In this document: positions 1-46,127 of the stretch, in pieces
Position numbering within the stretch: position 1 is the first letter of the stretch
Layout: each line of letters begins with the position of its first letter
Source: a virus
Length of the DNA stretch: 46,127 nucleotides
IMG/VR virus record: IMGVR_UViG_3300048592_000656
Reading direction: 5' to 3' (one strand)
Position numbers and translations under genes: made by a program
Notes under the pieces: model-generated
The model's database searches: none
The model's input: only the letters and a program-made list of their open reading frames with translations
Told to the model about the DNA's origin: nothing

Positions 1-127
1 GACTTCCAGTATGTCAATCATCAAGCTCCACCAGGGTCAGGTCCAGGAGATCCCCTTCAAGCAGGGGGACAATCTCCTGGAGCTCACCAGAAACACGTTC
101 CACAGCAAGACCTTCACCGTGAGTCAC
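1..127. repeat. Terminal direct repeat, copy 1 (exact duplicate of 46001-46127)
   Basis: Read base by base: 1-127 (gacttccagtatgtcaatca...ccttcaccgtgagtcac) is identical to the last 127 nt. The repeat cuts through the first CDS (ATG at 11 equals ATG at 46011). Confidence 0.97.
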
Positions 128-400
128 CAGTACCCGGTGATGGTCGACAACGGCAAGCGGGAGGAGCACATCGTCGTCCTCTGTGATGACGAAGGGCTTC
201 TGATCAGCGGGATCGCACCGGAGTACGAAACCCCGACGCTTCTCCGACCGTGGGATGGTCACCCTCTGTTCGGGCCGATCCTGTTCACGCAGATCAGCAC
301 GGACCTCGAGGGTGAGCAGGACTTCGGGCCTCTCGATCCGCAGGTCCAGGACATCCTGATGGCCGCTCTGATCGTGCTCGGCTACCGGAAGGTGGGCTGA
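11..400 (+). CDS. Hypothetical protein (129 aa)
   Basis: ORF track. When the circle is closed a GGAG lies upstream (acgacGGAGacttccagtATG, 45991-46013). No motif recognised. Confidence 0.6.
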   Translation: MSIIKLHQGQVQEIPFKQGDNLLELTRNTFHSKTFTVSHQYPVMVDNGKREEHIVVLCDDEGLLISGIAPEYETPTLLRPWDGHPLFGPILFTQISTDLEGEQDFGPLDPQVQDILMAALIVLGYRKVG

Positions 401-402
401 AC

Positions 403-645
403 ATGGGGCTCGGACTCGACATCAAGGAGATCCTGGAAGACTACAAGGCGGCGGTCAAGCGCTACGAGAATGCGATCGACGAAGCCAGGGCAGCAGCGGA
501 AGACGCTGAATCGGCGATCGACGCTGCTCGGGTGCTCCGCACGGAGCAACTCGATCAATTTCTCCAGCTCTGCGACTTCGAGGTCCCGGATATGTCGGAG
601 ATTCCGAATCTTCGGAAGATCAGGGGGTACAATGAGCCGGTGTGA
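403..645 (+). CDS. Hypothetical helical/acidic protein (80 aa)
   Basis: ORF track. Starts 2 nt after the previous stop. Ala/Glu-rich helical sequence, no motif recognised. Confidence 0.5.
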   Translation: MGLGLDIKEILEDYKAAVKRYENAIDEARAAAEDAESAIDAARVLRTEQLDQFLQLCDFEVPDMSEIPNLRKIRGYNEPV

Positions 646-823
646 AGACTACCCCTGCTGTGGTCACGGGCCTCCGCCGATGGGCGACGGAGGTGGCTGT
701 CCCGACGCGGATGGCAGATTCGACTGCGTTCTCTGTGGTAGGAAACTGCCACGGCTGGCGACGTCTTCGATCTGCACCCAGTGTCGGAACAGCCGGAAAC
801 TCGAGGAAGAGGGGGACTGGTAA
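632..823 (+). CDS. Small Cys-rich protein (63 aa) with a CEDYPCCGH motif
   Basis: Internal ATG (632) of track ORF 470..823, with AGGGGG 5 nt upstream. Sequence MSRCEDYPCCGHGPPP...CVLCGRK...CTQC has 8 Cys in 63 aa. Confidence 0.5.
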   Translation: MSRCEDYPCCGHGPPPMGDGGGCPDADGRFDCVLCGRKLPRLATSSICTQCRNSRKLEEEGDW

Positions 824-1110
824 TGCCCCGACCCAAGCGAAAGGGCTCCTACCGGAAGCCCGAAGCCAAGAAGGACTGGACGTCACGGAGGAAGGCTCTG
901 TTCGAGAGGAACGTAGTCTTCGCCGCGACGCTCCGGTACTACCGCATCAGCAAGGACGTCACGGCCAGGGAACTGGCCCTCGAGCTCGGGGTCGCGGTCA
1001 CCACGGTTTACAACCGTGAGTCCGGGAGAATCAACCTCGACGATATCAAGGTCCACAAACTGATCGTCGCGATCAACCGGATCTCGAAGAAGATCCACAA
1101 AGCGGCCTAG
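823..1110 (+). CDS. Helix-turn-helix DNA-binding protein (95 aa)
   Basis: Internal ATG of ORF 781..1110 forming a TAATG overlap with the previous gene. Basic N-terminus, then an HTH-like segment VTARELALELGVAVTTVYNRESGR. Confidence 0.6.
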   Translation: MPRPKRKGSYRKPEAKKDWTSRRKALFERNVVFAATLRYYRISKDVTARELALELGVAVTTVYNRESGRINLDDIKVHKLIVAINRISKKIHKAA

Positions 1111-1187
1111 TCATCCGCAGGACGGCCACATAACCTGTGGTCGTCCGATCGATGGCTAATCCATCGACAACAGGGAGAAGGAAGGAA

Positions 1188-1289
1188 ATGGCGAAGCAAA
1201 AGACTCGAAGGCAAAGCAGCCGCGGAGTCAAGACCCTGCGAACGATCACGGAAGTCCGCCGGATTACCCGAACCTCATCAAGTGGATGA
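1188..1289 (+). CDS. Possible small basic ORF (33 aa)
   Basis: Not in the ORF track (too short). Strong SD GGAGAAGGAAGG just upstream of ATG 1188. MAKQKTRRQSSRGVKTLRTITEVRRITRTSSSG, stop TGA 1287-1289. Confidence 0.3.
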   Translation: MAKQKTRRQSSRGVKTLRTITEVRRITRTSSSG

Positions 1290-1334
1290 GGGGAAGGTGT
1301 TTTCCAGGCATGGAACAAGCTGAAAGGGCCTACT

Positions 1335-1613
1335 ATGCCCAGAAGGCACAATCTCCAGACTAGTCCTCAGTTCAAGTTCCTCGAGGCCGGGATGTGGGCA
1401 TCGTTCTACGAATGCCGACGTTGCAAAGTCAAGATCCTCATCGATCCCGAGATCAATGAGGGTTGGGAGATCGAACATCAGTGCGATCTCCGACAATGGG
1501 CTCGGGAACAGAAGCGTGAGAGAACCCGAAGAGCTCGGAAGAGGGAAAGGTATCTCCGATTGTACTCGGGGCGGCCTTTCACTTGGAAGGAGTTCCAGGG
1601 CTACCTCAAGTAG
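1335..1613 (+). CDS. Hypothetical protein with CxxC and a basic tail (92 aa; alternative start 1392)
   Basis: ORF track. YECRRCKV...HQC, then an Arg/Lys-rich C-terminus. ATG 1392 has GAGG 5 nt upstream. Confidence 0.5.
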   Translation: MPRRHNLQTSPQFKFLEAGMWASFYECRRCKVKILIDPEINEGWEIEHQCDLRQWAREQKRERTRRARKRERYLRLYSGRPFTWKEFQGYLK

Positions 1614-1621
1614 CACAGTTG

Positions 1622-1657
1622 GACCGGCGATCTCGCACAGGGGTCGCCGGTCTTTCT
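1622..1657 (+). terminator. Intrinsic-terminator-like hairpin
   Basis: gaccggcga (1622-1630) pairs with tcgccggtc (1644-1652), a 9-bp GC-rich stem with a 13-nt loop. It is followed by tttct and lies 9 nt after the stop at 1613. Confidence 0.6.
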
Positions 1658-1722
1658 GTGCAAATCAGGTGAAGTTCTGCCTTGAGACCGAGGTGAATTT
1701 CGTCGTTTACAAGAAGGCGTAA

Positions 1723-1735
1723 CCTGCGATATGAT
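1723..1735 (+). promoter_or_regulatory. Promoter-like motif CCTGCGATATGAT (member of the CCTGNGATAT family)
   Basis: Intergenic, 30 nt upstream of ATG 1766, with the -10-like TATGAT at 1730-1735. Embedded in the small inverted repeat gcgat-atg-atcgc. Confidence 0.45.
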
Positions 1736-1765
1736 CGCAATCGGTTCGCAACGGGGGGATCTAAG

Positions 1766-2026
1766 ATGAATCCGAAACCGATCAAAAATGCCCAGTATCG
1801 GCTGGGGCCGACTCTGTTTGTCGTCCACGAGGTGTCTCAGGGGCGACACGCTTTGTCGGTACAGTTCCGAGGTGAGATCGTTCGCGAGCCGGGGGCAATC
1901 GCCTCGGGCCGACTGATGGATCGATTGACCATCAAGTACAGGGATCGGGAGTTCCACGCGGTTATGCCCGAGCTGGGTCTACCTCGAATCTTCGAGATGA
2001 CCGCTCTGGTGCCGTGGAACCGCTGA
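1766..2026 (+). CDS. Hypothetical protein (86 aa)
   Basis: ORF track. GGGGGAT SD upstream of the ATG. No motif recognised. Confidence 0.5.
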   Translation: MNPKPIKNAQYRLGPTLFVVHEVSQGRHALSVQFRGEIVREPGAIASGRLMDRLTIKYRDREFHAVMPELGLPRIFEMTALVPWNR

Positions 2027-2292
2027 GGTACACCCTAGAGGTCATCGTCCGAGAGGGTCCCATCGTAGGATTCAGGGACCCTTTCGGACAACCCCTCTGG
2101 GCGTACCACAAGATGTACGAAGTCTCAGTGTCAAATCAGTTCGCCTCATCCCACAACTTCTTTGAAGCTGTGGAGGAGGTCAATGAGTCGATTGCCAAAA
2201 TGACTCGACTCATGAACGATCTTGGGATAGTCGTACACTACAAAGTCCGAAGCTGTCATCACGTGTTTTTCCAGGAGTTCATCGCAGAATGA
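2014..2292 (+). CDS. Hypothetical protein (92 aa, GTG start)
   Basis: ORF track. Overlaps the neighbours by 13 nt and 4 nt, typical operon packing. No motif recognised. Confidence 0.45.
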   Translation: MEPLRYTLEVIVREGPIVGFRDPFGQPLWAYHKMYEVSVSNQFASSHNFFEAVEEVNESIAKMTRLMNDLGIVVHYKVRSCHHVFFQEFIAE

Positions 2293-4241
2293 GTTTGGAA
2301 CCCGATGTCGAGTTCTTGGAGTCTATCTTCCAAGAGCAGCCTGGAAAATACATCGCACTCTCGAGGAAGAAACAAGGCAGGTGGAAAGATCTTTTCTTCC
2401 CGAACCTAGAGGAAGCTGTCAACTGGATCAAGCGTCAATCAAATGACACAGACGTCTACTTTTGTCCGACCAAGCTCACTAGACGACGCCGGAGAAAGGA
2501 GTACGTCGCCCCGTCTAAGTTCCTGTGGGCTGATCTAGACGAAGCCGATCCGCGTGACTTGAAGCAAGCGATCAAGCCTACACATGCCTGGGAATCCAGC
2601 CCAGGGCGATTTCAGGCTCTATGGGAACTCGATAAGGCATATTCCCCACAGGAAATCGAGGGTCGCAACAAGGGGATTGCCGAAACTGTAGGCGCAGACA
2701 TTAGTGGTTGGGACTTGACACAGGTCCTTCGCGTCCCCGGAACATACAACAACAAATACCCCTCCCAGCCTCACATCGCCAAGATGTGGATCGATCACTC
2801 TGCTATTCGACCCCTCGTGAACTACCCAGATGCGTCGATAGCACCAATTCCAGACGACGAACAGGACACTTCGCTGGTCGCTAATCGCGCGTTCGTATCG
2901 CGTCTTTTGCGACCCTGGCGACATGCGATTCCGAAGAAGGTAGTCAGGTTGCTGCTGTCTGACAAGGCTACCACAGGTAAGCGATCAGACATGCTTTGGT
3001 ATATCGCTCACGAGTTGATTAAAGCTCGTGTGCCCGAGGATACAGCATTCCAGGCGATCAGGAACTCGGTATGGAACAAGTATCGAGGACGCCGGGATGA
3101 AATCCAAAGGCTTCAACATGAAATTGAAGAGGCTAGGAAAAGAGAGCGGCCTCAAGACGAAGCGATGGATCGCGAAAGACCGCTCTTTTCCATTGTAGAC
3201 CATCTTCAATTGATGGCTTCAGTTCACAGCAGGCCAAACTGGCTCATCGAGCAGTTTTGGTCTTACAACAGCCACGGGATCATCGCAGGCGAACCGAAGA
3301 CGTTCAAGTCTACGCTATGCCTCGATATGGCTATCTCTGTGGCATCGGGGACACCGCTCTTTGGCACATACAAGGTCACTGAGCCTGGGCCTGTTCTAGT
3401 CATCCAGAACGAGAACTCGGATTGGATCATGCAGGACCGCTCGAGGAAAATCTGTGCCACAAGAGGACTCGTTGGGGAAATGCATAGGAGAATCGATGAC
3501 GAGATCATCGTCCATGCACCTCCCAAGCTTCCCATTTACTACGTGAACCAACAAGGCTTTTCCTTCACCGATCCGATGCATACCGAATTCATCGAGGCTT
3601 GGTGTCAGGCGATCAAACCTAGGATGATCGTGTTCGATCCCTTGTATCTCATGTTCGACGGTGAGCTCAATTCCTCGAAAGACTTGAATCCCGTCCTTAG
3701 CTACCTCTTGTATCTCAAACAGGAATACAAGACAGCTATTGTCCTCATTCATCACTGGAACAAAGGTGGTCTCAGTAGTCGAGGTGGCCAACGAATGCTT
3801 GGATCTACAACCCTTCATGGTTGGACCGAATCGGCTTGGTACCTCAGCATCCGAGGCGTTGAGATCGAGAAGAAGGGCGAAGAGGAAGAAGATGAGCCTA
3901 CTGGAGTTCGACCCGCACTAGCCAAGCTAGTCATGGAACGCGAATTCCGTGGTTCTGGTATCTTCCCGAAGGTAGAGATGACTGTGGCAATGGGCGAATA
4001 TGGCAATGATCTTTATGCCGTCAACTTCGATTCCTATAAGCCACAGGCGCAACCGAAAGCATCTCGAGACGACCTCGAGGGCGATATCCTGAATCAGCTC
4101 CAGCTGAATGGAAAAGCTTCTCTTAAGAAGCTATCCGAACTTGTAGGAACTAGCCGTCGACTTGTAAGAGAGGTTACAGTGTCGATGGAGAAGAAGGGGA
4201 TATTGAAGAAGGTGGGCCAGACATACTCGGTGAAGGGGTGA
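2289..4241 (+). CDS. Bifunctional AEP primase-polymerase / RecA-like (RepA/AAA_25-type) helicase with a C-terminal winged helix
   Basis: N-terminal AEP motifs: WADLDEAD (DxD), SSPGRFQALW (sGxG.h-like), DLTQVLRVPGTYNNKY. Central P-loop IIAGEPKTFKSTLCLDMA, Walker B-like MIVFDPLYLMFDG and LIHHWNK. C-terminal LKKLSELVGTSRRLVREVTVSMEKKG. Confidence 0.85.
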   Translation: MSLEPDVEFLESIFQEQPGKYIALSRKKQGRWKDLFFPNLEEAVNWIKRQSNDTDVYFCPTKLTRRRRRKEYVAPSKFLWADLDEADPRDLKQAIKPTHAWESSPGRFQALWELDKAYSPQEIEGRNKGIAETVGADISGWDLTQVLRVPGTYNNKYPSQPHIAKMWIDHSAIRPLVNYPDASIAPIPDDEQDTSLVANRAFVSRLLRPWRHAIPKKVVRLLLSDKATTGKRSDMLWYIAHELIKARVPEDTAFQAIRNSVWNKYRGRRDEIQRLQHEIEEARKRERPQDEAMDRERPLFSIVDHLQLMASVHSRPNWLIEQFWSYNSHGIIAGEPKTFKSTLCLDMAISVASGTPLFGTYKVTEPGPVLVIQNENSDWIMQDRSRKICATRGLVGEMHRRIDDEIIVHAPPKLPIYYVNQQGFSFTDPMHTEFIEAWCQAIKPRMIVFDPLYLMFDGELNSSKDLNPVLSYLLYLKQEYKTAIVLIHHWNKGGLSSRGGQRMLGSTTLHGWTESAWYLSIRGVEIEKKGEEEEDEPTGVRPALAKLVMEREFRGSGIFPKVEMTVAMGEYGNDLYAVNFDSYKPQAQPKASRDDLEGDILNQLQLNGKASLKKLSELVGTSRRLVREVTVSMEKKGILKKVGQTYSVKG

Positions 4242-4267
4242 GTTTTTTCGTACGGACCTGCGGTCCA

Positions 4268-4280
4268 CCTGTCCTATAAT
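4268..4280 (+). promoter_or_regulatory. Promoter-like element CCTGTCCTATAAT (-10 TATAAT 4275-4280)
   Basis: Intergenic, after the PrimPol-helicase stop. TATAAT is followed by 7 nt (gcaattg) and then an in-frame ATG at 4288. A T5-6CGT run lies 27-32 nt upstream, as at 4916 and 8138. Confidence 0.5.
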
Positions 4281-4506
4281 GCAATTGATGGGGGGCGAAA
4301 TGATGACACGGCTACGAAGGATGCGAGAAGAGCGAGGATGGACTCGAGCAGATTTAGCCCGTCGGGCTCGAGTCTCTCTTCGTACTCTATACACCGCTGA
4401 AAAGACGGGTAACATCTCACAAAGGAAGAAAGTCCGAATCGTCCGGGTCTTCGGACTTTCCTGGCAAGAAGTATCCGAGGTCTTTTCCATGGTGGAACAT
4501 GTTTAG
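4279..4506 (+). CDS. XRE-family helix-turn-helix regulator (75 aa; probable real start 4288 or 4300)
   Basis: MTRLRRMREERGWTRADLARRARVSLRTLYTAEKTGNIS is a classic XRE/Cro-CI HTH. The track start 4279 lies inside the TATAAT box; ATG 4288 fits a leaderless start. Confidence 0.75.
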   Translation: MQLMGGEMMTRLRRMREERGWTRADLARRARVSLRTLYTAEKTGNISQRKKVRIVRVFGLSWQEVSEVFSMVEHV

Positions 4507-4903
4507 AGTAGTCATACGATTCAAAGATGAATCTAGAATCATCTCCAGGTTCTACAAGAAGACCGATGCCGAGGTTTTCAAGAGGATCTGTGAAGAACAA
4601 ATCAAACCGCCGTTCCTGCACGAGATATACGTCATCAATGCCCTTCGATGCATACCTCGTCCAGCGGACTTTCCAATCAACCGAAGGGAAAAGACAAATC
4701 GTCTCTGGTGTACGATCTGTGGATCTTTCCAAGTGTTCAAGCCTTGGACCAAGGGGATTCGTCGATGTCCTCGATGTGGAATCTCAGACCAGGACTTCAA
4801 CATTAGGAAAGAGAACGGATTGTTCCTGGATGACATCGAGTCGTTCATCCTCACAAGCAACTTCAGGTTCAAGGAAAAGAGGAAAGGCGAGGAGAAGAAG
4901 TAA
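4499..4903 (+). CDS. Hypothetical zinc-ribbon protein (134 aa)
   Basis: ORF track. CTICGSF...CPRCG (CxxC-x18-CxxC) and a Lys/Glu-rich tail. Confidence 0.55.
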   Translation: MFRVVIRFKDESRIISRFYKKTDAEVFKRICEEQIKPPFLHEIYVINALRCIPRPADFPINRREKTNRLWCTICGSFQVFKPWTKGIRRCPRCGISDQDFNIRKENGLFLDDIESFILTSNFRFKEKRKGEEKK

Positions 4904-4938
4904 TATCTCGCGGAGTTTTTCGTTCGACAGGTCGGCAA

Positions 4939-4952
4939 GCATGTTGTATAAT
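4939..4952 (+). promoter_or_regulatory. Promoter-like -10 (TATAAT 4947-4952) upstream of the nucleotide cassette
   Basis: Intergenic gcatgttgTATAAT. A T5CGT run (4916-4923) sits at the same ~27-31 nt distance seen at 4243 and 8138. GGAGGTGG SD, then GTG 4979. Confidence 0.4.
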
Positions 4953-4978
4953 TCAACCCTAAGTATCGGAGGTGGATC

Positions 4979-5497
4979 GTGATTATCGTTGAGGGAATGG
5001 ACAACTCGGGCAAGACCACACTCGTGAACTATCTCGCGGAGACTTTCAACCTACCCGTCATACACTCGCCGGGTCCAAAGGCCGATCTCAATTACTTCAT
5101 GGTCGAGGCCATGATGACTGAGCTGAAGAACGAGCAAGTCATCTATGACCGATTCCCGGCATTCAGTGAAAGGGTTTACGGCCCGATCCTCAGAGGCCGA
5201 GATCACATCCAAGAGCGATACTTGGTACTGCTCGCCGCTCTCAAACCATACATCATCCACTGTGACCCAGGTCTGCACACAGTCCTGAGCACGATCAAAG
5301 ATCGTGAACAAATGGAGGGTGTCGAGGATCAGGCAGAACGTCTTTATCATCGGTATGAGAAGATCATGTTTCCCGAGGGAAACAAGCTTTTCTCTTTCCA
5401 TGTGACTCGATACAACTGGCATCATGAGATGTCTTACTCCTACATCAAACACAACGTAGCCCATTACCTCCAAACCCGAAAGGACAACCCGTGGTAA
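4979..5497 (+). CDS. dNMP kinase / thymidylate-kinase-like P-loop protein (172 aa, GTG start)
   Basis: N-terminal MIIVEGMDNSGKTTLVNYL matches the IxxEGxDGsGKTT P-loop signature of dTMP/dNMP kinases. First gene of the cassette. Confidence 0.65.
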   Translation: MIIVEGMDNSGKTTLVNYLAETFNLPVIHSPGPKADLNYFMVEAMMTELKNEQVIYDRFPAFSERVYGPILRGRDHIQERYLVLLAALKPYIIHCDPGLHTVLSTIKDREQMEGVEDQAERLYHRYEKIMFPEGNKLFSFHVTRYNWHHEMSYSYIKHNVAHYLQTRKDNPW

Positions 5498-5919
5498 ACA
5501 TCAAAGACATCGACCAAATGGAAAAAGAAGAAGATCATGGCCTCAAAGACAAGCTGGAAATCCTCTGGTGGAGACAGGGCCAGCTTCGATCTCGGTATGC
5601 AGAGATCGAGATCAAGAATGGTTTCCACGTGCCTGCTGGCGTGGCAGATCTCGACAATGCCAAGGATCAGCATTTCCTCAAAGACTTCGCCTGGCGAATC
5701 ACGGAGGAACTCGGCGAGGCAATGAACTGCCTCAAGAACAAGCCGTGGAAGCAGACGCACATGGAGACCGACAAGGAACACTTCGTGGAGGAGGTGATCG
5801 ACGGCTTCCATTTCTACATCGAAATGATGCAATGGATCGGCATCACTCCCGACGACCTCGTCGATCTATATCTCAAGAAGTCTCGAGTCAACAAGTTCCG
5901 TCAACGGAGCGGGTACTGA
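5491..5919 (+). CDS. All-alpha NTP pyrophosphohydrolase (dimeric dUTPase / MazG-like family)
   Basis: ITEELGEAMNCLKNKPWK...EHFVEEVIDGFHFYIEMM...YLKKSRVNKFRQRSGY resembles the dimeric dUTPase (dUTPase_2) pattern: ExxE, KxWK, ExxD, and a C-terminal K..N..R..gY. GTG start with a GAAAGGA SD. Confidence 0.6.
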   Translation: MVNIKDIDQMEKEEDHGLKDKLEILWWRQGQLRSRYAEIEIKNGFHVPAGVADLDNAKDQHFLKDFAWRITEELGEAMNCLKNKPWKQTHMETDKEHFVEEVIDGFHFYIEMMQWIGITPDDLVDLYLKKSRVNKFRQRSGY

Positions 5920-6167
5920 TGAAGCTCAGGCAGAAGCGATATATCTACGAAATCATCTTCAAATCGAAGCAAGGAGAAGTCACAAGAGCCGAGTTCGGTC
6001 CATGCCTCAACCCACCGAAGAGACTCAGCGTCAATGAAGACGGAGTCATTCGGATCGGGGTCTTTTCACACTGGTTCAAGGTGATCGACACAGACCGATA
6101 CTACGCGGTCTACAACGAAGAAGAAAGGGCACAAGTTGCTGACGATTCAGTCCAAGACGCTCTATAG
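5919..6167 (+). CDS. Hypothetical protein (82 aa) inside the nucleotide cassette
   Basis: Internal ATG of track ORF 5568..6167 forming an ATGA-type overlap (TGATG at 5917-5921) with the upstream gene. MKLRQKRYIYEIIFKSK...; no motif recognised. Confidence 0.5.
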   Translation: MKLRQKRYIYEIIFKSKQGEVTRAEFGPCLNPPKRLSVNEDGVIRIGVFSHWFKVIDTDRYYAVYNEEERAQVADDSVQDAL

Positions 6168-6957
6168 GTGCTGGAAAGACCTCAACCGAGGCTTCCTGAA
6201 CCCGGAGCTCGACAACACGGGAATGCTCATTCCCAACCGAGACTTCTCGAGGGTCATTCCACACGTTCGTCTAGTGGCCGAAGAGGGGTTCGGCCTTCCG
6301 TCGAACCTCAACAAGCTGCCTCAGTTTTTCTCCAACTATGATCGGCGAATGACCCTTCTGGGAAATCGCTACATCGATCCCGAACTGTGGCAGGAAGGCG
6401 TCGAACGGCTCGTGGCTCGACGAAGTCGAATGGCACGGACCAATCCGCTCAGCTTCGTCATTCCGTTCCACAGGAGGGCAACCAGCGAGCGAAAGGTACC
6501 GGCTGGTGGTGGGTGCCTGCAGACCATCACGTTCATCTGGGTGAACGGCCGATGGGAACTTCACGTCGCACTTCGAGCTTCCGAGATCACCGCAAGACTG
6601 ATCGCCGACATGCTGTTCGTGAAGCGATCCGTCAATGCCATCGTCGAGGAAGTCAACTTCAAGAAGTGGGAGCCCAAGACTCGGATCGTGTGGGACATCG
6701 CTCTGGCTTCCCAGATGAAGTACTTGGTACCCCTCTACGTCCTGTTCGCCGAAGGAGAGGGTCAAGTCATCAACGAGTACACTTCGGGAAAGCCTGAAGG
6801 TATCTGGCAAAACATTATCTGGGAGCACTTCTGGGATACGTTCATCTATCCCGAACGGATCACGTGGGCACAGCGCCGAAAGTGGTCCGAGAAGTTTCTG
6901 GAAATGACCAGCGCACCCTGGGCCAAGCTGGCCAAGGCAGGAAGGGACTTCAAGTAA
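6136..6957 (+). CDS. Divergent thymidylate-synthase-fold (ThyA-like) paralogue 1 (TTG start; alternative ATG 6223)
   Basis: Core GGGCLQTITFIWVNGRWELHVALRASE reproduces the ThyA active-site spacing C-x5-F-x4-G-x8-R (E. coli [23 protein letters not shown]). The N-terminal half is unlike canonical ThyA. Confidence 0.45.
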   Translation: MLTIQSKTLYRCWKDLNRGFLNPELDNTGMLIPNRDFSRVIPHVRLVAEEGFGLPSNLNKLPQFFSNYDRRMTLLGNRYIDPELWQEGVERLVARRSRMARTNPLSFVIPFHRRATSERKVPAGGGCLQTITFIWVNGRWELHVALRASEITARLIADMLFVKRSVNAIVEEVNFKKWEPKTRIVWDIALASQMKYLVPLYVLFAEGEGQVINEYTSGKPEGIWQNIIWEHFWDTFIYPERITWAQRRKWSEKFLEMTSAPWAKLAKAGRDFK

Positions 6958-7655
6958 TGCGAATCTACAAGACTTTCATCGAAGCAGTGAGCGAGATGCG
7001 ACGGGACCTCAAGGAAATGGGTATCGAGGTACATACCCAGACATACCAAGACAAGCACATCGGTCTCGACCCGAAGATGGCAACCCTCGAGCTCCAGAAC
7101 TACATCTTCACAGTCACGTACCCCAGCCTGGCCGACCTCGAGCCGGTTCAGCCCTGGGCTGATCTGGAATTCGAGGAGAGGGTTCGCCCTCCGCACCCTC
7201 GTGGCGTGAACCCGGGTGAAGCCTACAAGGCTCGAATCGACGTCTGGGAGCAATTCCTCGAGCGCGATGGCTGCTTCGGGTACACTTACTCGGATCGAAT
7301 CAACAACAACGATGGAGCCAGCCAAGTCGATCAAATCGTCAGGGCAATTCAAATCGATCCGAGCTCGAGACAGCTCTTCATGTCGATCTGGGAGCCCGAG
7401 GACCTTTTCAACATCGGAGGAGCTCGTCGAGTCCCGTGCACGCTGGGCTATCACTTCCAGGTTCGACGAGGTCGGCTCAACATCACGTACCTGCAACGAT
7501 CCGCTGACATGGCCACCCACCTTCAGAACGATCTCTATCTGGCTGCCCGGATGCAAGCTCACGTCGCTGAACTGACTGGGTATGAGGTAGGTACCTATAC
7601 CCACTGGTTCGGCTCCCTCCATGTCTTCAAGAAGGACGTCGAGGGCGTATTCTAG
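6957..7655 (+). CDS. ThyA-family enzyme, deoxypyrimidine-monophosphate hydroxymethylase/methylase-like (232 aa)
   Basis: Internal ATG of ORF 6864..7655 (TAATG overlap at 6955-6959). DPSSRQLFMSIWEPEDL, RRVPCTLGYHFQVRRGRLNITYLQRSADMATHLQNDLYL and GSLHVF align with the ThyA motifs sRR.i.s.WnP.d, PC...F.V..G.L....QRS.D......N and gd.H.Y. Confidence 0.8.
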   Translation: MRIYKTFIEAVSEMRRDLKEMGIEVHTQTYQDKHIGLDPKMATLELQNYIFTVTYPSLADLEPVQPWADLEFEERVRPPHPRGVNPGEAYKARIDVWEQFLERDGCFGYTYSDRINNNDGASQVDQIVRAIQIDPSSRQLFMSIWEPEDLFNIGGARRVPCTLGYHFQVRRGRLNITYLQRSADMATHLQNDLYLAARMQAHVAELTGYEVGTYTHWFGSLHVFKKDVEGVF

Positions 7656-7656
7656 C

Positions 7657-8136
7657 ATGGACGCAGTAGATCCGACCTTGGCGAGTCTTTTGGCAGTCGA
7701 CACCCAATGGGATCGATTGCAAAGAGATGAAATGTTCCTCGCCATCGCCAAGGTCGTTTCTCTGCGAGGAACCTGCAGAAGGGCTCAAGTGGGTGCGGTG
7801 ATCGTCAAAGAGAACCGAATCATCTCCACAGGCTACAATGGGTCTGCCCCGGGTATGCCCCATTGCTATGAAGATGGTTGTCTCGAGGACGTGAATGGTG
7901 GGTGCACTCGGACGGTACATGCTGAAGCCAACTCGATTCTGTGGGCAGCGAGGTTCGGGGTATCGGTTGAAGACTCGGTGATGTATTCAACTCATTCCCC
8001 TTGTCTCTACTGTGCAAAGATGATCGTGGGGGCTGGCATCGTCAAGGTCACCTATCTGCACCCATACCGAGACCCCGCTGGGCTTGACTACATGCACAAC
8101 TGTGGGCTACGATACTGTCACCTTCAGGTTGGGTGA
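7657..8136 (+). CDS. dCMP deaminase (CMP/dCMP-type zinc deaminase)
   Basis: VHAEANSILWAA (HAE) and HSPCLYCAKMI (PCxxC) zinc-binding motifs. Start taken at ATG 7657, 1 nt after the upstream stop. Confidence 0.85.
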   Translation: MDAVDPTLASLLAVDTQWDRLQRDEMFLAIAKVVSLRGTCRRAQVGAVIVKENRIISTGYNGSAPGMPHCYEDGCLEDVNGGCTRTVHAEANSILWAARFGVSVEDSVMYSTHSPCLYCAKMIVGAGIVKVTYLHPYRDPAGLDYMHNCGLRYCHLQVG

Positions 8137-8162
8137 CTTTTTCGTTTGGGTTCCTGGGTACG

Positions 8163-8175
8163 CCTGAGATATAAT
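8163..8175 (+). promoter_or_regulatory. Promoter-like 13-mer CCTGAGATATAAT (-10 TATAAT 8170-8175)
   Basis: Intergenic and identical to the 13-mer at 13436-13448. ATG 8187 is 11 nt after the -10. TTGGGT lies 18 nt upstream, and a T5CGT run is at 8138-8145. Confidence 0.6.
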
Positions 8176-8186
8176 TGGAGAATCGT

Positions 8187-10799
8187 ATGGCAACAGTAAA
8201 CGGCGATCCTCGATGCACGTTATGTCCCCTTCACAAGACTGCACAGATCGTGTGTCTTATGGGTCGGGGGCCTCTCCCTTGCAAGGTGATGATCGTAGGC
8301 GAGGCACCTGGTCGAAGGGAGGATGACGTTGGTAAGCCCTTTCAAGGTGCTGCTGGGCGCGTTTTGGACGAGGAGCTTTCGCTCAACGATGTATCGAGGA
8401 ATGACGTTTACATCACCAACACAGCCCGATGTAGACCACCCAGGAATCGAACTCCCAAGGCCGTAGAGATTCGTGAATGCGCCATCTGGATGGAGAAGGA
8501 GTTCAAGGAAGTTCAACCCAAGTTCGTTCTCTTGATGGGTCGAACTGCTTTGAAGACCGTGCCATTCTGGAAAAAAGCGAGCATCACGAAGATCCGAGGC
8601 CAGATCTACGAGCACGATGGCGTCTATTACATGGCTACGTTCCACCCTGCAGCCTGTCTGCCTGGAAGAGATACTGGCCGTGATAAGAAGCGCCCGGCAT
8701 TCCGAATCGACTTGAGTACCTTCTTCAAGTTGGTACGAGACGGGAAACCCCAGGAAACTGAGGGATTGAACGTCCAGATAGTTCGGAATGCCGACACTTT
8801 CAACGAGATGATCGACGACCTTCGAGAATGTCCCGATCCCTCGTATGACTTGGAAACCATGGGCCTTCGACCTCACGTGCCAAAGAAAGACATAGTCCTG
8901 GCTGGCTTTGGTACAGAAAAAGCTCAATGGGTCGTACCCATCAATTATCCCACAGCCGACGGAGGCAACAAGGCCCCGTTCAAGACTCGTCGGTCTAGGA
9001 AAATGGCTTGGGAATTGATCGGCGAAGCAATCCACGGTAAAAAGCTCATTACCCACAATGGCAAGTTCGACGCTTTGTGGGCATATACGAGATATGGCGT
9101 GATGCCGTATATTGGCTTCGACACGATGCTTGCTCACTATGTTCTAGATGAGAATTCACCGCACGCTCTCAAGTACCTTGGCCCTCTCTACTTTGGTATC
9201 CATGATTGGTCATTGGATATGGAAGGCGAATGGTGGCTCAGGTATACGCTCAAGGAATCGTCGAAGTATCTAGCTCAGGATCTTTTCTACACTCGAAAGT
9301 TGAAAGGCATCTTGTATGCTGAGCTAAGAAAAGACCCCGCGCTACTCCGATTCTACCGAACAATCCTTCTGCCTGCTTTCAGGCTCTATGCTCGAGTCGA
9401 AAAGGAAGGTATGTTTCTCAATATGGCCAACTACGAGGCGGCCAAATCTCACGCAATGAATCTTTGGGGTAGGGCATGCCTCGAGGTCAATAGAATCGAC
9501 CCCTCCATCAATTGGGGATCGCCGAAGCAAGTAGCCAAAAAGCTATATGAGGAGTTTGGCTTTCCCATCATCAAGACGACAAAGAAGGGAGCTCCGTCGT
9601 CAGATGAGGCCACACTTACCATCTTGGCTGAACCCCCCGACAAACCCATCCATATGTCTATCACTCGGCCAAATGAAAATCCAAAGATATTCGGCTCGAG
9701 AAAGACTATCGAATGGTGGTCCGGATACAAACACGAGATTCCACAAGCTCTTTTGAATCATCGGGCAGCGAAGAAAATGAAGGAGTTTGTGGATTCGTGG
9801 GAAGAACACCAGCAAGGTGGGCTAATTCACCCGTCTTACAAATTCCTCACCGTCACGGGTCGACTCTCTTGTGAAGGTCCTAACATTCAGCAAACGCCTC
9901 GAGAAAAAATCTTGAGGCAATGCTTTGATGCCCCCTTTCCGTTCATCTTCGTCGAGGCCGACCATTCACAGGTCGAACTCCGAGGCGTAGCGATGTTCGC
10001 TCCCGAGCCTACGATGAAAGCCATCTTCATCGCAGGCGAAGATATTCACAGGATGACTGCTCGAGACATCATTGGGATTGCTAACCCTACAGCCGAAGAC
10101 CGAAAGAAAGCAAAGGCAGTCAACTTTGGTCTCATCTACAGGATGGGCTGGAAAAAGCTACGAATCTACGCTCGTACCAAGTACGGAGTTGAGCTTTCTC
10201 CCGGGGAAGCGAAGAAGATCGTCAAGAATTACTTCCTGAAGTACAATCGACTCCGGTATTACTACGAGAAGCAAGAACGAGTAGCTCGGATGAATGGCTA
10301 TGTCCGTCATCCGTTGGGTCGCGTTCGCCACCTTCCCAATATCTTTTCTGAAGACGAACAAGAGCAGAACGAGGCAATTCGACTTGCCATCAATTCCCCG
10401 GTTCAGGGGTTCGCTTCAGATTACAATCTAGCGGGCATGGTTGACGTCGACCTTGAATTCAATCCCACTTGGGATGGTCCGCTACGAATCGTAGGAACGG
10501 TTCACGACTCGGGGCTGATGTGGGTCCATGCTCTTCATCTCCGTCGAATCCTCCCGAGGGTGAAGGAGATCATGGAGCATCCGCCCCGAGTCAAGAACAA
10601 AATCGGATTTACTCCTACGGTGCCTTGGAAGGTCGATTTCAAGATCGGCCCTTGGGGCGCTGGCAAGGAAATCGATCCGATGGCATGGGAAAATTGGGAA
10701 GTCTTCGTCAAAGACATGAAGGAGTCTGGTCAATGGGAACGGTACAAGCAGGCGAGGGAAGCGAAGAAGATCGACTCGTCGTTTCCCTCAGTCGGATAA
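8187..10799 (+). CDS. polA: Family-4 uracil-DNA-glycosylase domain fused to a family A DNA polymerase with 3'-5' exonuclease
   Basis: UDG4: CTLCPL, GEAPGRREDDVGKPFQGAAGRVLDE, ARCRPPRNRTP, FHPAA. Exo: YDLETMGL, HNGKFD, YLAQDLFY. Pol: ADHSQVELRG (motif A), KAKAVNFGLIYRMG (motif B), GTVHDSG (motif C). ATG 8187 is preferred over the track TTG at 8175. Confidence 0.9.
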   Translation: MATVNGDPRCTLCPLHKTAQIVCLMGRGPLPCKVMIVGEAPGRREDDVGKPFQGAAGRVLDEELSLNDVSRNDVYITNTARCRPPRNRTPKAVEIRECAIWMEKEFKEVQPKFVLLMGRTALKTVPFWKKASITKIRGQIYEHDGVYYMATFHPAACLPGRDTGRDKKRPAFRIDLSTFFKLVRDGKPQETEGLNVQIVRNADTFNEMIDDLRECPDPSYDLETMGLRPHVPKKDIVLAGFGTEKAQWVVPINYPTADGGNKAPFKTRRSRKMAWELIGEAIHGKKLITHNGKFDALWAYTRYGVMPYIGFDTMLAHYVLDENSPHALKYLGPLYFGIHDWSLDMEGEWWLRYTLKESSKYLAQDLFYTRKLKGILYAELRKDPALLRFYRTILLPAFRLYARVEKEGMFLNMANYEAAKSHAMNLWGRACLEVNRIDPSINWGSPKQVAKKLYEEFGFPIIKTTKKGAPSSDEATLTILAEPPDKPIHMSITRPNENPKIFGSRKTIEWWSGYKHEIPQALLNHRAAKKMKEFVDSWEEHQQGGLIHPSYKFLTVTGRLSCEGPNIQQTPREKILRQCFDAPFPFIFVEADHSQVELRGVAMFAPEPTMKAIFIAGEDIHRMTARDIIGIANPTAEDRKKAKAVNFGLIYRMGWKKLRIYARTKYGVELSPGEAKKIVKNYFLKYNRLRYYYEKQERVARMNGYVRHPLGRVRHLPNIFSEDEQEQNEAIRLAINSPVQGFASDYNLAGMVDVDLEFNPTWDGPLRIVGTVHDSGLMWVHALHLRRILPRVKEIMEHPPRVKNKIGFTPTVPWKVDFKIGPWGAGKEIDPMAWENWEVFVKDMKESGQWERYKQAREAKKIDSSFPSVG

Positions 10800-11737
10800 A
10801 GCTATTCCGACAATGCACGATGGCCCATCATTACAGGTACGTCGAGAAACTCGAGCCTCGGCAAAAGCCAATCTACATGGAGCTGGGTCATCTAGTCCAT
10901 GAGCTGCTCGAGTGGGCGGCAAAGGGCAAGGACTGGGAAGCTCGATTGACCGAAGTGGAAGAAGATCGAGGCAATTTGTTCAAGCTCGAGTGGGAACATT
11001 ACGGAGACGTAATCAAAGATGCCCACAGCATCGTTCGCCGTTACCATAGAAGGTGGAAGCACGAGCCCCTCGAGTTTCTCTTGGCGGAGCCGGACTTCGA
11101 ACCCATTCCTTTCACAGACTACGAGGGCGAGACCATTTGGATCGTAGTAAAGCCCGACGGTCTTGTCAAGAGCGTTGACGGGGATCAATGGGTCCTCGAG
11201 CGAAAGACCGTACGCAAGTTCGGAGACGTCGAACAGCGAGTCTTCGATCTACAAACCAGTCTCTACATCTGGGGCCTCGACGTCCTGGGTTACTCGTGGT
11301 CGACGGGAGTTCTGTGGGACGAGATTCGAGCGAAGCGACCCAAAATCCCTGCACTCACGAAGAAGGGCTCTTTGAGTCGACGCAAGAGCATCGACACCGA
11401 TTGGCCGACCTATCTTCGAGCCATCAAAAAGCATGGCCTTGACCCTAGCGACTATCAAGATATGAAGTCGGCCATCACAGCAGACCCTGAGAAGTTCTAT
11501 CGGCGAATCCCGATCACCACAAGGCCTCCGATTGTCAAGCAAATCGTGGTCGAGGCCAAGCGTACCGCGAAGCAAATTGCTCGCCGCGACAAACCTGTGA
11601 TGGAGCTGGGGTTCCAGTGCAAGTCTTGCACATTCAATCGAATCTGCCGGACTCGGTTGATGGGCGGGGATGTCAATTTCGTCAAGAAGGTGGAATTCAC
11701 CAGAAGGGAAAGGCGCAATGCTAAAAAGGAAGCGTAA
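10733..11737 (+). CDS. PD-(D/E)XK exonuclease, Cas4/RecB-like, with Fe-S cysteines
   Basis: VKPDGLV...WVLERKTV (D..E.K), QTSLYIW, N-terminal FRQC plus C-terminal CKSCTFNRIC (C...CxxCx5C). ATG 10733 is chosen because the conserved N-terminal Cys lies upstream of the next Met. This gives a 67-nt overlap with polA. Confidence 0.65.
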   Translation: MGTVQAGEGSEEDRLVVSLSRIKLFRQCTMAHHYRYVEKLEPRQKPIYMELGHLVHELLEWAAKGKDWEARLTEVEEDRGNLFKLEWEHYGDVIKDAHSIVRRYHRRWKHEPLEFLLAEPDFEPIPFTDYEGETIWIVVKPDGLVKSVDGDQWVLERKTVRKFGDVEQRVFDLQTSLYIWGLDVLGYSWSTGVLWDEIRAKRPKIPALTKKGSLSRRKSIDTDWPTYLRAIKKHGLDPSDYQDMKSAITADPEKFYRRIPITTRPPIVKQIVVEAKRTAKQIARRDKPVMELGFQCKSCTFNRICRTRLMGGDVNFVKKVEFTRRERRNAKKEA

Positions 11738-12542
11738 GCCCGACTCGATGAGCGAGTCCAAGGGCACAGCATCAGAGAAGATCAAGAAGAGGATCAAGCC
11801 CATCGCTGCTCTGGAACTGATCCTATCCGTCCTGATCTACGGAAGATCTGGTACGGGCAAGACCAGCTTCGCAGCCACAATGGCTGACATCGTTCCCGAA
11901 GGGAAGAAGGTACTCCTGATCGACGTCCGAGAACAGGGTCAGGATTCGATTTCAGAATACGGTGACCGAGTCGACGTCTTCCGAGCAGATACCTGGGACG
12001 ACTTCGTCGGAGCCTACTGGTATCTCAAGGAAATGGAACATCCCTACGGGGGCGTGATCATCGATACCGTCACACAGGTTCAATCTCTGGCAATGCAGTG
12101 GGCCAAGCAAAAGGCCAAGAGTCCCGAAGTGATGTCAAGAAGGGCATGGGGTTTCCTAGGGTCTGCACTCAGTCCCGTACTACTGGACTATCGAGACCTT
12201 CCCATCCACACATGCTTCTTGGCTCAGGACCGAAAGTCGATCAATGACGATACCGAAGAGGAGATGGGCGATCTACTTCCTGACTTCGGCCCGGCCATGA
12301 TGCCCTCTGTGGCAAAGGACCTCAATGCGATGGTAAAGGCCATCGGTCAGACTCACATCAAGCAAAGGGAGAAAAAGAAGGACGGCAAAATCACCAAAAT
12401 CACGGAGTTCCGGATGCGACTTGGGCCTCATCCGGTATATCTGACCAAGGTTCGATCGCCCAAGGGTTCCAAGGTACCGGGATTCATTGTGGATCCCACG
12501 TTCGAGAAAATCCTGAAGATCATGAAGGGAGAATCGGTTTGA
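11718..12542 (+). CDS. AAA_24 / Sak4-like RecA-fold ATPase (recombination-associated)
   Basis: LIYGRSGTGKTSFAATMA (Walker A), VLLIDV and GVIIDTVTQVQ (Walker B region). ATG 11718 with a GGGAAAGG SD. Confidence 0.7.
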   Translation: MLKRKRKPDSMSESKGTASEKIKKRIKPIAALELILSVLIYGRSGTGKTSFAATMADIVPEGKKVLLIDVREQGQDSISEYGDRVDVFRADTWDDFVGAYWYLKEMEHPYGGVIIDTVTQVQSLAMQWAKQKAKSPEVMSRRAWGFLGSALSPVLLDYRDLPIHTCFLAQDRKSINDDTEEEMGDLLPDFGPAMMPSVAKDLNAMVKAIGQTHIKQREKKKDGKITKITEFRMRLGPHPVYLTKVRSPKGSKVPGFIVDPTFEKILKIMKGESV

Positions 12543-13102
12543 AGAGCAAGAGTTCGACCAAGTCGAAGAAGACTTCCTCGAGCACGTCCTCGAAGGACAC
12601 GAAGTCGATCGACTTCTCTGGCGTCCAGTCTGGTGGTCGCAAGAAGATCCCCGAGGGTGACTACCGCTTCAAGGTGGACAAGGCCTACTGGGATGAGTCG
12701 GAAGCGGGCAACGACATGGTCGTGTTCGAGTCCGTCGTAGCAGAGGGCGCCCAGAAGGGATGGCGAGGCTGGACCTACTGCGCAGTCACGCCGAAGGCTC
12801 TGTGGAAGCTCCGACAGATGCTCGAGGCTCTCGGGGTCGAGGTTCCCGAAGGGAAGAAGCTCGCCGTCAACCCGAAGAAGTACATCGGTCTCGAGCACGG
12901 GGGAACCGTCGAGTCCGAGGAGTACGACGGCAAGAAGCGGTCCAAGATCACGGACATCTTCCACGTGGATCAACTCGGTGATGGGGAGGAGGAAGAAGAG
13001 GAAGAGACCGAGGAAGACGATTCCGAAGAAGAAGAGGAAGAAGAGGAAGAGTCGGACGACGACGATTCCGAAGAGGAAGAAGAAGAGGAAGAGGACGACT
13101 AG
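12539..13102 (+). CDS. Probable ssDNA-binding protein (DUF669-like) with an extreme acidic tail (TTG start)
   Basis: Lies immediately after the Sak4-like ATPase. IPEGDYRFKVDKAYWDESEAGNDMVVFES core. The last ~45 aa are almost entirely Glu/Asp. Confidence 0.45.
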   Translation: MKSKSSTKSKKTSSSTSSKDTKSIDFSGVQSGGRKKIPEGDYRFKVDKAYWDESEAGNDMVVFESVVAEGAQKGWRGWTYCAVTPKALWKLRQMLEALGVEVPEGKKLAVNPKKYIGLEHGGTVESEEYDGKKRSKITDIFHVDQLGDGEEEEEEETEEDDSEEEEEEEEESDDDDSEEEEEEEEDD

Positions 13103-13105
13103 ACC

Positions 13106-13411
13106 ATGAGCTCTGAAGTCGATCTCGTAGAAGCGATCAGAGAAGCCCTCGAGAACGGCTTCAGAGACTCTGTCTGGTACAAGATCCACGGTGGCCGTTT
13201 CCAAGAGAAAGGCATCGCGGATCTCCTGGGCTGCGTGGAGGGTGTATTCTTCGCTCTGGAAGTCAAGCTTCCGGGGAAGGAGGATACACTCTCCCCTGCC
13301 CAGGGCTATCAGATTCGACGAGTGCTTAAGGCCAAGGGCCATTCCGCGATGGTCAGTAGTATTCCACAGGCTTTCACACAAGTTCGTCGAGGACTGAAAA
13401 ATAGACGTTAG
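13106..13411 (+). CDS. VRR-NUC domain nuclease
   Basis: GIADLLGCVEGVFFALEVKLPGKEDTLSPAQGYQIRRVLKAKG fits the VRR-NUC PD-(D/E)XK pattern (D...E.K...Q). Sits upstream of the SNF2 helicase, a common pairing. Confidence 0.7.
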   Translation: MSSEVDLVEAIREALENGFRDSVWYKIHGGRFQEKGIADLLGCVEGVFFALEVKLPGKEDTLSPAQGYQIRRVLKAKGHSAMVSSIPQAFTQVRRGLKNRR

Positions 13412-13435
13412 CAGGTCCTTTACGAGACGACCTCG

Positions 13436-13448
13436 CCTGAGATATAAT
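13436..13448 (+). promoter_or_regulatory. Promoter-like 13-mer CCTGAGATATAAT (-10 TATAAT 13443-13448)
   Basis: Intergenic. TTTACG lies 18 nt upstream of the -10. ATG 13456 begins exactly 7 nt after the -10, so a leaderless transcript is predicted. Confidence 0.6.
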
Positions 13449-13455
13449 AACCGAA

Positions 13456-14835
13456 ATGACGAAAATCCCTCTCAAACTACACCAAAAGCTTGGCATAGCC
13501 CGAGCGATGAAGTTTGACGGTTACGCTCTTTATTTCAAACAGGGAGTAGGGAAGACTGCTGCAGCCATTGGTTATCTCGAGGCTAGGCAACCAATCTCTA
13601 CAGTCCTTGTTATTTGTCCGCCGGTCGTGATTGATACATGGCTGGAAGAAATCGAAAAGTTCGCCGACTTTGAGCGAAGGGTGATCCGGTTAGATGACTT
13701 CGGAGCACTGCAGGGAGCTGAGTTTCGATCGCTCGTTAGGAAATCAAGGGGTGCAAAAAACACCCTAATCGTTCTCGCAGGCTATCAGCTCGTAGTCCGA
13801 AGGAAGAACTGGTTCAAGAGACTGCGATGGGACGTCGCGATTGCCGACGAATCCCATATGATTAAGAAACATTCCTCGAAGCAATCTAAAGTCCTATATC
13901 AAATTGGGAAATTGACCCAGTACAAATTGCTTTTGTCTGGGACCCCATTTGATAAGGGCGGTCTCGACGTCTTCGCCCAATACCGATTTGCATGTCCCGA
14001 AGTGTTTGGGACCCATTGGGGTAAATTCACCGAGAGATATGCCAAGAACATCGGGTATGGGTACACTAAGCTTGTGGTCAAAGAGACTAAGAAGGCCAAG
14101 CTTAGGGAAAAGATTCATTCACGGATGATGAGGGTTGAGATCGAGGACGTCGAGCAAATGCCCGAGCTCAATCATTCCGTGAAGCGGTTCGATCTCGAGC
14201 CCGACGTCAAAAAGATATATGATGAGCTCGAGGCTGAAGCTGTGGCAGAATTCAAGGGCAAGATGGCTTTTGCTCCTGTGGTTCTAGCGAAGACTACCCG
14301 TCTGCAACAGATTGCAGGAGGTTTCTTCGTAGACGATAGGAAACAAATTCACAGGATTAGCCGAGCTAAGACTCGGAAGCTAAAAGAACTTCTCCAGCAG
14401 ATCGGGAATGAGAAGGTCGTAATCTACTGTAGATTCAGACCCGAGATAGAAGCAGTTGCCAAGCTTTGCACTGCTATGGGTCTCAATCCCATCCAAATGC
14501 ATGGGGGCATTAACCGAAGAAAGCGAATGCCGCTCCGAAAGCAGTTTGTGCAGGACCGGTCGGCAAAAGTCTTCGTTTCACAGATCCGTGTCGGTGGGAT
14601 CGGGGTTAACGAGCTTCGGGTAGCTCGCATTGGGATTATGTACTCCACGACGCACTCGTGGATTGATTTCGACCAAGCCGTAACACGCCTATACAGGAAA
14701 GGACAGACTAGGAATGTAATCTTCTATCATCTGATTGCCAGAGACACAGTGGATGAAGATATCTACAAGACCGTTAAATCCAAGGGTAAGCGTACACAAG
14801 TCCTTCTTCGGATGGAACAAAGGAGAACCGCTTGA
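13456..14835 (+). CDS. SNF2-family DNA helicase/translocase
   Basis: FKQGVGKTAAAI (motif I), IADESHMIK (DExH), LLLSGTP (motif III), and C-terminal helicase motifs SQIRVGGIGVNEL and QAVTRLYRKGQ. Confidence 0.85.
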   Translation: MTKIPLKLHQKLGIARAMKFDGYALYFKQGVGKTAAAIGYLEARQPISTVLVICPPVVIDTWLEEIEKFADFERRVIRLDDFGALQGAEFRSLVRKSRGAKNTLIVLAGYQLVVRRKNWFKRLRWDVAIADESHMIKKHSSKQSKVLYQIGKLTQYKLLLSGTPFDKGGLDVFAQYRFACPEVFGTHWGKFTERYAKNIGYGYTKLVVKETKKAKLREKIHSRMMRVEIEDVEQMPELNHSVKRFDLEPDVKKIYDELEAEAVAEFKGKMAFAPVVLAKTTRLQQIAGGFFVDDRKQIHRISRAKTRKLKELLQQIGNEKVVIYCRFRPEIEAVAKLCTAMGLNPIQMHGGINRRKRMPLRKQFVQDRSAKVFVSQIRVGGIGVNELRVARIGIMYSTTHSWIDFDQAVTRLYRKGQTRNVIFYHLIARDTVDEDIYKTVKSKGKRTQVLLRMEQRRTA

Positions 14836-15206
14836 GTGCTGTCCCGGCCGAGAAAGAGGCCATTGTCAAGAGGGTCAAGGAACTTTTCGAGATCGTTGAG
14901 GCAGAAGCCAAGGTCAGACGAAAGAAGCGGCCCGTCACACCTCCGTCCAATCAACCGAATTACCAATCCTACGCGGCTACGCAATCCACAAAGCGACGGA
15001 AGAAGGCTAGAAAGCCTGGAGCCGTCGAGGGTCCCGTGGTCACGTTGAAAGAATTGGCATTCGACCACAAGATCAGTGCAAAGGATCTTCGAAGGATGCT
15101 CAGGAAGGCTGGGATCAATCGACCTGGCGGAAGGTGGGAATGGCCGGTCGGGGGCGATGATGCGAATCGGATTCAGCAGATCATCGCTAGGAGGAAGAAG
15201 AAATGA
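14832..15206 (+). CDS. Hypothetical basic protein (124 aa, TTG start)
   Basis: ORF track. AAAGGAGA SD 7 nt upstream. VTLKELAFDHKISAKDLRRMLRKAGINRPGGRWEW resembles the N-terminal region of the protein at 44874..45332. Confidence 0.5.
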   Translation: MSAVPAEKEAIVKRVKELFEIVEAEAKVRRKKRPVTPPSNQPNYQSYAATQSTKRRKKARKPGAVEGPVVTLKELAFDHKISAKDLRRMLRKAGINRPGGRWEWPVGGDDANRIQQIIARRKKK

Positions 15207-15283
15207 ATACACTCCTCATCATCGTGCTGCTGCTGGCATTGCTGATTCTTCTAGTCTTTTTCATGCTCGGTCTGTACGAGTAA
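15203..15283 (+). CDS. Possible 26-aa single-pass membrane peptide
   Basis: Not in the ORF track. ATGA overlap with the upstream gene. MNTLLIIVLLLALLILLVFFMLGLYE, stop TAA 15281-15283. Confidence 0.3.
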   Translation: MNTLLIIVLLLALLILLVFFMLGLYE

Positions 15284-15622
15284 CTATCTCGGAGGTCCCC
15301 GAGTTCGTTGCTTCTTGTATGGCCACCTAGTCCATCCAAGCTCTCGGACTACGCGGTAATACATCGAAGCAACTTTCTCGGGGACCCCGTAGAGAATCAA
15401 CTCATAGAATAGCTGAGCATCCGCTATGAGTCGATCCTCTTCGGTTCCACCTACCCAATACGCAGAATCATGATTCAGACAAGGGATACCGCCCGCTATG
15501 TCAGGCGAAGCGGTACAACCCTGGTCTGCTGATCCCAAGACATACTGGGCTGATTCTTCACTGTGGAGCCAAGTCGGAGCACAGGCCAGACTGAGGAGTA
15601 AAACTACGGTGAATCTTTTCAC
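15284..15622 (-). CDS. Secreted small protein with an HDxxY motif (DUF1353-like from memory)
   Basis: Signal-peptide-like MKRFTVVLLLSLACAPTWL. PDIAGGIPCLNHDSAYWVGG...RLIADAQLFYELI. Confidence 0.5.
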   Translation of the reverse strand: MKRFTVVLLLSLACAPTWLHSEESAQYVLGSADQGCTASPDIAGGIPCLNHDSAYWVGGTEEDRLIADAQLFYELILYGVPEKVASMYYRVVRELGWTRWPYKKQRTRGPPR

Positions 15623-16074
15623 TTGGTCTTTCTCCTGAGTTTTACTAGTGCTCGAGTCACGCTGAATCGACTTAGTCCTACCTCTTCAGCAATGACTTTG
15701 TGAGTTGCTCGTCGGTTGGGATTTAATTCCAACCACACTCGAACCTTACCCTCTGCCGTTCTATGAGAAAGGCATCGGAGGGCCATGACTATGACGTGGC
15801 GTTGTTCCTGTGGCAGCGATTGAGCCATTCTTGTGGCCCTATCTGCTAGGTTACGACTCCATTGATCCGTTTCGGGTTCTGGGGCCTGAGCCAATTCTTC
15901 GGGTAAGATAGGGACTATGTTTCTGGGTCCCATCTTGCCTCGACCTAACTCTTTCCTGAGTTTGTCGATTGCAAGCCACTTCTTTTTCCTAGGGGGCCTA
16001 CCTTCTCTTGCAGCCTCGAGCTTTTCTAGTTCGAAGTCTTGATCGAGGTCTTCATCTACTCCAGAGGGGCACAC
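15619..16074 (-). CDS. DNA-binding protein with a sigma-70 region-4 / LuxR-like C-terminal HTH
   Basis: LPQEQRHVIVMAL...NRRATHKVIAEEVGLSRFSVTRALVKLRRK. Acidic N-terminus. Confidence 0.5.
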   Translation of the reverse strand: MCPSGVDEDLDQDFELEKLEAAREGRPPRKKKWLAIDKLRKELGRGKMGPRNIVPILPEELAQAPEPETDQWSRNLADRATRMAQSLPQEQRHVIVMALRCLSHRTAEGKVRVWLELNPNRRATHKVIAEEVGLSRFSVTRALVKLRRKTK

Positions 16075-16298
16075 AGTCTATTGATCTCCGCGCAGATCTG
16101 TGAACGATCTTCGAACGGCCATCCGTAGTATGTCTCGAAGCCCCATGCACCGTCGGGACAACCGTCTTCATCGTAGACTGCATGCATCGGAGGACAGCTG
16201 GGAGTAGCTAGCTGGTGGCATTCACTAGTGGAAAGGAGCACGGAACCAACGATACCCCAGAACGCGATTCTTCGGGAAAGGTGCCACAGTGATTGCAT
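16056..16298 (-). CDS. Small Cys-rich membrane/secreted protein embedded in the 3' end of the endolysin gene (possible spanin-like)
   Basis: Internal Met of track ORF 16056..16346: MQSLWHLSRRIAFWGIVGSVLLSTSEC..., a hydrophobic N-terminus then 6 Cys. Overlaps the endolysin out of frame by 74 nt. No canonical lipobox. Confidence 0.3.
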   Translation of the reverse strand: MQSLWHLSRRIAFWGIVGSVLLSTSECHQLATPSCPPMHAVYDEDGCPDGAWGFETYYGWPFEDRSQICAEINRLCAPLE

Positions 16299-16698
16299 TG
16301 GATTGATTTGCTCCGAGTACGAGGTTGTTTTCTCCGAACTGACCAACCCAGATACCTACGTGTCCTTCCCAGCTTGTCTTCGACCCGCGCCACATCACCA
16401 CTACGCACCCGGGCTTGGGTGTTTGGATCGCTTCGCCGACCGTGAGTAACGAACGCGCGAGAGGTTTCCCAGTCGCATTCGGCACCCTGGACGTCACGAG
16501 TGCCCATCTAATCGCTGCAGCGCACCAGTTGGTTTCATCTCCGTTGGGCGGCGTGAAACCAGGGCACCCTACTCGGAAATATTCCAGGATGCGGGTATTT
16601 TCACCCGGATCGGGCCACTCTTTGATTCCAGTGATGAATTCCTGGAAGATGAGCTCGGCCCAAGGGGCGTGTGTGAAGACGGGTATGGCGGCACTCAT
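16225..16698 (-). CDS. Endolysin, CHAP / NlpC-P60-like peptidoglycan hydrolase (TIGR02594-like)
   Basis: ATGA overlap with the upstream gene (cat at 16696-16698). TNWCAAAIRWAL (catalytic Cys context), PGCVVVMWRG...WEGHVGIWVG (His). Confidence 0.75.
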   Translation of the reverse strand: MSAAIPVFTHAPWAELIFQEFITGIKEWPDPGENTRILEYFRVGCPGFTPPNGDETNWCAAAIRWALVTSRVPNATGKPLARSLLTVGEAIQTPKPGCVVVMWRGSKTSWEGHVGIWVGQFGENNLVLGANQSNAITVAPFPKNRVLGYRWFRAPFH

Positions 16699-17621
16699 GT
16701 CATGGTCCTTACTTGCATCTCGCCGATCAAAAGTCCGGCGACCTCGGGGTATTTCTCTGTCCACAGCCAGCGGCGGCCCTGATTGGCATAAGCCTCGTTG
16801 AGAAGAATCTCGATACCCGCCATTCGCATCCGTTTGGTCAGGACCATGAAACGATCCAGAAACTCACCAGGCTTATAGTGAGCATACGTCAGCATCGTTC
16901 CACCAGGATTGTGGGGCCGACTCTGCCAGGTCGACTCGCCGTTCTGGTACTCGAGCTGGTGAACGGAATCGGGCAACACTATCTGTGAAGGCGTATTCTC
17001 GTTCAGGCCAGATTTGAAGCCGTGCCAGAAAGTCCAACAGCCAGTAGCCTTTGCCATCTCGAGGGACTTCTCGATCAGCCAATCGAACCAACGGTCTTGT
17101 CGAACGTCCATTGCATAGCAATAGATGTTCAACGTCTTGTTGGTCGCGTTGACTTGGACGTAGGGTACCGGAACCTGGCCTCGCTTCGCCAGGGCCGTCT
17201 CGAGCTGCCCCTGCAGGGAAGCGATGCCCGAGTCATATCCCCACTTCCATCCATTGTTTTCCCAGTTGCGACGAGTTCGGTCCCAGGCTTTTTCGGACAT
17301 CCCCAAGCCCCAGCTCGGGTCGAAGCCGATGAGATCGCCCATGTAAGGATAATGGACGATGACGTCGGCTCGAATCCCACCGATGAGCCATTGGACTGGC
17401 TTCACGCCTTCTTTGGCTTGGAGTCGATTGTTGATCGCCACGATCATTTGACCACGGACGATTTCATCCCAGATGAAACGAGACCAGCGATCGGGCTTGT
17501 GACCCACTGCAGGATTGGCGGAGTGAACGAACATTCCACAGCGAGCAATCTGCTCCATGCTTTTGCCGCGGATCTCTTCGTCTCGGACTTTGACCATGTC
17601 GACGTAGTTGGGTTCAATCAT
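16695..17621 (-). CDS. Hypothetical protein (308 aa) between the holin candidate and the endolysin
   Basis: ATG 17621 (MIEPNYVDM) with a GAGGAAG SD; the track ORF extends to 17702. Trp/Tyr-rich, with no motif I can name. A role in cell-envelope hydrolysis is conceivable from context only. Confidence 0.6.
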   Translation of the reverse strand: MIEPNYVDMVKVRDEEIRGKSMEQIARCGMFVHSANPAVGHKPDRWSRFIWDEIVRGQMIVAINNRLQAKEGVKPVQWLIGGIRADVIVHYPYMGDLIGFDPSWGLGMSEKAWDRTRRNWENNGWKWGYDSGIASLQGQLETALAKRGQVPVPYVQVNATNKTLNIYCYAMDVRQDRWFDWLIEKSLEMAKATGCWTFWHGFKSGLNENTPSQIVLPDSVHQLEYQNGESTWQSRPHNPGGTMLTYAHYKPGEFLDRFMVLTKRMRMAGIEILLNEAYANQGRRWLWTEKYPEVAGLLIGEMQVRTMT

Positions 17622-17907
17622 CTTCTTCTTCTTCCTCTTTGTCTTCTTTGGAAAGGCGTTCGAGATAATAACAGGGACAATCCTCACTTTCACAAGAGCC
17701 ATCCTTGTGAAGGTTTAGATATAGTCCCTGTGCCAGGATGCGGTGATTGTTTTCGGCTTTCCGCAGGCGCTTCGAGATTGGACGGAGTTCCGTCTGGATC
17801 AGGTGCCTCACCTGCTTCTTGAGATAAGCGCCTACGCCCACAGCAGCACTGAACGCGACGCCTATTGTCTCAATCGCCGTCTTCAAGAACTCTTGGTTGA
17901 TCTCCAT
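17614..17907 (-). CDS. Holin candidate (97 aa, one TM, charged C-terminus)
   Basis: TAIETIGVAFSAAVGVGAYL hydrophobic segment, a basic region, then the acidic tail KEDKEEEEEDD. Sits at the head of the lysis cassette. Confidence 0.45.
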   Translation of the reverse strand: MEINQEFLKTAIETIGVAFSAAVGVGAYLKKQVRHLIQTELRPISKRLRKAENNHRILAQGLYLNLHKDGSCESEDCPCYYLERLSKEDKEEEEEDD

Positions 17908-20435
17908 TATTCGCTGTTATCCAAGCGGCTCGTGCAACCGGTATCCCAACCCGGACCGCTTTCGTTGAAGTCCACAAGACCATCAGAATCGTTGTCTACC
18001 ATGTCGTAACACTGAGGTTCGGGCTCTACCGGGATGGTAGAGAAAGTGAGTTGCATTTCAGCGGTATTGCCACAGCTATTGGTGATGTTTCCACAGGTGC
18101 TGCTGGGGCAATCGCCATCGACTTCGCAATCCCAGTTGGCTCGAGTTCCGCCGTTGCATCGTTTCAGCTGCTGGAATTGAAATCGGATTCGCTCACCAGC
18201 CTTGATGAGACCGTTGTTGATGACGTTGTATGTCTCTCCCTGTTGATCTGTGGAAATTGATCGAAGGGAGCTGGCGGCTTCACCGTAGTGAATCTCATTC
18301 CAGCCTCCATGGCTACGGCAATTTCCCGCGCCAGAGCCCGAGCAGCAAGCATGGGGAGTGTTGTCTGCCGTGCACGTGCTATTCATCATCCCGTAGTTTG
18401 AAAAGGTCGTGGACCCCACATCTACGGATTCCTGAAGTGCGATCATGCATGAAGAGCTTGCAACTGAATCTTCGGTCAGCTTGATCATCGAATCAGTGAG
18501 GAAAACATCCTCCTTGAAGTCGATGTATGCCGTAGCATCACAAGTCCCGATGGTGGGTGTAGCCGACAGCGGATTCAGGATGCACTTTCCAGATGCAGAT
18601 GTTCCATCCGGAACTCGGATGGTGTAGTACTTCTTCTGAGGATGATCGAAGAAGATCTGCTGAGTATCGTCGAACTTGGTAGGGGGTGCGGAAAACCACG
18701 GACCCTTTCCCATTCGACGAGATGCCGCCAGGTTGACGATACAACGTGGAGATGGAGTGAATGTCATGTTTAGACACCCGAAGATTCCACCATTATCACC
18801 GTTGTATGTATTCCAGAAAGTGCCATTTGCAATGATCCTGTGGGGGTAATTGGCATTGATGTTAATGCCAGTGAACCTTACAGGCATGTTGAGTGATTGA
18901 GAACCTACTACGTCTGCGCCGTCGAAAGTGATGACCGTTCCCTTTGCTCCCGAGCTGGTTGCAAAGTTTAGCGTCGGCTTGGTCGTGGCAGAAGAACTGA
19001 GTCTACCTCGAAGAGTGACTCTTTGTGCATCTTGAGATTCTACGGCCCCCAGCGGGCCACCTTCGATTCGGCTCCCATCCAGAATCTCATAGCTTCCATC
19101 GAAAGTGATGGCATTGGTATCACCGTAGATGTTGGCATTTGACGCACTACCAAAGTAGAGAGTAGCGGGAGTAAGGTCACGACCAAACCCCAAGCCACCA
19201 ACATTCGACGTTCCAGCGATGCTGATGCCGTTTCCTTGGAAAAATGCAGCGGCGAAGGAGGGCTGCACTTCTCTGGTGAAACCCGGCTGGATGTAGGCAT
19301 CCATGTTCACTTTGAGATTGATTCCTACGAAAGTAGGATAGAAGGCGGTGGTGGTACTGATACCGTCGGTAAGTGTCTTGAACTTCCATCCAATTTCTCC
19401 GCTGCAGCCGTCACAGAAGATCGGCATTACCCGATTCCACGGGTATGCGGTAAGGATGGAGTGATGGACGTCGTCTGCCCAGATCCACGGCCAATCGACA
19501 TTCACGTACCCAGCTTCATCATTCCAGAGGTCACCGATCCAAATCATCGCATCCGGGCCACTGGCATTGGGTTCCCACGGGTACGGATCATTGACTCCGT
19601 CTGCGGTGCCCTTGATTCTGACGGTATCCCAGGGACCAACGCCATGGATCACGGGCATCAGATTTTGATTGGCAGCGTCGCAGGACGGTTCATTCGACCC
19701 CGTGGTGGAACCCGTACTGAGGCAGATTCGGACTCGTTGTCGACAGTCATACTCGCCGATGGGAGGAGCGGCCAAGTAAATGTCTTGGTAATCTCCCCAG
19801 TCGGGTCGACCCGGATCGATGAGGTAATTGACTCCGATCTGGAGATCGTCACAAATGTCGCCGTCAGCATCCGAATCTCTGATGGCTCGACAGGTGGTCG
19901 TGTTGTCTCCACAGGGAAGTGAAGAGGCGTCGATCAGGGGGTTGCCCGAAATGCCGTTGGCATTTGTGATCGCCAGACCACCTGCCACAGAGAGGGTTCG
20001 GGCGGTGTAGTTGTTCTTCGAGGTTCGTACCAGGAAGCCACCGGCTGCTGCCGGATCAGTGAGGCTTTTGATTGCTTCTGCGGGCAGCGAAGATGTGACC
20101 GTCTTGGACCCTGCAGGGAAGTTCACCAATGCATTTGCATTGGTGGAGTACAGAACCACATCACGCTGGATTCGATTCGGACCAGTCAGGAAGGTACCTT
20201 CACCTACCTCGATGTCCGTGTTGTTGTAGATCGTGTAGAAGACTTTGTCATTGTTCGCGATCTGCGAACCGAAAGACAAATATCCCGATGCAGCACCATC
20301 GAGAGTGATTGTACCCGTTCCGGTGGAATTGGTACTCTCTCGGACCGCGTTCGGAAGATCGAATGCTGCTTGAGCGGGGACTGTCCCCACAACTAGCGCG
20401 AGAGCGATGACCAGAAGTCGAATCAGCCGAGACAT
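17907..20435 (-). CDS. Tail fibre / receptor-binding protein (842 aa) with a signal-peptide-like N-terminus and a Cys-rich C-terminal region
   Basis: Last and largest tail-module gene, with a TAATG overlap upstream. MSRLIRLLVIALALVVGTVPAQA-AF. Gly/Thr/Asn-rich beta-type sequence. C-terminus has many Cys and CYDMVDNDSDGLVDFNE. Confidence 0.6.
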   Translation of the reverse strand: MSRLIRLLVIALALVVGTVPAQAAFDLPNAVRESTNSTGTGTITLDGAASGYLSFGSQIANNDKVFYTIYNNTDIEVGEGTFLTGPNRIQRDVVLYSTNANALVNFPAGSKTVTSSLPAEAIKSLTDPAAAGGFLVRTSKNNYTARTLSVAGGLAITNANGISGNPLIDASSLPCGDNTTTCRAIRDSDADGDICDDLQIGVNYLIDPGRPDWGDYQDIYLAAPPIGEYDCRQRVRICLSTGSTTGSNEPSCDAANQNLMPVIHGVGPWDTVRIKGTADGVNDPYPWEPNASGPDAMIWIGDLWNDEAGYVNVDWPWIWADDVHHSILTAYPWNRVMPIFCDGCSGEIGWKFKTLTDGISTTTAFYPTFVGINLKVNMDAYIQPGFTREVQPSFAAAFFQGNGISIAGTSNVGGLGFGRDLTPATLYFGSASNANIYGDTNAITFDGSYEILDGSRIEGGPLGAVESQDAQRVTLRGRLSSSATTKPTLNFATSSGAKGTVITFDGADVVGSQSLNMPVRFTGININANYPHRIIANGTFWNTYNGDNGGIFGCLNMTFTPSPRCIVNLAASRRMGKGPWFSAPPTKFDDTQQIFFDHPQKKYYTIRVPDGTSASGKCILNPLSATPTIGTCDATAYIDFKEDVFLTDSMIKLTEDSVASSSCMIALQESVDVGSTTFSNYGMMNSTCTADNTPHACCSGSGAGNCRSHGGWNEIHYGEAASSLRSISTDQQGETYNVINNGLIKAGERIRFQFQQLKRCNGGTRANWDCEVDGDCPSSTCGNITNSCGNTAEMQLTFSTIPVEPEPQCYDMVDNDSDGLVDFNESGPGWDTGCTSRLDNSE

Positions 20436-21862
20436 TAAACCAGGCCCTCCACTTCGAATCCTGCTTCGAACAGGCTGAAGTTTTGATGAACATTCTGTGA
20501 TACGGACGCCATTAGTCCGTAATACATCCTTTGGATGCGAAAGCCGTCGTCATCTGGGTCTAGGATTACCAGAACTTCTCTGGACCCTCCCACCCTACGT
20601 TGCATTTCCATGACATTGGCTCTGAGCTCACGCTCATTCGTGAATTGGATCGCGTACTTGGCAAACGGCACATTGGCTCCACGACGAATGGATACCGAAC
20701 CACTAGGTGCTCGGAATACGTCGCTTTGGTCTCTGTGGCCATATGCCGCGTTGTACTTGTAGTTGCGACTGGGCTGATAAGCCTTCGAGATGACTACGCG
20801 ACCAAGCTCGACATTGGACTTGCCAGGGTCACGGAAATCCAACCGAACGTACCTTTGACCATTGATGTCTGCGACGTTCGGGAAATAGTACATGCCATGG
20901 ACTCGGTCATAATTGTCAAGGCCTGCAGAAGCCCAGACAGGCATCCCGTAAGTCCAATGATATGTTCCAGAGAGAGCCATCGGTCGAGGATCACTACCCG
21001 CGCCAACCTCGGCGGACGCTGCCACAGAAGATCCAGTGTCTTCTGCCATCGGCCAGTAGGACACGAGGTTGGGGTAAGTCCAGGGGTATTGGAGGGGTTG
21101 CGAAGCGATCTCAGCAATCTGCGTAGCATTCTTCGCATAGTCCCAGAGACTTACCTGCTGAACCATGAAGTCAGCTCCAGCCGTAGAGCTACCAAAGACT
21201 AGATCATACCCACTGTCTTGTGCCACGTTATCCGTGTGGGTATTGACTGCCATCAGTTTCGTATTCCAAAAGAGCTGCAATTGACGGGTAACCGAATCAT
21301 ACGAGACTGCACAGTGATGCCAGACTCCGGGAATGATCTCGATGGGAAGTTCAGCGTAGGGGTGACTGGGAACTCCCCACCGAAGCTTGGGACCACCAGT
21401 GACATTGATGATATTCAGATTCATGGAGTATGGTGCAGTCCCAGTTTTGCTCATGATCAAGCCATCGCGAGTACTTCGAAGAAGGATTCGGAATGCGACG
21501 GTAAAGCTTTGGAAGCTATAGCCGTTGTAATTGGTCCGCATTAGCCCATTATCCAAAGAAATAGCTCGGCCCCAAGTGCTTTCGGAGTCGTGGGCATTGC
21601 TCGCAAAGGTGGGGTCAGCTCCAATGCGAGCTCTCCAGGTTGCGTACTTTGAGCACCTGGAGAATAGTGGGGAAATGAGATTGAGTTGTCGACTGATACC
21701 AGCGTCGAATGTGATGTAGGGGTTTGGATTGCTACCCGAACTCCACAAAAGAGTCGGATCAGTCTTAGTCAAGTTGCTCAGGGGCGTACCAACGGGATTG
21801 TCTGATCCGCCGATTGTAGCCGTATCCCAATCGAACGGAGAAGCCATCAATAGTCGACCCAT
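20435..21862 (-). CDS. Tail tip/baseplate protein with a LamG/concanavalin-like segment (475 aa)
   Basis: Position in the tail module. FTVAFRILLRSTRDGLIMSK...WHHCAVSYD...LQLFWN resembles a LamG jelly-roll. Confidence 0.5.
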   Translation of the reverse strand: MGRLLMASPFDWDTATIGGSDNPVGTPLSNLTKTDPTLLWSSGSNPNPYITFDAGISRQLNLISPLFSRCSKYATWRARIGADPTFASNAHDSESTWGRAISLDNGLMRTNYNGYSFQSFTVAFRILLRSTRDGLIMSKTGTAPYSMNLNIINVTGGPKLRWGVPSHPYAELPIEIIPGVWHHCAVSYDSVTRQLQLFWNTKLMAVNTHTDNVAQDSGYDLVFGSSTAGADFMVQQVSLWDYAKNATQIAEIASQPLQYPWTYPNLVSYWPMAEDTGSSVAASAEVGAGSDPRPMALSGTYHWTYGMPVWASAGLDNYDRVHGMYYFPNVADINGQRYVRLDFRDPGKSNVELGRVVISKAYQPSRNYKYNAAYGHRDQSDVFRAPSGSVSIRRGANVPFAKYAIQFTNERELRANVMEMQRRVGGSREVLVILDPDDDGFRIQRMYYGLMASVSQNVHQNFSLFEAGFEVEGLV

Positions 21863-21863
21863 G

Positions 21864-23489
21864 TTATCCCCAGATTAGAAGGGTTGTATTTCCGCTGGCG
21901 ACGTTTTCATCCACGCCAACGACGATGAAATCCCTCGTAGAAACATTCCAACGAGGCCAATTGATGTTGATCGTGATACCGGGGACCACGATCCACGAGT
22001 TGTTTTTGACCGTAACCTTGTAGAAATGTCTCAATTCATCAAGAAGAGCCATCCTACTAGTAGCTTCGTCTTGGGCATCTGCTGATTCAGTCAGAAGGCT
22101 AAACATCTCGTACAAGGTTGCCTTCAAATGCGCAGTACGGATGGAAGCATTCTCTTGTTCTACTTTTTGATACTCTTTGGATACCGCATCTCGATGCGGG
22201 GGAATTACTCCATCTGCCAAACCATCACGATCTTGAACCATCCAAGCTCGGTTGTAGTTCAAGACCAACTTCCAGATGGGATAATGAGTATCTTCCCTTT
22301 GAATCGCGAGGACATCGCCTTCGTGCACAGTCAGTGCAGGAGTGGCGAACTCGAACCTTGCCACAGAGATGATGCCTTCGCGGTCCACCCTCCAGTAGCC
22401 GAAGACTGAGTGTACGACCTGATCGATGAGATCGCGGTATGTGACTGTGTTGGTGGAAGTGTAGAAACCAATCACATACGGGAAATTGGTATCGAGGGTG
22501 TCAGCAGAGACAGTGTCAATGAGTGCGCTACTGATACCCGCTCGAGTCAAGAGGCGGACAAATAGCTCGCCAGCGAGTTGACTATATCCGCCATCATTGC
22601 TACCCTTGACGTCGCCAGTCACTGCGCCAATGGGAGGAGCGCCTAGACGAACGATCCCTCGAGCGAGATCGGTGATGTATTGCCCTCCAACAGGAGTCCA
22701 ATCGAAGACGTCGGCGATGGCCAAATCCGTGATGTCGTTGGCTCCGGAATTGGCTTTGACAAGTTCGTTACCCTTGTCGTAGATTGCATCTACCGCTTCT
22801 GCTGGTCCATCGTTGAACTGATAGACGTCGAACCCATCGTTGATGAGAACGAGTTCGACGTTCCTGGCTGCGCCCCAGGTCAGGGGTTTTAGGGTACCCG
22901 TTAGTTGGGGGTTCGCGTCGTAACTCTCACCGACACCATCCCCAGCGTATGTGTTCTCCTGAATGGGAACGGCCAGTCGATCCAGTTGGTCCTCGACTTC
23001 GAACTCAATGAACTGTTCGTTCCAATTCACGTCTTTCACGAATCCAGTGTAGACTCGTTGGAATTGCTCGAACTCGTAGTGAGGTTCCCCGATGTAGATG
23101 TTGATGGCACGACCATCCCAATAGTAGTCCGTGAGATTGTCGTGTTCTCCGTCACCCCATCCCAACGTGATTGTACCCAGAGAACTAGCTTCGGTCTGTT
23201 CTGTGGGCAGGTTTCGCTGGAAAAGTCGATACTTCACAGACAGGGTATTGACGAGCTTGGCAGGGAACAGGAATCCCGAGAAAATGCATTTCCGATTCTG
23301 TTGAGCAGGGTCTGAGAAACCTACTCGGATGATTGCCTCTTCTACAGGGTCCCAGGGAAAGGCTTCTACGAGGTATACGATATCTCTGTTGAGAAGTGTT
23401 GAAGGGTCGAACGGGGCACTTTCTGCCCCAGCCTCTCCACCACCTACGCCAAAAGGCGGGATACCAAACGGGTCAATTCCGATTGTCAT
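21864..23489 (-). CDS. Tail tip protein (distal tail/hub candidate, 541 aa)
   Basis: Immediately downstream of the tape measure with a 4-nt overlap. No motif recognised. N-terminal PFGIPPFG. Confidence 0.55.
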   Translation of the reverse strand: MTIGIDPFGIPPFGVGGGEAGAESAPFDPSTLLNRDIVYLVEAFPWDPVEEAIIRVGFSDPAQQNRKCIFSGFLFPAKLVNTLSVKYRLFQRNLPTEQTEASSLGTITLGWGDGEHDNLTDYYWDGRAINIYIGEPHYEFEQFQRVYTGFVKDVNWNEQFIEFEVEDQLDRLAVPIQENTYAGDGVGESYDANPQLTGTLKPLTWGAARNVELVLINDGFDVYQFNDGPAEAVDAIYDKGNELVKANSGANDITDLAIADVFDWTPVGGQYITDLARGIVRLGAPPIGAVTGDVKGSNDGGYSQLAGELFVRLLTRAGISSALIDTVSADTLDTNFPYVIGFYTSTNTVTYRDLIDQVVHSVFGYWRVDREGIISVARFEFATPALTVHEGDVLAIQREDTHYPIWKLVLNYNRAWMVQDRDGLADGVIPPHRDAVSKEYQKVEQENASIRTAHLKATLYEMFSLLTESADAQDEATSRMALLDELRHFYKVTVKNNSWIVVPGITININWPRWNVSTRDFIVVGVDENVASGNTTLLIWG

Positions 23490-26400
23490 TTGGTAGCCAG
23501 CTCCCTACGGAGGAGACGAATCTCGTGGATCAGCTTGTCCATTGTAGCCGTGGAATCCGAGTTGCCTCGAGTAATCTCTTGACCGACGTCCTTGAGCCCA
23601 CGCAGCATTGCCATCTGGTCAGATTGCCTCGAGATCGAAACCCTTTCTCCACCAGAAGCCTTGAACTTGACCACTCGAGTGTCGGGGCCCGTATTGCCCG
23701 GGATGACGAAAGAACCACCTGTGGCAAACGCCGGAAGCTGCGGTTCCGATACATCCTGGGCAGTAGACCGAGCTTGTAGAAGAGCAAGGACCTGGTTGAA
23801 GACTGCAAAGAACTGGGGCCCGCTGGCATACAGATTCTCTGCCGCATTCAAGAGATTCGTAGCTGCCTCGCTGATCTGAGTCAATGCCTCGGCACGAAGT
23901 TCCGGCGTAGCTGCTGTCTGCGCATCCAGATTCAGCTTCATGAGCTCGGTGAAAGCATTGTCAAAGACGGTCTGTGCAGACAACGGAGACGACGAACCTT
24001 GGGTAAGCTCCTTGATGAGATCTTTGATGCTGTCTCGAGCGGCCTTGAAGGAGTTGACTCCAGATTGATTGTATTCTTCGATGATCCGAAGCCGTTCGAG
24101 CCCATACAGCTTCTCGATTTCCACAGTCGACAGGCCGAGTGTGGTCGCGTTCTTGATCTGCTCGTCTCGCCACTCGTCGAGGGCCTTGAGCGAAGCAGCC
24201 AACGGGTCTTCGAGCTCCAGAATACGATCCGAAATCGTTTTCTGGAAGTTGGTCACGATCTGGGCCCGTTGTAGACCAAACAGATACTCGATCCGAGTAA
24301 TCTCGAGACCAAGGGCCTGGGCGTTCTTGATTTGTTCTTCTCTGGCCTTGTCGAGTTCGTTGAGTTGGCTCTGGAGAGGATTCTCGATCTTCAGGATCTC
24401 GACTTCAGTGTTGTCTGTGAACTCGTCCTTCAGGCGTTGCAAAGACTGTGCACGAGCCGCATCGATCCTGGACTGTTCTTCTCCGTAAACCTTCGCAGCC
24501 TCAGAAAGCTCTTTGAATCGGTCATCCAACTCTTTGAGAGCCGCTTCAGCTTCGCCCAAGGGACCAGCCTCGAGCTCTTCCAAAGCCTCGATGAACGACT
24601 TCCTTTCCTCCAAAAAGCTTGCAGCACCTCCGGTCAAGGCCTCGAGGTAGGCGGCATTCGGAGTGTTGTTATTCGCGGCAGCGGCTTGGCGCTCGATGCT
24701 TACAAGCTGTTCTCCAAGACCCAAGGCCGCGAACTGTTGGGCCAGTCGAGACTGAACCACGACCGCAATGTCATTTTCCGAGAAAGACTTGCCACGAGTG
24801 TTGACCTTGGGGCCCAAAGTCCCCTCGATGGCGGCCCTTACTCGTTCAATCTCGGCATCAGTCAAGCTCTTGGCGATTGCGGCATCTGAAGCGCCTAGGA
24901 AATTAGCCAATTGCTGGGAAAAGTCTTGACCGACCTGAGTACCTTTGGTGCCCAAAATCCCCACTCGACCAAAGGGACCTTCCGAGAATGCTCCATCTTC
25001 GAAGATGTTGGCGGGGGTACCAACGCCTCCGCTATAGATTTGGAATTCCTGATGATCGGGTCGATTCTTCGGGATCAGCGAGCCAGCGGCAACGCCAAGG
25101 AATGCTCCAATGGCCGCACCGATCGGACCGGCGAAAGTTCCCAAAGAGGCACCCATCAAAGCGCCACCTGCGATGCCTCCACCAATTCCACCAACCAAGC
25201 CAAGGCCACCGTCGATCAACCCATTGCCCGAACCCAACCCGAGGGCCTGAGCGCCAAAGGCTCCCAGAGCCCCACCAATGCCTGCCAACGGTGAGAAGGC
25301 CGAGATTACTCCCAACTGCTGTGCACCCGAGAGGGTAATGCCAAGCCCGTTGAGGCCTCGAAGTGCAAGACCGGCGCCGTATCCCCCGAAGGTTCCCACA
25401 GAGGTCAGGCCCGAGAGGCCGTTTACGAGCTTGCTGCCCAGACTCAGAATGTTCTGGAAAAAGCTCGGCGAAGGTGCGGTGCTTGAAGCTCCACCCGACA
25501 CATTCCCGAAGGTACCGCCAGTACCAATGGCTGCCGAGGAACCTGCACCGAAGAGTGCAGAAAGAATGCCTCCGCCTGCGTTGCCTCCTCCGAGGATGGA
25601 AGTAAGTCCAGCAGTACCAGAGAAGCTTTGCAGGATGGGTCTGAAGATGAGGAGAGACGCGATTTCAGCCGCAAGTCTCTTGAAGATCGAGAAGACTTCA
25701 CCCGCTAAGTCCTTGAAGCTGTCGATGCCACCATCAAAGACCTTCTCGAAAGTGTCGGCGAACAGCCCCTGGACCGAACGAGCCGCTTCCTTGAAAGGTT
25801 CGAGAAGCAAATCCCTTTCGGCTTCTCGTCGCCTTTCAGTTTCAGCTTCTGCATCCTTCTGGGCCTTCTTTACCTTTGTCAATTCTTGCTGAAGGTCGAA
25901 GAGTTTTCCAGCCTTCTCTTCGATGATTCGGACCTCTTCGGCCTCGAGAGGCTGCTTTCGCTCGAGGGCCTTTGCCCTTGCTTCCACAAGGGCATTGTCG
26001 ATGGCTCGAGCTCGAGCCAAAGCCGTAACTGCAGCTTCCCCCTGACGAGCAGCATTGACGTCCTGTTGTGCCTCAACGACCGATTGATTGAGGGCCCCGA
26101 TGTATCCAATGAGCTCGATGGTAGCCTGGCCGCGTTCCTTTGCAGCCTGTGCAGCGGCCTTTTCCGCTTCACGTTCGGTCTTTGCCAATTCTTTGGATGC
26201 ACCAGAGGCACGATCCATCTCTTCCTTGGCAATGACCAAAAGCTCGTTGTATCGGGCCTGGGTGATGTAGCCCTCTTTCAGGCCCCGATCGAGTTCCAGG
26301 ACTGTGGCATTGTATTCTTCATGTGCCTTCTTGACTTTGTCAAGATCGGACTCGAATTCACTGAAGGCTTTCCGAGCACGTTCAGTCTTCGTAGCTTCAT

Positions 26401-28750
26401 CTTCCACAACAGTGGCTGCAGAAGCTACAGCAGCTGCATAGGCATCGGTTGTGGTAGTAGTCTCTTTGACTACTCCTTGAAGCTCAAGAACCTTGGCTCG
26501 TTGCCTTTCGATGTCACCAATCAATTGCTGTTCAGCGAAAGGAGTCAGTGAAGTAGTGGCATAGGTCTCTTCGAGCTCTGCCAATACCAAACGAGCCTGC
26601 TTCAAGCCTTCGGGATCAAGCTTGATAGCAATCTCGCGTTGTTGCTTGAGACTTTCACCGAGATTGTTAGCATCGGCTTGTGCCCCAGCCTCACTTAGAT
26701 CGCGATAGGCATTCTCCAGAATCCTGACATTCGCTGCAGCTTTCTCAAACTCAGACTTTTCAGGAGCATTAAGAGCCAAACCAACTTGGACACCGCCAGC
26801 TCCAGCGATTCCGCCCAAGATAGCTCCAAGAGGACCACCCAAAGCCAACCCGGCGCCAGCTCCACCAATGGCCCCAAGAATTGTGAGAATCTGTGTAGAA
26901 TTCTCCACCATATACTTGAGCGTACCACCCAAGAGATTGGCGATGTTCAAGAGACCTTCACGAGTTTCGGGATTAGCTAGTGCGGACCGGAGCTGTTCAA
27001 CTCCTTCCACAAGGGCATCGACGATCCCCGCCTTTCCGGCTTCGACCTCGAGCAGGAAGATCTCGTTCCGCAACCGATTCAACTGACCGAGCAATTCTTC
27101 TGAAGCTTGAAGGGCTTCTGCTCCGAAGAGGTCTTGGAGAGCCTTAGCAAACGCGGGGATGAACTCACTCGCGCTTACCAGGCCCTTTTCCATCGCCTCG
27201 GTCAATTCTTCCGGCGTCTTCTTCAACGCAGCCGCGGCAATGGCGAAGGCACCAGGCAGACGATCACCCAACTGCCTCTTGAGCTCTTCCGATTTCAGAG
27301 TGTTCTGGGAGATGACCTGTTGCAAGGCGTAGAGAACGCCTGCGGTTTCGTCTGCTCCGAGTCGAAGGGCTGCCGAAGCCTGGGCAACACCGAGGAATAC
27401 AGATCGGGCTGTACTCATGTCGTAGTTGGCGGATCGCGCTGCCGCTGCCAACTTGGCGTATTCTCCAGCAGAGAACTTGAGATCAGTACCAAGCCTATTG
27501 GCAACGGCACTGAGGAATTGGAATTCTGCTTCGGCCTTTTCCGTATCACCCGTAGCAGCTCGGAGAGCGCCTCGAATCTTCTCAAACTCGATGCTGGCCT
27601 GAGCGATGTTCTGGACGGCAGAGAAACCAGCGAAGGCTGCTGCCAAAGCGCCTACGCCAGCGATCAATCCAACCTTACCAGCCGTACCTACACCGCCTCC
27701 CCCGACTGCTCCAGAAATCGAGAACAGGGTCTCTTGGATTGTGAGGAGACCAGGGATTGCGAGTGCCGTGGTTCGGCTAAGGGTGCCGAAGCTATCGGCC
27801 AAGGCTGCTATTGAGGCCTTTAGACCGTTTGCCCCTTGGGCTTCTCGTTGATAATGAGCAGCAATCTGTTGCCGCAAGGCAAGCGTCTGACGAGCGTTGA
27901 GAAGCCCCGCCGCTTGAGCTCGGTTGAGAATCGACGAATTGTCTCGGAACTCGAGCTGAGCCCTTTGTTGAGGCGTAGCCGTTCGAGAGCGGAGTGAAGC
28001 CAACTGTCGTTCGATTCTCTGCATTTCTGCGAGACGCTGACCATCCGCACGGCTGAGTTCTCTCGCGGCTCGAAGCCGATCGGCCGCAATTTGACCGACG
28101 ATGCGACGTTCCTCACGAAGCGCTTGTTCGCGTTGGCGAGCGACTTCACGCGCCGCGCTGCGTTCCTCACGAGAAGCCGCCTGTCTTGCCGCACGCTCCT
28201 CCCTCTGCAGCTGCCGTAGACGCTCCGCATCCTGGCGGCTTTGTTGGCTGATGGAGTTTCGCTGGTCTCGACTGAGCAATCGAACTCGAGCGGCTTCTTC
28301 TTGAGCCAGGGCTCGAGCTCGGACCTGAGCTTCACGCTCCGCTGCTCGAAGTCGTTCAGCGTCTAGCCTGCTTTGTACCTGGGCAGCTCGAGCCCGTTCG
28401 CGCGCTACGGCGCTCTCGAGGCTCTGAATCTGCTTCAGGCGGTCAGCATCGAGGCGAGCGGCTTCCTTGATCGCCCGAGCTCGATCTTGCGCGAGAGCCT
28501 TTTCAGTACTGCCAAGCTTTCGAGTAGCGGCCTCGGTCTGTTCGACCGCCGTCTTGGCTTGCTGAAAAGACTGGTTATCTACTTTGAGGGTGACTCCTTG
28601 TGACCGGAGTGCGGACACGGCATCCTGAAGTTGGCGCAATTCTTCATAGGCCCGTTTGGCCGCCTTCGCCATCGAATCAGCACTGGATACGAACTTCCTA
28701 GCACCTTGCTCGGCTCGAGTGCTGTCGATACCAACTTCAATGTCTGCCAC
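23486..28750 (-). CDS. Tape measure protein (1754 aa)
   Basis: Size. Long Ala/Arg/Glu/Gln coiled-coil stretches, Gly-rich hydrophobic segments (GGGGVGTAGKVGLIAGVGALAAAFAG and others). Lies directly after the G/GT chaperone pair. Confidence 0.9.
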   Translation of the reverse strand: MADIEVGIDSTRAEQGARKFVSSADSMAKAAKRAYEELRQLQDAVSALRSQGVTLKVDNQSFQQAKTAVEQTEAATRKLGSTEKALAQDRARAIKEAARLDADRLKQIQSLESAVARERARAAQVQSRLDAERLRAAEREAQVRARALAQEEAARVRLLSRDQRNSISQQSRQDAERLRQLQREERAARQAASREERSAAREVARQREQALREERRIVGQIAADRLRAARELSRADGQRLAEMQRIERQLASLRSRTATPQQRAQLEFRDNSSILNRAQAAGLLNARQTLALRQQIAAHYQREAQGANGLKASIAALADSFGTLSRTTALAIPGLLTIQETLFSISGAVGGGGVGTAGKVGLIAGVGALAAAFAGFSAVQNIAQASIEFEKIRGALRAATGDTEKAEAEFQFLSAVANRLGTDLKFSAGEYAKLAAAARSANYDMSTARSVFLGVAQASAALRLGADETAGVLYALQQVISQNTLKSEELKRQLGDRLPGAFAIAAAALKKTPEELTEAMEKGLVSASEFIPAFAKALQDLFGAEALQASEELLGQLNRLRNEIFLLEVEAGKAGIVDALVEGVEQLRSALANPETREGLLNIANLLGGTLKYMVENSTQILTILGAIGGAGAGLALGGPLGAILGGIAGAGGVQVGLALNAPEKSEFEKAAANVRILENAYRDLSEAGAQADANNLGESLKQQREIAIKLDPEGLKQARLVLAELEETYATTSLTPFAEQQLIGDIERQRAKVLELQGVVKETTTTTDAYAAAVASAATVVEDEATKTERARKAFSEFESDLDKVKKAHEEYNATVLELDRGLKEGYITQARYNELLVIAKEEMDRASGASKELAKTEREAEKAAAQAAKERGQATIELIGYIGALNQSVVEAQQDVNAARQGEAAVTALARARAIDNALVEARAKALERKQPLEAEEVRIIEEKAGKLFDLQQELTKVKKAQKDAEAETERRREAERDLLLEPFKEAARSVQGLFADTFEKVFDGGIDSFKDLAGEVFSIFKRLAAEIASLLIFRPILQSFSGTAGLTSILGGGNAGGGILSALFGAGSSAAIGTGGTFGNVSGGASSTAPSPSFFQNILSLGSKLVNGLSGLTSVGTFGGYGAGLALRGLNGLGITLSGAQQLGVISAFSPLAGIGGALGAFGAQALGLGSGNGLIDGGLGLVGGIGGGIAGGALMGASLGTFAGPIGAAIGAFLGVAAGSLIPKNRPDHQEFQIYSGGVGTPANIFEDGAFSEGPFGRVGILGTKGTQVGQDFSQQLANFLGASDAAIAKSLTDAEIERVRAAIEGTLGPKVNTRGKSFSENDIAVVVQSRLAQQFAALGLGEQLVSIERQAAAANNNTPNAAYLEALTGGAASFLEERKSFIEALEELEAGPLGEAEAALKELDDRFKELSEAAKVYGEEQSRIDAARAQSLQRLKDEFTDNTEVEILKIENPLQSQLNELDKAREEQIKNAQALGLEITRIEYLFGLQRAQIVTNFQKTISDRILELEDPLAASLKALDEWRDEQIKNATTLGLSTVEIEKLYGLERLRIIEEYNQSGVNSFKAARDSIKDLIKELTQGSSSPLSAQTVFDNAFTELMKLNLDAQTAATPELRAEALTQISEAATNLLNAAENLYASGPQFFAVFNQVLALLQARSTAQDVSEPQLPAFATGGSFVIPGNTGPDTRVVKFKASGGERVSISRQSDQMAMLRGLKDVGQEITRGNSDSTATMDKLIHEIRLLRRELATK

Positions 28751-28762
28751 GCCGCACCCCGG

Positions 28763-29529
28763 TCACTTTCCGGCGTTGGTGAGTTTGACCTGTTCAGTCC
28801 AGGCAAGCCGGAATTCGGAATCCATTGCCTGAATGAATGGAAGCCAGGTCAAGAAGATCCACGGACAATCGATGCCTCGGGTGTAGGATTCAACCGATGC
28901 AATATCTATTGGAAATTCCACCGGTTGTGCGAGTCGGAGATGCCAAAACGCTTCCCACAAAGGCATCAAGGCCGGAGGTACATCGGGCTCTTCACCAAGG
29001 AAATCGTCGAGGGCATCCGCTTCGAGCAGGGTTTCAATCTTAACGGGGTCTAGTGACCCAGTGATGACCCTGTAGCGGACTGCCTCTCTCAGTTTCCCTT
29101 GACCTTCTCCTCCTCCGCTTCCTCGACCATGCCCACGCCGCGAACCGCGACCGTGATGGCTTCTGCCACCATGGCGAAGCGGCGCTCGGTCATGAACGAC
29201 TTGGCCTGCTCGGGAGAATACGGGACTTCGACGCCCGACTTGTTCTTCAGTCCCTTCCAGTCGAGAATGCACGCTTCACTGATGCATTCACGAGTGATCC
29301 GTTCGCTCTCGTCCGTCAGTCGGGCAGTCGAGAGACGACCCAATGCACGAAGCTTGGAGAACTTCTTGGTCTGCGCCTTCCGATACGCATCACTGCGAAT
29401 CGACCGGAGCTTGATCTCGAAGTTCGGCTGAACCTCGGACATGGGAACCCAGACTCCGTCGTCTTCCGCCTGGACATCGACTTCGAAGTCGAACTCTTCG
29501 ACTGCCTGAACCAAATCCGAACCTTCCAT
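28763..29529 (-). CDS. Tail assembly chaperone, -1 frameshift fusion product (GT-like)
   Basis: ORF 28763..29272 is in the -1 frame relative to 29089..29565. Slipping at GGGAAAC (29092-29098) joins ...EEEKVKG to LREAVRYRVITGSLDPVK..., and the product ends 12 nt before the tape measure start. Confidence 0.6.
29089..29529 (-). CDS. Tail assembly chaperone (G-like)
   Basis: Acidic ~146-aa protein between the major tail and tape measure genes. ATG 29529 (MEGSDL) has an AGGAGA SD; the track ORF extends to 29565. Confidence 0.65.
   Translation of the reverse strand: MEGSDLVQAVEEFDFEVDVQAEDDGVWVPMSEVQPNFEIKLRSIRSDAYRKAQTKKFSKLRALGRLSTARLTDESERITRECISEACILDWKGLKNKSGVEVPYSPEQAKSFMTERRFAMVAEAITVAVRGVGMVEEAEEEKVKGN
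29092..29098 (-). promoter_or_regulatory. Programmed -1 ribosomal frameshift slippery heptamer G GGA AAC
   Basis: The minus strand reads AAG GGA AAC TGA. This is X XXY YYZ in the zero frame immediately before the stop, and the -1 frame stays open for 110 further codons. Confidence 0.7.
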
Positions 29530-29591
29530 CTCTTTCTCCTGTGGGTAAAGCATCCAGCTACCCACTCAATGACCGGCTTCGCCGGTCGTGA

Positions 29592-30842
29592 CTACACGCC
29601 GAACAGATCGATCTGAACTGCGACGCCGTTGGCATCTTCCTTGGGGAAGAAGCCGATGTTCTGAGCGATGGCTCCCTGTCGACCCTGGATGACCGACTCG
29701 AACTCGCCGAGATCGACCGCGGGGAGCGTGAAGATCGCGGACACGTTGTTCGGCCAGCTGAGCTGCCACGAGATCATCGTCTCCGTGGCATTCTCGATCT
29801 TGTTTGCCATCGAGACGTCGGCCAGGTACAGGGACATTCGACCCTGAGCCGAAACCGAACCCAGACCGATCTCGTCCGGGCCGAGGACCCCGATGGCCGG
29901 GAGATCCTGCAGATTGTTGTTGAACTCGAAGGTGATCTCCGTGGCCTTGTGAGTCGAGACCGAGGCCATCGTACCTTCACGGACGTTGATCACGTTGTCG
30001 ATGGCATTGGCCGGGCGAAGCGTGGAAGCTGCCGCCGGCGTACCCGCGCCCGAGGAACCCGACGTGGTCGGGAACTTGGACCACCATTCCATCGAGCCCG
30101 TCACGATCTCGCGAGAACGCATGTTCAGCGAGAACGTGTTGATGAGGGCTCCCAGGAACAGCTGGTAGACGCCGACGTCCGTGAACTGCTTCTCGATGGT
30201 GAAGCTGTTCGCGGTCGACCCGATCACGAGACGAGTACCTTCGATCACGATGTCGGTCTGGCCTGCCTCGTTCGAGAAGGTTCGACCTTCCACTGCGATC
30301 ACGTTGTTGCTGGTCTTGCCCGTGCATCGGACATAACCGTTGTTGGCCGCCGAAGTGAAGCCCGCGACGCGGAACCACTGCCCCACGGCGATGTTGGCGA
30401 AAGCGTTGGCCGTCGCCGCATCGGTCATGGTGCACGTCTGACCGGCCGAAGCCGAGATGTCGATCGATCGTGCCGAAAGATCGACGTCCGTTGGCGTCGC
30501 TGCGCACATCACCGCCTGAAGCAGCGACTTGAACAGCGTATCGAGATGGGCCTCGAAGTTGATGGGACCTCGGCCCAGGACGTTCGTTCGGATCGCGCCC
30601 AGCGGATTGCGACCTGCTCGAACTTCCTGAGATTCGGTGAGGCTGATGTCGTGCTTCAGGCCCTCGCTCGTGAAGCGAGTGTACTGGAAGCCCGTGCCCG
30701 GATTCACTCCGTAGCTGGACTCCTTGACGACCGCGAGTCGACCGTTGGCTGCTTGAGCCTTGGGCATTTGACTTTCTCCTTCTGTTGATGAGAGCATCCC
30801 TCCAAACGGTGTCGTTCCGAAGGGACTTTCGCCGAAAGACAC
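29592..30842 (-). CDS. Major tail (tube) protein (416 aa from GTG 30842; alternative ATG 30767)
   Basis: The only large gene between the head-tail joining genes and the chaperone. Both candidate starts have strong SDs (AGGAGGGG and AAGGAGA). Confidence 0.6.
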   Translation of the reverse strand: MSFGESPFGTTPFGGMLSSTEGESQMPKAQAANGRLAVVKESSYGVNPGTGFQYTRFTSEGLKHDISLTESQEVRAGRNPLGAIRTNVLGRGPINFEAHLDTLFKSLLQAVMCAATPTDVDLSARSIDISASAGQTCTMTDAATANAFANIAVGQWFRVAGFTSAANNGYVRCTGKTSNNVIAVEGRTFSNEAGQTDIVIEGTRLVIGSTANSFTIEKQFTDVGVYQLFLGALINTFSLNMRSREIVTGSMEWWSKFPTTSGSSGAGTPAAASTLRPANAIDNVINVREGTMASVSTHKATEITFEFNNNLQDLPAIGVLGPDEIGLGSVSAQGRMSLYLADVSMANKIENATETMISWQLSWPNNVSAIFTLPAVDLGEFESVIQGRQGAIAQNIGFFPKEDANGVAVQIDLFGV

Positions 30843-30862
30843 GTTGACCCCTCCTAGGGCTT

Positions 30863-31282
30863 CTAGGCGAAGTCGTTGCCTGTGAAGTCAGTCAACGCTA
30901 TTCCTTTATAGTGTTGACCCTCCCCGCCAACTATGATCAGACGAGTTTCCTCGAACTGAACATTGGTTGTTGCTTTGAGCTGAAGAGCACCAGCAACGCT
31001 GTCTCCAATTCTCCTGAGCCCTCTTTCCCCGTCACCGAGGGGAACGTAGATTTCCACGACCGCGAACCCAGGCCTCTCCATCAGACGACCGCCGGGATTA
31101 CCCAGGCTAGTCAATCGGCTCCGCCGCTCTCTGATTGAGAATCGAACCCAGGATTCTGTCGGTGTGGGCAGGACCGAGGCCTTCGATTGATTTGCCCACA
31201 GGATCAGCAACCCTGGCTGAAGCAACGCAAACTCGACCCGAAACAAGTCTCGAACTTCATCCGCGATGATTTCGAAGCTCAT
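30863..31282 (-). CDS. Tail terminator / tail completion protein candidate (139 aa)
   Basis: Position directly upstream of the major tail gene, with a 4-nt overlap upstream. No strong motif. Confidence 0.45.
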   Translation of the reverse strand: MSFEIIADEVRDLFRVEFALLQPGLLILWANQSKASVLPTPTESWVRFSIRERRSRLTSLGNPGGRLMERPGFAVVEIYVPLGDGERGLRRIGDSVAGALQLKATTNVQFEETRLIIVGGEGQHYKGIALTDFTGNDFA

Positions 31283-31746
31283 TTCAGACCTCGGATAGCC
31301 TTTTGAATGGCTTGTGCGAACCGGGCCGGAGCTTCCAATTGTAGCTCGACGGCGGTCTGTTCGTAGACTAGCTTGGGCTGATTTTCTCCCGACCCGTACT
31401 CGATCGCGGCAGCGTAGGCAATGTCATTGAAGATAACAACCCTCTCATACGGCCCGATGGGGGCCAGGAGATCTTCTACGCCTGAAACGTCGGGTGCCGG
31501 GATCACCGATCCAAGTGTCTTGATTCCCTCGACGGGGGGTTTACTCGGGTGCTCATAAATCAGAGCTCCCTGAGAACTTCCTACCGCGATTTGATGCCGA
31601 GCCCGATATGAACCCGTTAGTACTGGGCTGTACTCGACGACAGCTTCGAAGGCTTCTTGAACCAGTCCATCTCGGGCTTCCTTTACGGCCTTATCAATGG
31701 CACGCGCTTGCTTCGGGAAGCTTTGAGCGAACTGGTTCAGATTCAC
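31279..31746 (-). CDS. HK97 gp10-like head-tail joining protein candidate (155 aa)
   Basis: AVVEYSPVLTGSYRARH resembles the P..TG.LR motif of HK97 gp10-family proteins. Position fits. Confidence 0.5.
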   Translation of the reverse strand: MNLNQFAQSFPKQARAIDKAVKEARDGLVQEAFEAVVEYSPVLTGSYRARHQIAVGSSQGALIYEHPSKPPVEGIKTLGSVIPAPDVSGVEDLLAPIGPYERVVIFNDIAYAAAIEYGSGENQPKLVYEQTAVELQLEAPARFAQAIQKAIRGLK

Positions 31747-32135
31747 GTCAATCCTCGGACGAAGACTTCCCTGGCACAGATGAGCTCGCCAGAGTAGTAC
31801 ACGTTCTTTTGGACCACGAAGAACTTGAGACCGTCGAAGTGAATCTCGTCGAACTCTTGGATGTCGATCACGGCATTTTCTTCTGCAAACCAGATGACTG
31901 AATCGGTAGGCAGAAGGTCCATTCGATCAGGCGTGGCATCTCGTTTGCCAAGCTCACGAACGGAAACCGGCGCCGGAGGTGAACCTTTGACTGTGTATGT
32001 GACTGGAGTACCAACTGTGGTTGCATCCGTGTTGGGATCGTAGGCACGGGTCTTTCGCACCACAGACATCACTTTCCCAACCTCGTCGATGATCAGCTTG
32101 ACTGAGGCACGAAGATCGACGTCTAGTTGGGTCAT
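31743..32135 (-). CDS. Head closure / head-tail joining protein candidate (130 aa)
   Basis: Position between the adaptor and the gp10-like gene, with 4-nt overlaps on both sides. Confidence 0.45.
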   Translation of the reverse strand: MTQLDVDLRASVKLIIDEVGKVMSVVRKTRAYDPNTDATTVGTPVTYTVKGSPPAPVSVRELGKRDATPDRMDLLPTDSVIWFAEENAVIDIQEFDEIHFDGLKFFVVQKNVYYSGELICAREVFVRGLT

Positions 32136-32638
32136 GCTCGGATCAATTCGATCCCACCCGGCTTCAAGAGCGGGGCCAGGATCTGCTCCACGGTTCGGAA
32201 TTTCGGAGAAGAAGGACGCCCGAAGTGACGGAAATACTTGCGGATGGGGCCAACCTGCGTCACTCCTTCCACAGGTTGTGCTGCCGGTACATCGGGCTCG
32301 AGGGAAGTCCCCTGGATCTTGCGAATCGCGAGCTCGAGAGTCGCGTTCACGATCTCCTTGGGGACCTCGTTGCTGGGGAGAGGAAAGCCATTCCGGTCTA
32401 CGACTTCATACCTGGGCCAGTCGAGACCCTGGTCTCGGGAGTTTCGCAACCCCTTCCACCGGGGACCGTACTTCTGATCCAGGTACTGAGAGGCGTTGAC
32501 TAGAGCTTGCTCCCTCGCTTGCGTATCGGCCGAAGAAATGTCGACCCCCCGGTCTCCCGTATAGCTCACCAATTCTGCGACGGCCGCATAACTGTTGGCT
32601 GCCGTGAGTCCCGTACCATCTTCGACCGTAAACGCCAT
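32132..32638 (-). CDS. Head-tail adaptor (gp6-like / DnaT-like connector family)
   Basis: MAFTVEDGTGLTAANSYAAVAELVSYTGDRG is the typical N-terminus of this connector family. Lies directly after the capsid gene. Confidence 0.6.
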   Translation of the reverse strand: MAFTVEDGTGLTAANSYAAVAELVSYTGDRGVDISSADTQAREQALVNASQYLDQKYGPRWKGLRNSRDQGLDWPRYEVVDRNGFPLPSNEVPKEIVNATLELAIRKIQGTSLEPDVPAAQPVEGVTQVGPIRKYFRHFGRPSSPKFRTVEQILAPLLKPGGIELIRA

Positions 32639-32665
32639 GGCTCCCTCTCCCCAGCTCCGAGTTGA

Positions 32666-33631
32666 CTACTGGATCGTGATCTCGACGCCCGGAGTGTCCC
32701 GGTCCGACGTGACCGCCTTGTCCCAGTTGGTTGCGGTCGCGATGGTCGCGTCGTTGGGATTGGCACCGCCGTTGGCGATGTCGTACTTCATCCCCTTGAC
32801 GCGGAGGCTCATCGCGAACTCTCCCTGCATGCGGATGACCAAGTTCTCCAGGCCGGTGATGACCTGGGAAACGATGGTCTGTTCCTCCGACTGGATGACG
32901 GCGACGGCGTTCGCGGTCAGACCGAGCCACTTGTAAGTGACCGGCGTTCCCGCGATGGGGCCGAGGTCCGACTGATCGGCGATCACGACGGGCTTGCCGA
33001 GGGTCGCAGTCACGCCACTGCGAATGGCGATGCCCGTGATCTCGAACAGCTTCTCCGTGATCGCGCTCTTGACCAGATCGAAGTAGGGCTTCGAGTGCGT
33101 GACCCAGCAGACGATGCGGTCTGCCTGATCACCGAACTTGGCCAGGCCGTCGACCAGGTCGGGGTGAGAGATGGTCGCATCGTCCGCATCCACCTTCATC
33201 GTCGACTGGATCGAGGCGATGACCGCCTTCATCGCCACCTTGAAGTATTCCTGCATGATCTGTTCGCCGGCCATCTGACCGATGACGAGGCTGAGCTCTT
33301 CCGAGCTCATGCCGATCTTGCGGAACGAGTCGAAGGTCTGAGCGACCGGGCCGATGCGCCGGTTCAGCTTGACCGCGATGATTTCGTCCTGGGTCATCGA
33401 AGCATCGGCCACCGCGGTGGTGACGGTGGGATCGCGCCGAGCGATGAGACCCGAGACCATCTCGAAGAAGGTCCGTCGCAGGTACTCACCCTTCATTGCG
33501 TCCGACAGGAGCACGATCGCGCCATTCGAAGCTTCGTTGAAGACTCGGACGTTGCGGTCGAGCGTCTCGGCCACGGCCGTATGGAAGATTTCGTCATAGA
33601 TGACGAAACCAGATTTGGTACCGATCGCCAT
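32666..33631 (-). CDS. Major capsid protein (321 aa)
   Basis: Position after the scaffold gene, size, strong codon regularity, and a capsid-like N-terminus MAIGTKSGFVIYDEIFHTAVAETLDRNVRVFNEASNGAIVL. Confidence 0.8.
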   Translation of the reverse strand: MAIGTKSGFVIYDEIFHTAVAETLDRNVRVFNEASNGAIVLLSDAMKGEYLRRTFFEMVSGLIARRDPTVTTAVADASMTQDEIIAVKLNRRIGPVAQTFDSFRKIGMSSEELSLVIGQMAGEQIMQEYFKVAMKAVIASIQSTMKVDADDATISHPDLVDGLAKFGDQADRIVCWVTHSKPYFDLVKSAITEKLFEITGIAIRSGVTATLGKPVVIADQSDLGPIAGTPVTYKWLGLTANAVAVIQSEEQTIVSQVITGLENLVIRMQGEFAMSLRVKGMKYDIANGGANPNDATIATATNWDKAVTSDRDTPGVEITIQ

Positions 33632-33656
33632 TAGGCGTTCTCCGTGTCCCTACCAG

Positions 33657-34430
33657 CTACTGGGCCGGTGCGGGCGGTAGGCTCATGAGCTTGTCTTGGC
33701 CGTTTTCCTTGATCCAGACGGCCTTCTCGTGAGCGTTGGTGAAATCTGCTCGATGCTTCGGCTGACGCTTGCCACCGGCCGGCTGCCGATTCTGGTCGTT
33801 GTTGGAAGCCCCGCTTCCACTCCCCCCGGAACCCTCGAAGGCCTCCGGGTAGAGGTTGACGTAGTCACCGACGAGATCCTTCAGGGTCTTGTCCGCCACG
33901 GCATACCCGCCCTGGAGAACCTCGACCACGAAGTCGTCGCCTTCCTCACGAACCCGAGTGTTGGACTTGGCCTGCGTGAGGATCAGCGGAAGCATGTTCT
34001 TCTTGACGCCAGCATCGACCAGCGCAGAAGTCAGCTCGCTGTCCACAAGCAAGGCCTCGACCTTGCTCTGGAGCTTCTTGGATCGGTTGGTGATCTTTTC
34101 CGTTTCGGTCTTGTGAAGCTCGTCCCGCTCCTTGAGAGCAGCTTCGACCAGCTTGGTCGCGTCATCGGGGACCTTCGCCTTCAGCTTCGAGTTGAGCTGA
34201 AGAATGTCGGCCTCGAGGTTCGTGACACGTTCCGTTGCCGTCCGACGCTCGTCACGGGCACGACCGAGGGAAGACTTCAGGCCCCTGACGTCTTCCAGGG
34301 ACCAGCCTTCTTGAGGTACGACGTCGAGAACGAGGATGTCGAGATCGAGATCCTCACGCTTCTTGTAGAAGGGTCGAAGACTCTCTTCGACGTCTTCCGG
34401 CTTGCTGATGAAAGGCTTCAGAGGCGCCAC
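33657..34430 (-). CDS. Scaffolding protein (257 aa)
   Basis: Between the portal and capsid genes. Charged coiled-coil centre (ERVTNLEADILQLNSKLKAK...) and a Gly/Ser-rich tail. Confidence 0.65.
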   Translation of the reverse strand: MAPLKPFISKPEDVEESLRPFYKKREDLDLDILVLDVVPQEGWSLEDVRGLKSSLGRARDERRTATERVTNLEADILQLNSKLKAKVPDDATKLVEAALKERDELHKTETEKITNRSKKLQSKVEALLVDSELTSALVDAGVKKNMLPLILTQAKSNTRVREEGDDFVVEVLQGGYAVADKTLKDLVGDYVNLYPEAFEGSGGSGSGASNNDQNRQPAGGKRQPKHRADFTNAHEKAVWIKENGQDKLMSLPPAPAQ

Positions 34431-34433
34431 CTC

Positions 34434-36038
34434 TTACTCCTCCTTGCTTCCGGTTTCACCGGGAGCCTTTTGTTGCTTGGTCTTTTGTAGCTCTTGCTGT
34501 TGTTTGAGCTTTTCCTCGGCTTCTTTCTTGACCGCCACCAACTCGATCGCGGCATCGAACGAGGGAGCCAGGACCCCTCGGCGAACCAATTCCTTCCAGT
34601 AGGTCTCCTTGCTCAGAAGACCAGATTCAACGGCTCCTCGTAGCTCGCTGATTTCGATTCCGTCGAAGGCTACGAACTCGTCGTAGATTTCCACGAGACA
34701 GCCTTCGGACATCCCCATGTAGTCCGAACCGTCGTCGAAGCAGGCCTCGATGAATCGCTCGAGGTCACGAACCATGGCTTTCAGGTCACTGGTCGTTTCT
34801 GCCGACTTGATACCTGCTTCGGTCGCTGTCGCGGGGGTCGGGCTGGGGCGCTCGATGATGGGTCGCATCCCCAGTACGACGATCTGCTCGAGAATATCTC
34901 GAAGGTCTTGTCGACCCGCTCCGATTGCTGCTCCACTGTGCTCGACGATCTGAAGCTTGGCTTCGGGGTCTCGAGCGGTCAGCATCACATTCGGACTGAC
35001 CTTGATTCGCTCGCCGTTGTCGTCTTTGAAGTCCTCGTCACTGATGCCCGAACCAAACCAGATCGGTACTCGGGCAATGTGAAGAATGTGACGCTGGTCA
35101 CTGCTGGATTGCCAGTGCTCCAGATTCTTCCACGCGAGGTCTTCGAGAAGAGGCCGACCCATCATGAACCCGATCTTTCGGGTGTAGTAGGTCCGAAGCG
35201 GGATTCGATTGACCGATACTTCCCCTTGATCGATCACTGACCACTTCGAGGTGTCGGGGTTCTTCTCCCACAGTTCCCATGTGGTGCGGCCCTCGAACAC
35301 GCGGAGTCGCCCATTTCGACGACGTGCGCGGCGTGTGCCCGCAAGCTCGCGATTGAAGACTCTGATCCTCTCGTATTCCCGTTCTCCGAACTTGCCGTAT
35401 TGCTTTGTGACAGTTTCCTTGATGCGAAGATGGGTGAGGACTTCTTCACCTCGAAATCGCTGGGAGCGCCAGAAGATGATGTTTTCGGGGGGAACGTGTA
35501 CGAAGTAGGGTCGGATATTCAGAGCGCGTTCATCTGCGAGACTGAGCCCAGGGTCTACTGCGGGCATGTCGACCAGGACGTGAGTAACGCCACGGTCGAT
35601 CGCCATCTCGAGCACGCGCTTCGAGAAGGTCGTGATGTGGGTGCCCTCGAGGTCTACGTCATTCTGCCACTCTTTGATCTCGTTCGGGCCTTCTTTGACC
35701 ACAACGTCCCGCTCGAAGGGACGGGAAGCAATGTGGTGAACCGTGTCACCGTATGCTCCGAAGAGAATCGTTCTTTCGAGACGATTGTTGTAGGCTTCCT
35801 CCGATTCACCTTCTTCCTGAGGCAGGTACTTGGTCCGTGCGGCCCTCATCCCGATGGTACCCTCACCCAGGGTCATCGGCAGATGCCACCGTTCCATCAT
35901 CGCGTCGTAGGCGAGTGACTCCCGTGCCACGTCCTCGTTGTTCGGGCCACCGCTACTTGACACCGTGGTCCGATCGAAGCTGATCTTGACCTTGGCGATG
36001 TCTGTCGCGAAGGGTCCGATGTCAGACGGAATGGGCAT
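34434..36038 (-). CDS. Portal protein (534 aa)
   Basis: Size and position immediately after terL (1-nt overlap). Acidic/basic C-terminal tail. Confidence 0.75.
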   Translation of the reverse strand: MPIPSDIGPFATDIAKVKISFDRTTVSSSGGPNNEDVARESLAYDAMMERWHLPMTLGEGTIGMRAARTKYLPQEEGESEEAYNNRLERTILFGAYGDTVHHIASRPFERDVVVKEGPNEIKEWQNDVDLEGTHITTFSKRVLEMAIDRGVTHVLVDMPAVDPGLSLADERALNIRPYFVHVPPENIIFWRSQRFRGEEVLTHLRIKETVTKQYGKFGEREYERIRVFNRELAGTRRARRRNGRLRVFEGRTTWELWEKNPDTSKWSVIDQGEVSVNRIPLRTYYTRKIGFMMGRPLLEDLAWKNLEHWQSSSDQRHILHIARVPIWFGSGISDEDFKDDNGERIKVSPNVMLTARDPEAKLQIVEHSGAAIGAGRQDLRDILEQIVVLGMRPIIERPSPTPATATEAGIKSAETTSDLKAMVRDLERFIEACFDDGSDYMGMSEGCLVEIYDEFVAFDGIEISELRGAVESGLLSKETYWKELVRRGVLAPSFDAAIELVAVKKEAEEKLKQQQELQKTKQQKAPGETGSKEE

Positions 36039-37441
36039 TAGAACCTCACCTCACCACCTGCAACTGCCTTCCTCGCCGGAGCGATGGCAATTGCTGCGGC
36101 ATCAGCCCGATCAGGGCTGGGAAGTTGCCTACGCTTCATCTCTTCTTTGCGTTCGATCACGATGCGGTTTCGAGCATCGTACTTGTACCTGATCTTTGAG
36201 AGTTGCGCGGCCAACTCTTCATCATGGACGTCGATGTCGATCTTGTTGTCCTCGAACTTCTTCCTGAGAGCCCAGAAGATTTCAGCCCTTCTGTTGATGA
36301 AGAGATCCTTGTCATCCGGAGACTCAGCGAAGTTCACAGGCTTGATGATCCGACGCCCGTGCTTTGCTTTCAGCATGTCGACCACGCCAGCGCCAACACC
36401 GACTTCGTCGATCTTGACCTGTGCGGGCTCGTGCTGACCGATCAGCTTCGTGATTTTTTCACAGACCTGAACTGTGTCGAGGCCCTGGCCCGTACCTACG
36501 AGCCTTAGATGGTCGCCACGTCGGAGATAGATGACGGTTTCCGCGTCGCCATACCTCGCGACGTCCACGCCGAACTCTTTGACCCCAGAGGCTTCGATTG
36601 ATCTGGCCTGAGCCCTTTCGATCCAAGAAAGAGGAACGAGAGCATCACTCGCGCCAGGCGGGAATTCGCCCATGACACGAGCATACCAGAAAGCGGAGTC
36701 TTCACCCCACTTCTTTCGCTTCTCTTCCACCCACTCGGGAGTTACCAAGCCATCGACGAAACCCTCCGGGTCCTCGTCTGTGGCAAACTCCTTTGTGAAG
36801 TTCGGCGTGTCGAAGGCCGAGATCTTCATCTTGAACGCCGGAGACCGATTACCGAACTCCGTGTTGAAAGGCGTATCCGGATCAGTCGGATTGCCGATGC
36901 CCAGGAGGATTGCGTGTCGTCCAGTCAGTACACCTTCGCAGGCTTCCCAGATCTTCGGGTCAATGCCACAGGCCTCGTCAAACACAACTAACATGTGCTT
37001 GGCGTGGTGCCCCTGGAATGCATCGGGATCCTCGGTAGAGAATCCCATTGCAAACCAGCCCGTGTCTACCTTCAACTGAGTGGTATACATCTTGCCACCC
37101 AGCGGAATCCTCGAGTTCTCGTAGAGCTTCTTAACCTCTTGCCACAAGATCTTCTCAACCTGGCGGAAAGTAGGCGCGGTTGTCAAGACCCTTGACTCAT
37201 AGAAGCAGAACGCGAACCAGAGAACCGCTACTGCAGCAAGAAAAGTCTTACCAGCTCCGTGGCAAGACCTGATCATTACCCGACGATTCTTGCAGAGTGC
37301 GCGGAGGGCTATCCGCTGTTTCTTCCAAAGTCGGACGCCCAAAATGTGATTGGCGAAGAAGACGGGATCTGCTTGGCATCTCTCGAAGATCGACCTGACC
37401 TCGAGATTAGAGAGCCGGTAACCACCGGGCGCGTAGGACAC
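36038..37441 (-). CDS. terL: Terminase large subunit
   Basis: Walker A-like IRSCHGAGKTFLAAV, Walker B LVVFDEACGI, and a C-terminal nuclease region with conserved acidic residues (FGVDVARYGDAE, IDEVGVGAGV). Confidence 0.9.
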   Translation of the reverse strand: MSYAPGGYRLSNLEVRSIFERCQADPVFFANHILGVRLWKKQRIALRALCKNRRVMIRSCHGAGKTFLAAVAVLWFAFCFYESRVLTTAPTFRQVEKILWQEVKKLYENSRIPLGGKMYTTQLKVDTGWFAMGFSTEDPDAFQGHHAKHMLVVFDEACGIDPKIWEACEGVLTGRHAILLGIGNPTDPDTPFNTEFGNRSPAFKMKISAFDTPNFTKEFATDEDPEGFVDGLVTPEWVEEKRKKWGEDSAFWYARVMGEFPPGASDALVPLSWIERAQARSIEASGVKEFGVDVARYGDAETVIYLRRGDHLRLVGTGQGLDTVQVCEKITKLIGQHEPAQVKIDEVGVGAGVVDMLKAKHGRRIIKPVNFAESPDDKDLFINRRAEIFWALRKKFEDNKIDIDVHDEELAAQLSKIRYKYDARNRIVIERKEEMKRRQLPSPDRADAAAIAIAPARKAVAGGEVRF

Positions 37442-37454
37442 CGTCCTACTCCTT

Positions 37455-37643
37455 CTACTTGTTGAGCATCTTCTCCAGCTTCGACCCGATGCCGAAGATC
37501 GCGAGGAAGAAGCCGAAACCTTCGGCCACGCTGGTCACGGCGCCGTTCGTACCCGGCGGAACGACGCCCGTCGTCTCCGCGTGGTTGAGGGCCGAAGTGA
37601 TTCCGATCAGGATTGCACCGATGAGAGTCTTCTTTCCGTCCAT
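37455..37643 (-). CDS. Small two-TM membrane protein (62 aa) between terS and terL
   Basis: TLIGAILIGITSAL and GFGFFLAIFGIG hydrophobic segments. Confidence 0.5.
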   Translation of the reverse strand: MDGKKTLIGAILIGITSALNHAETTGVVPPGTNGAVTSVAEGFGFFLAIFGIGSKLEKMLNK

Positions 37644-37661
37644 CTCGTTCTCCTTGTTGAG

Positions 37662-37901
37662 CTACTGTGCCGGAGTGGTCTGCTCGACCACGTCTTCCAC
37701 AGTGACTTCCGTGGGGATCTCGGTGAAGGACATCTCGTACATCCCTCCCTCGCGGATCCCTTCGCAGACGTCGGTCTTCACGAGGACTTCGTAGACCCCG
37801 TGGACGTTGCCGTCATTGATCTTCGTGCTTGTGCCGAAGATCAGGCGATGAAGGCCATTGCCCATGTCGTTCTTGTGGTTGCAGCGAGCCTTGATCTTCA
37901 A
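37662..37901 (-). CDS. Hypothetical protein (79 aa)
   Basis: ORF track. 4-nt overlap with terS. No motif. Confidence 0.45.
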   Translation of the reverse strand: MKIKARCNHKNDMGNGLHRLIFGTSTKINDGNVHGVYEVLVKTDVCEGIREGGMYEMSFTEIPTEVTVEDVVEQTTPAQ

Positions 37902-38458
37902 TGGATCTTCTCCTTGTCGTCCTCGGTTGCGAAGCTGGCCGCGACCGCTTCGGGCGAGAAGTCACTCTCCTCGTCCTCCTCCAGAAGGGCCTCTTCGATG
38001 GGCATCGCAGCCTTCTTCGCCAACTGAGCGAAGGTCACCGCGATGGGATCGCCATCTCGTCCGAAGACCTCGAGCTTGCGGCTGTACTTCGGATGATGGG
38101 CTTCCAGCATCCTGATGGCCAGGATGTCGGAGAACTTCTTCGTCGTTCCGACCTTCCGTCCCATCTGGAAGACGGGCTCGTCCACGCCATCGAAGGCGCG
38201 GCGGGCGGCCTTGGCTTCCCAGGCTCCAACCGAGACCTGAAGAGCGTGATCCCACGCTGCGGACAGGCGGGGATGCTTGTTCTTGAGACGGTAGAGAACG
38301 CGGTCGGACTTGAAGCCTGCCTTCGCTGCGGCTCGATTCACGTTCGGGACTTCGCGGAGCTCCTGGAGGAACTTCTCGATCATCCGCGGTGTCACTCGGG
38401 GCGGAAGAGCCATGCTCTTCTTCTTCCCTTCCGCGATTGTGTTCCTCGCTCGTGCCAT
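37898..38458 (-). CDS. terS: Terminase small subunit candidate
   Basis: Basic N-terminus with an HTH-like VNRAAAKAGFKSDRVLYRLKNKHP. 186 aa with an acidic C-terminus. Lies upstream of terL. Confidence 0.6.
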   Translation of the reverse strand: MARARNTIAEGKKKSMALPPRVTPRMIEKFLQELREVPNVNRAAAKAGFKSDRVLYRLKNKHPRLSAAWDHALQVSVGAWEAKAARRAFDGVDEPVFQMGRKVGTTKKFSDILAIRMLEAHHPKYSRKLEVFGRDGDPIAVTFAQLAKKAAMPIEEALLEEDEESDFSPEAVAASFATEDDKEKIH

Positions 38459-38460
38459 GG

Positions 38461-38835
38461 TTAAAGATCCTCCACGTGGGTCTTGATGTTGTTGCGTCCG
38501 CGCTTGACGAGTATGCTAGTCATCTTCCTCCCTACGGGGAGGTGAGTAGCGCGGAGGACCGATGTCAACTTGCGGATTGACCAGCGATGTTCGTGCCACA
38601 GGACGAATGCCATGAAAGCAATCGGGTCCTCGGCTCTTGCCCTCATCAGCCTGACTGCGAGGGTCGACAGGTCAAGAAGATCGTTTGACTCGGAGTTCTT
38701 CTTTGAGACTTGAACAGCGCCCTTGGGAATTGCACCGCGTGCAGGGTCATACTCCTGAAGCATGTTGACCGATCGGGCTCCCTCGAGCCGCTCGCGGAGT
38801 GTGCGGTACAGGTCAATCGCGTCTCCGGCCTCCAC
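38461..38835 (-). CDS. Hypothetical protein, first gene of the late operon (124 aa, GTG start)
   Basis: ORF track. GGGGATAGGA SD. Possible C-terminal HTH (WSIRKLTSVLRATHLPVGRKMTSILVKRG). Confidence 0.5.
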   Translation of the reverse strand: MEAGDAIDLYRTLRERLEGARSVNMLQEYDPARGAIPKGAVQVSKKNSESNDLLDLSTLAVRLMRARAEDPIAFMAFVLWHEHRWSIRKLTSVLRATHLPVGRKMTSILVKRGRNNIKTHVEDL

Positions 38836-38878
38836 GTGATCCTATCCCCTAGTGGCTGCAAGTCGTGCGATGGATTGG

Positions 38879-38884
38879 ATTATA
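38879..38884 (-). promoter_or_regulatory. Candidate late-operon -10 box (minus strand ATCAGGTATAAT)
   Basis: The minus strand reads ccgatCAGGTATAATcc, 43 nt upstream of GTG 38835. It is related to the GAGATATAAT boxes on the + strand. Confidence 0.35.
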
Positions 38885-39191
38885 CCTGATCGGCACTCGG
38901 CCTGTAAAGGTTGCCCTCGCATCGCTGGCAAGTTAGTCGCAATTCGAGCGCCTAGGAGTTGAGCCCCTGACTGAGTTTCAATTTCTCCCGGTTCTGGCAC
39001 CGGCGTTTCAAAGCCCCAGTTAGACTGGTTGTCTCCGGAAGAGACGGTCTTGTTTGACGTTTGTTGGGCGGGACAGGGCCGCGTTTCGCGCGCGTCGATT
39101 TCGGGGGGTGCGTCGCGACGCGCACACAAACGAAACGCGCGCCGAGTGTCGCCACCCGACGCGCGCTCGTTTGCGCTAGTGCGCTTGCGCG

Positions 39192-39599
39192 CTAGTCGCT
39201 CGCGCGCTCGACGTTCGCCTTGCGCGGCGCAGCGATCGCGAACACGCGAACGCGGCGCGCGTCGTCGCGAACGACGACGCTCGCATCGACGACATGATGT
39301 CGGCGCAGTCGTCGCAGTACTTGGCGCACTTCGCGATACGTCGCGACATCGGCGCATCGCGTCGCGATCGCGCGCGTCGTCGCGACGTCGCCGCGACGCG
39401 CGAGCGCGCGAATCGCATCGACGACGCGCGTTTCGGCGCTCGCTGCGACGAAGCGCTCGTCGGTGTACACCTTCGTGCGCTTCGTGCGCTTCGTGCGCTT
39501 CGTCGTTGCGTCGTCGGCGATGATGGCGTCGTTCGCCGCGTTCGCTTCGTCGTTGTTCATCGTAATCATACTATTTACTCGTTTCGTCGTTTCGTTCAT
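39192..39599 (-). CDS. Winged-helix DNA-binding protein encoded in a CpG-rich island, paralogue of 43539..43928 (start uncertain: 39599, 39569 or 39560)
   Basis: Best reading frame of several open frames. ...(TKR)x3...AIRALARRGDVATTRAIATRCADVATYREVRQVLRRLRRHHVV...RRVRVFAI aligns with QVRQALRRLRRRQRI...QTRVYFL of the + strand gene. No SD before any candidate start. Confidence 0.45.
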   Translation of the reverse strand: MNETTKRVNSMITMNNDEANAANDAIIADDATTKRTKRTKRTKVYTDERFVAASAETRVVDAIRALARRGDVATTRAIATRCADVATYREVRQVLRRLRRHHVVDASVVVRDDARRVRVFAIAAPRKANVERASD

Positions 39600-39867
39600 C
39601 GCGTTAGTGCGATCGAACGAGTGCAGTATCGAACGCGCGCGAACGAAACGCAAGCGCATAACGCGCGAATTGTTTTATACTCGCGCGTTTTATAAATTCC
39701 AACGTCGCGAACGCGCGAACCGCAATCCATCGTCGTCCGTTCATTTCACGTCCGCTCACGTCATCTCACGTCATCTCATCTCACCTCATCCGCGCGCGCT
39801 CGAAACCTGACCTGACCGGACTAGATCGGGCGCTGGGGCCTGACTTGACCAGACCTCGAGTGAGGTG

Positions 39868-40034
39868 GTTCTCAGGCATGAGTCAGGCGCTCCATCGCGA
39901 TCATGCGAGCCCGTTCTCGGTCTCTCTAGATCTGGAGAGATAAAGTTCTCAGGCGTGGGATGGTTCTCAGTAGCAGGTTCTCGGCGTGGTTCTCAGGCGT
40001 GGTATAGTTCTCAGGCCTGCCAGGCTTTGAGAAC
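39868..40034 (+). repeat. Iteron cluster 1: seven direct GTTCTC(A/G)G copies plus one inverted copy
   Basis: GTTCTC starts at 39868, 39913, 39945, 39963, 39977, 39989 and 40007 (extended consensus GGTTCTCAGGCGTGG). Inverted GAGAAC at 40029-40034. ORF-free. Confidence 0.85.
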
Positions 40035-40045
40035 ATGAACCTGGC

Positions 40046-40064
40046 GGCCTGACTAGACCTGAAG
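40046..40064 (+). repeat. 19-bp direct repeat GGCCTGACTAGACCTGAAG, copy 1
   Basis: Identical to 40170-40188. The pair brackets the 17-bp tandem array. Confidence 0.9.
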
Positions 40065-40078
40065 TAAAGACCGTACCT

Positions 40079-40143
40079 GAAAGTAGCCCGAACTAGAAAG
40101 TAGCCCGAACTTGAAAGTAGCCCGAACTTGAAAGTAGCCCGAG
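40079..40143 (+). repeat. Tandem repeat, 17 bp x ~4 (GAAAGTAGCCCGAACTT)
   Basis: Units at 40079-40095, 40096-40112 and 40113-40129, plus a partial unit at 40130-40143. Copies 2 and 3 are identical and copy 1 differs at its last base. Confidence 0.95.
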
Positions 40144-40169
40144 GCTGAGGTATCAAGCCTAGGTACCGT

Positions 40170-40188
40170 GGCCTGACTAGACCTGAAG
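40170..40188 (+). repeat. 19-bp direct repeat GGCCTGACTAGACCTGAAG, copy 2
   Basis: Identical to 40046-40064. Confidence 0.9.
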
Positions 40189-40204
40189 AGAAGAACGAAT
40201 CGAC

Positions 40205-40240
40205 AATCAATCCCCCGCGTGGATCGCGGGGAGATTGATT
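40205..40240 (-). terminator. Hairpin terminator candidate after the 40240..40629 gene
   Basis: aatcaatcccccgcg / tggat / cgcggggagattgatt: a ~15-bp stem with one bulge that abuts the stop codon. On the minus strand it is followed by the moderately U-rich gtcgattcgttcttctcttc. Confidence 0.5.
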
Positions 40241-40629
40241 TACGGCGCCGGAATGATGCGTTCGGCCGGAACCCCGAAGTCGTTGATCAGTTCCTGAGTG
40301 GATTCGTCGTCGTCGGAGATGATGAGGGCATCAGAGTAGTTGATGACGTAGGAGGTCAGTTTCTTGACGAGATCGAAATCGATTATCTCCTGAGCCTGAG
40401 ATATTTCGTATTCGTGGATGAATACGCCAGATTCCCCCCGGAAGACGGATCTCCAGATCGCGTAGAGGAAGTCCTGACAGTTGGGATAATAGTCGAACCA
40501 GGTGTCGTCGCCTGATACGTCGACGGATCCGGATTGTCTCTGAGCGTCTTGATACGTCTTGACGATTTCGTTCGAGAGGGCCTGATTCTCCTCGGATGAA
40601 GTGAAATCGAATCGTTCGTGATCGAGCAT
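40240..40629 (-). CDS. Acidic hypothetical protein (129 aa)
   Basis: ATG 40629 with an AGGAGA SD; the track ORF extends to 40713. MLDHERFDFTSSEENQ...DDDESTQELINDFG. Asp/Glu-rich, no motif. Confidence 0.6.
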   Translation of the reverse strand: MLDHERFDFTSSEENQALSNEIVKTYQDAQRQSGSVDVSGDDTWFDYYPNCQDFLYAIWRSVFRGESGVFIHEYEISQAQEIIDFDLVKKLTSYVINYSDALIISDDDESTQELINDFGVPAERIIPAP

Positions 40630-40677
40630 GATATGTCTCCTGATTTCGTTTTCGTCGCGTTCGTCGCGACGACGATA

Positions 40678-40690
40678 ACGATATCTCAAG
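40678..40690 (-). promoter_or_regulatory. Promoter-like motif CTTGAGATATCGT (minus strand)
   Basis: 49 nt upstream of ATG 40629, followed by the CG-rich leader tatcgtcgtcgcgacgaacgcgacg. Same class as 41432-41444 and 41934-41946. Confidence 0.5.
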
Positions 40691-40753
40691 TGGAAACGCC
40701 TGTCGAATTCCACCTGCCCGGGCCTGAACCATCATGCCTGCCCAGTACCGAGG

Positions 40754-40835
40754 CCTGATACCTACTGGACTCTAAGGCCTGATACCTACTGGACTCTAAG
40801 GTGATACCAAACCTGATACCTACTGGACTCTAAGG
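40754..40835 (+). repeat. 24-bp repeat CCTGATACCTACTGGACTCTAAGG x3
   Basis: Identical copies at 40754-40777, 40778-40801 and 40812-40835. A 10-nt spacer tgataccaaa separates copies 2 and 3, and a partial 4th copy (cctgat) starts at 40836. Confidence 0.95.
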
Positions 40836-40911
40836 CCTGATCTCGCAAACGCAACCTGACCTGACCAGACTAGCTCATATGCCACAGGATATCCCCCTGA
40901 GGGGACCCTGA

Positions 40912-41133
40912 TTAGAACCGGTGGCGGAGAGATTCGTATACTGCCTGAATTCGCTGGCTGATTCCCTGGCAGAAATCGTCGTCGTCGATCTCATCCAGGG
41001 TCTCATCGATGAGTTCGTTGAGATTTGCGTGGGCAGTTCTTAGACCGTTCTCGGTCCAATCATCCCCGACGTGGAGGAGTTGCTCGAGAGCGGAAGTGCA
41101 GTGTTCGACGAATCGCTTGTTGGCTGAGTCCAT
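40912..41133 (-). CDS. Small acidic helical protein (73 aa)
   Basis: ATG 41133 with a GGAGGG SD, 4 nt after the upstream stop. MDSANKRFVEH...ETLDEIDDDDF. Confidence 0.55.
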   Translation of the reverse strand: MDSANKRFVEHCTSALEQLLHVGDDWTENGLRTAHANLNELIDETLDEIDDDDFCQGISQRIQAVYESLRHRF

Positions 41134-41137
41134 TCTG

Positions 41138-41389
41138 TTACCCTCCAATGATGAAGTTGGATTGTGTGGTGAGGATGTGTACGGTAGCATCCTCAGATCC
41201 CGGATCGATCAGAGCGTTGACGGTGCCCTGATCGTTGAATTCGATCCTGAGGAGATACATTTCAGAGTCGGGGGACCTGAATATCTCGTATGAGGAGATT
41301 CCCCATTCGGGATTGAGCTTGACGGGATGAGATTCAGTCCAGTACGCGATACGTTCGATCGCTTGCTGGATCGTATCGTTTCGTTCCAT
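41138..41389 (-). CDS. Hypothetical protein (83 aa), first gene of a leftward two-gene operon
   Basis: ORF track. GGGGG SD-like sequence upstream, and the promoter-like motif 43 nt upstream. Confidence 0.6.
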   Translation of the reverse strand: MERNDTIQQAIERIAYWTESHPVKLNPEWGISSYEIFRSPDSEMYLLRIEFNDQGTVNALIDPGSEDATVHILTTQSNFIIGG

Positions 41390-41431
41390 GATGAGACCCC
41401 CTTCGCGCGTCGTTCGTTCGACGCGATACGA

Positions 41432-41444
41432 ACGATATCTCAGG
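41432..41444 (-). promoter_or_regulatory. Promoter-like motif CCTGAGATATCGT (minus strand)
   Basis: The minus strand reads caCCTGAGATATCGTtcgtatcgcgtcgaacgaacgacgcg. Its downstream end is 43 nt from ATG 41389. Confidence 0.55.
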
Positions 41445-41465
41445 TGTAATCAAAAGTAAATATCC

Positions 41466-41484
41466 TGAGAAAATTATTTTCTCA
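41466..41484. promoter_or_regulatory. Perfect 19-bp palindrome TGAGAAAAT-T-ATTTTCTCA (operator candidate)
   Basis: 9-bp arms around one central base. Lies in the divergent region between the leftward (41432) and rightward (41603) promoter-like motifs. The half-site resembles the TTCTCA iteron core. Confidence 0.6.
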
Positions 41485-41602
41485 AGCAGGCCCCATCTGT
41501 GCGGGCCTGACTAGTCCTGACCCTAAGAGGCTCTCTCTCATGGGCGGCCTGACCTGACCTGCGGAGAATTGTGGGAGAACAAGTACCCACATCCTGCTCA
41601 GG

Positions 41603-41615
41603 CCTGTGATATAAT
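41603..41615 (+). promoter_or_regulatory. Promoter-like motif CCTGTGATATAAT (-10 TATAAT 41610-41615)
   Basis: Rightward, in the divergent intergenic region. ATG 41624 begins 8 nt after the -10. Confidence 0.55.
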
Positions 41616-41623
41616 ACCTGTCG

Positions 41624-41908
41624 ATGGCCAGATCTCTCGACCTTACGATCCGCACCTGTCCTGAGATGCCCCTTTCTCAGGTGGGCTTGCCGGATAACGC
41701 GCGTAAGATTCAGGTGCCGGCTCCTCAGGCCCCGCACCCCCAGGCGGAATCATTCTCAGCCGTTCTCACGCGCGCAAGCTCGTTCTCGGTTCACAGTCCA
41801 TTCTCGCGCTCCCTCGTTCTCGGAAAACCTGACCTGCCTTCAGGTAAAAGACTATTCTCGGTAGAGCCCCTATGCGAAACCCGTGCCAACAATCTTAAAC
41901 TGGACTGA
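41624..41908 (+). CDS. Doubtful ORF (94 aa) overlying iteron cluster 2
   Basis: ORF track. A leaderless-type ATG sits 8 nt after a -10. However the product is low-complexity Pro/Ser-rich, and its repeated FS dipeptides come from the TTCTC repeats. Confidence 0.25.
   Translation: MARSLDLTIRTCPEMPLSQVGLPDNARKIQVPAPQAPHPQAESFSAVLTRASSFSVHSPFSRSLVLGKPDLPSGKRLFSVEPLCETRANNLKLD
41752..41861 (+). repeat. Iteron cluster 2: six direct (A/G)TTCTC(A/G)(C/G) copies
   Basis: Copies start at 41752, 41762, 41782, 41800, 41816 and 41854, in the same orientation as cluster 1. Confidence 0.8.
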
Positions 41909-41933
41909 AAAATTATTATCACCGGATAAATAA

Positions 41934-41946
41934 CCTGTGATATCGT
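41934..41946 (+). promoter_or_regulatory. Promoter-like motif CCTGTGATATCGT heading a 520-nt ORF-free stretch
   Basis: Same motif class as the two leftward copies. The next convincing CDS starts at 42466. Confidence 0.45.
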
Positions 41947-42465
41947 TACGACGATCGAATAACGTGATCGTAGGACTCAGGAAGCTGATACGACGTTCGC
42001 GTTCGGGAGAATCGCCCTCATACAGGCTTCTCTCCCCTCGTTACGATCTTTGACACCACTGACGTACCCACGCTTCGTCGCGCCTCTCAGGATACGACCG
42101 GGGCTAGCGAACCCCGTTACGATCTAAGAGTCGACGATGGCCCACGTCAGTGACAGCCGGTACGCGATAACGCGATACCCCGACGTTTCCGCCCACGCTC
42201 CCAAGCTCCCGCACCTCACTACGCAGCGTTCACGTAGATGAGATAAACGTCGCGCAGTCATCGCCTCTTACGCTACCCCATACACGCTGGAAGTTTCCTT
42301 TCTTCTTCCCCATCGACGACGAGATGAGAAGACAGTTCTCGCTCGTAGTCGAAACTGAGGGGCACGTTCTTCACAGTCTGGTAACCCGGACACCGAGTCC
42401 GTAGCCCCTTAGTTAGCGGGACTTGACCTACCCGCTCTGAAGATGACAGGTCAATCGAAAGGGGA

Positions 42466-42801
42466 ATGAAGATGGAAGACAATGCCAAGGAAACCACCGA
42501 CAAGGTGATGAAGGATTCCGCTCTCTGCGAGAACGAGATCCTTCTCATCAACGAGATGCGCGGAAGACACGCACTCACGATGCGACATCAGGGAAAGGGG
42601 AAACCCACCTCCCTCCTCGTCACGATCCGAGTCACGGTCTTCCCCCACGCAAATCAGGACCCGGTAGCGACATTCAGCTCGTTCTTTCAGAACAATCTGG
42701 TTCTCGCTGCCATCGGTGATCCCCGGATCGCAACGAACTCGAGGCTCCGTCCCGAGATCGAGATCGTGAAGGTGGGGACGGCAAGGAAGACTGACCGATG
42801 A
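42466..42801 (+). CDS. Hypothetical protein (111 aa)
   Basis: ORF track. AAGGGGA SD. No motif. Confidence 0.55.
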   Translation: MKMEDNAKETTDKVMKDSALCENEILLINEMRGRHALTMRHQGKGKPTSLLVTIRVTVFPHANQDPVATFSSFFQNNLVLAAIGDPRIATNSRLRPEIEIVKVGTARKTDR

Positions 42802-43052
42802 AGTCAATCCAAGCCGACGACTACCCGAAGAGGGAGGGTCGATACCCCATCGATGCATACGGATTCATCGTCCGATGCAAAGAGGAACTCAACGACGATC
42901 AAGCGGAGATCCTCACCGAGGAGATCGAAGAAGCTGTTTCAGATGCGTTCTACAACTTCAAAAGAAGCGTGGAACACATCGGCAAGCAGCACAACCTCGA
43001 TCTCAAGGTCACGATCGATGCCGGTGACAACATCGAAATGGAGCTCTTCTAA
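42798..43052 (+). CDS. Hypothetical acidic protein (84 aa)
   Basis: ORF track. 4-nt overlap upstream and a 1-nt overlap downstream. Confidence 0.6.
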   Translation: MKSIQADDYPKREGRYPIDAYGFIVRCKEELNDDQAEILTEEIEEAVSDAFYNFKRSVEHIGKQHNLDLKVTIDAGDNIEMELF

Positions 43053-43393
43053 TGAATGGAATCACATACTGGCTGGGTGAACTCCCCGTCCGATGCGATC
43101 TCTGTTCTCAGAAGATCCAAGACATCGGCGAGTTCATGGATGCACGGACGAAGATGGGGATGTGGGGCACACTCTGTCCCAAGTGCCACGACCGCTATGG
43201 CGTGGGTCTTGGGCCCGGGCGAGGCCAGCACTACAAGCGTACCACCGACCAATCTGGTACCACCAGATACCGAAAGCAGCCTCCCCCGCCTCCGCCTCGT
43301 CCTCCTACCGCTCTCGAGAAGATGACCCGGACGACGACTCCGAAGCGACGAAAGTCTACCGGGATCACGAAGCGGAAGAAAACCGAGGACTGA
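43052..43393 (+). CDS. Zinc-ribbon protein with a Pro-rich basic tail (113 aa)
   Basis: CDLCSQK...CPKCHDRYG (CxxC-x~26-CxxC), then PPPPPPRPP and a Lys/Arg-rich tail. Confidence 0.6.
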   Translation: MNGITYWLGELPVRCDLCSQKIQDIGEFMDARTKMGMWGTLCPKCHDRYGVGLGPGRGQHYKRTTDQSGTTRYRKQPPPPPPRPPTALEKMTRTTTPKRRKSTGITKRKKTED

Positions 43394-43538
43394 ATCCGAG
43401 ATGAGGTAAGCACCCGGGGAGGTCATATGCTCTAGGAAAACAGGAGGGCTAATCGTAGGTGCGGGGCATCACGCTTAGTCCTCCAATTTTCCTGGGACAA
43501 CAAACCACACACCAGGAAATGGGGAAAGGAGAACAACC

Positions 43539-43928
43539 ATGCGAACCCGCGCACGCGCGGCCGTTGCAGCAACCAAGGCAGCGACCAAACAGTCGCTTCC
43601 CGCTGCAAATTCCGCGCCTCAACCGGTTCCCATCATCGTCGAGGAGGTTCCGGACAACCCGGCCACCGCCCCCCGACGGAGAATGAGAAGGCAAGAGCTG
43701 GAAGACGCGATCGTCACCACGATCCCGATCATCAGGCGACAACGCCTACATCCCACACAAGGGTCCATCGCACGGGCCCTCGATCAGGATGTCTTCCAGG
43801 TGAGACAGGCTCTACGTCGTCTTCGACGGCGACAGAGAATCTGCTTCACCCTGAAGGAGATCGTTCCGAATCGTCAAACCCGGGTCTACTTCCTGCCCTC
43901 GAAGAAGAAGACCCCAACCAATGAATGA
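43539..43928 (+). CDS. Winged-helix DNA-binding protein (129 aa), paralogue of the island gene 39192..39599
   Basis: GGAAAGGAGA SD. RRQELEDAIVTTIPIIRRQRLHPTQGSIARALDQDVFQVRQALRRLRRRQRICFTLKEIVPNRQTRVYFL. Confidence 0.6.
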   Translation: MRTRARAAVAATKAATKQSLPAANSAPQPVPIIVEEVPDNPATAPRRRMRRQELEDAIVTTIPIIRRQRLHPTQGSIARALDQDVFQVRQALRRLRRRQRICFTLKEIVPNRQTRVYFLPSKKKTPTNE

Positions 43929-44112
43929 CGCCCAGAAACAACGGATCGGGAATCTCTCGTTGATCAGCGCTCTGTTCGTAATCCGGGGCCTCCCGGAGAT
44001 CGAATCATCGGAAGATCTTGACGAACTCATCATCAACTCCGTATCGAGCGCAATCAACATCGAATCGACGGTGATTCAAACCCTCGACGAACTGGAACGA
44101 CGGATGAGCTAA
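43921..44112 (+). CDS. Hypothetical protein (63 aa)
   Basis: ORF track. 8-nt overlap upstream. Confidence 0.5.
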   Translation: MNDAQKQRIGNLSLISALFVIRGLPEIESSEDLDELIINSVSSAINIESTVIQTLDELERRMS

Positions 44113-44202
44113 GCTGAAGGCTCCCGAATGGGCTACCACCCGGTAGTCCATTCATGGGCAATTCAGCCCAACCAGGATAGAAGAAGAGAAAGGAAACGAC
44201 CC

Positions 44203-44430
44203 ATGCGAAACATCAAGGCCACGGTGAAGAAGAACACTCTCCATCTGGAGATCGATCTCTCCACCGTCGTCGATACCAGCGGAGCTGGCAACGACATCAT
44301 CTGTGGCACCAACAACTGGGAGCAGATCGAGCTCCCCGCGGATCACGAACTGTCCGGATTCCGGTACTCGTTCCGTGGGGTGATGGTCCGAAAGGAGGCG
44401 AAGGCGAAGAACCAGAACGCTTCCAAGTAG
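44203..44430 (+). CDS. Hypothetical protein (75 aa)
   Basis: Internal ATG of ORF 44128..44430 with a GAAAGGAAA SD. MRNIKATVKKNTLHLEIDL... Confidence 0.5.
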   Translation: MRNIKATVKKNTLHLEIDLSTVVDTSGAGNDIICGTNNWEQIELPADHELSGFRYSFRGVMVRKEAKAKNQNASK

Positions 44431-44525
44431 TCCCCACTCGATCTGCACACAGATCGAACCGATTCATCCAATCGGTCCCAAAACCTTTGGATGCGCGTAT
44501 CCCAGCGTCGCGTTCGACTGTGCAA

Positions 44526-44545
44526 CCCCCCTATATATAGGGGGG
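44526..44545. promoter_or_regulatory. Perfect 20-bp palindrome CCCCCC-TATATATA-GGGGGG
   Basis: Read directly. Lies in a ~440-nt ORF-free region. TGCACAGC-type repeats flank it at 44546-44553, 44649-44656 and 44660-44667. Confidence 0.9.
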
Positions 44546-44813
44546 TGCACAGCACAGCGACCTGGATCGCATCCGCCGCCCAGTCACAAATCGCGCGACG
44601 CGAATTGCGACACAGGCACCGGATGCAAATTCGATCTCCCCCACGATCATGCACAGCGTTGCACAGCGGCGATTCCCCACCCCGACCTCACAAAACAGGA
44701 AGGGGTGGGTGAACCGCCATTCCGCACACACAACCCGTGTAGGTATCGATAAAGACGGGGGAGAGTTTCGGCCTCGACAACCACACAGGGTTGTCATAGA
44801 ATGGGAGAGTTCA

Positions 44814-44826
44814 GAGAACGGTTCTC
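44814..44826. promoter_or_regulatory. Palindromic iteron pair GAGAAC-G-GTTCTC (operator candidate)
   Basis: 48 nt upstream of ATG 44874. Same hexamer as the two iteron clusters, in inverted arrangement. Confidence 0.55.
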
Positions 44827-44873
44827 CCGTACTCTCTCACTCATCAGAAGAAAAGAAGAGAAGGAAACTTCAC

Positions 44874-45332
<459 letters not shown>

Positions 45333-45393
45333 CGTCGTCGACCCACTCCTCTAGCTCTCCCGGGGTTTCTTCGTCGTTTCACCGGGAGGGCGG

Positions 45394-45436
45394 GGCCGGT
45401 ATCCATCGCGCATTTGGGTACCGGCCCTCTCTTTGC
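45394..45436 (+). terminator. Terminator-like hairpin
   Basis: ggccggta (45394-45401) pairs with taccggcc (45419-45426), followed by ctctctttgc. It is preceded by a second hairpin, ctcccgg...ccgggag. Confidence 0.45.
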
Positions 45437-45444
45437 CTAGAACA

Positions 45445-45481
45445 GGGGGCCTAGCACTAATCCTGCTAGGTCCCCGATTTT
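45445..45481 (+). terminator. Terminator-like hairpin followed by a T-run
   Basis: gggggcctagca (45445-45456) / loop ctaatcc / tgctaggtcccc (45464-45475): a 12-bp stem with one mismatch, followed by gatttta. Confidence 0.55.
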
Positions 45482-45506
45482 AGGACGAAGAGAAAGGAGA
45501 CCGACT

Positions 45507-45674
45507 ATGTGGAAACTGTTCAGCGTGGTGAAGACGGACAGGGGGGCATCGTTTGCTTCCCTGGGCGAATTCTCCACCAAGAGGGAGGCCGTCTCGAAGA
45601 TGGACTCTCTCAGGAAGCCGAAGTCGGCGATCGTCCGCATCGGACGCTCGTACTACTTCGAGACCGCGCAATGA
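45507..45674 (+). CDS. Small hypothetical protein (55 aa)
   Basis: Not in the ORF track (under 60 aa). AAAGGAGA SD 7 nt upstream of ATG 45507. MWKLFSVVKTDRGASFASLGEFSTKREAVSKMDSLRKPKSAIVRIGRSYYFETAQ. ATGA overlap with the next gene. Confidence 0.5.
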   Translation: MWKLFSVVKTDRGASFASLGEFSTKREAVSKMDSLRKPKSAIVRIGRSYYFETAQ

Positions 45675-45877
45675 AGGCCGCGGAGATCAGGAAGATCTTG
45701 GCTCGGGAGTTCAACCTTCCCGAGTCATATGAATTCTTCCACATGGACAAGCGAGAAGGCGAGACTACCGATCAGATGCTCGAACGTCTCTTCGAAGACG
45801 AGAAGCAGATGCATCTTCTTCGTGGAAACGACGACGCTTCTGATGAAGACATCGTCCTCGTTCTCGCTCACGGGTAG
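45671..45877 (+). CDS. Small acidic hypothetical protein (68 aa)
   Basis: Internal ATG of ORF 45509..45877 overlapping the upstream stop (caATGA). MKAAEIRKILAREFNLPESYEFF... Confidence 0.55.
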   Translation: MKAAEIRKILAREFNLPESYEFFHMDKREGETTDQMLERLFEDEKQMHLLRGNDDASDEDIVLVLAHG

Positions 45878-45934
45878 CCGAGAAGGTCTCGGCAGGTAGT
45901 AGTGGAGATTTAACTCAGCGGTTGGCCTCCACTG

Positions 45935-45977
45935 CTATCACTCTAAAGGCCACCACAGGTGGTCTTTAGATTGATAG
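45935..45977 (+). other. Long hairpin (20-bp stem, 3-nt loop) just upstream of the wrap-around gene
   Basis: ctatcactctaaaggccacc / aca / ggtggtctttagattgatag, with one G-T and one C-T mispair. No T-run follows. A shorter hairpin, agtggag...ctccact, lies at 45901-45933. Confidence 0.7.
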
Positions 45978-46000
45978 CATTCCGCTATCAAAACGACGGA

Positions 46001-46127
46001 GACTTCCAGTATGTCAATCATCAAGCTCCACCAGGGTCAGGTCCAGGAGATCCCCTTCAAGCAGGGGGACAATCTCCTGGAGCTCACCAGAAACACGTTC
46101 CACAGCAAGACCTTCACCGTGAGTCAC
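46001..46127. repeat. Terminal direct repeat, copy 2 (exact duplicate of 1-127)
   Basis: Same comparison as copy 1. It contains the 5' end of the CDS annotated at 11..400, so the unique genome is 46000 bp. Confidence 0.97.

Follow-up and report, generated by a model that had tools for sequence, protein, structure and literature searches.

Six tightly packed genes at positions 4979-8136 of the window, the whole stretch of viral DNA analysed here (46,127 nt; IMG/VR virus record IMGVR_UViG_3300048592_000656), raise the question of whether a phage uses them to alter a pyrimidine of its DNA or only to supply dTTP. The original prediction had described six co-oriented genes with overlapping ends, and this was confirmed by the ORFs, all of which lie on the + strand, and by reading of the sequence: g2 starts at a GTG (5491) inside g1, which ends at 5497, the g2 stop and g3 start share TGATG at 5917-5921, and the g4 stop and g5 start share TAATG at 6955-6959. 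The start of g4 is a TTG at 6136, 32 nt inside g3, and is supported by homologues that align from residue 2. The results on these genes show which folds and families their products belong to and which active-site residues they carry, as well as a conserved order and joint occurrence. On the best explanation, the cassette probably serves to replace cytosine before replication, by acting at the level of the nucleotide pool as the T4 and Xp12 systems do.

The arrangement of the cassette is far beyond chance, because the gene order repeats in dozens of independent contigs. In total, 80 related loci were collected, and among the 77 informative ones in IMG/VR (those with upstream DNA) the order g1-g2-g4-g5 is found in 68; this recurrence, together with that in cultured phages, favours cytosine replacement. 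Relatives of g1 and g2 are present in 74 and 76 of the 80 loci respectively, with g1 upstream of g2 wherever the locus has g4. The g4 and g5 genes are adjacent, often overlapping, in this window and in the related loci, and nine related loci lack g4. The kinase-NTPase-g4-g5 order is also seen in Mycobacterium phage Muddy, Gordonia phage CherryonLim, Pseudomonas phage PMBT14 and Clostridium phage P21. In Muddy, gp49-gp45 are annotated as thymidylate kinase, dUTPase, hypothetical, thymidylate synthase and hypothetical. The gene between the NTPase and the "thymidylate synthase" of these four phages belongs to the g4 superfamily (E 7e-6 to 1e-21 with an independent HMM, Z=1e6), while their g5 counterparts are just 28-48% identical to g5 and carry the same signature residues. 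No DNA modification is described for the four phages in the literature or annotations, nor is the g4-type gene functionally annotated, and a literature search found no nucleoside or activity data for this phage or its cultured relatives. The 82-aa orphan g3 (5919..6167, +) is probably outside the conserved module; the JGI record lists it as a gene, but no relatives were found across the 80 loci and, in line with its first description, it has no match in Pfam, PHROG or NCBIfam.

The first gene of the cassette, g1 (4979..5497, +, 172 aa), encodes a Tmk-like P-loop nucleotide kinase that matches phrog_761 "thymidylate kinase" at 3.8e-21 in a PHROG search. The sequence shows its P-loop, GMDNSGKTT, along with a DRF motif and the motif MIIVEGMDNSGKTT quoted earlier for this protein. 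In Pfam and NCBIfam a P-loop match alone was obtained, with scores under the cut-offs (23.4 bits for TIGR00041 in NCBIfam, cut-off 83.25). The protein shares 30% identity with Muddy gp49 (2e-16) and a weak similarity (1e-5) with RB69 gp45, a "nucleotide kinase" adjoining the 5hoC synthase; Tmk-like kinases neighbour 5hoC synthases in RB69, DLP3 and RL38J1. The earlier description of g1 as dNMP/dTMP-kinase-like thus holds for its Tmk-like character, although it is not T4-gp1-like, and it is proposed that g1 converts modified dCMP, dTMP or both into the diphosphate form. The product of g2 (5491..5919, +, 142 aa) is an all-alpha NTP pyrophosphatase of the dimeric-dUTPase/T4 gp56 family, as had been predicted, with a score above the gathering cut-off for PF08761 dUTPase_2 (1.6e-11, 45.2 bits against 22.9) and a match to phrog_12184 at 5e-35. 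The dCTPase/dUTPase gp56 of T4 also falls within PF08761 and is detectably similar to g2 (1e-7, pairwise BLASTP), which favours cytosine replacement; as a proposed dCTPase/dUTPase, g2 would provide dCMP while clearing away dCTP.

The product of g5 (6957..7655, +, 232 aa) is a short ThyA homologue of a separate, Muddy gp46-like clade and matches PF00303 at 1.3e-22 in Pfam. Its AlphaFold2 model (pLDDT 94) returned MilA, B. subtilis ThyA and AfhB in Foldseek, all at about 1e-16, so that ThyA subfamilies are not discriminated by this search. Aligned with E. coli ThyA, T4 gp42, RB69 gp48 and Xp12 TS, g5 retains the equivalents of Cys146 (Cys161), Tyr94, Arg166 (Arg181) and Asp169 (Asp184), and differs from ThyA by Asn177 to Asp (D192), Leu143 to Arg, His147 to Thr, Gly173 to His, Arg127 to Gln and Tyr209 to Phe; it also lacks some 45 C-terminal residues, the ThyA tail that seals the folate site. 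As the Glu58 equivalent was not aligned in the g5 clade, the folate dependence of g5 is uncertain. Residue D192 is invariant in a 46-sequence g5 alignment and Asp177 is also found in all 16 clade members tabulated; Arg158 at Cys-3, His at 173 and Gln at 127 are likewise invariant in the clade. The Asn177Asp change in ThyA switches the substrate to dCMP (PMC8670742, PMC13326640), and g5 is predicted from these residues to act on C5 of dCMP. Database labels for the relatives of g5 and g2 are "thymidylate synthase" and "dUTPase" respectively, and ThyA, dCMP deaminase, dUTPase and Tmk also make up the canonical dTTP set, from which one could propose ordinary thymidylate synthesis and salvage, with g5 a plain TS fed by deaminase and dUTPase and g4 unrelated or degenerate. 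This is highly improbable given the Asp rather than Asn at 177, the missing tail and the scores of g5 against the NCBIfam thymidylate-synthase equivalogs, all far under the cut-offs (best 69.7 bits against 174.6); the last two features in turn favour cytosine replacement.

Degeneracy of g4 (6136..6957, +, 273 aa) is also at odds with its conservation. This divergent ThyA-fold protein has no sequence match in Pfam, PHROG, NCBIfam or the PDB, and its family is unrecognised by the first three, which are annotation databases; just 17 homologues were found in 5.8e9 proteins, and 57 clusters in 1.84e9 representatives. In its AlphaFold2 model (pLDDT 89.3, pTM 0.88), however divergent the sequence, every Foldseek match to the PDB at E<=1e-3 belongs to the ThyA superfamily, the best being the HY126 dCMP hydroxylase AfhB (9e-6), then T4 dCH, MilA and ThyA, and the top structural matches in BFVD include the protein from PMBT14. 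The original prediction of two tandem ThyA-fold proteins was therefore correct, through PF00303 for g5 and through AlphaFold2 and Foldseek for g4, and structure prediction, which had been suggested as a check, gave the ThyA fold for both. Alignment to ThyA by hhalign places C127 at Cys146, R147 at Arg166, E150 at Asp169 and D158 at Asn177. Over the 64 divergent sequences of the superfamily Y79, C127, R147 and D158 are invariant and E150 is found in 63, with Gly or Ser at Cys-3; this conserved Cys/Arg/Glu/Asp/Tyr set argues for catalysis and against decay. As both g4 and g5 keep the Cys and Arg166 equivalents and carry Asp at 177, cytosine replacement is favoured and both proteins, judged by these residues, look cytosine-directed.

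The Asp at 177 in both proteins disfavours a SPO1-type dUMP hydroxymethylase or thymidine hypermodification, as does the lack of an aGPT-Pplase among the 45 other window ORFs scanned, so that of the T4-like or SPO1-like pathway first put forward only the T4-like logic fits. Dependence on dUMP goes with Asn at 177, and hypermodification additionally with a 5-HMUDK together with aGPT-Pplase or other post-replicative enzymes. The same Pfam scan, which covered all but a 1,754-aa ORF (23486-28750) and a few short ORFs, detected no glycosyltransferase, radical-SAM or PLP enzyme either, in agreement with the earlier remark that no decorating enzyme was seen. In comparing the cassette to the T4 hmC pathway (gp56, gp42, gp1, cd), the pathway logic and the four enzyme roles are the same, but the T4 kinase is gp1, the T4 glucosyltransferases have no counterpart among the window ORFs scanned, and g4 as a second ThyA-fold enzyme has none in T4. 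T4 gp42 shares with g5 the Asp at 177, Thr at 147 and the missing C-terminal tail; it differs, however, in its Asp at Cys-3 and Ser-x-Tyr, where g5 has Arg and Tyr-Thr-Tyr (Tyr109-Thr-Tyr111 in place of Ser94-x-Tyr96). Asp/Glu at Cys-3, which serves to activate water, and Ser/Thr-x-Tyr define the T4-type dCMP hydroxymethylases, and a gp42 D145N mutant makes no 5hm-dCMP (PMC6400193). The NTPase/ThyA/kinase/deaminase logic of the predicted hydroxymethyl-pyrimidine pathway is thus borne out, whereas its "hydroxymethyl" part is not established.

The 5mC systems of the Xp12, PaMx74 and mSCD-B5 type resemble the cassette in pairing an Asp177 ThyA homologue with an adjoining deaminase of the dCMP family, in phages that have PolA, and in lacking decorating enzymes, and in both, modified C may be diverted to T by the deaminase. 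The Xp12-type enzyme makes 5mdCMP by hydride transfer, with release of DHF. Xp12 TS differs from g5 in its length of 289 aa, C-terminal tail, Arg127, Gly173 and DHFR neighbour, the two proteins are just 20% identical, and no g4-type gene was found within the 50 kb of Xp12 examined. The flavin-dependent 5-hydroxy-dCMP synthases RB69 gp48 and HY126 AfhB provide a third comparison: RB69 gp48 is the reference enzyme closest to g5 by sequence (26%), with a similar short C-terminus and Phe at 209, and a Tmk-like kinase is nearby in both settings. The published signature of these synthases (RB69 gp48/DLP3 gp80/AfhB) is Asp169Asn with Asn177Asp (PMC13326640), but at 169, where RB69 gp48 has Asn, Asp is kept in g5 and replaced by Glu (Glu150) in g4, Trp80 is kept in g5 and absent from RB69 gp48, and no arabinose or glycosyl-transfer genes were seen among the window ORFs scanned. 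Hence g5 carries none of the published product signatures, be it that of the hydroxymethylase or the 5-hydroxylase, and with the Xp12 methylase it shares the Asp at 177 but neither the tail nor the DHFR partner.

This lack of a product signature, alongside the invariant residues of its own in g5, the separate g4 family with its fully conserved active-site set and the close linkage of the two genes, leads to a bolder proposal in which g5 and g4, sequentially or as a complex, make a C5 substituent other than methyl, hydroxymethyl or hydroxyl. An exocyclic methylene could, for example, be re-formed by the Cys from 5hm-dCMP and trapped by another nucleophile, or the chemistry could be folate-independent; AfhB, which heads the structural matches of g4, is flavin-dependent and shows that the ThyA fold can host non-folate chemistry (PMC13326640). 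We regard the proposal, including such examples, as unlikely. Of the seven 177Asp ThyA homologues with a linked deaminase that NEB assayed, five yielded plain 5mdCMP (bioRxiv 10.1101/2024.12.05.627091), the signature of g5 is unchanged where g4 is missing, so that g5 seems self-sufficient, no enzyme supplying a cosubstrate was seen nearby among the 45 ORFs, and Foldseek, as mentioned, does not separate the ThyA subfamilies. It is similarly doubtful that the product of g4 and g5 is a form of cytosine so far undescribed in any DNA, which would make g4 the first member of a catalytic branch new to the ThyA superfamily.

The last gene of the cassette, g6 (7657..8136, +, 159 aa), encodes a zinc-dependent dCMP deaminase that matches PF00383 (1e-22; 80.3 bits, cut-off 25), phrog_174 (3e-54) and, in the PDB, the S. 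mutans dCMP deaminase 2hvv (2.9e-31) and T4 cd, 1vq2 (2.9e-20), to which g6 is homologous. The HAE and PCLYC zinc-binding motifs, quoted in the original prediction, are present; its start, however, is probably ATG 7657, just past the g5 stop, and not 7621, as PF00383 matches the longer form (171 aa), which is possible, only from residue 35 onwards, and homologues are 139-150 aa. Relatives of g6 are found in 45 of the 80 loci, usually directly upstream of PolA, which is itself found in 48. In this window the gene is followed by a fusion (8175..10799, +) of an N-terminal family-4-type UDG domain (PF03167, 1.8e-28), a 3'-5' exonuclease (PF01612, 2e-14) and PolA (PF00476, 7.5e-67), and the same UDG-exo-PolA fusion lies downstream of the cassette in four related loci (L001, L009, L010 and L011). 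The adjacent deaminase and the Tmk-like g1 would also suit a dUMP-free route to dTTP with no modification of the virion DNA, in which dCTP is converted to dCMP by g2, to 5-methyl-dCMP by g5, to dTMP by g6 and to dTDP by g1, which would then be a true thymidylate kinase. Such a route would keep dUTP low, consistent with the UDG-PolA fusion, and Xp12 is thought to make dTTP by deamination of 5-methyl-dC nucleotides; the same logic, however, goes with full cytosine replacement in Xp12 and in the MetaGPA contigs. We consider it improbable, as g4 is left unaccounted for, 35 of the 80 loci (~44%) have g1, g2 and g5 with no deaminase within 6 kb, P21 carries tdk, and locus L010 also encodes ThyX, so that its short ThyA is not needed for dTMP.

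Cytosine replacement is further favoured by the MetaGPA data from NEB, in which neighbourhoods of ThyA(177Asp), dCMP deaminase, NTP-PPase and PolA are strongly enriched in modified-cytosine contigs (bioRxiv 10.1101/2024.12.05.627091), and by the Tmk-like kinases adjoining 5hoC synthases; the points against it are the absence of a published product signature in g5, the unaligned Glu58 equivalent, the role of g4, for which it does not account, the loci without g4 and the deaminase missing from many others. We infer every substrate and product of the module, as well as the modification of virion DNA. In the proposed scheme, g2 would hydrolyse dCTP, and probably dUTP too, to the monophosphate, thereby removing the canonical triphosphate and supplying dCMP; g5, with Asp at the base-specifying position, would attack C6 of dCMP through the conserved Cys and place a one-carbon substituent at C5. 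The likeliest products are 5-methyl- and 5-hydroxymethyl-dCMP, with little to choose between them; 5-methyl-dC, as in Xp12, or an undescribed product is at least as likely as 5hmC. The 5-substituted dCMP would be phosphorylated by g1, the triphosphate completed by the host NDP kinase, and the modified dNTP is presumed to be incorporated by the neighbouring UDG-exo-PolA. In parallel, g6 may deaminate dCMP or a modified (d)C nucleotide and so feed the thymidine side of the pool, and g4 may act as a second catalytically competent, cytosine-directed ThyA-fold enzyme for an additional or alternative C5 transformation.

A compact and widely conserved gene set thus most likely replaces the cytosine of phage DNA with a chemically altered cytosine. 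If the g4/g5 pair does make an undescribed modification, hundreds of uncultured phages would carry it, and so would cultured phages, among them the therapeutic mycobacteriophage Muddy.

All six genes of the original prediction are present on the plus strand of the window (4979-8136), and the overlaps described for them could be read in the sequence: a GTG at 5491 inside the kinase gene g1 (4979..5497), TGATG at 5917-5921 and TAATG at 6955-6959. The gene for the divergent ThyA-fold protein, g4 (6136..6957), starts at a TTG at 6136 inside the 82-aa ORF g3 (5919..6167), a start that is well supported as homologues align from residue 2, and the deaminase gene g6 (7657..8136) most likely starts at ATG 7657, right behind the stop of the short ThyA homologue g5 (6957..7655), rather than at 7621. 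The 172-aa g1 protein contains a P-loop (GMDNSGKTT) and a DRF motif and matches phrog_761 'thymidylate kinase' (3.8e-21), with curated Tmk models covering it at the P-loop only; it is 30% identical to gp49 of Mycobacterium phage Muddy and weakly similar to RB69 gp45, a Tmk-like 'nucleotide kinase' whose gene adjoins that of the RB69 5-hydroxy-dCMP synthase. The 142-aa product of g2 (5491..5919) is an all-alpha NTP pyrophosphatase of PF08761, the family that also holds the dCTPase/dUTPase T4 gp56 (pairwise E of 1e-7), and g6 encodes a standard zinc dCMP deaminase (PF00383, 1e-22; PDB 2hvv, 2.9e-31; T4 cd, 2.9e-20). No family match and no relative in 80 related loci were found for g3, which seems to have been inserted, in this lineage, between the NTPase gene and g4. 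In other relatives, different small ORFs occupy the position it holds here.

The two tandem ThyA-fold paralogues that had been proposed are borne out by PF00303 for g5 (1.3e-22) and by predicted fold, profile alignment and conserved residues for g4. The 232-aa g5 protein scores well under all NCBIfam thymidylate synthase equivalogs (69.7 vs 174.6 bits). Alignment with E. coli ThyA, T4 gp42, RB69 gp48 and Xp12 TS, taken from annotated records, indicates that Cys146, Tyr94, Arg126, Arg166, Ser167 and Asp169 (ThyA numbering) are retained, that Asn177 is replaced by Asp, Leu143 by Arg, His147 by Thr, Gly173 by His, Arg127 by Gln and Tyr209 by Phe, and that the C-terminal ~45 residues of ThyA are missing. 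Its AlphaFold2 model has a pLDDT of 94, and Foldseek searches with this model did not tell the methylase, hydroxymethylase and hydroxylase subfamilies apart.

Searches with the 273-aa g4 protein against Pfam, PHROGs, NCBIfam and PDB sequences, and by tblastn against cultured phages, gave no match, and BLASTP detected no similarity between g4 and g5; as BLASTP, the PDB sequence search and tblastn found nothing, the homology of g4 was obtained from structure prediction and profiles. The protein is rare: 5.8e9 proteins yielded 17 homologues, and 1.84e9 representatives yielded 57 clusters. The AlphaFold2 model built from these homologues has a pLDDT of 89.3 and a pTM of 0.88. Foldseek matches of this model in the PDB (E<=1e-3) belong exclusively to the ThyA superfamily, headed by AfhB, the dCMP hydroxylase of phage HY126 (9e-6), with T4 dCMP hydroxymethylase next and then MilA and thymidylate synthases. 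Profile-profile alignment to ThyA places Cys127 at the catalytic Cys, Arg147 at Arg166, Glu150 at Asp169 and Asp158 at Asn177; Tyr79, Cys127, Arg147 and Asp158 are invariant among 64 divergent members of the g4 superfamily, and Glu150 is found in 63 of them. When the g4 HMM was run against the Xp12, T4 and RB69 regions, the ThyA homologue was the best match in each, at sub-significant level. The ThyA fold was recently found to host flavin-dependent hydroxylation besides folate chemistry (PMC13326640). Judged by its conserved residues and predicted fold, g4 looks like an active enzyme and not a decayed copy, and it gives the ThyA superfamily a further branch that is unannotated and looks catalytically intact.

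Relatives of g5 number 193 in the protein collection (E<=1e-5) and 384 as confirmed stretches in IMG/VR. In the 80 IMG/VR loci fetched for gene-content counts, relatives of g2 are present in 76, of g1 in 74, of the g4 superfamily in 68 (68 of the 77 having upstream DNA), of PolA in 48 and of g6 in 45. Loci bearing g4 keep the order g1, g2, g4, g5 everywhere except in one (L073). An obligate heterodimer of g4 and g5, which was considered, is weakened by nine loci, several on jumbo-size contigs, that hold g5, g1 and g2 with no g4 within 6 kb, and in which the g5 signature residues are unchanged. Two arrangements were noted among the loci. In L075-L079, L081 and L082, on IMG/VR contigs of up to 248 kb, some of jumbo-phage size, the kinase and NTPase genes follow rather than precede the g5-type gene, and no g4-type gene lies within 6 kb; L010 carries, just downstream of PolA (10600-11259), the flavin-dependent thymidylate synthase ThyX (PF02511), and it also has the short ThyA homologue together with a partner of the g4 type.

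Four cultured phages have the module too, namely Muddy of Mycobacterium (gp49 to gp45), CherryonLim of Gordonia (gp56 to gp47), PMBT14 of Pseudomonas and P21 of Clostridium perfringens (P21_00024 to P21_00027). In each of the four, the gene between the NTPase and the 'thymidylate synthase' is annotated as hypothetical, and its product belongs to the g4 superfamily (E of 7e-6 to 1e-21 at Z=1e6) by an HMM built without the cultured-phage proteins; the PMBT14 protein also ranks near the top when the g4 structure is matched against BFVD. When a narrow g4 alignment was compared by hhalign with Muddy gp47 and P21_00026 as single sequences, the probabilities were low; the broader HMM resolved both. 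At the DNA level, the cassette had only short matches of ~70%, in the NTPase gene, against 50,697 phage records, and these served merely as a pointer to Muddy-type phages. Literature searches brought up no measurements of the DNA chemistry of Muddy or the other cultured relatives, and a search for 'dCMP hydroxylase' likewise returned nothing on it.

The replacement of Asn177 by Asp is an established switch from dUMP to dCMP (PMC8670742, PMC13326640); Asp is found at this position in both g4 and g5, and the pathway therefore looks cytosine-directed. Of the hydroxymethyl-pyrimidine pathway originally proposed, T4-like or SPO1-like, the non-canonical pyrimidine is supported, its target would be cytosine and not uracil, and 'hydroxymethyl' is not established; a cytosine target matches the logic of T4 or Xp12 and not that of SPO1. 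In NEB's MetaGPA studies, neighbourhoods of ThyA(177Asp), dCMP deaminase, NTP-PPase and PolA were strongly enriched in modified-cytosine contigs, 5/7 such ThyA homologues yielded 5mdCMP, and some linked deaminases turned 5-methyl-dC nucleotides into T (bioRxiv 10.1101/2024.12.05.627091). Given Asp177 in both ThyA folds and this neighbourhood evidence, the best model is one of cytosine modification in five steps, in which g2 would remove dCTP and provide dCMP, g5 would alter C5, g1 would phosphorylate the g5 product, PolA would incorporate it, and g6 would supply the T pool. Synthesis of dTMP as the core function is unlikely, as the ThyX-bearing relative has its own thymidylate synthase and 35 of the 80 loci have no nearby deaminase.

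The original prediction had also seen no decorating enzyme, and a scan of 45 other ORFs, which covered the rest of the window apart from a 1,754-aa ORF (23486-28750) and some short ones, agrees with this, as it brought up no glycosyltransferase, methyltransferase, TET/JBP, carbamoyltransferase or aGPT-Pplase; any modification is thus probably simple and pre-replicative. A 5-HMUDK-type DNA kinase with thymidine hypermodification was considered and rejected, since no aGPT-Pplase or other post-replicative enzyme was found and both ThyA folds are of the cytosine type.

Published residue signatures do not predict the product. T4-type hydroxymethylases require Asp/Glu three residues before the catalytic Cys and a Ser/Thr-x-Tyr motif, and the D145N change abolishes 5hm-dCMP formation (PMC6400193), whereas g5 has Arg at this position and Tyr-Thr-Tyr instead. 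The 5-hydroxy-dCMP synthases carry Asp169Asn (PMC13326640), whereas residue 169 is Asp in g5 and Glu in g4, and g5 has neither the C-terminal tail that the Xp12 methylase retains nor a neighbouring DHFR gene such as lies beside that methylase. The clade-invariant Arg before the catalytic Cys and His at 173 could, as speculation, provide another means of activating water or of binding a cosubstrate. For the virion DNA, by a rough estimate, 5mC and 5hmC are about equally likely, neither of them being more than a tentative call; another or new C5 derivative is somewhat less likely, and unmodified DNA is the least likely. What is new is a ThyA clade (g5) beyond all characterised signatures and an unannotated ThyA-fold family (g4); in its logic the pathway is a familiar one.

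A JGI metagenome is the source of the window, a phage contig of 46 kb. Its early/replication block lies on the plus strand and comprises a RepB-type primase that also has an AAA_25 helicase domain (2289-4241), the cassette, a UDG-exo-PolA (8175-10799), a PD-(D/E)XK nuclease, a Sak4-like ATPase and a helicase, with the structural genes on the minus strand. At its N-terminus, the DNA polymerase I bears a uracil-DNA glycosylase domain of the family-4 type (PF03167, 1.8e-28; motifs GEAPG and FHPAA), and it also has a 3'-5' exonuclease. This UDG-PolA fusion recurs downstream of the cassette in all four of the metagenomic relatives that were inspected gene by gene (L001, L009, L010, L011), which suggests that uracil is actively excluded from the phage DNA. 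Immediately 5' of the cassette, a 134-aa ORF (4499-4903) has a zinc-ribbon-like CxxC...CxxC motif, and its sole match is phrog_28450 (5e-8), a PHROG of unknown function. Between the divergent gene blocks, 39800-41600 is dense in iterated motifs, with five copies of GGCCTGAC-type 28-mers, a 17-nt tandem of AGCCCGAACTTGAAAGT in 4-5 copies (40068-40152) and three copies of the 24-nt CCTGATACCTACTGGACTCTAAGG (40754-40841); such repeats may serve as iterons, at an origin or in regulation. A search of the whole contig (1-46127) for tRNA and tmRNA genes was negative.

The g5 clade shows that published residue signatures for predicting 5mC, 5hmC or 5hoC miss some clades. Muddy is in clinical use for phage therapy, and as cultured relatives exist, the question of virion DNA chemistry is directly testable, Muddy included. 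If virion DNA is modified, the module would mark a large, mostly uncultured group of PolA siphophages, and several cultured Mycobacterium, Gordonia, Pseudomonas and Clostridium phages would also carry non-canonical cytosine, which would bear on restriction and CRISPR evasion, sequencing, engineering and phage therapy.

Follow-up and report, generated by a model that had tools for sequence, protein, structure and literature searches.

Background

Does the thymidylate synthase (TS)-like gene of an uncultured phage make thymidylate, or does it modify cytosine for the phage's DNA and, if so, what is its product? We address this question for the phage of IMG/VR record IMGVR_UViG_3300048592_000656, a stretch of 46,127 nucleotides referred to as a whole as the window. 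The gene at 6957 to 7655 carries the label 'thymidylate synthase' in every related database record inspected, and because the records say so a role in cytosine modification would stay hidden. A megablast search of 20 kb of the stretch against 50,697 phage records returned no match; with no close sequenced relative, an annotation cannot be transferred to this phage.

Replacing Asn177 of TS (E. coli numbering) by aspartate, N177D, turns the enzyme towards dCMP, and among residue-level markers of cytosine-modified phage contigs Asp at 177 ranks first (PMC8670742). The dCMP specificity of N177D enzymes and their link to cytosine-modified viral contigs are also described in 10.1101/2024.12.05.627091 and PMC13326640, and work cited in PMC8670742 is reported there to show that the replacement abolishes the dUMP preference of E. 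coli and L. casei TS. A typical cytosine-modified contig carries an N177D TS with a dCMP deaminase less than 3 kb away, and also encodes an NTP pyrophosphatase and PolA (10.1101/2024.12.05.627091).

Here we examine the gene product and its neighbourhood by profile, fold and gene-order comparison. Its residues suggest that a 5-modified dCMP for phage DNA is the most likely product. As the best explanation we tentatively put forward a dCMP-specific enzyme that would make 5-hydroxymethyl-dCMP within a four-gene cassette, cytosine being replaced genome-wide.

Results and discussion

A TS-fold enzyme with aspartate at the Asn177 position

The genes considered here are the following:

4979..5497, + strand: P-loop dNMP/thymidylate-kinase-like kinase (phrog_761 thymidylate kinase, E 3.8e-21)
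5491..5919, + strand: all-alpha NTP pyrophosphohydrolase of the dimeric dUTPase/MazG type (PF08761 dUTPase_2, E 1.6e-11)
6223..6957, + strand: X, an unannotated and putatively TS-fold, divergent paralogue of 244 aa (longest open reading frame from 6136)
6957..7655, + strand: TS-superfamily enzyme of 232 aa (ATG at 6957, TAG at 7653-7655)
7657..8136, + strand: zinc dCMP deaminase of the ComEB / S. mutans type (PF00383, E 1e-22)
8175..10799, + strand: DNA polymerase A with 3'-5' exonuclease and N-terminal family-4 UDG domain (PF00476, PF01612, PF03167)

The product of 6957-7655 matches PF00303 over residues 92-231 (E 1.3e-22; 80.6 bits against a Pfam cut-off of 24.3). A preliminary description of this DNA had remarked that the N-terminal half is unlike ThyA and is without the DRTG block; indeed the first 90 residues fall outside the Pfam match, and the R21 position is Asp38. 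The AlphaFold model (pLDDT 94) nevertheless has the whole TS alpha/beta fold. Its top Foldseek matches are MilA, ThyA and AfhB (E about 1e-16, TMq 0.7-0.79), MilA ranking first with scores indistinguishable from those of ThyA. Ungapped alignment identifies family-invariant equivalents of the catalytic residues: Cys161 in P160-C161 as the nucleophile, Arg181 and Ser182 as the phosphate site, Asp184 as the equivalent of D169, and H222 and F224 at the His207 and Tyr209 positions. Arg138 is a further phosphate-binding residue.

The base-reading segment, residues 180-195, is QRSADMATHLQNDLYL. It contains H188-L-Q-N191-D192 at 7518..7532 (+), with codons CAC at 7518-7520, AAC at 7527-7529 and GAT at 7530-7532. 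Four independent alignments, ungapped between the RS.D and G..H.Y/F anchors, place D192 at Asn177. In phmmer against solved ThyA chains, 'rsadmathlqn|d' pairs with 'rsndmalgnpf|n'; hhalign of the family profile puts D192 at Asn177 of E. coli ThyA (probability 98.2%) and lays HLQND on GFRND of T4 gp42 (96.8%), so that N191-D192 corresponds to N178-D179; and MAFFT again sets D192 opposite Asn177. The earlier reading by eye, which had matched the Asp of QND to Asn177 and to Asp179 of T4, and a preceding Leu to Leu174 (L189 here), is thereby borne out.

That description had also named the outcome that would overturn it, namely Asn191 rather than Asp192 at the Asn177 position. The ungapped alignments and the identical Asn-Asp pair of T4 gp42 rule this out: the T4 pair is in register, and its Asp179 is the proven cytosine reader, recognizing and protonating the base as established by crystallography and mutagenesis (PMC6400193). 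Asp192 is invariant in 120/120 database homologues (47-100% identity) and in 85/85 loci of the family. Its conservation and placement are far beyond chance.

A probable substrate of cytosine rather than uracil

Under the published homology rules, the 6957-7655 enzyme is very probably a dCMP-specific member of the TS superfamily. The proposal made at the outset was a C5 transferase specific for cytosine, and not a TS; Asp192 with the N177D rule, the gene layout and TS scores below cut-off all support it. The residue argument is correct, yet it is already the established diagnostic of the field. The stretch shows exactly the published arrangement of N177D TS, dCMP deaminase, NTP pyrophosphatase and PolA, which is the described hallmark of fully C-modified phages (T4, Xp12, MetaGPA).

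All NCBIfam TS equivalog cut-offs are missed: the best match, TIGR03283, reaches 69.7 bits against 174.6, and NF002495 66.2 against 327. ThyX coexists with the N177D TS homologue in nine of the 85 loci (L003, L006 and seven others). These low scores, together with ThyX in relatives, argue that the product is not the phage's thymidylate synthase. The complete genome holds no other TS, ThyX or DHFR.

An ordinary divergent TS, methylating dUMP from the neighbouring dCMP deaminase, would agree with the uniform annotation of related records, with the canonical dTMP route of dCMP deaminase followed by TS, and with a genome that has no other TS. We nevertheless regard it as highly unlikely, as Asp replaces Asn177 in all 205 sequences examined, the His147, Leu143 and Gly173 positions and the C-terminal arm are altered as well, and the effect of N177D on dUMP preference in work cited in PMC8670742, the scores far under the equivalog cut-offs and the ThyX of relatives all speak against it.

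A conserved cassette, probably for nucleotide modification

The kinase, NTP pyrophosphatase, X and TS homologue form a cassette whose members occur in 74, 80, 77 and 85 of the 85 loci, respectively. It accompanies either PolA or PolIII-alpha replication modules, and the same four genes are found in phages Muddy, PMBT14 and CPD4; Polewnik is a further cultivable carrier. The kinase, with weak P-loop matches to Pfam dNK and Thymidylate_kin, lies just upstream in its 74 loci and may phosphorylate modified dCMP. The pyrophosphohydrolase (phrog_12184 nucleotide pyrophosphohydrolase, E 5e-35) would, like T4 gp56, act as a dCTP (and dUTP) pyrophosphatase, at once clearing dCTP and providing dCMP. Downstream, the deaminase (phrog_174, E 3e-54; PDB 2hvv, E 3e-31) has an alternative start at 7621 that would overlap the TS gene; it is present in 56/85 loci and lies within 3 kb downstream in 40/79, and it may supply either dUMP or, if 5mC-selective, dT nucleotides. 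The polymerase carries GEAPG, HPA and CxxC motifs and presumably incorporates modified dCTP.

By analogy with T4 gp56, gp42 and gp1, we infer a pathway in which the pyrophosphatase would convert dCTP to dCMP, the TS homologue would modify dCMP and the thymidylate-kinase-like kinase would re-phosphorylate the product. The phage PolA could then build a genome with C replaced by the modified base, possibly completely, as a shield against host nucleases, while the adjacent deaminase would feed a dU/dT branch. No glycosyltransferase, carbamoyltransferase or kinase-type hypermodification gene was found in the whole window or in the recurrent gene clusters of the 85 loci. The genes seen in this search of the window and clusters were those of replication, recombination and structure only.

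Hydroxymethyl or methyl at C5

Near the reactive carbon the family has a distinctive set of residues. Arg158 (CGA, 7428-7430) begins the R158-V-P-C161 motif at 7428..7439 (+), three residues before the catalytic Cys161 (TGC, 7437-7439); it is kept in 120/120 homologues and 85/85 loci and corresponds to Leu143 in E. coli, Asp145 in T4 and Asn in Xp12. The Gly173 position is the family-invariant His188, and the Trp83 position is Phe100, the same as in Xp12; in canonical TS, Leu143 and Trp83 make these surroundings hydrophobic. At the Arg127 position, the second arginine of the inter-subunit Arg126'/Arg127' phosphate clamp, 84/85 loci have Gln. In Tyr109-Thr110-Tyr111 the Tyr of Ser/Thr-x-Tyr is retained and its Ser position is Tyr. 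The C-terminal lid is absent, the chain ending 10 residues past the His207 equivalent (His222 here) in 73/85 family members.

In the proposed mechanism Cys161 would attack C6 of dCMP, Asp192 would read and protonate cytosine N3/N4, and C5 would receive a one-carbon unit from methylene-tetrahydrofolate; water would then trap the exocyclic methylene intermediate, giving 5-hydroxymethyl-dCMP. The C-terminal tail of E. coli TS closes the active site so that hydride transfer can proceed; T4 dCH is without this tail (PMC6400193). Ungapped alignment puts Arg158 and His188 at positions listed as within 6 A of C5 (PMC13326640), so both probably lie next to C5, and their polar character leans to hydroxymethyl. 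With no lid and these two invariant residues near C5, water trapping would be expected. GSLH, Thr147 and Asn176 are common to the product and T4 gp42 and are not found in the Xp12 methylase; the hydroxymethylase-like character earlier ascribed to the GSLHVF ending holds on comparison with GSLHVY in T4 gp42, GDTHLY in E. coli and AHAHLY in Xp12. Every Xp12-like 5mC phage encodes DHFR (PMC9206674), the enzyme of dihydrofolate recycling, which is absent from the complete genome here and present in 1/85 family loci; its absence and the missing tail also lean to hydroxymethyl. Tail loss alone is not proof, because short archaeal TS-like proteins (TIGR03283) are tailless too.

Speaking against hydroxymethyl is the T4-type signature, an Asp or Glu at Cys -3 plus Ser/Thr-x-Tyr, in which the acidic residue activates water and whose D145N mutation in T4 abolishes activity (PMC6400193). 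The 6957-7655 product, with Arg158 and Tyr109-Thr110-Tyr111, departs from it. The rule of thumb now in use takes a non-acidic residue at 143 as a sign of methylation and would class the enzyme as a 5-methyl-dCMP synthase; of seven deaminase-linked TS homologues that Yang et al. tested, five produced 5mdCMP (10.1101/2024.12.05.627091).

A dCMP C5-methyltransferase in the style of Xp12 is a real possibility, if one we would not bet on: a 5mC-selective deaminase would turn part of the 5-methyl-dC pool into dT, and with one TS homologue as the source of both 5mC and T, the phage could do without a thymidylate synthase. Besides the published in-silico 5mdCMP call for Asp177 with a non-acidic 143 and the five-of-seven result, such a reading fits a neighbourhood of TS, deaminase, NTP-PPase and PolA/exonuclease as described for 5mC phages, a complete genome with no other ThyA or ThyX, the Phe shared with Xp12 at the Trp83 position, and the lack of any downstream hypermodifying enzyme in the window and recurrent clusters. 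ThyX and the deaminase also seldom occur together (deaminase in 2/9 ThyX loci), a pattern that is statistically weak because it comes from few related lineages. The Xp12 enzyme, however, is full length (289 aa), has a C-terminal arm, Gly173, Tyr176 and Arg-Arg, and neighbours a DHFR gene, whereas the protein here is armless with His173, Asn176 and Arg-Gln, in a genome that has no DHFR. Its deaminase, moreover, is a generic ComEB-type enzyme with 28% identity to that of Xp12.

Published signature rules cannot assign the product of the Arg143/His173 clade, and at superfamily identities of 20-25% a tree would not separate product types. We lean weakly to 5-hydroxymethyl-dCMP; 5-methyl-dCMP follows closely behind. 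The retained Asp169 (Asp184) indicates that the enzyme would not be a 5-hydroxy-dCMP synthase.

X, a candidate partner

The stop codon of X overlaps the start codon of the TS gene (TAATG at 6955-6959). Searches with X of Pfam, PHROG, NCBIfam and PDB profiles gave no match, and Pfam was also empty for 53 family members. The link to TS is visible only by fold comparison and profile-profile methods. In a fold search with the AlphaFold model (pLDDT 85), the best 50 PDB matches are all of the TS superfamily, the best at E 4e-4 and TM about 0.4; hhalign aligns X in register with the TS family (probability 49.5%, E 1.7e-4), and an iterated X profile reaches TS open reading frames at E 6e-5. Across 53 diverse members just five residues never vary: Y50, C98, R118, E121 and D129, spaced as C146/R166/D169/N177. 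These weak scores suggest that X may be a highly divergent second TS-fold protein. It lies directly upstream of TS in at least 70/82 loci.

X could therefore be more than a neighbour. We think it unlikely that the short Arg143/His173/Asp177 TS clade and X make up an unrecognised two-component pyrimidine-modifying unit, whether as a heterodimer sharing one composite active site or through two C5 chemistries in succession. Quite unlikely, too, is a pairing of the TS homologue with X, whether as heterodimer subunits or as enzymes acting one after the other at C5, that yields a cytosine derivative other than 5mC or 5hmC or uses a different cofactor, in the manner of the flavin-dependent 5-hydroxy-dCMP synthases. 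The TS-like spacing of Cys, Arg, Glu and Asp among the sole invariants of X would suit a pairing, as would the adjacency of the two genes, the X stop in 51/72 loci overlapping the TS start or being no more than 50 nt away. The TS clade has also lost the second clamp Arg (Gln in 84/85) and matches none of the published product signatures, and the short flavin enzyme of phage HY126 (9iqc, 9iqu) is among its best fold matches, with the highest identity, 23%. Against this, Asp169 is kept and all tested 5-hydroxy-dCMP synthases are D169N (PMC13326640), 6/82 loci have no X within 8 kb, and the homology scores between X and TS are weak (hhalign probability 10-50%, fold TM about 0.4). If true, a two-component unit would provide a cytosine modification, or a way towards one, not predicted by the current Leu143/Asp169/Asn177 rules; it would occur across hundreds of uncultured phages and also in cultured ones, among them the therapeutic mycobacteriophage Muddy.

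Spread and significance

The family is abundant in viromes, with at least 599 IMG/VR loci, and relatives include Clostridium perfringens phages of the CPD4/CP3 group, Pseudomonas phage PMBT14 and mycobacteriophage Muddy. A search for literature on DNA modification in Muddy, PMBT14, FF47 and the Clostridium phages found none. The kind of enzyme is well known from phages; the Arg143/His173 sub-family, whose product lies outside published signature rules, and the adjacent paralogue X are uncharacterised. The gene predicts fully modified cytosine in the DNA of this phage and of a large group of relatives, which would bear on evasion of restriction and CRISPR, on sequencing and cloning, and on use in phage therapy.

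Comparison with known systems

E. coli and B. subtilis ThyA resemble the 6957-7655 product in fold (TM about 0.75) and in the equivalents of Cys146, Arg166, Ser167, Asp169, Arg126, His207 and Tyr94. They differ at Asn177 (Asp here), His147 (Thr), Leu143 (Arg), Gly173 (His) and Arg127 (Gln), and in possessing the Arg21 block and the last roughly 45 residues, the folate lid, both gone here. MilA-type CMP hydroxymethylases have Asp at both 143 and 177, whereas Arg158 occupies 143 here, and the context here is one of deoxynucleotide and DNA replication genes.

The flavin-dependent 5-hydroxy-dCMP synthases (RB69 gp48, DLP3 gp80 and HY126 AfhB; 9iqc, 9iqu) are likewise short (about 220-235 aa), have Asp at 177 and rank among the best structural matches, but combine L143E with D169N, the latter marking all those tested (PMC13326640), in contrast to Arg158 and Asp184 here. 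Structures 9IQU, 9IQC and 9IR2 were identified via their Foldseek descriptions, a literature search on these codes giving nothing relevant.

Compared by residue rules and layout, the MetaGPA N177D homologues (Yang et al. 2021, 2024) share Asp at 177, a non-His residue at 147 and a nearby deaminase, NTP pyrophosphatase, DNA_pol_A and exonuclease. The dCMP methyltransferase module of Xanthomonas phage Xp12 (also PaMx74 and the mSCD-B5 contig) shares Asp at 177 and a TS homologue followed by a dCMP-deaminase-family gene within a PolA replication module. Its enzyme differs in length (289 aa), C-terminal arm, Asn143, Gly173, Tyr176 and Arg-Arg, and its locus in having DHFR and a HAD hydrolase beside the enzyme and no X.

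T4 gp42 deoxycytidylate hydroxymethylase (PDB 1b5d, 6a9a) is only about 25% identical, and its water-activating Asp145, Gly175, Ser94-x-Tyr96 and Arg-Arg clamp are here Arg, His, Tyr-Thr-Tyr and Arg-Gln; X is absent from T4, and glucosyltransferases are absent from the genome here. Both enzymes have the TS fold, the Cys nucleophile followed by Thr, an Asn-Asp pair with a known (T4) or predicted (here) cytosine-reading Asp, and the GSLH(V)(Y/F) motif, and both lack the C-terminal lid; each phage also encodes a dCTPase-type NTP pyrophosphatase, a dNMP kinase and a dCMP deaminase.

Genome and replication module

The window phage encodes a thymidylate synthase (TS) homologue that is, with high likelihood, a cytosine-specific enzyme and not a thymidylate synthase. 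The window holds the whole phage genome, circularly assembled at about 46.0 kb, as indicated by an exact direct repeat of 127 bp at its two ends (1-127 and 46001-46127). The phage is siphovirus-like, with a GC content of 54.7%, structural genes for terminase, portal, major head, tape measure and others, and no tRNA genes in the window. The TS homologue lies in the following set of genes:

2289-4241, plus strand: primase-helicase
4979-5497, plus strand: thymidylate-kinase-like kinase
5491-5919, plus strand: dimeric-dUTPase/MazG-type NTP pyrophosphatase
5919-6167, plus strand: 82-aa open reading frame (ORF) between the pyrophosphatase and X
6223-6957 (longest ORF from 6136), plus strand: X, overlapping the TS homologue by 1 nt
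6957-7655, plus strand: TS homologue, a 232-aa ORF with ATG start and TAG stop (7653-7655)
7657-8136, plus strand: dCMP deaminase
8175-10799, plus strand: UDG-exonuclease-PolA

Further plus-strand module genes after PolA encode a PD-(D/E)XK exonuclease, a Sak4-like ATPase, SSB, an endonuclease and an SNF2 helicase. The complete genome yielded no second ThyA and no ThyX, DHFR, glycosyl-transferase or carbamoyl-transferase. The DNA polymerase carries an N-terminal family-4 uracil-DNA glycosylase (UDG) domain, with intact GEAPG, HPA and CxxC motifs, fused to 3'-5' exonuclease and polymerase domains; this fusion is kept in two related loci (L006 and L007). A longer ORF overlapping the 82-aa ORF had no family match, and at this position relatives have ORFs of other sizes, for example 189 aa in L006. 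Antisense to the TS homologue, a 301-aa open frame (6846-7751, minus strand) 'conserved' in 25 loci was rejected as a shadow of the conserved TS coding sequence.

The base-reading position of the TS homologue

Pfam Thymidylat_synt matches residues 92-231 of the TS homologue (E 1.3e-22) and PHROG 160 also matches (E 1.3e-36), while the protein scores well under all NCBIfam thymidylate synthase equivalog cut-offs. The 90 N-terminal residues are missed by the Pfam model, yet adopt the TS fold in a confident AlphaFold model built from 55 homologues (pLDDT 94). At E about 1e-16 and TMq 0.7-0.79, this model superposes over its full length on the TS-superfamily structures of MilA, B. subtilis ThyA and the HY126 dCMP hydroxylase.

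Residues 180-195 read QRSADMATHLQNDLYL. Four alignments place Asp192 opposite Asn177 of E. coli ThyA, whose numbering is used for aligned positions: phmmer against solved ThyA chains, MAFFT, and two hhalign comparisons of the family profile, one with E. coli ThyA (98.2% probability) and one with T4 gp42 (96.8%). The alignment is gap-free between the Arg166/Ser167/Asp169 and Gly..His207..Tyr209 anchors. Asp occupies position 177 in all 120 database homologues and in 85/85 loci from viral contigs and isolated phages, which bears out the placement proposed in the preliminary description. The adjacent Asn191 can be dismissed as the Asn177 equivalent, since the T4 dCMP hydroxymethylase has the same pair, Asn178-Asp179, in register with Asn191-Asp192, and its Asp179 is the cytosine determinant established by structure and mutation (PMC6400193).

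A conserved cassette

At least 599 loci in IMG/VR encode relatives of the TS homologue. In the family set of 85 loci (L001-L003, L006-L087 and the window), Arg126 followed by Gln127, Arg143, Cys146, Ser/Thr147, Arg166, Asp169, His173, Asp177, Ser205 and His207 are invariant or nearly so; Asn is found at 176 in 81, and 73 proteins end exactly 10 residues past the His207 equivalent. Kinase (74/85), pyrophosphatase (80/85), X (77/85) and TS (85/85) occur in identical order, accompanied by either PolA or PolIII-alpha modules. The dCMP deaminase is present in 56 loci, ThyX in nine, two of which also have the deaminase, and DHFR in one (L053:2874-3398). Directly 3' of TS, 11 loci have an ATP-dependent DNA ligase (for example L022:8681-9658), reportedly a marker of modified contigs in MetaGPA.

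The same cassette and signature occur in Clostridium phage CPD4 (gp72-75, L001), Pseudomonas phage PMBT14 (gp50-47, L089) and the therapeutically used Mycobacterium phage Muddy (gp49-46, L088), each of which has the enzyme labelled plain 'thymidylate synthase'. We therefore predict modified cytosine in their DNA; in the searchable literature we found no report of base modification in these three phages.

X, a divergent neighbour

X (244 aa, JGI gene call P0121) is an orphan without annotation, and sequence searches with it gave no match in Pfam, PHROGs, NCBIfam or the PDB. Very probably, X is nevertheless another TS-fold protein, strongly diverged and carrying the cytosine-type Asp. Among 53 representatives with identity down to 14%, only Tyr50, Cys98, Arg118, Glu121 and Asp129 are invariant, and the Cys-Arg-Glu-Asp spacing of 20, 3 and 8 is exactly that of Cys146-Arg166-Asp169-Asn177. 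With hhalign these residues pair with their counterparts in the TS family (probability 49.5%, E 1.7e-4) and likewise with those in T4 gp42; the X profile iterated on locus ORFs reached TS ORFs at E 6e-5; and the best 50 PDB matches of its AlphaFold model (pLDDT 85) are all TS-superfamily entries, with modest scores (E 4e-4, TM about 0.4). Among viral proteins the model matches PMBT14 gp48, itself uncharacterised, best.

X occurs in about 90% of related loci, with counterparts in Muddy (gp47), PMBT14 (gp48) and CPD4 (CPD4_74), and forms 56 clusters in a library of 1.84 billion representatives. It ends less than 50 nt from the TS start or overlaps it in 51/72 loci; in the window, the stop of X and the ATG of TS have one base in common (TAATG, 6955-6959). 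In TS enzymes, which are obligate dimers, each active site receives Arg126'/Arg127' from the other subunit. Because the window TS clade has lost Arg127, a putative heterodimer of X and TS is an attractive hypothesis. An extra ORF matching the X profile, besides X and TS, is found in four loci (L029:6458-7195, L053:8689-9396, L057:9006-9704 and L061:3783-4529), so TS-fold paralogues seem to be multiplied within the module.

Product of the enzyme

By homology, dCMP is the predicted substrate, and on that basis the assignment is solid. As product we tentatively favor 5-hydroxymethyl-dCMP, which would arise by hydration of the exocyclic methylene; our commitment is weak, and there is evidence against each of the T4-type hydroxymethylase, the Xp12-type methylase and the 5-hydroxy-dCMP synthase. 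T4-type hydroxymethylases have a water-activating Asp/Glu at Cys-3 and a Ser-x-Tyr motif, whereas the TS homologue has Arg and Tyr-Thr-Tyr; the T4 D145N mutant is inactive (PMC6400193), and a change of Leu143 to Asp/Glu is the published hydroxymethylase mark (2026 paper, PMC13326640). The same paper gives Asp169 to Asn as the mark of flavin-dependent 5-hydroxy-dCMP synthases, and the retained Asp169 rules against that activity.

A somewhat less probable product is 5-methyl-dCMP, made as in Xp12, with the deaminase bypassing thymidylate synthase. Five of seven deaminase-linked TS homologues tested make 5-methyl-dCMP, and the deaminases of that study are 5mC-selective, with a proposed route from 5-methyl-dCTP to dTTP as in Xp12 (10.1101/2024.12.05.627091). 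Against this product, the TS homologue lacks the C-terminal arm, which closes off the active site during hydride transfer, and its GSLH, Thr147 and Asn176 are common to T4, not Xp12. By alignment, Arg and His would also fill two of the twelve positions that lie no more than 6 Å from C5, and no DHFR accompanies the enzyme, whereas all Xp12-like phages encode one (PMC9206674).

Comparison with known cytosine modifiers

The N177D change (N229D in L. casei) converts TS to a dCMP methylase (cited in PMC8670742). In MetaGPA, positions 177 (Asp versus Asn) and 147 (non-His versus His) are the top two residue associations with cytosine-modified phage contigs (PMC8670742). In modified contigs, 70% of dCMP deaminase genes have a TS homologue within 3 kb, other top neighbours being NTP pyrophosphohydrolase, DNA_pol_A and its exonuclease (10.1101/2024.12.05.627091). 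The preliminary description was thus right to read a cytosine-specific C5 transferase (hydroxymethylase or methylase) rather than a thymidylate synthase, and its reasoning is already a standard diagnostic of the field. The TS homologue is a mis-annotated member of a known enzyme kind, identified by an established rule, and residual novelty lies in the product chemistry of the clade and in the cryptic paralogue X. T4 combines gp56 (dCTPase), gp42, gp1 (kinase) and cd (deaminase); the window follows the same logic on a different phage chassis.

Follow-up and report, generated by a model that had tools for sequence, protein, structure and literature searches.

We consider it likely, judging from the sequence, that the 13-mer CCTGAGATATAAT is the core of about ten sigma-70/sigma-A extended -10 promoters that the host RNA polymerase holoenzyme would use in an uncultivated 46-kb tailed phage that is apparently lytic. 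This reading draws on the sequence anatomy of the sites, their enrichment, their placement, their conservation pattern and the position of a start codon, all of which were directly observed; we infer that RNA polymerase initiates at the sites and that no factor beyond the host holoenzyme is required. The last six bases of each site (TATAAT, TATGAT, TATCGT, or TAGAAT) would be the -10 hexamer, and the preceding C-19 Y-18 T-17 G-16 W-15 G-14 A-13 would contain the extended -10, an element read by sigma domain 3 that can compensate for a weak -35.

The sites are predicted to start or re-start transcription of the primase-helicase operon, the XRE regulator, the nucleotide-metabolism genes, UDG-PolA and the SNF2 helicase, and to serve as promoters for the small divergent genes in the control region at 40.6-42 kb. 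At two of them the promoter would follow an intrinsic-terminator-like hairpin, and an SNF2 transcript that began about 7 nt past the hexamer would be leaderless. The genome, a circular assembly in which bases 1-127 are identical to 46001-46127, has a G+C content of about 54% and a non-coding share of 9.7%; the window referred to below is this whole stretch of 46,127 nt.

Distribution and anatomy of the sites

The exact 13-mer is present at 8163-8175 and 13436-13448, as reported in the initial annotation, and the identity between these two copies extends to 15 nt (CGCCTGAGATATAAT). The close variants CCTGTGATATAAT (41603-41615) and CCTGCGATATGAT (1723-1735) and the looser relatives CCTGTCCTATAAT (4268-4280) and CAGGTATAAT (minus strand, 38888-38879) were also recovered where that annotation had placed them, and we found a further site of the same type, which it did not include, at 44790-44802 (GTTGTCATAGAAT). 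By simple arithmetic the lone exact pair is not significant, since each strand of 46 kb would contain about 16 such pairs by chance. The family as a whole is significantly enriched: allowing up to 2 mismatches, CCTGAGATATAAT has 5 matches against 0.66 expected (0/100 shuffles), and the claim that the core is commoner than chance was borne out by 9 copies of CYTGNGATAT (0.36 expected) and 8 copies of CYTGNGATAYNRT (0.08 expected), neither count being reached in any of 100 shuffles.

Half of the 18 genome matches to C.TG...TA...T fall within the 9.7% of DNA that is non-coding (binomial p = 1.6e-5), and all nine of these are co-oriented with the next gene, as expected if the copies point at the genes downstream. 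The statement that every copy is intergenic was too broad, since two copies of the 10-mer core (40395+ and 5868-) are intragenic, on the antisense strand and without a TAnnnT hexamer. One full-pattern match (19621-) lies inside a tail gene. More generally, TG at -17/-16 accompanies 13/72 TAnnnT hexamers in non-coding DNA against 29/396 in coding DNA (p = 0.006). The total number of sigma-70-like matches given by a simple scan was not above chance; among the best consensus matches, three of the top four in 1-16 kb, including the very best (P4940), and the top three in 36-46 kb were these intergenic sites or the late promoter.

Table 1. Proposed extended -10 sites, the putative late promoter, terminator-like hairpins and the SNF2 gene in the window. 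Scores are matches to the sigma-70 consensus.
Feature	Coordinates	Strand	-35 region (matches to consensus)	Spacer and its last bases	-10 hexamer	Score	Remarks
P1723	1706..1735	+	TTTACA 1706-1711 (>=4/6)	18 nt, CCTGCGA 1723-1729	TATGAT 1730-1735	10/12	predicted to drive the gene at 1766 and the primase-helicase operon
P4268	4243..4280	+	weak, ACGGAC 4252-4257 (<=3/6), after T-run/TTTTTCGT 4243-4251	17 nt, CCTGTCC 4268-4274	TATAAT 4275-4280		predicted to drive the XRE-type HTH gene, start 4303
P4940	4916..4952	+	TCGACA 4924-4929 (>=4/6), after TTTTTCGT 4916-4923	17 nt, CATGTTG 4940-4946	TATAAT 4947-4952	11/12	predicted to drive the gene at 4979
P8163	8146..8175	+	TTGGGT 8146-8151 (<=3/6)	18 nt, CCTGAGA 8163-8169	TATAAT 8170-8175		predicted to drive UDG-PolA, ATG 8187
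P13436	13419..13448	+	TTTACG 13419-13424 (>=4/6)	18 nt, CCTGAGA 13436-13442	TATAAT 13443-13448	10/12	
P41603	41586..41615	+	poor, CCCACA (<=3/6)	18 nt, CCTGTGA 41603-41609	TATAAT 41610-41615		full extended -10
P41934 (GATATCGT class)	41934..41946	+	A/T-rich upstream region (<=3/6)	CCTGTGA	TATCGT		
P44790	44774..44802	+	TCGACA 44774-44779 (>=4/6)	17 nt, GTTGTCA 44790-44796	TAGAAT 44797-44802	10/12	
P41432	41432..41460	-	TTTACT 41460-41455 (>=4/6)	17 nt, CCTGAGA 41444-41438	TATCGT 41437-41432		leftward; predicted to drive genes 41389-41138 and 41133-40912
P40678	40678..40706	-	TCGACA 40706-40701 (>=4/6)	17 nt, CTTGAGA 40690-40684	TATCGT 40683-40678		leftward; predicted to drive the gene 40629-40240
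Late promoter, packaging/structural operon	38879..38908	-	TTTACA	18 nt	TATAAT	11/12	sigma-70-like
Terminator-like hairpin	1613..1661	+					upstream of P1723, followed by UUUCUGUG; dG -39.3 kcal/mol, z -8.8
Terminator-like hairpin	8117..8145	+					stem 8117-8137, U5 tail/TTTTTCGT 8138-8145; directly upstream of P8163
SNF2 helicase gene	13456..14835	+					ATG 7 nt after TATAAT, no Shine-Dalgarno

Aligned on TAnnnT, the ten sites (Table 1) read R-20 C-19 Y-18 T-17 G-16 W-15 G-14 A-13 TATAAT, and all of them are non-coding, upstream of a gene and co-oriented with it. The hexamer is present in 10/10 sites (TATAAT five times, TATCGT three times, TATGAT and TAGAAT once each) and so is T-17 G-16, bearing in mind that 8 of the sites were found via patterns containing TG. 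G-14 occurs in 7/10 sites and T-15 in 5/10, the two together only at 41603 and 41934; TGAG, with A in place of T at -15, is the commonest variant. C-19 and Y-18 are each found in 9/10 sites and A-13 in 8/10. Most sites have a -35-like hexamer (TTTACA or TCGACA type) separated from the -10 by 17-18 nt. The two sites with full TGTG have the weakest -35 matches (0-3/6), a correlation in the sequences that fits the expectation for -35-independent extended -10 promoters. The late promoter has G-14 without T-17 G-16 and is thus only a looser relative.

A T-run or TTTCG often immediately precedes the -35. The run T5-6CGT had been noted at three sites, and TTTTTCGT does occur exactly three times (4244, 4916, 8138), each time directly upstream of the -35 position; these three copies alone are not above chance, and the one at 4916 belongs to a promoter without CCTG (CATGTTGTATAAT, 4940-4952). 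We rejected the possibility that the run is a terminator tail at all three sites because only 8117-8137 folds convincingly (dG -14.4 kcal/mol, z -3.25) and 4205-4252 and 4880-4924 do not. It may instead be an upstream promoter element.

Conservation, terminator-like hairpins and gene starts

Four orthologous sites could be compared in a relative of about 75% nucleotide identity (L001, L005). The -19..-13 heptamer was identical at 27/28 positions, the -10 at 21/24, the -35 at 20/24 and the spacer at 23/44 (heptamer against spacer, Fisher p = 5e-5), and the orthologous hexamers were TACGAT or TATAAT. At P1723, L005 keeps TTTACA and CCTGCGATAyGAT with a diverged spacer, and at P8163 the L001 orthologue reads TAGGGT-N11-CCTGAGATACGAT. 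P4268 appears as CCTGTCATATAAT in L006 and CCTGTCGTATAAT in L005, P4940 as CGTGTCGTATAAT in L006 and P41432 as CTTGAGATATCGT in strain L007; P44790 is conserved in L005, and P13436 is identical in strains L009 and L010. The strain variants keep the pattern, CCTG becoming CTTG at 41443 and CCTGTCC becoming CCTGTCA at 4268. The more distant L002 (45% PolA identity) was uninformative, having no intergenic gaps at the matching positions and a single CYTGNGATA match without TAnnnT.

The hairpin preceding P1723 also folds in L005 (dG -32.2), with changed stem bases. The JGI gene call upstream of this promoter, ORF 1456-1722, was rejected since it contains the conserved terminator hairpin and L005 keeps another frame; the putative gene 1335-1613 is preferred.

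The product of the gene behind P13436 contains a Pfam SNF2 domain, and its start at 13456 is confirmed by a homologue that aligns from residue 3. Most genes of the phage have a Shine-Dalgarno sequence (SD); for SNF2 the SD duplex reaches only -2.7 kcal/mol, the median over the genome being -6.9. From the ATG 7 nt past TATAAT and the missing SD, the SNF2 mRNA is predicted to be leaderless, and probably is; transcription start sites across bacteria are centered 7 bp downstream of the -10 (PMC12641261). A point against the promoter reading is that the polA gene has a good SD (GGAG) between the -10 and the ATG, which would be absent from the transcript if this began 7 nt after the hexamer. At P41603 the hexamer is followed 8 nt later by an ATG (7 nt later in strain L007), and the ORF at 41624 is doubtful, being absent from the protein collection. 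P41934 is about 520 nt from the next called gene (42466). A leaderless start of the XRE gene at ATG 4288 was discarded, as this ATG is missing from L006, where the SD-led ATGACACGG start is retained with a G-rich SD in front of its ATG.

Alternative readings of the conserved word

CGCCTGAGA is present in 4 copies against 0.67 expected; two belong to the exact promoter copies and the other two to units of the CCTGAGAAC array at 39.9-40.0 kb. In the control region CCTGA is five-fold enriched, and CCTGAGA occurs 10 times in 39.87-42.09 kb against about 0.5 under uniform spacing, with inverted pairs at 41464-41486 and 41660-41681. As CGCCTGAGA is common to promoters and array and CCTGA is enriched, a protein-binding role is conceivable.

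The alternative that survives best, unlikely in our view, is that CCTGAGA (C-19 to A-13) serves above all to bind a DNA-binding protein encoded by the phage, which would repress or activate the promoters from the spacer and -10. Candidates would be the two XRE HTH proteins (genes 823-1110 and 4303-4506), the primase-helicase through its winged-helix C-terminus and the 135-aa basic protein of 39192-39599. Such a protein would also bind the CCTGAGAAC arrays of the control region, much as in Rep/iteron autoregulation or at mycobacteriophage operators/stoperators, and its binding would be compatible with the sites being promoters. Besides the word counts and inverted pairs, this proposal can call on the heptamer being kept better in the relative (27/28 positions) than the -10 is (21/24), on the preference for A over the canonical T at -15 and on the HTH genes adjoining the sites. 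In the arrays, however, the invariant part is GAGAAY; in the promoters it is C.TG and TAnnnT, with variation in GAGA (GCGA, GTGA, GTCC, GTTG), and every intergenic copy has a proper -10 at a fixed distance, for which a free-standing operator would have no need. The palindrome at 41464-41486 gets a terminator-hairpin score too, no integrase, repressor or lysogeny module was recognized in the phage genome, and T-17 G-16 .. G-14 are already accounted for by sigma domain 3 (PMC6212719).

Equally doubtful is the related idea that CGCCTGAGA/CCTGAGA is the word of a phage protein (e.g., a replication initiator or an XRE regulator) acting both on the iteron-like CCTGAGAAC arrays and on the polA and SNF2 promoters. 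If this were the case, occupancy of the origin in the 39.9-42 kb control/origin region would be coupled to the expression of replication genes; the likeness to TRTG would be part of the story, with C-19, Y-18, A-15 and A-13 as protein contacts. What C-19, Y-18 and A-15 add in specificity, together with the word CGCCTGAGA common to promoters and array, poses a small testable question on regulator binding.

It is very improbable that the motif serves a phage-encoded sigma factor or RNA polymerase, as in T7, N4, SPO1 (gp28) or T4 (gp55). The consensus is unusually uniform across sites, and the 151-aa product of 15619-16074(-) gave a weak sub-threshold Sigma70_r4_2/HTH_Crp_2 signal (Sigma70_r4_2 E = 0.009), but a PDB sequence search with this protein returned no match, and Pfam and PHROGs detected no phage RNA polymerase, clear sigma factor or sigma region 2 in the genome, divergent factors being possible. 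Moreover, the -10 and -35 are canonical primary-sigma elements, the same type of sequence drives bacterial tRNA genes, and the sites include the first control-region promoters, which are needed before any phage protein exists.

Slimmer still are the chances that the motif acts in RNA or translation, as a start-associated sequence (SAS) of the 13-bp cluster K type or an RNA processing site, and not as a promoter. Three copies do end 7-11 nt from start codons (13456, 41624, 8187), but the hexamer-to-start distances vary between 7 and about 520 nt, nothing in the motif resembles an SD, and the conserved -35 at 17-18 nt would have no role; neither Rfam families nor tRNA genes were found in the phage genome. 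Finally, chance or a compositional artifact of AT-rich intergenic DNA sharing a short word is effectively refuted, for although one exact 13-mer pair is expected in 46 kb and three copies of TTTTTCGT are not above chance, no shuffle reached the motif counts, the sites are restricted to intergenic, co-oriented positions (p = 1.6e-5) and the motif is selectively conserved in the diverged relative.

Host clues and comparison with known systems

Homologues give a contradictory picture of the candidate hosts. PolA and primase are closest to proteins of Pseudomonas, Serratia and Clostridium phages equally (31-40% identity), TerL to those of a Methanosarcinales-associated virus and Arthrobacter phages (36-38% identity), and the relatives of the MCP come from Gemmatimonadota, Acidobacteriota and Immundisolibacter MAGs. 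Megablast of 8 kb of the phage against GenBank phages gave no match, viral contigs scanned with PolA yielded no relative, an exact look-up of the MCP returned no record, and a scan of genome contigs with a conserved polA 23-mer for a binned copy or host gave 0 matches. The style of the promoters, with a strong TG/G-14 extended -10, some weak -35 elements and a leaderless start, hints at a host among bacteria where promoters of this kind and leaderless mRNAs are common, such as Actinobacteria or other Terrabacteria, and could guide host prediction. The sites also provide a usable transcription map for a phage lineage without a cultured relative: about ten early/replication promoters and one late promoter are predicted, along with two terminator-promoter junctions and a probable leaderless gene.

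The initial annotation had called the motif a phage-specific promoter consensus. That the sites are promoters is supported by their position and orientation, the -35 at 17-18 nt, the footprint in the relative, the terminators upstream of two sites and the SD-less start 7 nt after TATAAT. The term phage-specific is not supported for most of the upstream bases, T-17 G-16 (N-15) G-14 being the known TRTG element (PMC6212719, PMC12641261), and many bacterial genomes have CCTGTGATATAAT, preceded at 17-18 nt by TTGACA, in front of tRNA genes. TTGACA-N10-11-CCTGNGATATAAT had at least 120 matches in bacterial genomes; among the matches listed, N was T in 108 and A in only 3, and 21 were followed by tRNA genes. 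Since the conserved extra bases are mostly those of a classical extended -10, no new promoter class is needed. Only C-19/Y-18, A-13 and the preference for A over T at -15 are left unaccounted for by the textbook element.

In known systems the extended -10, T-17 R-16 T-15 G-14, lies one nucleotide upstream of the hexamer, where sigma domain 3 recognizes it (PMC6212719, PMC12641261); as cited in PMC6212719, the "-16 region" TRTGn of primary sigma factors goes back to Voskuil and Chambliss (1998) and Mitchell et al. (2003). The phage TAnnnT is likewise preceded, one base apart, by this element, which is complete at 41603 (TGTG-A-TATAAT) and 41934 (TGTG-A-TATCGT), where the -35 is poor. The phage variant TGAG, i.e., T-17 G-16 A-15 G-14, is that of the sigAP-TG2 construct, in which T-17 G-16 put into a promoter with A-15 G-14 still stimulated transcription by M. 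tuberculosis RNAP (PMC6212719). The phage sites differ from the class in that T-15, important in the systems tested, is A or C at half of them and that C-19, Y-18 and A-13 are also conserved; recognition here is predicted.

The stoperators/operators of L5-type mycobacteriophages are asymmetric 13-bp repressor sites present in 20-30 copies. The phage motif is similarly an asymmetric 13-mer that sits in short stretches between genes, follows the direction of transcription and overlaps promoter elements, but there are 7-10 copies, each intergenic one has a proper -10 in fixed register, and a repressor/integrase module was not detected in the phage. The 13-bp SAS of cluster K mycobacteriophages lies at a fixed 3-8 bp upstream of start codons and contains the SD, unlike our motif, whose distance to the start varies from 7 to about 520 nt and which lacks an SD.

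Lytic phages have conserved sets of early/middle promoters for the host polymerase, including terminator-promoter cassettes of the T4 PeSL type. Like these, the phage promoters are near-identical, co-oriented and located in short intergenic gaps, some directly after a stem-loop. Unlike them, the copies have only 13-15 nt in common; their flanks are unrelated and thus show no sign of a mobile cassette.

The SigA consensus of Corynebacterium glutamicum has been given as tgngnTA(c/t)aaTgg and GnTAnAnTnG, the upstream tg being weakly conserved and dropped from the later version (PMC1779776, PMC3917453). Its TG-n-G-n-TAyAAT spacing is exactly that of TGAGATATAAT, and P8163 even continues with TGG. 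The G+C content of C. glutamicum is similar to the phage value of about 54%. One phage gene start is of the leaderless type, as in actinobacterial leaderless transcripts; the only homology link to actinophages is the TerL identity of about 36% to Arthrobacter phages. We therefore take the likeness to C. glutamicum SigA promoters as a lead on the host and not as membership.

Recurrence of the motif in the phage genome

The sequences quoted in the initial annotation were all present at their positions. The exact 13-mer pair (8163-8175 and 13436-13448) was unremarkable in itself, ~16 such pairs being expected per strand in 46 kb by arithmetic; the motif family recurred far above chance, with 5 occurrences at up to two mismatches (0.66 expected), 9 of CYTGNGATAT (0.36 expected) and 8 of CYTGNGATAYNRT (0.08 expected), counts reached in 0/100 shuffles. 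The pattern C.TG...TA...T matched at 18 places, nine of them in non-coding DNA, which makes up 9.7% of the genome in the curated gene map (p = 1.6e-5); each of the nine pointed toward the next gene, as had been claimed. The statement that every copy is intergenic was slightly overstated: the 10-mer core also occurs within genes at 40395+ and 5868-, in both cases without a TAnnnT hexamer, and one full-pattern match (19621-) is intragenic too. An additional site of like build was found at 44790-44802. The T-run quoted at 4916 goes with a promoter that has CATGTTG as its heptamer, not CCTG.

Bases 1-127 recur exactly at 46001-46127 as a direct terminal repeat. The 46,127-nt window represents a 46,000-bp genome assembled as a circle or in circularly permuted form, and genes and motif counts near the window's ends are thus doubled. 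The genome is that of a tailed phage without close GenBank relative; megablast against GenBank gave no match, and the best tblastn match of PolA reached 37.5% identity. Neither integrase, RNA polymerase nor clear sigma factor was detected in the genome with Pfam and PHROGs.

Mapped features (gene map from Pfam and PHROGs)
Feature	Position	Strand	Remark
Rightward block	~41.6 kb, over junction, to 15.2 kb	+	
Two XRE-type HTH proteins	rightward block	+	
RepB-primase/AAA_25 helicase	2289-4241	+	
dUTPase-like (dUTPase_2-like), thymidylate-synthase-like, dCMP deaminase	rightward block	+	
UDG-PolA	8187-10799	+	
PD-(D/E)XK nuclease; AAA_24 protein	rightward block	+	
SNF2 helicase	13456-14835	+	
Leftward block	39.4 kb to 15.3 kb	-	
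TerS, TerL, portal, SPP1-gp13-like capsid protein, lysozyme	leftward block	-	
1754-aa tape measure, tail proteins	leftward block	-	
Control region, 2.7 kb	39.8-42.5 kb		small divergent genes, many repeats
(C)GCCTGAGAAC array	39860-40030	-	5-6 copies in ~140 nt
CCTGAGAAC array	39875-40014	-	two CGCCTGAGA copies; lies within 39860-40030
17-nt tandem TGAAAGTAGCCCGAACT	40078-40142		x3.8; contains CCTGA
24-nt unit CCTGATACCTACTGGACTCTAAGG	40751-40841		x3; contains CCTGA
GTTCTCRG array (GCCTGAGAAC reverse complement)	41745-41870	+	~6 copies in ~125 nt
Terminator-like hairpin	1613-1661		dG -39.3 kcal/mol, z -8.8
Terminator-like hairpin	8117-8137		then U5
GC-rich hairpin, very strong	39133-39168	-	16 pairs
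GC-rich hairpin, very strong, bidirectional	40212-40232 (within 40205-40240)		7-8 pairs; directly after gene 40240-40629
CGTCGCG-N5-CGCGACG	40640-40677	-	after GATATCGT-class promoter
CGCGTCG-N6-CGACGCG	41400-41431	-	after GATATCGT-class promoter
ACGATC-N9-GATCGT	41947-41975	+	after GATATCGT-class promoter

Nucleotide-metabolism genes are densely packed (5491-8136 and 8187-10799); the thymidylate-synthase-family protein matched its Pfam model over the C-terminal two-thirds only, and PolA carries a uracil-DNA-glycosylase domain at its N-terminus. This block and UDG-PolA could reflect DNA that is modified or kept strictly free of uracil. A 151-aa protein encoded at 15619-16074 (-), where the leftward block ends, gave weak, sub-threshold matches to Sigma70_r4_2 (E = 0.009) and HTH_Crp_2 (E = 2e-4) and no sequence match in PDB; it is possibly a small transcription factor. 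Coding repeats rich in GAA/GAG/GAC (12980-13100 and 45150-45330) give long acidic tails to a DUF669-like protein (12539-13102) and a Lys/Glu-rich protein (44874-45332).

Anatomy, conservation and surroundings of the sites

Ten intergenic sites were aligned on the hexamer. Upstream, the consensus was R-20 (10/10), C-19 and Y-18 (9/10 each), T-17 and G-16 (10/10 each), T5/A4/C1 at -15, G-14 (7/10) and A-13 (8/10), followed by the hexamer T-12 A-11 T-10 (9/10) N N T-7. Six of the ten have a -35-like hexamer 17-18 nt upstream (TTTACA, TTTACG, TTTACT and TCGACA three times), and the remaining four have weak -35 boxes; at five sites TTTTTCGT or TTTCG abuts the -35 on its upstream side. A simple sigma-70 scan placed these sites at the top ranks in both genome halves, with a total match count not above chance.

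The nearest relatives are fragments, either from ENA sample ERZ2854929 (L001, L003 and L005; ~71-79% DNA identity) or JGI strain variants (L004 and L006-L010; 97-100%). For the four promoter sites with orthologues in the ENA relative, hexamer-anchored, gap-free comparison gave identities of 27/28 for the heptamer (-19..-13), 21/24 for the -10 hexamer, 20/24 for the -35 hexamer, 23/44 for the spacer (-30..-20) and 38/56 for the downstream 14 nt (heptamer versus spacer, Fisher test, p = 5e-5). Judged from these alignments, conservation is distributed as would be expected for a two-block promoter with its -10 block extended seven bases upstream. Strain variants stayed within the consensus (CCTG to CTTG at 41443; CCTGTCC to CCTGTCA).

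Terminator-like hairpins precede two of the promoter sites. The stronger one, at 1613-1661, is kept in L005 with different stem bases; a public gene call (1456-1722, 88 aa) overlaps it, and the frame 1335-1613, conserved in L005, stops just before it. The SNF2 gene, downstream of P13436, cannot start upstream of ATG 13456, and residue 2 of a homologue with 41% identity aligns with residue 3 of its product. This ATG lies 7 nt past TATAAT, and Shine-Dalgarno pairing in front of it is essentially absent (-2.7 versus a genome median of -6.9 kcal/mol). Across bacteria, the distance from the -10 to the transcription start centres on 7 bp (PMC12641261), so initiation at P13436 would yield a leaderless mRNA. 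SNF2 is probably a leaderless gene, a geometry that would be difficult to account for if no promoter lay there; the public JGI call (L010 998) evidently begins 17 codons too far downstream, an example of automatic annotation overlooking a leaderless-type start.

The layout at 41603/41624 is similar, with an ATG 8 nt after the hexamer (7 nt in strain L007). The ORF that follows (41624-41908, 94 aa) has no family match and is filled with repeats, GTTCTCRG copies together with an inverted CCTGAGA pair (41660-41681); because it is so packed and its product is missing from the protein collection, where those of neighbouring genes are present, it is at least doubtful and probably not coding. A leaderless start at 4268 was rejected on the evidence of strain L006, which places the start of the XRE gene at the SD-led ATG 4303.

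With the terminator-promoter junctions and the probable leaderless gene among the evidence, the best reading of the sites is that they are primary-sigma promoters of the extended -10 type, which as a set would organise transcription of the early and replication genes. The three GATATCGT-class promoters have a CG-rich inverted repeat within the first 5-30 nt of the predicted transcript, possibly an operator or 5' stem-loop. The ~520 nt (41947-42465) from P41934 to the gene called next (42466) lack both a convincing ORF and a match in Rfam; a long leader, a non-coding RNA or small genes missed by annotation could account for them.

Repeat arrays of the control region

C-19, Y-18 and A-13 lie outside the textbook element, and A at -15 is preferred by the phage and rare among the bacterial matches listed. 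These bases could reflect recognition of CCTGAGA by a DNA-binding protein of the phage, which would be compatible with promoter function. The 9-mer CGCCTGAGA occurs 4 times versus 0.67 expected, in two exact promoter copies and two array units, and the control region (39780-42480) contains about five times as many CCTGA copies as genome-wide density predicts (48 versus 8.8), inside several repeat families including GGCCTGACTAGACCTGAAG (x3) and ACCTGACCTGACC. Both the GCCTGAGAAC and GTTCTCRG arrays flank divergent promoters and have CCTGAGA in common with the promoter motif. However, the conserved part is GAGAAY in the arrays but C.TG and the hexamer in the promoters, the CCTGAGA palindrome at 41464-41486 also scores as a terminator, and no repressor module is recognisable in the genome; we consider such a regulator unlikely. 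The arrays and the AT-rich stretch 39660-39700 look like origin iterons and an unwinding element, and the two GC-rich hairpins probably act as terminators at the borders of the control region.

Relation to known extended -10 promoters

The extended -10 element, T-17 R-16 T-15 G-14, lies one nt upstream of the hexamer; sigma domain 3 reads it, and it can make the -35 dispensable (PMC6212719); the complete TGTG-A-hexamer at 41603 and 41934 fits their having the poorest -35 boxes. TRTG is common in Firmicutes (PMC12641261). In M. tuberculosis, ~8% of promoters have T-17 G-16 alone, and T-17 G-16 put into an A-15 G-14 promoter (TGAG) still stimulates transcription (PMC6212719). A scan for TTGACA-N10-11-CCTGNGATATAAT across 185,579 genomes of bacteria and archaea gave at least 120 loci, against a rough chance estimate of a few tens over all these genomes. 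Among the 120 matches listed, 108 had T at N, 9 had C and 3 had A, a tRNA gene came next on the same strand in 21, and most had A/T-rich UP-like DNA upstream. The CCTGTGATATAAT variant thus appears to be an ordinary strong bacterial promoter core and cannot be called phage-specific. What survives of the consensus first proposed is a recurrent set of probable promoters, whose upstream extension is for the most part the known extended -10 element.

Homology hints on the host conflict; the promoter style and the predicted leaderless start may hint at a Gram-positive-type or actinobacterial host. The later C. glutamicum consensus is GnTAnAnTnG (PMC3917453), and the older SigA consensus, tgngnTA(c/t)aaTgg (PMC1779776, PMC10024154), has exactly the spacing of the phage TGAGATATAAT. 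The phage itself is novel; its predicted promoters belong to an already known kind.

Follow-up and report, generated by a model that had tools for sequence, protein, structure and literature searches.

The window, i.e. the whole stretch of 46,127 nucleotides analysed here, represents a phage with a 46-kb circular genome (W), which was compared with its relatives L001, L002 and L003. Directly downstream of an ori-like iteron field of ~400 bp (39830-40200, three repeat families) lies a CpG-saturated island, the limits of which were refined to ~39060 and ~39800. The island is one self-contained and vertically inherited minus-strand unit within the control region of the phage, built of upstream inverted repeats around a putative promoter, a gene for a 125-aa protein, and a terminator-like hairpin. 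The features of this region and of two predicted early promoters are the following:

38879-38908, minus strand: predicted sigma-70-like promoter TTTACA-N18-TATAAT of the 124-aa/TerS packaging operon; normal composition, kept in L010 and L003
39041-39050, minus strand: invariant AGACCGTCTC in a small hairpin, just beyond the downstream edge of the island
39060-39800, no strand: the whole CpG-saturated island (rho*(CG), the symmetrised odds ratio, 2.27); the equivalent module is at 4505-5245 in L002 and 1700-2420 in L003
39071-39094, plus strand: weak inverted-repeat arm bracketing the island, 19 of 24 positions matching 39795-39817, possibly by chance
39096-39108, minus strand: conserved 3' motif CCCCCCGAAATCG, CCCC(C/T)GAAATCG in all three lineages
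39133-39168, minus strand: terminator-like hairpin of 16 pairs followed by TTTCGTTTGTGTG, 24 nt past the stop codon
39192-39569, minus strand: gene for the 125-aa protein (MITMNNDE...ERASD), an ORF with homologues; basic N-terminal tail and predicted helix-helix-helix-beta-hairpin core
39477-39503, minus strand: tandem repeat ACGAAGCGC x3 in the N-terminal region, encoding TKRTKRTKR
39581-39597, minus strand: leader motif GAACGAAACGACGAAAC, directly upstream of the start codon
39625-39653, minus strand: putative promoter TTGCGT-N17-GATACT, a weak match to the consensus that a consensus scan misses
39660-39718, no strand: three perfect 9-mers in alternating orientation, AACGCGCGA / TCGCGCGTT / AACGCGCGA, with spacers of 12 and 20 nt
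39747-39773, minus strand: three (T/G)GACGTG units with 10-bp spacing at the upstream edge, adjoining the iteron field
39795-39817, minus strand: the other bracket arm, GGTCAGGTCAGGTTTCGAGCGCG, which includes the iteron-type motif CAGGTCAGG
40640-40706, minus strand: predicted early promoter TCGACA-N17-TATCGT with a CpG-only leader and the perfect inverted repeat TCGTCGCG-N5-CGCGACGA (40652-40672)
41395-41460, minus strand: predicted early promoter TTTACT-N17-TATCGT with a CpG-only leader and the perfect inverted repeat CGCGTCG-N6-CGACGCG (41406-41425)

The genome as a whole has 54.7% GC and a CpG observed/expected ratio (o/e) of 1.07. The segment 39030-39800 contains 170 CpG at 62.6% GC (o/e 2.25), and the refined island (39060-39800) contains 167 CpG per 741 nt (o/e 2.3). 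Windows of 300 nt hold on average 24.0 ± 8.3 CpG with a peak of 81 at 39201, and the seven richest of them are contiguous (39001-39601). The island is thus ~7 SD above the mean, so that the preliminary description of a CpG-saturated segment unlike the rest of the genome is borne out, and its figure of 21 CpG for positions 39361-39420 is exact. The rho*(CG) value is 2.27 for the island vs 1.04 for the phage genome, and outside the island only 5 of ~2300 80-nt windows exceed +3 SD in the share of G+C found within CpG. The defining trait of the island is not its GC content, but the occurrence of C almost only before G. The probability that a C is followed by G is 0.68-0.87 in the island and 0.28 elsewhere, and the CC/GG, AG/CT and CA/TG steps are depleted 2-5 fold. 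The rule is present in the coding sequence and in both flanks. The spacing of the CpG steps has neither 3-nt nor 10-11-nt periodicity, and no single repeated motif stands out beyond the dinucleotide content, the best k-mers (ACGA, CGAA, GACGA, CGACGA) reaching only z ~2-3. Many CG-containing restriction palindromes cluster in the island and are not avoided there: GCGCGC is found 11 times within it and 2 times outside (18.6 expected, i.e. 9-fold under-represented), and ACGCGT is absent outside (12.9 expected). Elsewhere the genome indeed prefers TCGA/CTCGAG contexts, with 536 copies of TCGA and 77 of CTCGAG vs 12.9 expected.

At least five overlapping open frames on both strands had been reported for the island, and six of 80-171 aa are found. 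Judged from the alignments, the frame encoding the 125-aa protein is under purifying selection. Its homologues P0001, P0002 and P0003 are 99%, 65% and 57% identical, and the last two values, which are those between lineages, stand beside 62% and 31-43% for the neighbouring proteins. The nucleotide differences concentrate at the third codon position (48 vs 30 and 23; 51 vs 32 and 33; 62 vs 34 and 32), and dN/dS is 0.29-0.50. An overlapping antisense gene was considered and rejected: the codon-aligned antisense frame, although open in W and L003, is interrupted by a stop codon in L002, and the substitutions fit the sense frame. The threefold 9-bp repeat noted earlier is present as ACGAAGCGC, and CpG-rich tandem units of 9-12 nt occupy the same N-terminal region in each lineage with different sequences, (ACGACGAACGAA)x3 in L003 and GCGAAGCGC x2 in L002.

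The product is basic, and it is probably of the winged-helix type. Two AF2 models, of the full protein and of the trimmed domain, agree on the order of the elements (H37-58, H65-75, H78-90, E96-102, E106-112), with pLDDT of 55-60 from 3-4 sequences, and the predicted helix 3 (YREVRQVLRRLRR) hardly varies. Winged-helix regulators make up most of the structure-search lists, none of them significant, and Foldseek gave no significant match (best E 0.55 in PDB and 0.12 in BFVD). In Pfam/NCBIfam the best hits were DNA_binding_1, PadR and DUF480 (E 0.06-0.16), short of the curated cut-offs; PHROGs gave nothing better than E = 0.05, and PDB sequences gave no match.

Strong hairpins are found at the place equivalent to the terminator-like hairpin in L002 and L003, in both cases without the U-tract, and the -10-like GATACT of the putative island promoter is kept in L002. 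The three 9-mers upstream of the gene flank AT-rich stretches and, from their arrangement, look operator-like; in L003 the equivalent region carries a pair of 27-bp palindromes and an inverted repeat of 52 nt. Motifs related to GAACGAAACGACGAAAC precede the start codons of the island genes of L002 and L003 and of other early genes. At the upstream edge the previously noted CTCACGTCAT micro-repeat is present and takes the form of the three (T/G)GACGTG units, for which L002 has GTGACGG x2 and GTGACGTG as a counterpart. No tRNAs were found, and all matches to Rfam were far under the gathering scores.

The island composition is kept up by ongoing selection on the nucleotide sequence as such and is no foreign relic. 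The gene holds 97 of 105, 95 of 111 and 87 of 94 possible CpG in the three lineages, i.e. 86-93% of what its protein allows, vs 32-68% in other genes, although the same protein could be encoded with 0 CpG. This is achieved by matching each codon to the base after it: of the NNY codons, 92 of 106 have C in the third position when G follows and 8 of 32 when another base does (odds ratio 19.7, p = 8e-11), whereas in control genes they end in C in 65% of cases whether G follows or not. The dS values of the island gene (0.56 and 0.80) are below those of neighbouring genes (0.74-1.32 and 1.89), and 35-40% of the CpG positions have turned over with the total count kept. The unusual constraint that had been offered as one of two explanations is therefore supported, the protein-binding or modification-target field named as an example of it being a candidate. 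The protein sequence is shifted as well: it favours amino acids whose codons can contribute to CpG (A, R, T, D, V, N, E, K, I), and its CpG capacity is raised by ~60%. The constraint acts almost equally on the two strands in the coding sequences of W and L002 (orphan C vs orphan G, 28 vs 32 and 37 vs 40, respectively), as is expected for a property of double-stranded DNA. Strict sense-strand specificity was rejected in view of this symmetry and of a similar mild bias in the controls. An origin by a deaminase that spares CpG was also rejected: 0.22 CpG per nt is about twice the value of random sequence of 65% GC (~0.105) and near the 0.25 of pure G+C, and since the removal of other cytosines cannot yield such a density, we infer that CpG is positively enriched. 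The density of SNPs between W and L001 is uninformative as a test of constraint because their divergence is a mosaic.

The only lineages known are L001 (the same phage), L002 (~70% nucleotide identity) and L003 (neighbour proteins 31-43% identical). The order iteron field, island, packaging operon (124-aa/TerS genes) is kept in all three of them. The density of CpG per nt is 0.225 in W, 0.219 in L002 and 0.212 in L003, at 63, 64 and 52% GC, and rho*(CG) is 2.27, 2.15 and 3.10, respectively. Searches with the 124-aa neighbour and TerS returned the same three lineages only, and L007-L009, which match a degenerate DNA pattern of 21 bases shared by the three lineages, were discarded as chance matches. 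Among 5.8 billion proteins there is no homologue of the 125-aa protein beyond this phage group, and scanning IMG/VR, GTDB genomes and JGI metagenomes with protein patterns gave nothing. The more distant YuA-type phages have neither the 125-aa gene nor the CpG island; in YuA, SN1 and V45iii there is no comparable island, the maximum o/e being 1.32. It can be stated with high confidence that the unit exists, is conserved, is under selection on its nucleotides and has no foreign origin.

The same sequence grammar is found at the predicted early promoters. CpG-only segments begin at their -10/TSS and extend ~90 nt into the transcripts, after which the composition of the other early genes is normal again. 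The C-before-G rule and the oligomers CGAACGA, CGACG and TCGTCGCG fill the 35-45 nt past the early -10 boxes, and the 7-mers and 9-mers common to the islands and the early leaders exceed those of dinucleotide-preserving shuffles (z = 3.5-10). The inverted repeat CGCGTCG-N6-CGACGCG is identical in L002, where the arms of TCGTCGCG-N5-CGCGACGA recur as well. On the sense strand the CGA(A)n motifs have one orientation throughout.

These observations can be joined in one model, in which the gene product, predicted to be an arginine-rich winged-helix DNA-binding protein, would regulate the early region by recognizing CpG-dense DNA. Its targets would be the 20-21-bp inverted repeats of the early promoters, centred near +12 to +15 (an estimate counted from the -10 box), and also the inverted 9-mers at its own putative promoter. 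As its own gene is built of such CpG-rich sequence, tight self-repression could result, or a store of binding sites beside the origin and the late promoter. We put forward the complete statement, a vertically inherited and selected unit with a CpG-reading early regulator, tentatively and well short of conviction, while the specific mechanism, a regulator that reads its own CpG field, is doubtful. The lack of both a strongly over-represented k-mer and a CpG periodicity speaks against a series of discrete binding sites, operator-like sequence throughout the coding region and terminator is more than a repressor ordinarily requires, and the inverted repeats of the leaders could equally be 5'-terminal RNA hairpins. 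The single orientation of the CGA(A)n motifs, the unusually strong structure predicted for the island mRNA, the low AF2 confidence and the absence of a significant structure or profile match also count against the model. In a wider formulation, which we consider rather unlikely, selection would keep the regulatory module in an effective three-letter alphabet (A, T and the unit CG) close to the theoretical CpG maximum, and the CpG step would itself be what a dedicated reader recognizes, whether this is the arginine-rich winged-helix protein or a modification system directed at CpG.

The hairpins of the leaders lead to an explanation at the level of RNA, in which C only before G serves the early transcripts and the function of the protein is unrelated to CpG. 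The message would be provided with dense self-complementary hairpins, including stabilizing 5' stem-loops, and the CA/CC/CU and GGAG-type sites of endoribonucleases, editing enzymes and internal ribosome binding would be removed; the island gene would be extreme because its message must persist or escape such activity. In its favour, the CpG-only segments run from the early -10/TSS ~90 nt into the transcripts, the leader inverted repeats would fall at the very 5' end, and the CGA(A)n motifs have one orientation. The predicted folding of the island mRNA points in the same direction, with an MFE of -0.54 kcal/mol per nt vs -0.36 ± 0.035 in other windows and -0.445 expected from its GC, a structure z of -2.96 in W and -4.68 in L003 relative to dinucleotide shuffles, and the least structured translation-initiation region among the 20 tested. 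In L003 the sense strand has fewer orphan C than orphan G (7 vs 24), likewise over the whole island, and GGAG is absent from each transcript (~4 expected). On the other hand, the rule is symmetric in the coding sequences of W and L002, the mild sense bias is found in control genes too, and RNAalifold gives an unfavourable covariation term (+9.45), many base pairs being broken and no specific fold being supported by co-variation. The rule also reaches 100-150 nt upstream of the putative promoter, and the other early genes have a normal composition after ~90 nt. Only GGAG and CTCC are absent, whereas ACA (4, 5 and 2 copies in the three transcripts), GCT (3, 5 and 1) and TAC (4, 4 and 7) are reduced and still present. 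Moreover, avoidance of orphan C needs no enrichment of Ala, Arg and Thr, yet the CpG capacity of the protein is up by ~60%. On this evidence the RNA explanation, which is the chief rival of the regulator model, is unlikely, while clearly worth consideration. The symmetry of the constraint, its dinucleotide level and the lack of a specific longer motif would suit a target field for a CpG- (or CGCG/GCGC/TCG-) directed methylase or other base modification, of host or phage origin, which controls expression, origin firing or packaging. The P1 pac site with its Dam-methylated hexamers is an analogue of such a field, the island is located between the iteron field and the terminase genes, and outside the island GCGCGC is under-represented and ACGCGT absent, with the former present 11 times inside. 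The phage encodes a thymidylate-synthase-like enzyme, a dCMP deaminase and a TMP-kinase-like enzyme, a set that relatives of this phage type use for base hypermodification (PMC6449724). The modified base in those relatives is, however, T in TG/TC contexts and not CpG (PMC6449724), which speaks against this explanation. The ~55 phage ORFs scanned include no methyltransferase or other DNA-modifying enzyme, and a protein-coding gene inside the field is left unexplained; a modification field is improbable.

An accessory role in replication or packaging is about as improbable. In this case the neighbouring iterons would be bound by the protein in the manner of lambda O, a plasmid Rep or a terminase helper, and the CpG block would be a very stable duplex 'clamp' or a barrier to forks or transcription. 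The gene adjoins the 400-bp field of three repeat families, inverted iteron-like motifs bracket the island, phased GACGTG repeats mark its edge, and replication initiators and the RTP terminator protein occur in the non-significant structure-search lists. Nevertheless, the protein has no homology to any replication initiator, its 125 aa and one predicted domain differ from the WH1-WH2 architecture of more than ~230 aa, and the bracket repeat is weak. In addition, GG/CC and GC steps are equally stabilizing, yet depleted or only mildly enriched, and the CpG leaders at the early promoters are unexplained. A neutral by-product, i.e. a gene born by slippage or expansion of leader-type CpG-rich repeats whose composition was merely kept, would account for the lineage-specific CpG-rich tandem units of the N-terminal region and for the oligomers common to the island and the early leaders. 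It is very improbable, as the synonymous sites, despite their divergence (dS 0.56-1.2), keep each of the three lineages at 86-93% of the CpG maximum, the choice of codon follows its context (odds ratio of 20), CpG turns over at constant count, the conserved C-terminal domain is non-repetitive, and L003 is more extreme, not less. A recent import from a high-GC genome such as Burkholderia, in line with the recent acquisition proposed in the preliminary description, has in its favour the discrete composition and the codons preferred in W and L002 (GCG, ACG, CGC, GTC, GAC), a usage which we take to resemble that of high-GC proteobacteria. That proposal did not hold: all known relatives carry the segment at the equivalent position with equal or more extreme composition, it has diverged alongside its flanks, and the composition shows no decay despite a dS of 0.6-1.2 between lineages. 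The searches for a donor were empty, both by megablast/blastn of the island against phages and by tblastn against phages and plasmids, and no homologue exists outside the phage group among proteins, GTDB genomes, plasmids and phages. The L003 copy combines 52% GC with a rho*(CG) of 3.1, and we know of no cellular genome with such a CpG signature; an import is hardly credible. The same low standing is assigned to Z-DNA-prone DNA with a Z-alpha-like winged-helix protein bound to the left-handed form. Poxvirus E3-type proteins occur in the non-significant structure-search list, and there are 15, 10 and 8 (CG)n runs with n >= 3 in the three lineages. Against this, BLASTP with the ADAR1 Z-alpha domain gave no alignment, helix 3 has Arg + Arg at the Asn and Tyr contact positions (by manual alignment to that domain), the protein has no Trp and hence none in the wing, the alternating runs are at most 9-13 nt long, and L003 keeps the CpG density with fewer of them.

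With respect to known systems, the island resembles phage 'morons', which Hendrix and colleagues reportedly described as autonomous promoter-gene-terminator cassettes of deviant composition between functional modules. It is small and self-contained, with a terminator-like hairpin and a putative promoter, deviates in composition, and lies between the early/ori and packaging modules. Unlike a moron, it occupies one and the same position in all known relatives, with which it has diverged, its donor was not found, and its deviation is CpG-specific, not GC-specific, and maintained by selection without decay. For annotation this is a warning that a sharp compositional island alone is no evidence for horizontal transfer. 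Binding sites in or near the gene of the binding protein are familiar from lambda O (ori inside gene O), iteron-binding Rep proteins, and autorepressors with operators near +1 (lac O1). The present unit is similar in having a predicted winged-helix protein beside an iteron field, inverted repeats at its own putative promoter, and 20-21-bp inverted repeats just downstream of predicted early promoters; it differs from lambda O, Rep and the autorepressors in that homology is not detectable. To our knowledge, there is no case of an entire gene with its flanks written in a restricted dinucleotide alphabet. As in restriction-site avoidance and the MazF-resistant ACA-less mRNAs, the synonymous choice obeys a nucleotide rule independent of the protein, but here the rule is a dinucleotide grammar with positive enrichment of CpG, not the absence of one motif, and ACA is still present. 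We are not aware of a description of local, gene-specific dinucleotide selection of this strength in bacteriophages. Such selection shows that CpG, or cytosine outside CpG, is read in the infected cell by some agent, be it a protein, an enzyme of DNA modification, a nuclease or a process at the RNA level, and that this agent acts on one particular putative regulator gene and on the very start of early transcripts.

The other comparison is with the CpG islands of vertebrates, which are likewise discrete clusters of several hundred bp with very high CpG at the promoter/5' region. The winged-helix-type protein with an arginine-rich recognition helix predicted here is reminiscent of the domains that read CpG (CXXC; the winged helices of KAT6A and SAMD1), with structural matches to KAT6A and SAMD1 that are not significant (E ~2). 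Vertebrate islands only escape a genome-wide loss of CpG (o/e ~0.6-1), whereas the phage background is undepleted (1.04-1.07) and the island is enriched 2-3 fold, near the maximum that the coding sequence allows. The identity of the reader could reveal a new principle of regulation or of defence and counter-defence, and a dedicated CpG reader, if true, would be a bacteriophage counterpart of the CpG island and its reader, linking the early promoters and the origin region to the onset of packaging.

From ~39060 to 39800 the phage genome carries an island in which a cytosine nearly always has G as its next base. The number of CpG per 300-nt window is 24.0 ± 8.3 genome-wide and reaches its maximum (81) at 39201, and the seven highest windows form one contiguous block (39001-39601). 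The preliminary description had claimed CpG saturation of 39030-39800, with repeats and overlapping open frames, and a TCGA/CTCGAG preference elsewhere. The sliding-window counts confirm the saturation (170 CpG, observed/expected 2.25; exactly 21 in 39361-39420), and the repeats, the open frames and the TCGA/CTCGAG preference are present as stated; CTCGAG, for one, has 77 copies outside 39030-39830 where base composition predicts 12.9. The observation is sharpened to a dinucleotide grammar: the symmetrised odds ratios (rho*) in the island are CG 2.27, CC/GG 0.24, AG/CT 0.46 and CA/TG 0.66, and in the rest of the genome 1.04, 0.93, 1.05 and 0.97, respectively. The grammar extends over the coding part and both flanks of the island, and the CpGs occupy all three codon phases, most frequently across codon boundaries, with no periodicity.

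Nucleotides 1-127 are identical to 46001-46127, and the sequence is therefore a complete phage genome of 46.0 kb (46,000 unique bp) in a circular, or terminally redundant, assembly. The GC content is 54.7% and the genomic CpG observed/expected ratio 1.07. Outside 39030-39830 the palindromes GAGCTC (36 times), GACGTC (33) and ATCGAT (24) are also enriched, and rho* is 1.41 for GA/TC and 0.50 for TA, a signature common to the related metagenome contigs L002 and L003; strong avoidance is seen outside the island for GCGCGC (2, with 18.6 expected) and ACGCGT (0, with 12.9 expected). With only ~35% identity between its portal and the portals of YuA/M6-type siphophages, the phage represents a new lineage. 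A DNA search of 50,697 phage records gave neither a near nor a distant match. The replication, packaging and structural genes located are:

2289-4241, plus strand: primase-helicase (replication)
8175-10799, plus strand: PolA (replication)
13456-14835, plus strand: helicase (replication)
32666-33631, minus strand: major head protein (structural)
34434-36038, minus strand: portal (packaging/structural)
36038-37441, minus strand: TerL (packaging)
37898-38458, minus strand: TerS (packaging)

TMP-kinase-like, thymidylate-synthase-like and dCMP deaminase genes are clustered on the plus strand (4979-5497, 6864-7655 and 7621-8136); in YuA/M6-type phages such an enzyme set serves 5-hmdU-derived thymidine hypermodification (PMC6449724).

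The island and its surroundings comprise the following elements:

38908-38879, minus strand: predicted sigma-70-type promoter TTTACA-N18-TATAAT, a good match, heading the operon of a 124-aa gene and TerS
39168-39133, minus strand: 16-pair hairpin with T-rich tail, starting 24 nt past the 125-aa ORF
39569 to 39192, minus strand: 125-aa ORF (ORF scan)
39653-39625, minus strand: weak putative promoter TTGCGT-N17-GATACT, 5' of the 125-aa ORF
39660-39718, upstream of the 125-aa gene: three perfect 9-mers AACGCGCGA/TCGCGCGTT in alternating orientation
island edge adjoining the iteron field: three GACGTG units with 10-bp spacing
40085-40152: four copies of the 17-bp iteron unit AGCCCGAACTTGAAAGT
within 39830-40200: repeat families GTTCTCAG (about six copies) and GGCCTGACTAGACCTGAAG (three)
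39806, 40855, 41548, 41553 and 41828: recurrences of CCTGACCTG

The iteron field (39830-40200) is dense, with three repeat families, and probably serves as an origin or in packaging. Directly before it, the perfect GC-rich hairpin CCCCGCGTGGATCGCGGGG (40213-40231), with a terminator score on both strands, closes the leftward early operon.

On comparative grounds the 125-aa gene is real. Only three relatives of its protein (P0001, P0002 and P0003, with 99, 65 and 57% identity) were found among 5.8 billion proteins and a library of 1.84 billion representatives; a fourth hit, P0004, belongs to a eukaryotic repeat protein and is spurious. Between lineages the changes pile up at the third codon position (48 vs 30 + 23, 51 vs 32 + 33, and 62 vs 34 + 32), dN/dS is 0.29-0.50, and the protein keeps a higher identity (65 and 57%) than its two neighbours (62 and 31-43%). 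An antisense gene was rejected, the antisense frames not being open consistently across lineages. Searches of Pfam, PHROG, NCBIfam and PDB sequences with the protein returned nothing past threshold. Two AlphaFold runs concur on a winged-helix topology, in which three helices precede a beta-hairpin, with pLDDT of only 55-60, and winged-helix regulators are abundant in the Foldseek lists, none of them significant. The predicted third helix is arginine-rich and nearly invariant. The product is thus, as an inference, likely a winged-helix DNA-binding protein.

The composition of the island is actively maintained. With the protein fixed, the island genes hold 97 of 105, 95 of 111 and 87 of 94 CpGs of the synonymous maximum (86-93%), whereas eleven other phage genes reach 32-68% of theirs. 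The island proteins themselves could be spelled with 0.26-0.28 CpG per nt, compared with 0.145-0.183 for others; the island proteins are dominated by Ala, Arg, Thr, Asp and Val and nearly lack Leu, Gly, Pro and Ser. Of the NNY codons before G, 92 of 106 have C as their last base, and of those before another base 8 of 32 (odds ratio 19.7, p = 8e-11); in L003 the counts are 29 of 31 and 0 of 15; in control genes 65% end in C whether G follows or not. The dS values are 0.56 and 0.80 for the island, lower than those of neighbouring genes (0.74-1.32 and 1.89). Between lineages 35-40% of the CpG positions differ while the totals are equal, and CpGs therefore turn over at a held density. A region under unusual constraint, as the preliminary description had suggested, is thus upheld by the CpG content close to its maximum, the codon context and the lower dS. 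The near-maximal CpG, dS and next-base-dependent codons leave a neutral by-product of history unsupported, and a mutational origin through a deaminase sparing CpG could not, by our reasoning, yield 0.22 CpG per nt.

The alternative offered at the same time, recent acquisition from a different genome, is refuted by the criterion which that description itself had set, because the relatives carry the same segment in the same order with conserved or more extreme composition. Their common order is iteron-type repeats, the island with its gene, the conserved motifs CCCC(C/T)GAAATCG and AGACCGTCTC, the 124-aa gene and TerS. Contig L001 is the same phage (97% nucleotide identity), L002 and L010 are ~70% identical, and L003, L011 and L012 are further away. 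For the island of L002 rho*(CG) is 2.15, and the L003 island reaches 3.10 with a GC content of only 52%; across the three metagenomic lineages that form the comparison base CpG per nt is nearly equal (0.225, 0.219 and 0.212). A comparable island is absent from the distant phages YuA, SN1 and V45iii, and no donor was found among phages, plasmids, IMG/VR, GTDB genomes and metagenomes. Between 37500 and 42000 the divergence from L001 is a mosaic (45 differences in 41500-41749, 20 in 39750-39999, and long stretches with 0-1 per 250 nt), which points to recent recombination inside the control region. The contigs of relatives (L002 end, L010 and L012 starts) break at the island or within ~140 nt of it, suggesting assembly or coverage trouble there, or population heterogeneity.

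Outside the island, its grammar is found in short segments at two kinds of place only, the GACGAC repeat of an acidic ORF and the stretch directly past early-promoter -10 boxes. Apart from the island gene, the ORF (44649-45332, plus strand) is the one coding stretch in which CpG-only cytosines were flagged; its long acidic low-complexity C-terminal tail, with E/D runs and DDDS repeats, is spelled by GAGGAG/GACGAC repeats. The early-promoter elements are:

40706, minus strand: predicted promoter TCGACA-N17-TATCGT
41460, minus strand: predicted promoter TTTACT-N17-TATCGT
41936, plus strand: predicted promoter TGTGATATCGTT
40677-40688 (minus), 41431-41442 (minus) and 41936-41947 (plus): phage-specific core TG(A/T)GATATCGTT of the three promoters
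8165 and ~13440, plus strand: core variant CCTGAGATATAAT, immediately 5' of the start codons for PolA and helicase
40652-40672, in a 35-45-nt leader: perfect inverted repeat TCGTCGCG-N5-CGCGACGA
41406-41425, in a 35-45-nt leader: perfect inverted repeat CGCGTCG-N6-CGACGCG

The arms of both inverted repeats are identical in L002. Between the repeats and the ribosome-binding site comes a CGAACGAAACGA-type stretch, which is also present in L003. Islands and early leaders share 7-mers and 9-mers significantly in excess of dinucleotide-preserving shuffles (z = 3.5-10). An AT-rich palindrome, GAGAAAATTATTTTCTC (~41455-41480), adjoins the early promoters and is kept in the distant L003 (~612-635); another regulator, such as the XRE-type HTH product of 4279-4506, probably has its operator here. 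Two tandem copies of a 24-bp direct repeat, aggcctgatacctactggactctaa (~40740-40800), lie upstream of the promoter at 40706.

We prefer a model in which the 125-aa protein would regulate the early region by binding CpG-dense DNA, its own gene among the targets. The C-before-G rule is nearly symmetric between strands in this phage and L002, and operator-like inverted repeats lie just past the early promoters and at the putative promoter of the 125-aa gene; this symmetry, the repeats and the arginine-rich helix 3 would fit a protein that reads some feature of the double-stranded DNA. Against such a reader, no defined motif stands out in a k-mer search of the island, and no CpG phasing was found there. 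The main rival places the constraint on the RNA of the island and early transcripts. The island transcript has an exceptionally stable predicted structure, at -0.54 kcal/mol per nt (-0.36 ± 0.035 for other mRNA windows; z = -3.0 in this phage and -4.7 in L003 vs shuffles), the leader repeats would fold into hairpins at the 5' end of the RNA, every CGA(A)n motif is sense-oriented, and L003 shows a sense-strand bias. However, co-variation is absent in the three lineages, the C-before-G rule does not stop at the putative promoter but runs on upstream of it, and ACA and similar nuclease motifs persist.

The island may also be a modification-target field, but a methyltransferase was not found among the phage ORFs scanned, and the contexts of T modification in related phages, TG/TC (PMC6449724), do not match a CpG island. 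A Z-DNA/Z-alpha reading was unsupported by a check of alternating runs and by Z-alpha sequence comparison.

The foreign-DNA reading is rejected and the constraint upheld. In general kind the island is familiar, a conserved cassette around a putative regulatory gene; for its constraint on composition we know of no phage precedent.

Follow-up and report, generated by a model that had tools for sequence, protein, structure and literature searches.

A conserved array of short direct repeats, probably bound by a sequence-specific protein, in the genome of an uncultured siphovirus

Seven direct copies of the octamer RTTCTCRG (cluster 1) lie in non-coding DNA of an uncultured phage, and comparison with related sequences leads us to put the probability that they form a conserved multi-site array for a sequence-specific DNA-binding protein at about three in four. 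Each asymmetric 8-bp core would be about the size that one winged-helix domain reads, and cluster 1 would act together with a second cluster of the same octamer. The lineage gains a defined cis-element (RTTCTCRG, in two clusters) and three candidate binders. The initial annotation had offered two identities, replication-origin iterons or a cooperative regulator array; the part that these share, a selected sequence-specific array, is strongly backed by our comparison, and the choice between them is not decided. Tentatively, we favour iterons of the type found in P4 ori and crr, serving the phage's own protein that combines primase, helicase and a winged-helix (wHTH) domain.

The phage genome and the octamer array

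The window (the whole stretch of DNA that was analysed, 46,127 nucleotides) represents the complete genome of a lytic siphovirus of 46 kb. The ends of the contig overlap by 127 nt, and the circular genome of 46.0 kb (54.7% GC) encodes a 1754-aa tape-measure protein, a major head protein, a portal, TerL and TerS. Its replication module consists of a RepB_primase-AAA_25-wHTH protein (2289-4241), a family A polymerase fused to UDG, a PD-(D/E)XK nuclease, Sak4 and a helicase. Other genes specify a thymidylate-synthase-like protein and a dCMP deaminase. Pfam and PHROG scans of most larger ORFs and of the ORFs around the array returned no integrase families. This uncultured, tailed phage represents a new lineage, and a similarity search among 50,697 phage records gave no DNA match to positions 39000-42500.

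Transcription diverges near 41.4-42.4 kb, with the AT-skew minimum at 41820: rightward genes run from 42466 across the coordinate origin to about 15.2 kb, and leftward genes from 41389 to 15284. The leftward side opens with three small acidic orphan genes (41389-41138, 41133-40912 and 40629-40240) that have good Shine-Dalgarno sites. Then comes a gene-free gap of 678 nt (39561-40239), which holds cluster 1 and ranks among the genome's two largest non-coding regions; beyond it, still leftward, stand a lone GC-rich gene (39560-39192), a 124-aa gene, the TerS and TerL genes and then the structural genes. Cluster 1 has the end of the leftward early operon on one side and, on the other, an orphan winged-helix gene, after which come the packaging and structural genes. 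Read along the plus strand, the gap presents promoter-like AT boxes, a CACGTCAYC tract, pentamers, octamers, an inverted copy, a 17-nt repeat and a hairpin. Genome-wide, short-repeat arrays in non-coding DNA occur only in 39.7-41.9 kb. The features of the gap and its left-hand neighbours are:

37898-38458, leftward block: TerS (phrog_4044, E = 3e-23)
39192-39560, minus strand: orphan gene for a 122-aa winged-helix protein, adjoining the array in every lineage; candidate binder
39741-39790, plus strand: CACGTCAYC repeats with a 10-nt period, with the pentamer array on one side and the promoter-like region of the wHTH gene on the other
39803-39856, plus strand: phased pentamer array (AAACCTGACCTGACC ... 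GGCCTGACTTGACCAGACC / GGCCTGACTTGACC) directly left of cluster 1, conserved in all three lineages
39868-40014, plus strand: cluster 1, seven direct RTTCTCRG cores, intact in the relative L367; the octamer is also found in the gap of the relatives L371 and L372
40027-40034, minus strand: single inverted copy (TTGAGAAC), forming an inverted repeat with 7-bp arms with the copy at 40007; not in L371 or L372
40046-40188, plus strand: insert with a 17-nt tandem repeat (3.8 copies, 40078-40142), bracketed by GGCCTGACTAGACCTGAAG at 40046 and 40170
40212-40232, minus strand: GC-rich hairpin, 8 nt past the stop of the 129-aa early gene (40629-40240)

All seven GTTCTCRG starts first reported for cluster 1 were recovered on the plus strand (39868, 39913, 39945, 39963, 39977, 39989 and 40007), and so were the spacings between them (45, 32, 18, 14, 12 and 18 nt). 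The whole window has 14 matches to GTTCTCRG against 5.4 +/- 2.4 in dinucleotide-preserving shuffles, none of 100 shuffles reaching 14 or more, and the Poisson chance of seven same-strand copies in 150 nt is about 8e-19 per position. The DNA had been described as ORF-free, which is true in the useful sense: the array is crossed only by mechanical ORFs (57 aa on the plus strand, 94 aa on the minus strand), and gene callers made zero calls in the homologous gap of three related contigs. The inverted GAGAAC at 40029-40034 is present in the window as described, but it is missing from both diverged relatives and is lineage-specific. An extended 15-nt consensus, GGTTCTCAGGCGTGG, had been claimed for all copies and must be dropped: it matches only two or three of those in the window and none in the relatives, where the flank tends to GTTCTCRG-TC. 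The GC content of cluster 1 and its flanks is 49-62% (cluster 1 alone, 55-62%) against 54.7% for the genome, and an AT-rich neighbour is absent.

Conservation in related phages and the second cluster

The first relative, L367, comes from a JGI sample and is 97.3% identical to the window over 4.5 kb. Within 39868-40034 the two differ by 12 substitutions, all in spacers, with none of the 12 in the 56 core positions (p ~0.007). In L371, a contig that joins another one (L124) via a 47-nt overlap, coding DNA is about 70-73% identical and the wHTH and 129-aa proteins are 65% identical each. Its homologous gap has six GTTCTCRG copies in the same orientation at spacings of 44, 36, 12, 24 and 12 nt, among spacers that are unalignable, and four copies stand at the aligned positions of cluster 2. 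L372 is more distant (59% identity for the wHTH protein) and carries four copies of GTTCTCAG plus one degenerate copy directly past the stop of the homologous early gene, as well as copies at 2758, 3080 and 3124 in its divergent region. Copy number is 7, 6 and 4-5, and spacing 12-45, 12-44 and 7-17 nt, in the window, L371 and L372, respectively. Among the 28 sites compared, variation in the core is confined to positions 1 (G or A) and 7 (A or G), positions 2-6 and 8 being invariant, and a weak T-C preference follows. The conserved part is RTTCTCRG only, the GGCGTGG flank, the inverted copy and the 17-nt tandem array being specific to the lineage of the window. Judged from these alignments the core is under selection, with geometry and copy number free, and it is because of this combination that we read the octamers as a probable array of independent protein-binding sites.

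The other elements of the gap are shared to different degrees. L371 has a related periodic CGTCAC tract. The insert at 40046-40188 is lineage-specific and missing from L371. The hairpin at 40212-40232, which separates the early leftward operon from the array, has a counterpart at the equivalent position in L371 and none in L372.

The second cluster noticed in the initial annotation (41752-41861) is real, with GTTCTCGG at 41782 and 41816, ATTCTCAG at 41752 and ATTCTCGG at 41854. It has the orientation of cluster 1, from which it is 1.8 kb away, and the two clusters bracket the leftward early operon. Cluster 2 and the elements around it are:

41426-41485, no strand assigned: at 28% GC the most AT-rich 60-mer in the genome, to the left of cluster 2; candidate segment for unwinding or for a promoter
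41601-41616, plus strand: extended -10 promoter-like GGCCTGTGATATAAT, kept in L371, about 140 nt upstream of cluster 2
41752-41861, plus strand: cluster 2, four conserved copies (41752, 41782, 41816 and 41854) and degenerate, non-conserved ones at 41762 and 41800
41889-41948, no strand assigned: at 30% GC the second most AT-rich 60-mer, to the right of cluster 2

The segment at 41889-41948 includes the palindrome TTATC-ACCG-GATAA and the promoter-like CCTGTGATATCGT. Two palindromes of the hexamer had also been listed: the one at 44814-44826 has the claimed sequence (GAGAACGGTTCTC) but is located inside an ORF, and the one at 41466-41484 reads GAGAAA...TTTCTC and is one mismatch away from the hexamer.

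Several other identities for the repeats were ruled out. Attachment-site (attP) arm-type sites fall because no integrase was found in the Pfam/PHROG scans of most larger ORFs and of those near the array. The alphaproteobacterial LexA box is GTTC-N7-GTTC, and no copies are spaced 11 nt apart. A peptide repeat is dismissed by the occurrence of the motif in two frames of ORF 41624-41908, which overlaps cluster 2 and is not conserved as a protein. The irregular spacing speaks against a tandem repeat or CRISPR (TRF finds only 2.2 copies of a 13-mer), and the -35-like TGAC arrays are not promoters, no -10 being found at the right distance either by eye or in a promoter scan.

Pentamers, the early transcript and packaging

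The array had been taken for the dominant signal of the region, and this does not hold: the strongest strand-specific word is CCTGA, not GTTCTC. On the plus strand of 39.8-41.9 kb it occurs 35 times versus 2.5 expected (about 14-fold, p ~1e-27), and 11 times on the other strand. The relatives have the same bias (37 versus 14 copies in L371, 29 versus 11 in L372), in L371 restricted to the stretch around and between the two octamer clusters, and a 35-nt insertion in L367 adds two CCTGA copies. The leftward early ORFs carry the word on their sense strand as TCAGG, with 23 copies in seven ORFs of the three lineages at partly non-homologous positions; redrawing synonymous codons gives 5.1 expected copies and a maximum of 15 in 2000 draws. 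No known system matching the enrichment was found. The array is in this respect a handle on a stranger feature, a CCTGA enrichment that is present in three lineages and visible in synonymous codon choice.

Pentamers and both octamer clusters point in one direction, which would be explained by action on one DNA strand or on one leftward transcript. The octamer arrays may mark the ends of a polar cis-acting domain of about 2 kb whose plus strand is full of CCTGA, within coding sequence too and contrary to codon expectation, an idea to which we give a low probability. Such a domain could amount to a lattice for strand-specific recognition, of a type still undescribed in phages. It might work as a track or a protective, Chi-like field for a DNA translocase or nuclease, or tag the early transcript for an RNA-binding protein or RNase, with the octamer arrays as its boundary or loading sites.

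In an RNA-level element, both clusters (as CYGAGAAC) and about 35 UCAGG pentamers would be part of the leftward early transcript, where an RNA-binding protein or endoribonuclease would recognise them and control the fate of early mRNA, by a logic like that of T4 RegB, which cuts GGAG in early mRNAs. Clusters and pentamers do keep one orientation over about 2 kb, roughly within the bounds of the leftward transcription unit, and the excess of pentamers in early ORFs goes beyond what the amino acids need (23 against the 5.1 expected). We nevertheless hold an RNA-level element to be improbable: Rfam gave no hit at gathering thresholds for the whole window nor at E <= 1 for 39500-42600, no conserved structure is seen and the spacers are unalignable, the hairpin stands between cluster 1 and the genes in two lineages, no RNA-binding protein was identified, and the genome offers several wHTH DNA binders.

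The position of the array at the head of a leftward block with TerS and TerL, and within one of the genome's two largest stretches of non-coding DNA, would also suit a packaging site, either an accessory array for the small terminase or a terminus-proximal repeat field. Comparators are the R sites of lambda cosB, the seven hexamers of P1 pac and the CCTAAAG arrays of T7. We regard this as very unlikely. The terS gene is 1.4 kb downstream with two genes between, the second cluster lies in the divergent early control region 3.3 kb from terS, and L124 and L371 were parted in assembly, with no physical end between them. Moreover, a TerL relative of 50% identity occurs together with an Sf6-type small terminase and a portal fused to Mu F, a context that suggests P22/Sf6-like headful packaging, and in P22/Sf6-like phages pac is inside terS.

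Candidate binders and comparison with known systems

The binders proposed at the outset, small wHTH proteins and the C-terminal wHTH of the primase-helicase, are all present in the genome. Besides the 122-aa protein whose gene adjoins cluster 1, they are:

43539-43928, plus strand: another small wHTH-like protein, of 129 aa, from the rightward early operon, with the helix motif VRQxLRRLRR as in the 122-aa protein
2289-4241, plus strand: 650-aa protein with RepB_primase, AAA_25 helicase and C-terminal wHTH (HTH_24) domains; candidate replication initiator

AlphaFold2 models residues 34-110 of the 122-aa protein at a pLDDT of about 87 as three helices and a beta-hairpin wing behind a disordered, basic N-terminus, and a fold search of the PDB with this model returned generic winged-helix matches only (e.g., PadR, MarR, TFE-alpha and Orc1). 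Its family comprises only three relatives among 1.8e9 representative proteins, all within this phage group, and the recognition helix is conserved across them. The 129-aa protein (43539-43928) may be its distant paralogue: a five-sequence comparison with no composition correction gave a weak alignment (25% identity over 101 aa, E = 1e-4), and BLASTP with composition-based statistics gave none. The HTH_24 winged helix of the primase-helicase has no similarity to the two small wHTH proteins. With the 129-aa protein and the wHTH alignment as seeds, no match was obtained in IMG/VR or GTDB genomes; searches of viral and metagenome contigs with GTTCTCAGGCGTGG and a three-copy gapped pattern led to unrelated loci, none window-like among the matches listed.

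It is possible, if doubtful, that the small proteins are the binders and that the array is an operator or roadblock to whose octamers these putative paralogues bind as monomers. The 122-aa protein, the 129-aa protein or both, bound at both ends of the leftward early unit, would time the switch from early to late expression, by blocking elongation like L5 gp71 at its stoperators or by competing for the two clusters like CI and Cro. In each of the three lineages the wHTH gene adjoins the array, its recognition helix being conserved as the motif stays unchanged, and VRQxLRRLRR recurs in the helix of the second protein. The two clusters point the same way, as they would if they acted on one leftward transcription unit, and the array lies exactly at the early/late boundary, past the hairpin of the early operon. 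The adjacency of gene and array is, however, non-discriminating because the whole region is syntenic, and the paralogy of the two proteins hangs on one weak alignment. A promoter scan found zero promoter-like sites within cluster 1; the nearest (TTGGAA-17-TATAAA, minus strand) is about 165-330 nt off, and L371 does not clearly conserve it. An operator would moreover be unusual in having six or seven direct sites at irregular spacing.

Mycobacteriophage L5 gp71 blocks elongation at asymmetric, co-oriented stoperators, and lambda CI and Cro compete at OL and OR. Cluster 1 resembles the stoperators in having asymmetric sites, co-oriented with transcription, between transcription units, and the two clusters resemble OL and OR in lying about 2 kb apart in a genome with two putatively related proteins. 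The L5 sites, though, are 13 bp long, single and dispersed genome-wide, and the lambda operators are 17-bp pseudo-palindromes overlapping promoters, whereas here 4-7 octamers are packed in 50-150 nt with no promoter inside. A further parallel is offered by the uncultured phage MW202455.1, whose primase-helicase is the closest to ours (40% identity). There, TCCGCAG occurs in six direct and two inverted copies in about 300 nt of a gap upstream of an unannotated, multi-wHTH ORF that precedes Q-like, terS and terL genes, and a second locus has a pair of copies at 28.1 kb. Its array overlaps the -35 of an extended -10 promoter, the wHTH gene heading the packaging operon, which supports the operator explanation. 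The motif is another one, its wHTH protein shows no detectable homology, and its array abuts a promoter, which cluster 1 does not. Known relatives with the same replication module, PMBT14 and Lebethron, have no comparable octamer array; PMBT14 shows only a tandem duplication of about 127 bp. Should regulation prove to be the function, the array would define an orphan winged-helix family together with its operator.

The origin-type iterons that we favour start from the expectation of an origin cognate to the primase-helicase-wHTH protein that the phage encodes; the confinement of non-coding short-repeat arrays to 39.7-41.9 kb, with none beside the initiator gene, fits this. The protein is presumably hexameric, and its six flexible C-terminal winged helices would dock on the 4-7 octamers. 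From the sites, their conservation and their genomic context, all directly observed, we infer this binder, the origin activity and looping between the clusters. The origin itself would be cluster 2, since it has the two most AT-rich stretches in the genome, and early promoters, at its flanks; cluster 1 would be a distant auxiliary set, like P4 crr or incA-type control iterons, from which DNA would loop to the origin. The division follows from what iteron origins generally contain: cluster 1 has the multiple short conserved copies in non-coding DNA, but no AT-rich unwinding element adjoins it, the AT-rich 60-mers adjoining cluster 2, so that an origin, if any, is more likely at cluster 2.

Other observations bear against an origin in this region. 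The cumulative GC-skew minimum is at 44.7 kb and not at 40-42 kb, which is weak evidence because skew is confounded by transcription. The small wHTH proteins, with the same recognition helix and one of them always adjoining the array, would be equally good binders, and the analogous array of MW202455.1 runs into the promoter of its wHTH gene and looks regulatory. Known relatives with the same replication module, PMBT14 and Lebethron, have no comparable octamer array; PMBT14 shows only a tandem duplication of about 127 bp.

Among characterized systems, the Rep helicases of SaPIs use a C-terminal winged helix to read penta- or hexanucleotide iterons, 6-12 per origin; these iterons directly follow rep and form two opposed sets on either side of an AT-rich centre (PMC9371898). 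The likeness lies in the very short iterons and in the winged helix on a self-loading hexameric helicase (PMC9371898). Cluster 1 differs in that it is not immediately downstream of the initiator gene, its copies are all direct and it has no AT-rich centre. The distance from array to initiator gene is 8.3 kb, unlike SaPI origins, and no repeat array lies beside that gene at 4242-4750 or at about 1900-2400.

The likeness to P4 extends to the layout of the sites. In the P4 record, 8-bp repeats (TGTTCACC) are annotated as 'ori type 1', ori having six of them and crr ten, at irregular spacing and with the two loci 4.7 kb apart; crr lies just past the terminator of the alpha operon, and a second family consists of 10-bp tandem repeats. 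Our phage likewise has 8-bp repeats at irregular spacing (9-43 bp in P4, 12-45 here) in two clusters kilobases apart, one of them just past an operon terminator, and both genomes have an extra tandem-repeat family. A small wHTH partner protein is a further shared feature, Cnr being the one of P4. In form only, the initiators are alike too, each being a primase-helicase fusion with a C-terminal winged helix: the RepB_primase/AAA_25 Pfam call was made for the protein of this phage only, and P4 is not among the best 30 tblastn matches of our initiator in the phage collection. The sites differ as well, P4 repeats being of mixed orientation and those here all direct, the motif being TGTTCACC in P4 versus RTTCTCRG here, and P4 ori being AT-rich (32-39% GC), which cluster 1 is not. 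If the P4-like interpretation is true, bipartite octamer origins extend to lytic phages with an unrelated, RepB-type primase-helicase. As a class, the array is a familiar one, that of iteron and operator arrays, in a new phage lineage.

Strand-biased pentamers and early promoter-like motifs

The pentamer CCTGA is strongly enriched between window positions 39806 and 41828, where the + strand carries 35 copies against 2.5 expected (about 14-fold), the excess being confined to that single strand. This one-strand bias is kept in three lineages, namely the window and the equivalent regions of its diverged relatives L371 and L372, and it extends into coding DNA: within the leftward early ORFs (seven ORFs, three lineages) the sense strand holds 23 copies of TCAGG, as opposed to the 5.1 predicted from synonymous codons. 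In non-coding DNA the pentamers form phased arrays such as CCTGA-CTAGA-CCTGA. Their copy number differs among near-identical strains, since the 97%-identical variant L367 (JGI 3300048838) has, relative to the window, a 35-nt insertion at window position 41526 with an extra GGCCTGACCTGTCCTGATTC.

Immediately 5' of early genes, on both strands, lies a promoter-like motif, CCTGNGATATCGT or CCTGTnnTATAAT:

40676-40691, minus strand
41431-41445, minus strand
41601-41616, plus strand
41933-41948, plus strand
4262-4275, plus strand

The motif is also kept in L371 and is probably the consensus sequence for early promoters in this group of phages.

Other repeats and gene-free DNA

Two further repeat blocks occur near the early leftward genes:

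40046-40188, a 17-nt tandem repeat TGAAAGTAGCCCGAACT in 3.8 copies, flanked by two 19-nt direct repeats GGCCTGACTAGACCTGAAG, between these genes and the octamer array
40751-40841, a 24-nt unit AGGCCTGATACCTACTGGACTCTA repeated in three copies, separating two of the early leftward genes

The window and L367 share the first block and L371 lacks it, so it appears to be an insertion or expansion specific to their lineage. At the place equivalent to the second, L371 has different, CCTGAC-rich repeats. Elsewhere, a perfect inverted hexamer pair, GAGAAC-G-GTTCTC (44814-44826), lies within the ORF at 44649-45332, which encodes an acidic repeat protein.

About 850 nt without genes (41620-42465) precede the first rightward gene. 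By blastn they share some 69% identity with L371, including fully identical blocks such as ACACGCTGGAAGTTTCCTTTCTTCTTCCCC (near 42282-42311) and three GTTACGATC repeats; hairpins conserved between the two phages stand directly 5' of the Shine-Dalgarno site at 42466. A search of Rfam gave no match for this segment, which is a candidate for a long structured leader or a non-coding RNA.

In MW202455.1, the uncultured phage with the closest primase-helicase (40% identity), the region 4185-5020 contains an unannotated 196-aa ORF (4431-5020) with MarR-like wHTH matches, preceded by TGATATAAT and by TCCGCAG repeats, six direct and two inverted. The annotated minus-strand CDS that overlies these repeats (4142-4468) is probably spurious.

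The wHTH gene unit

The unit containing the window's own wHTH gene (39130-39720) is foreign by composition, with a GC content of 65-76% versus 54.7% for the genome and abundant CGTCG/TCGCG. Its layout is moron-like:

about 39705-39677, minus strand, its own promoter-like TTGGAA-17-TATAAA, spotted by eye and not listed by the promoter scan
39168-39133, a terminator-like hairpin with a 16-bp stem

Genome completeness and pyrimidine genes

The contig is a complete 46.0-kb genome from a circular assembly, as its 127-nt ends (1-127 and 46001-46127) are identical. Segments 6864-8136 and 8175-10799 encode a protein resembling thymidylate synthase, a dCMP deaminase, and a family A polymerase with a fused UDG domain. 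Phages like PMBT14, a known relative with the same replication module, possess this set too, and it may be a sign of modified DNA or of non-canonical pyrimidine metabolism.
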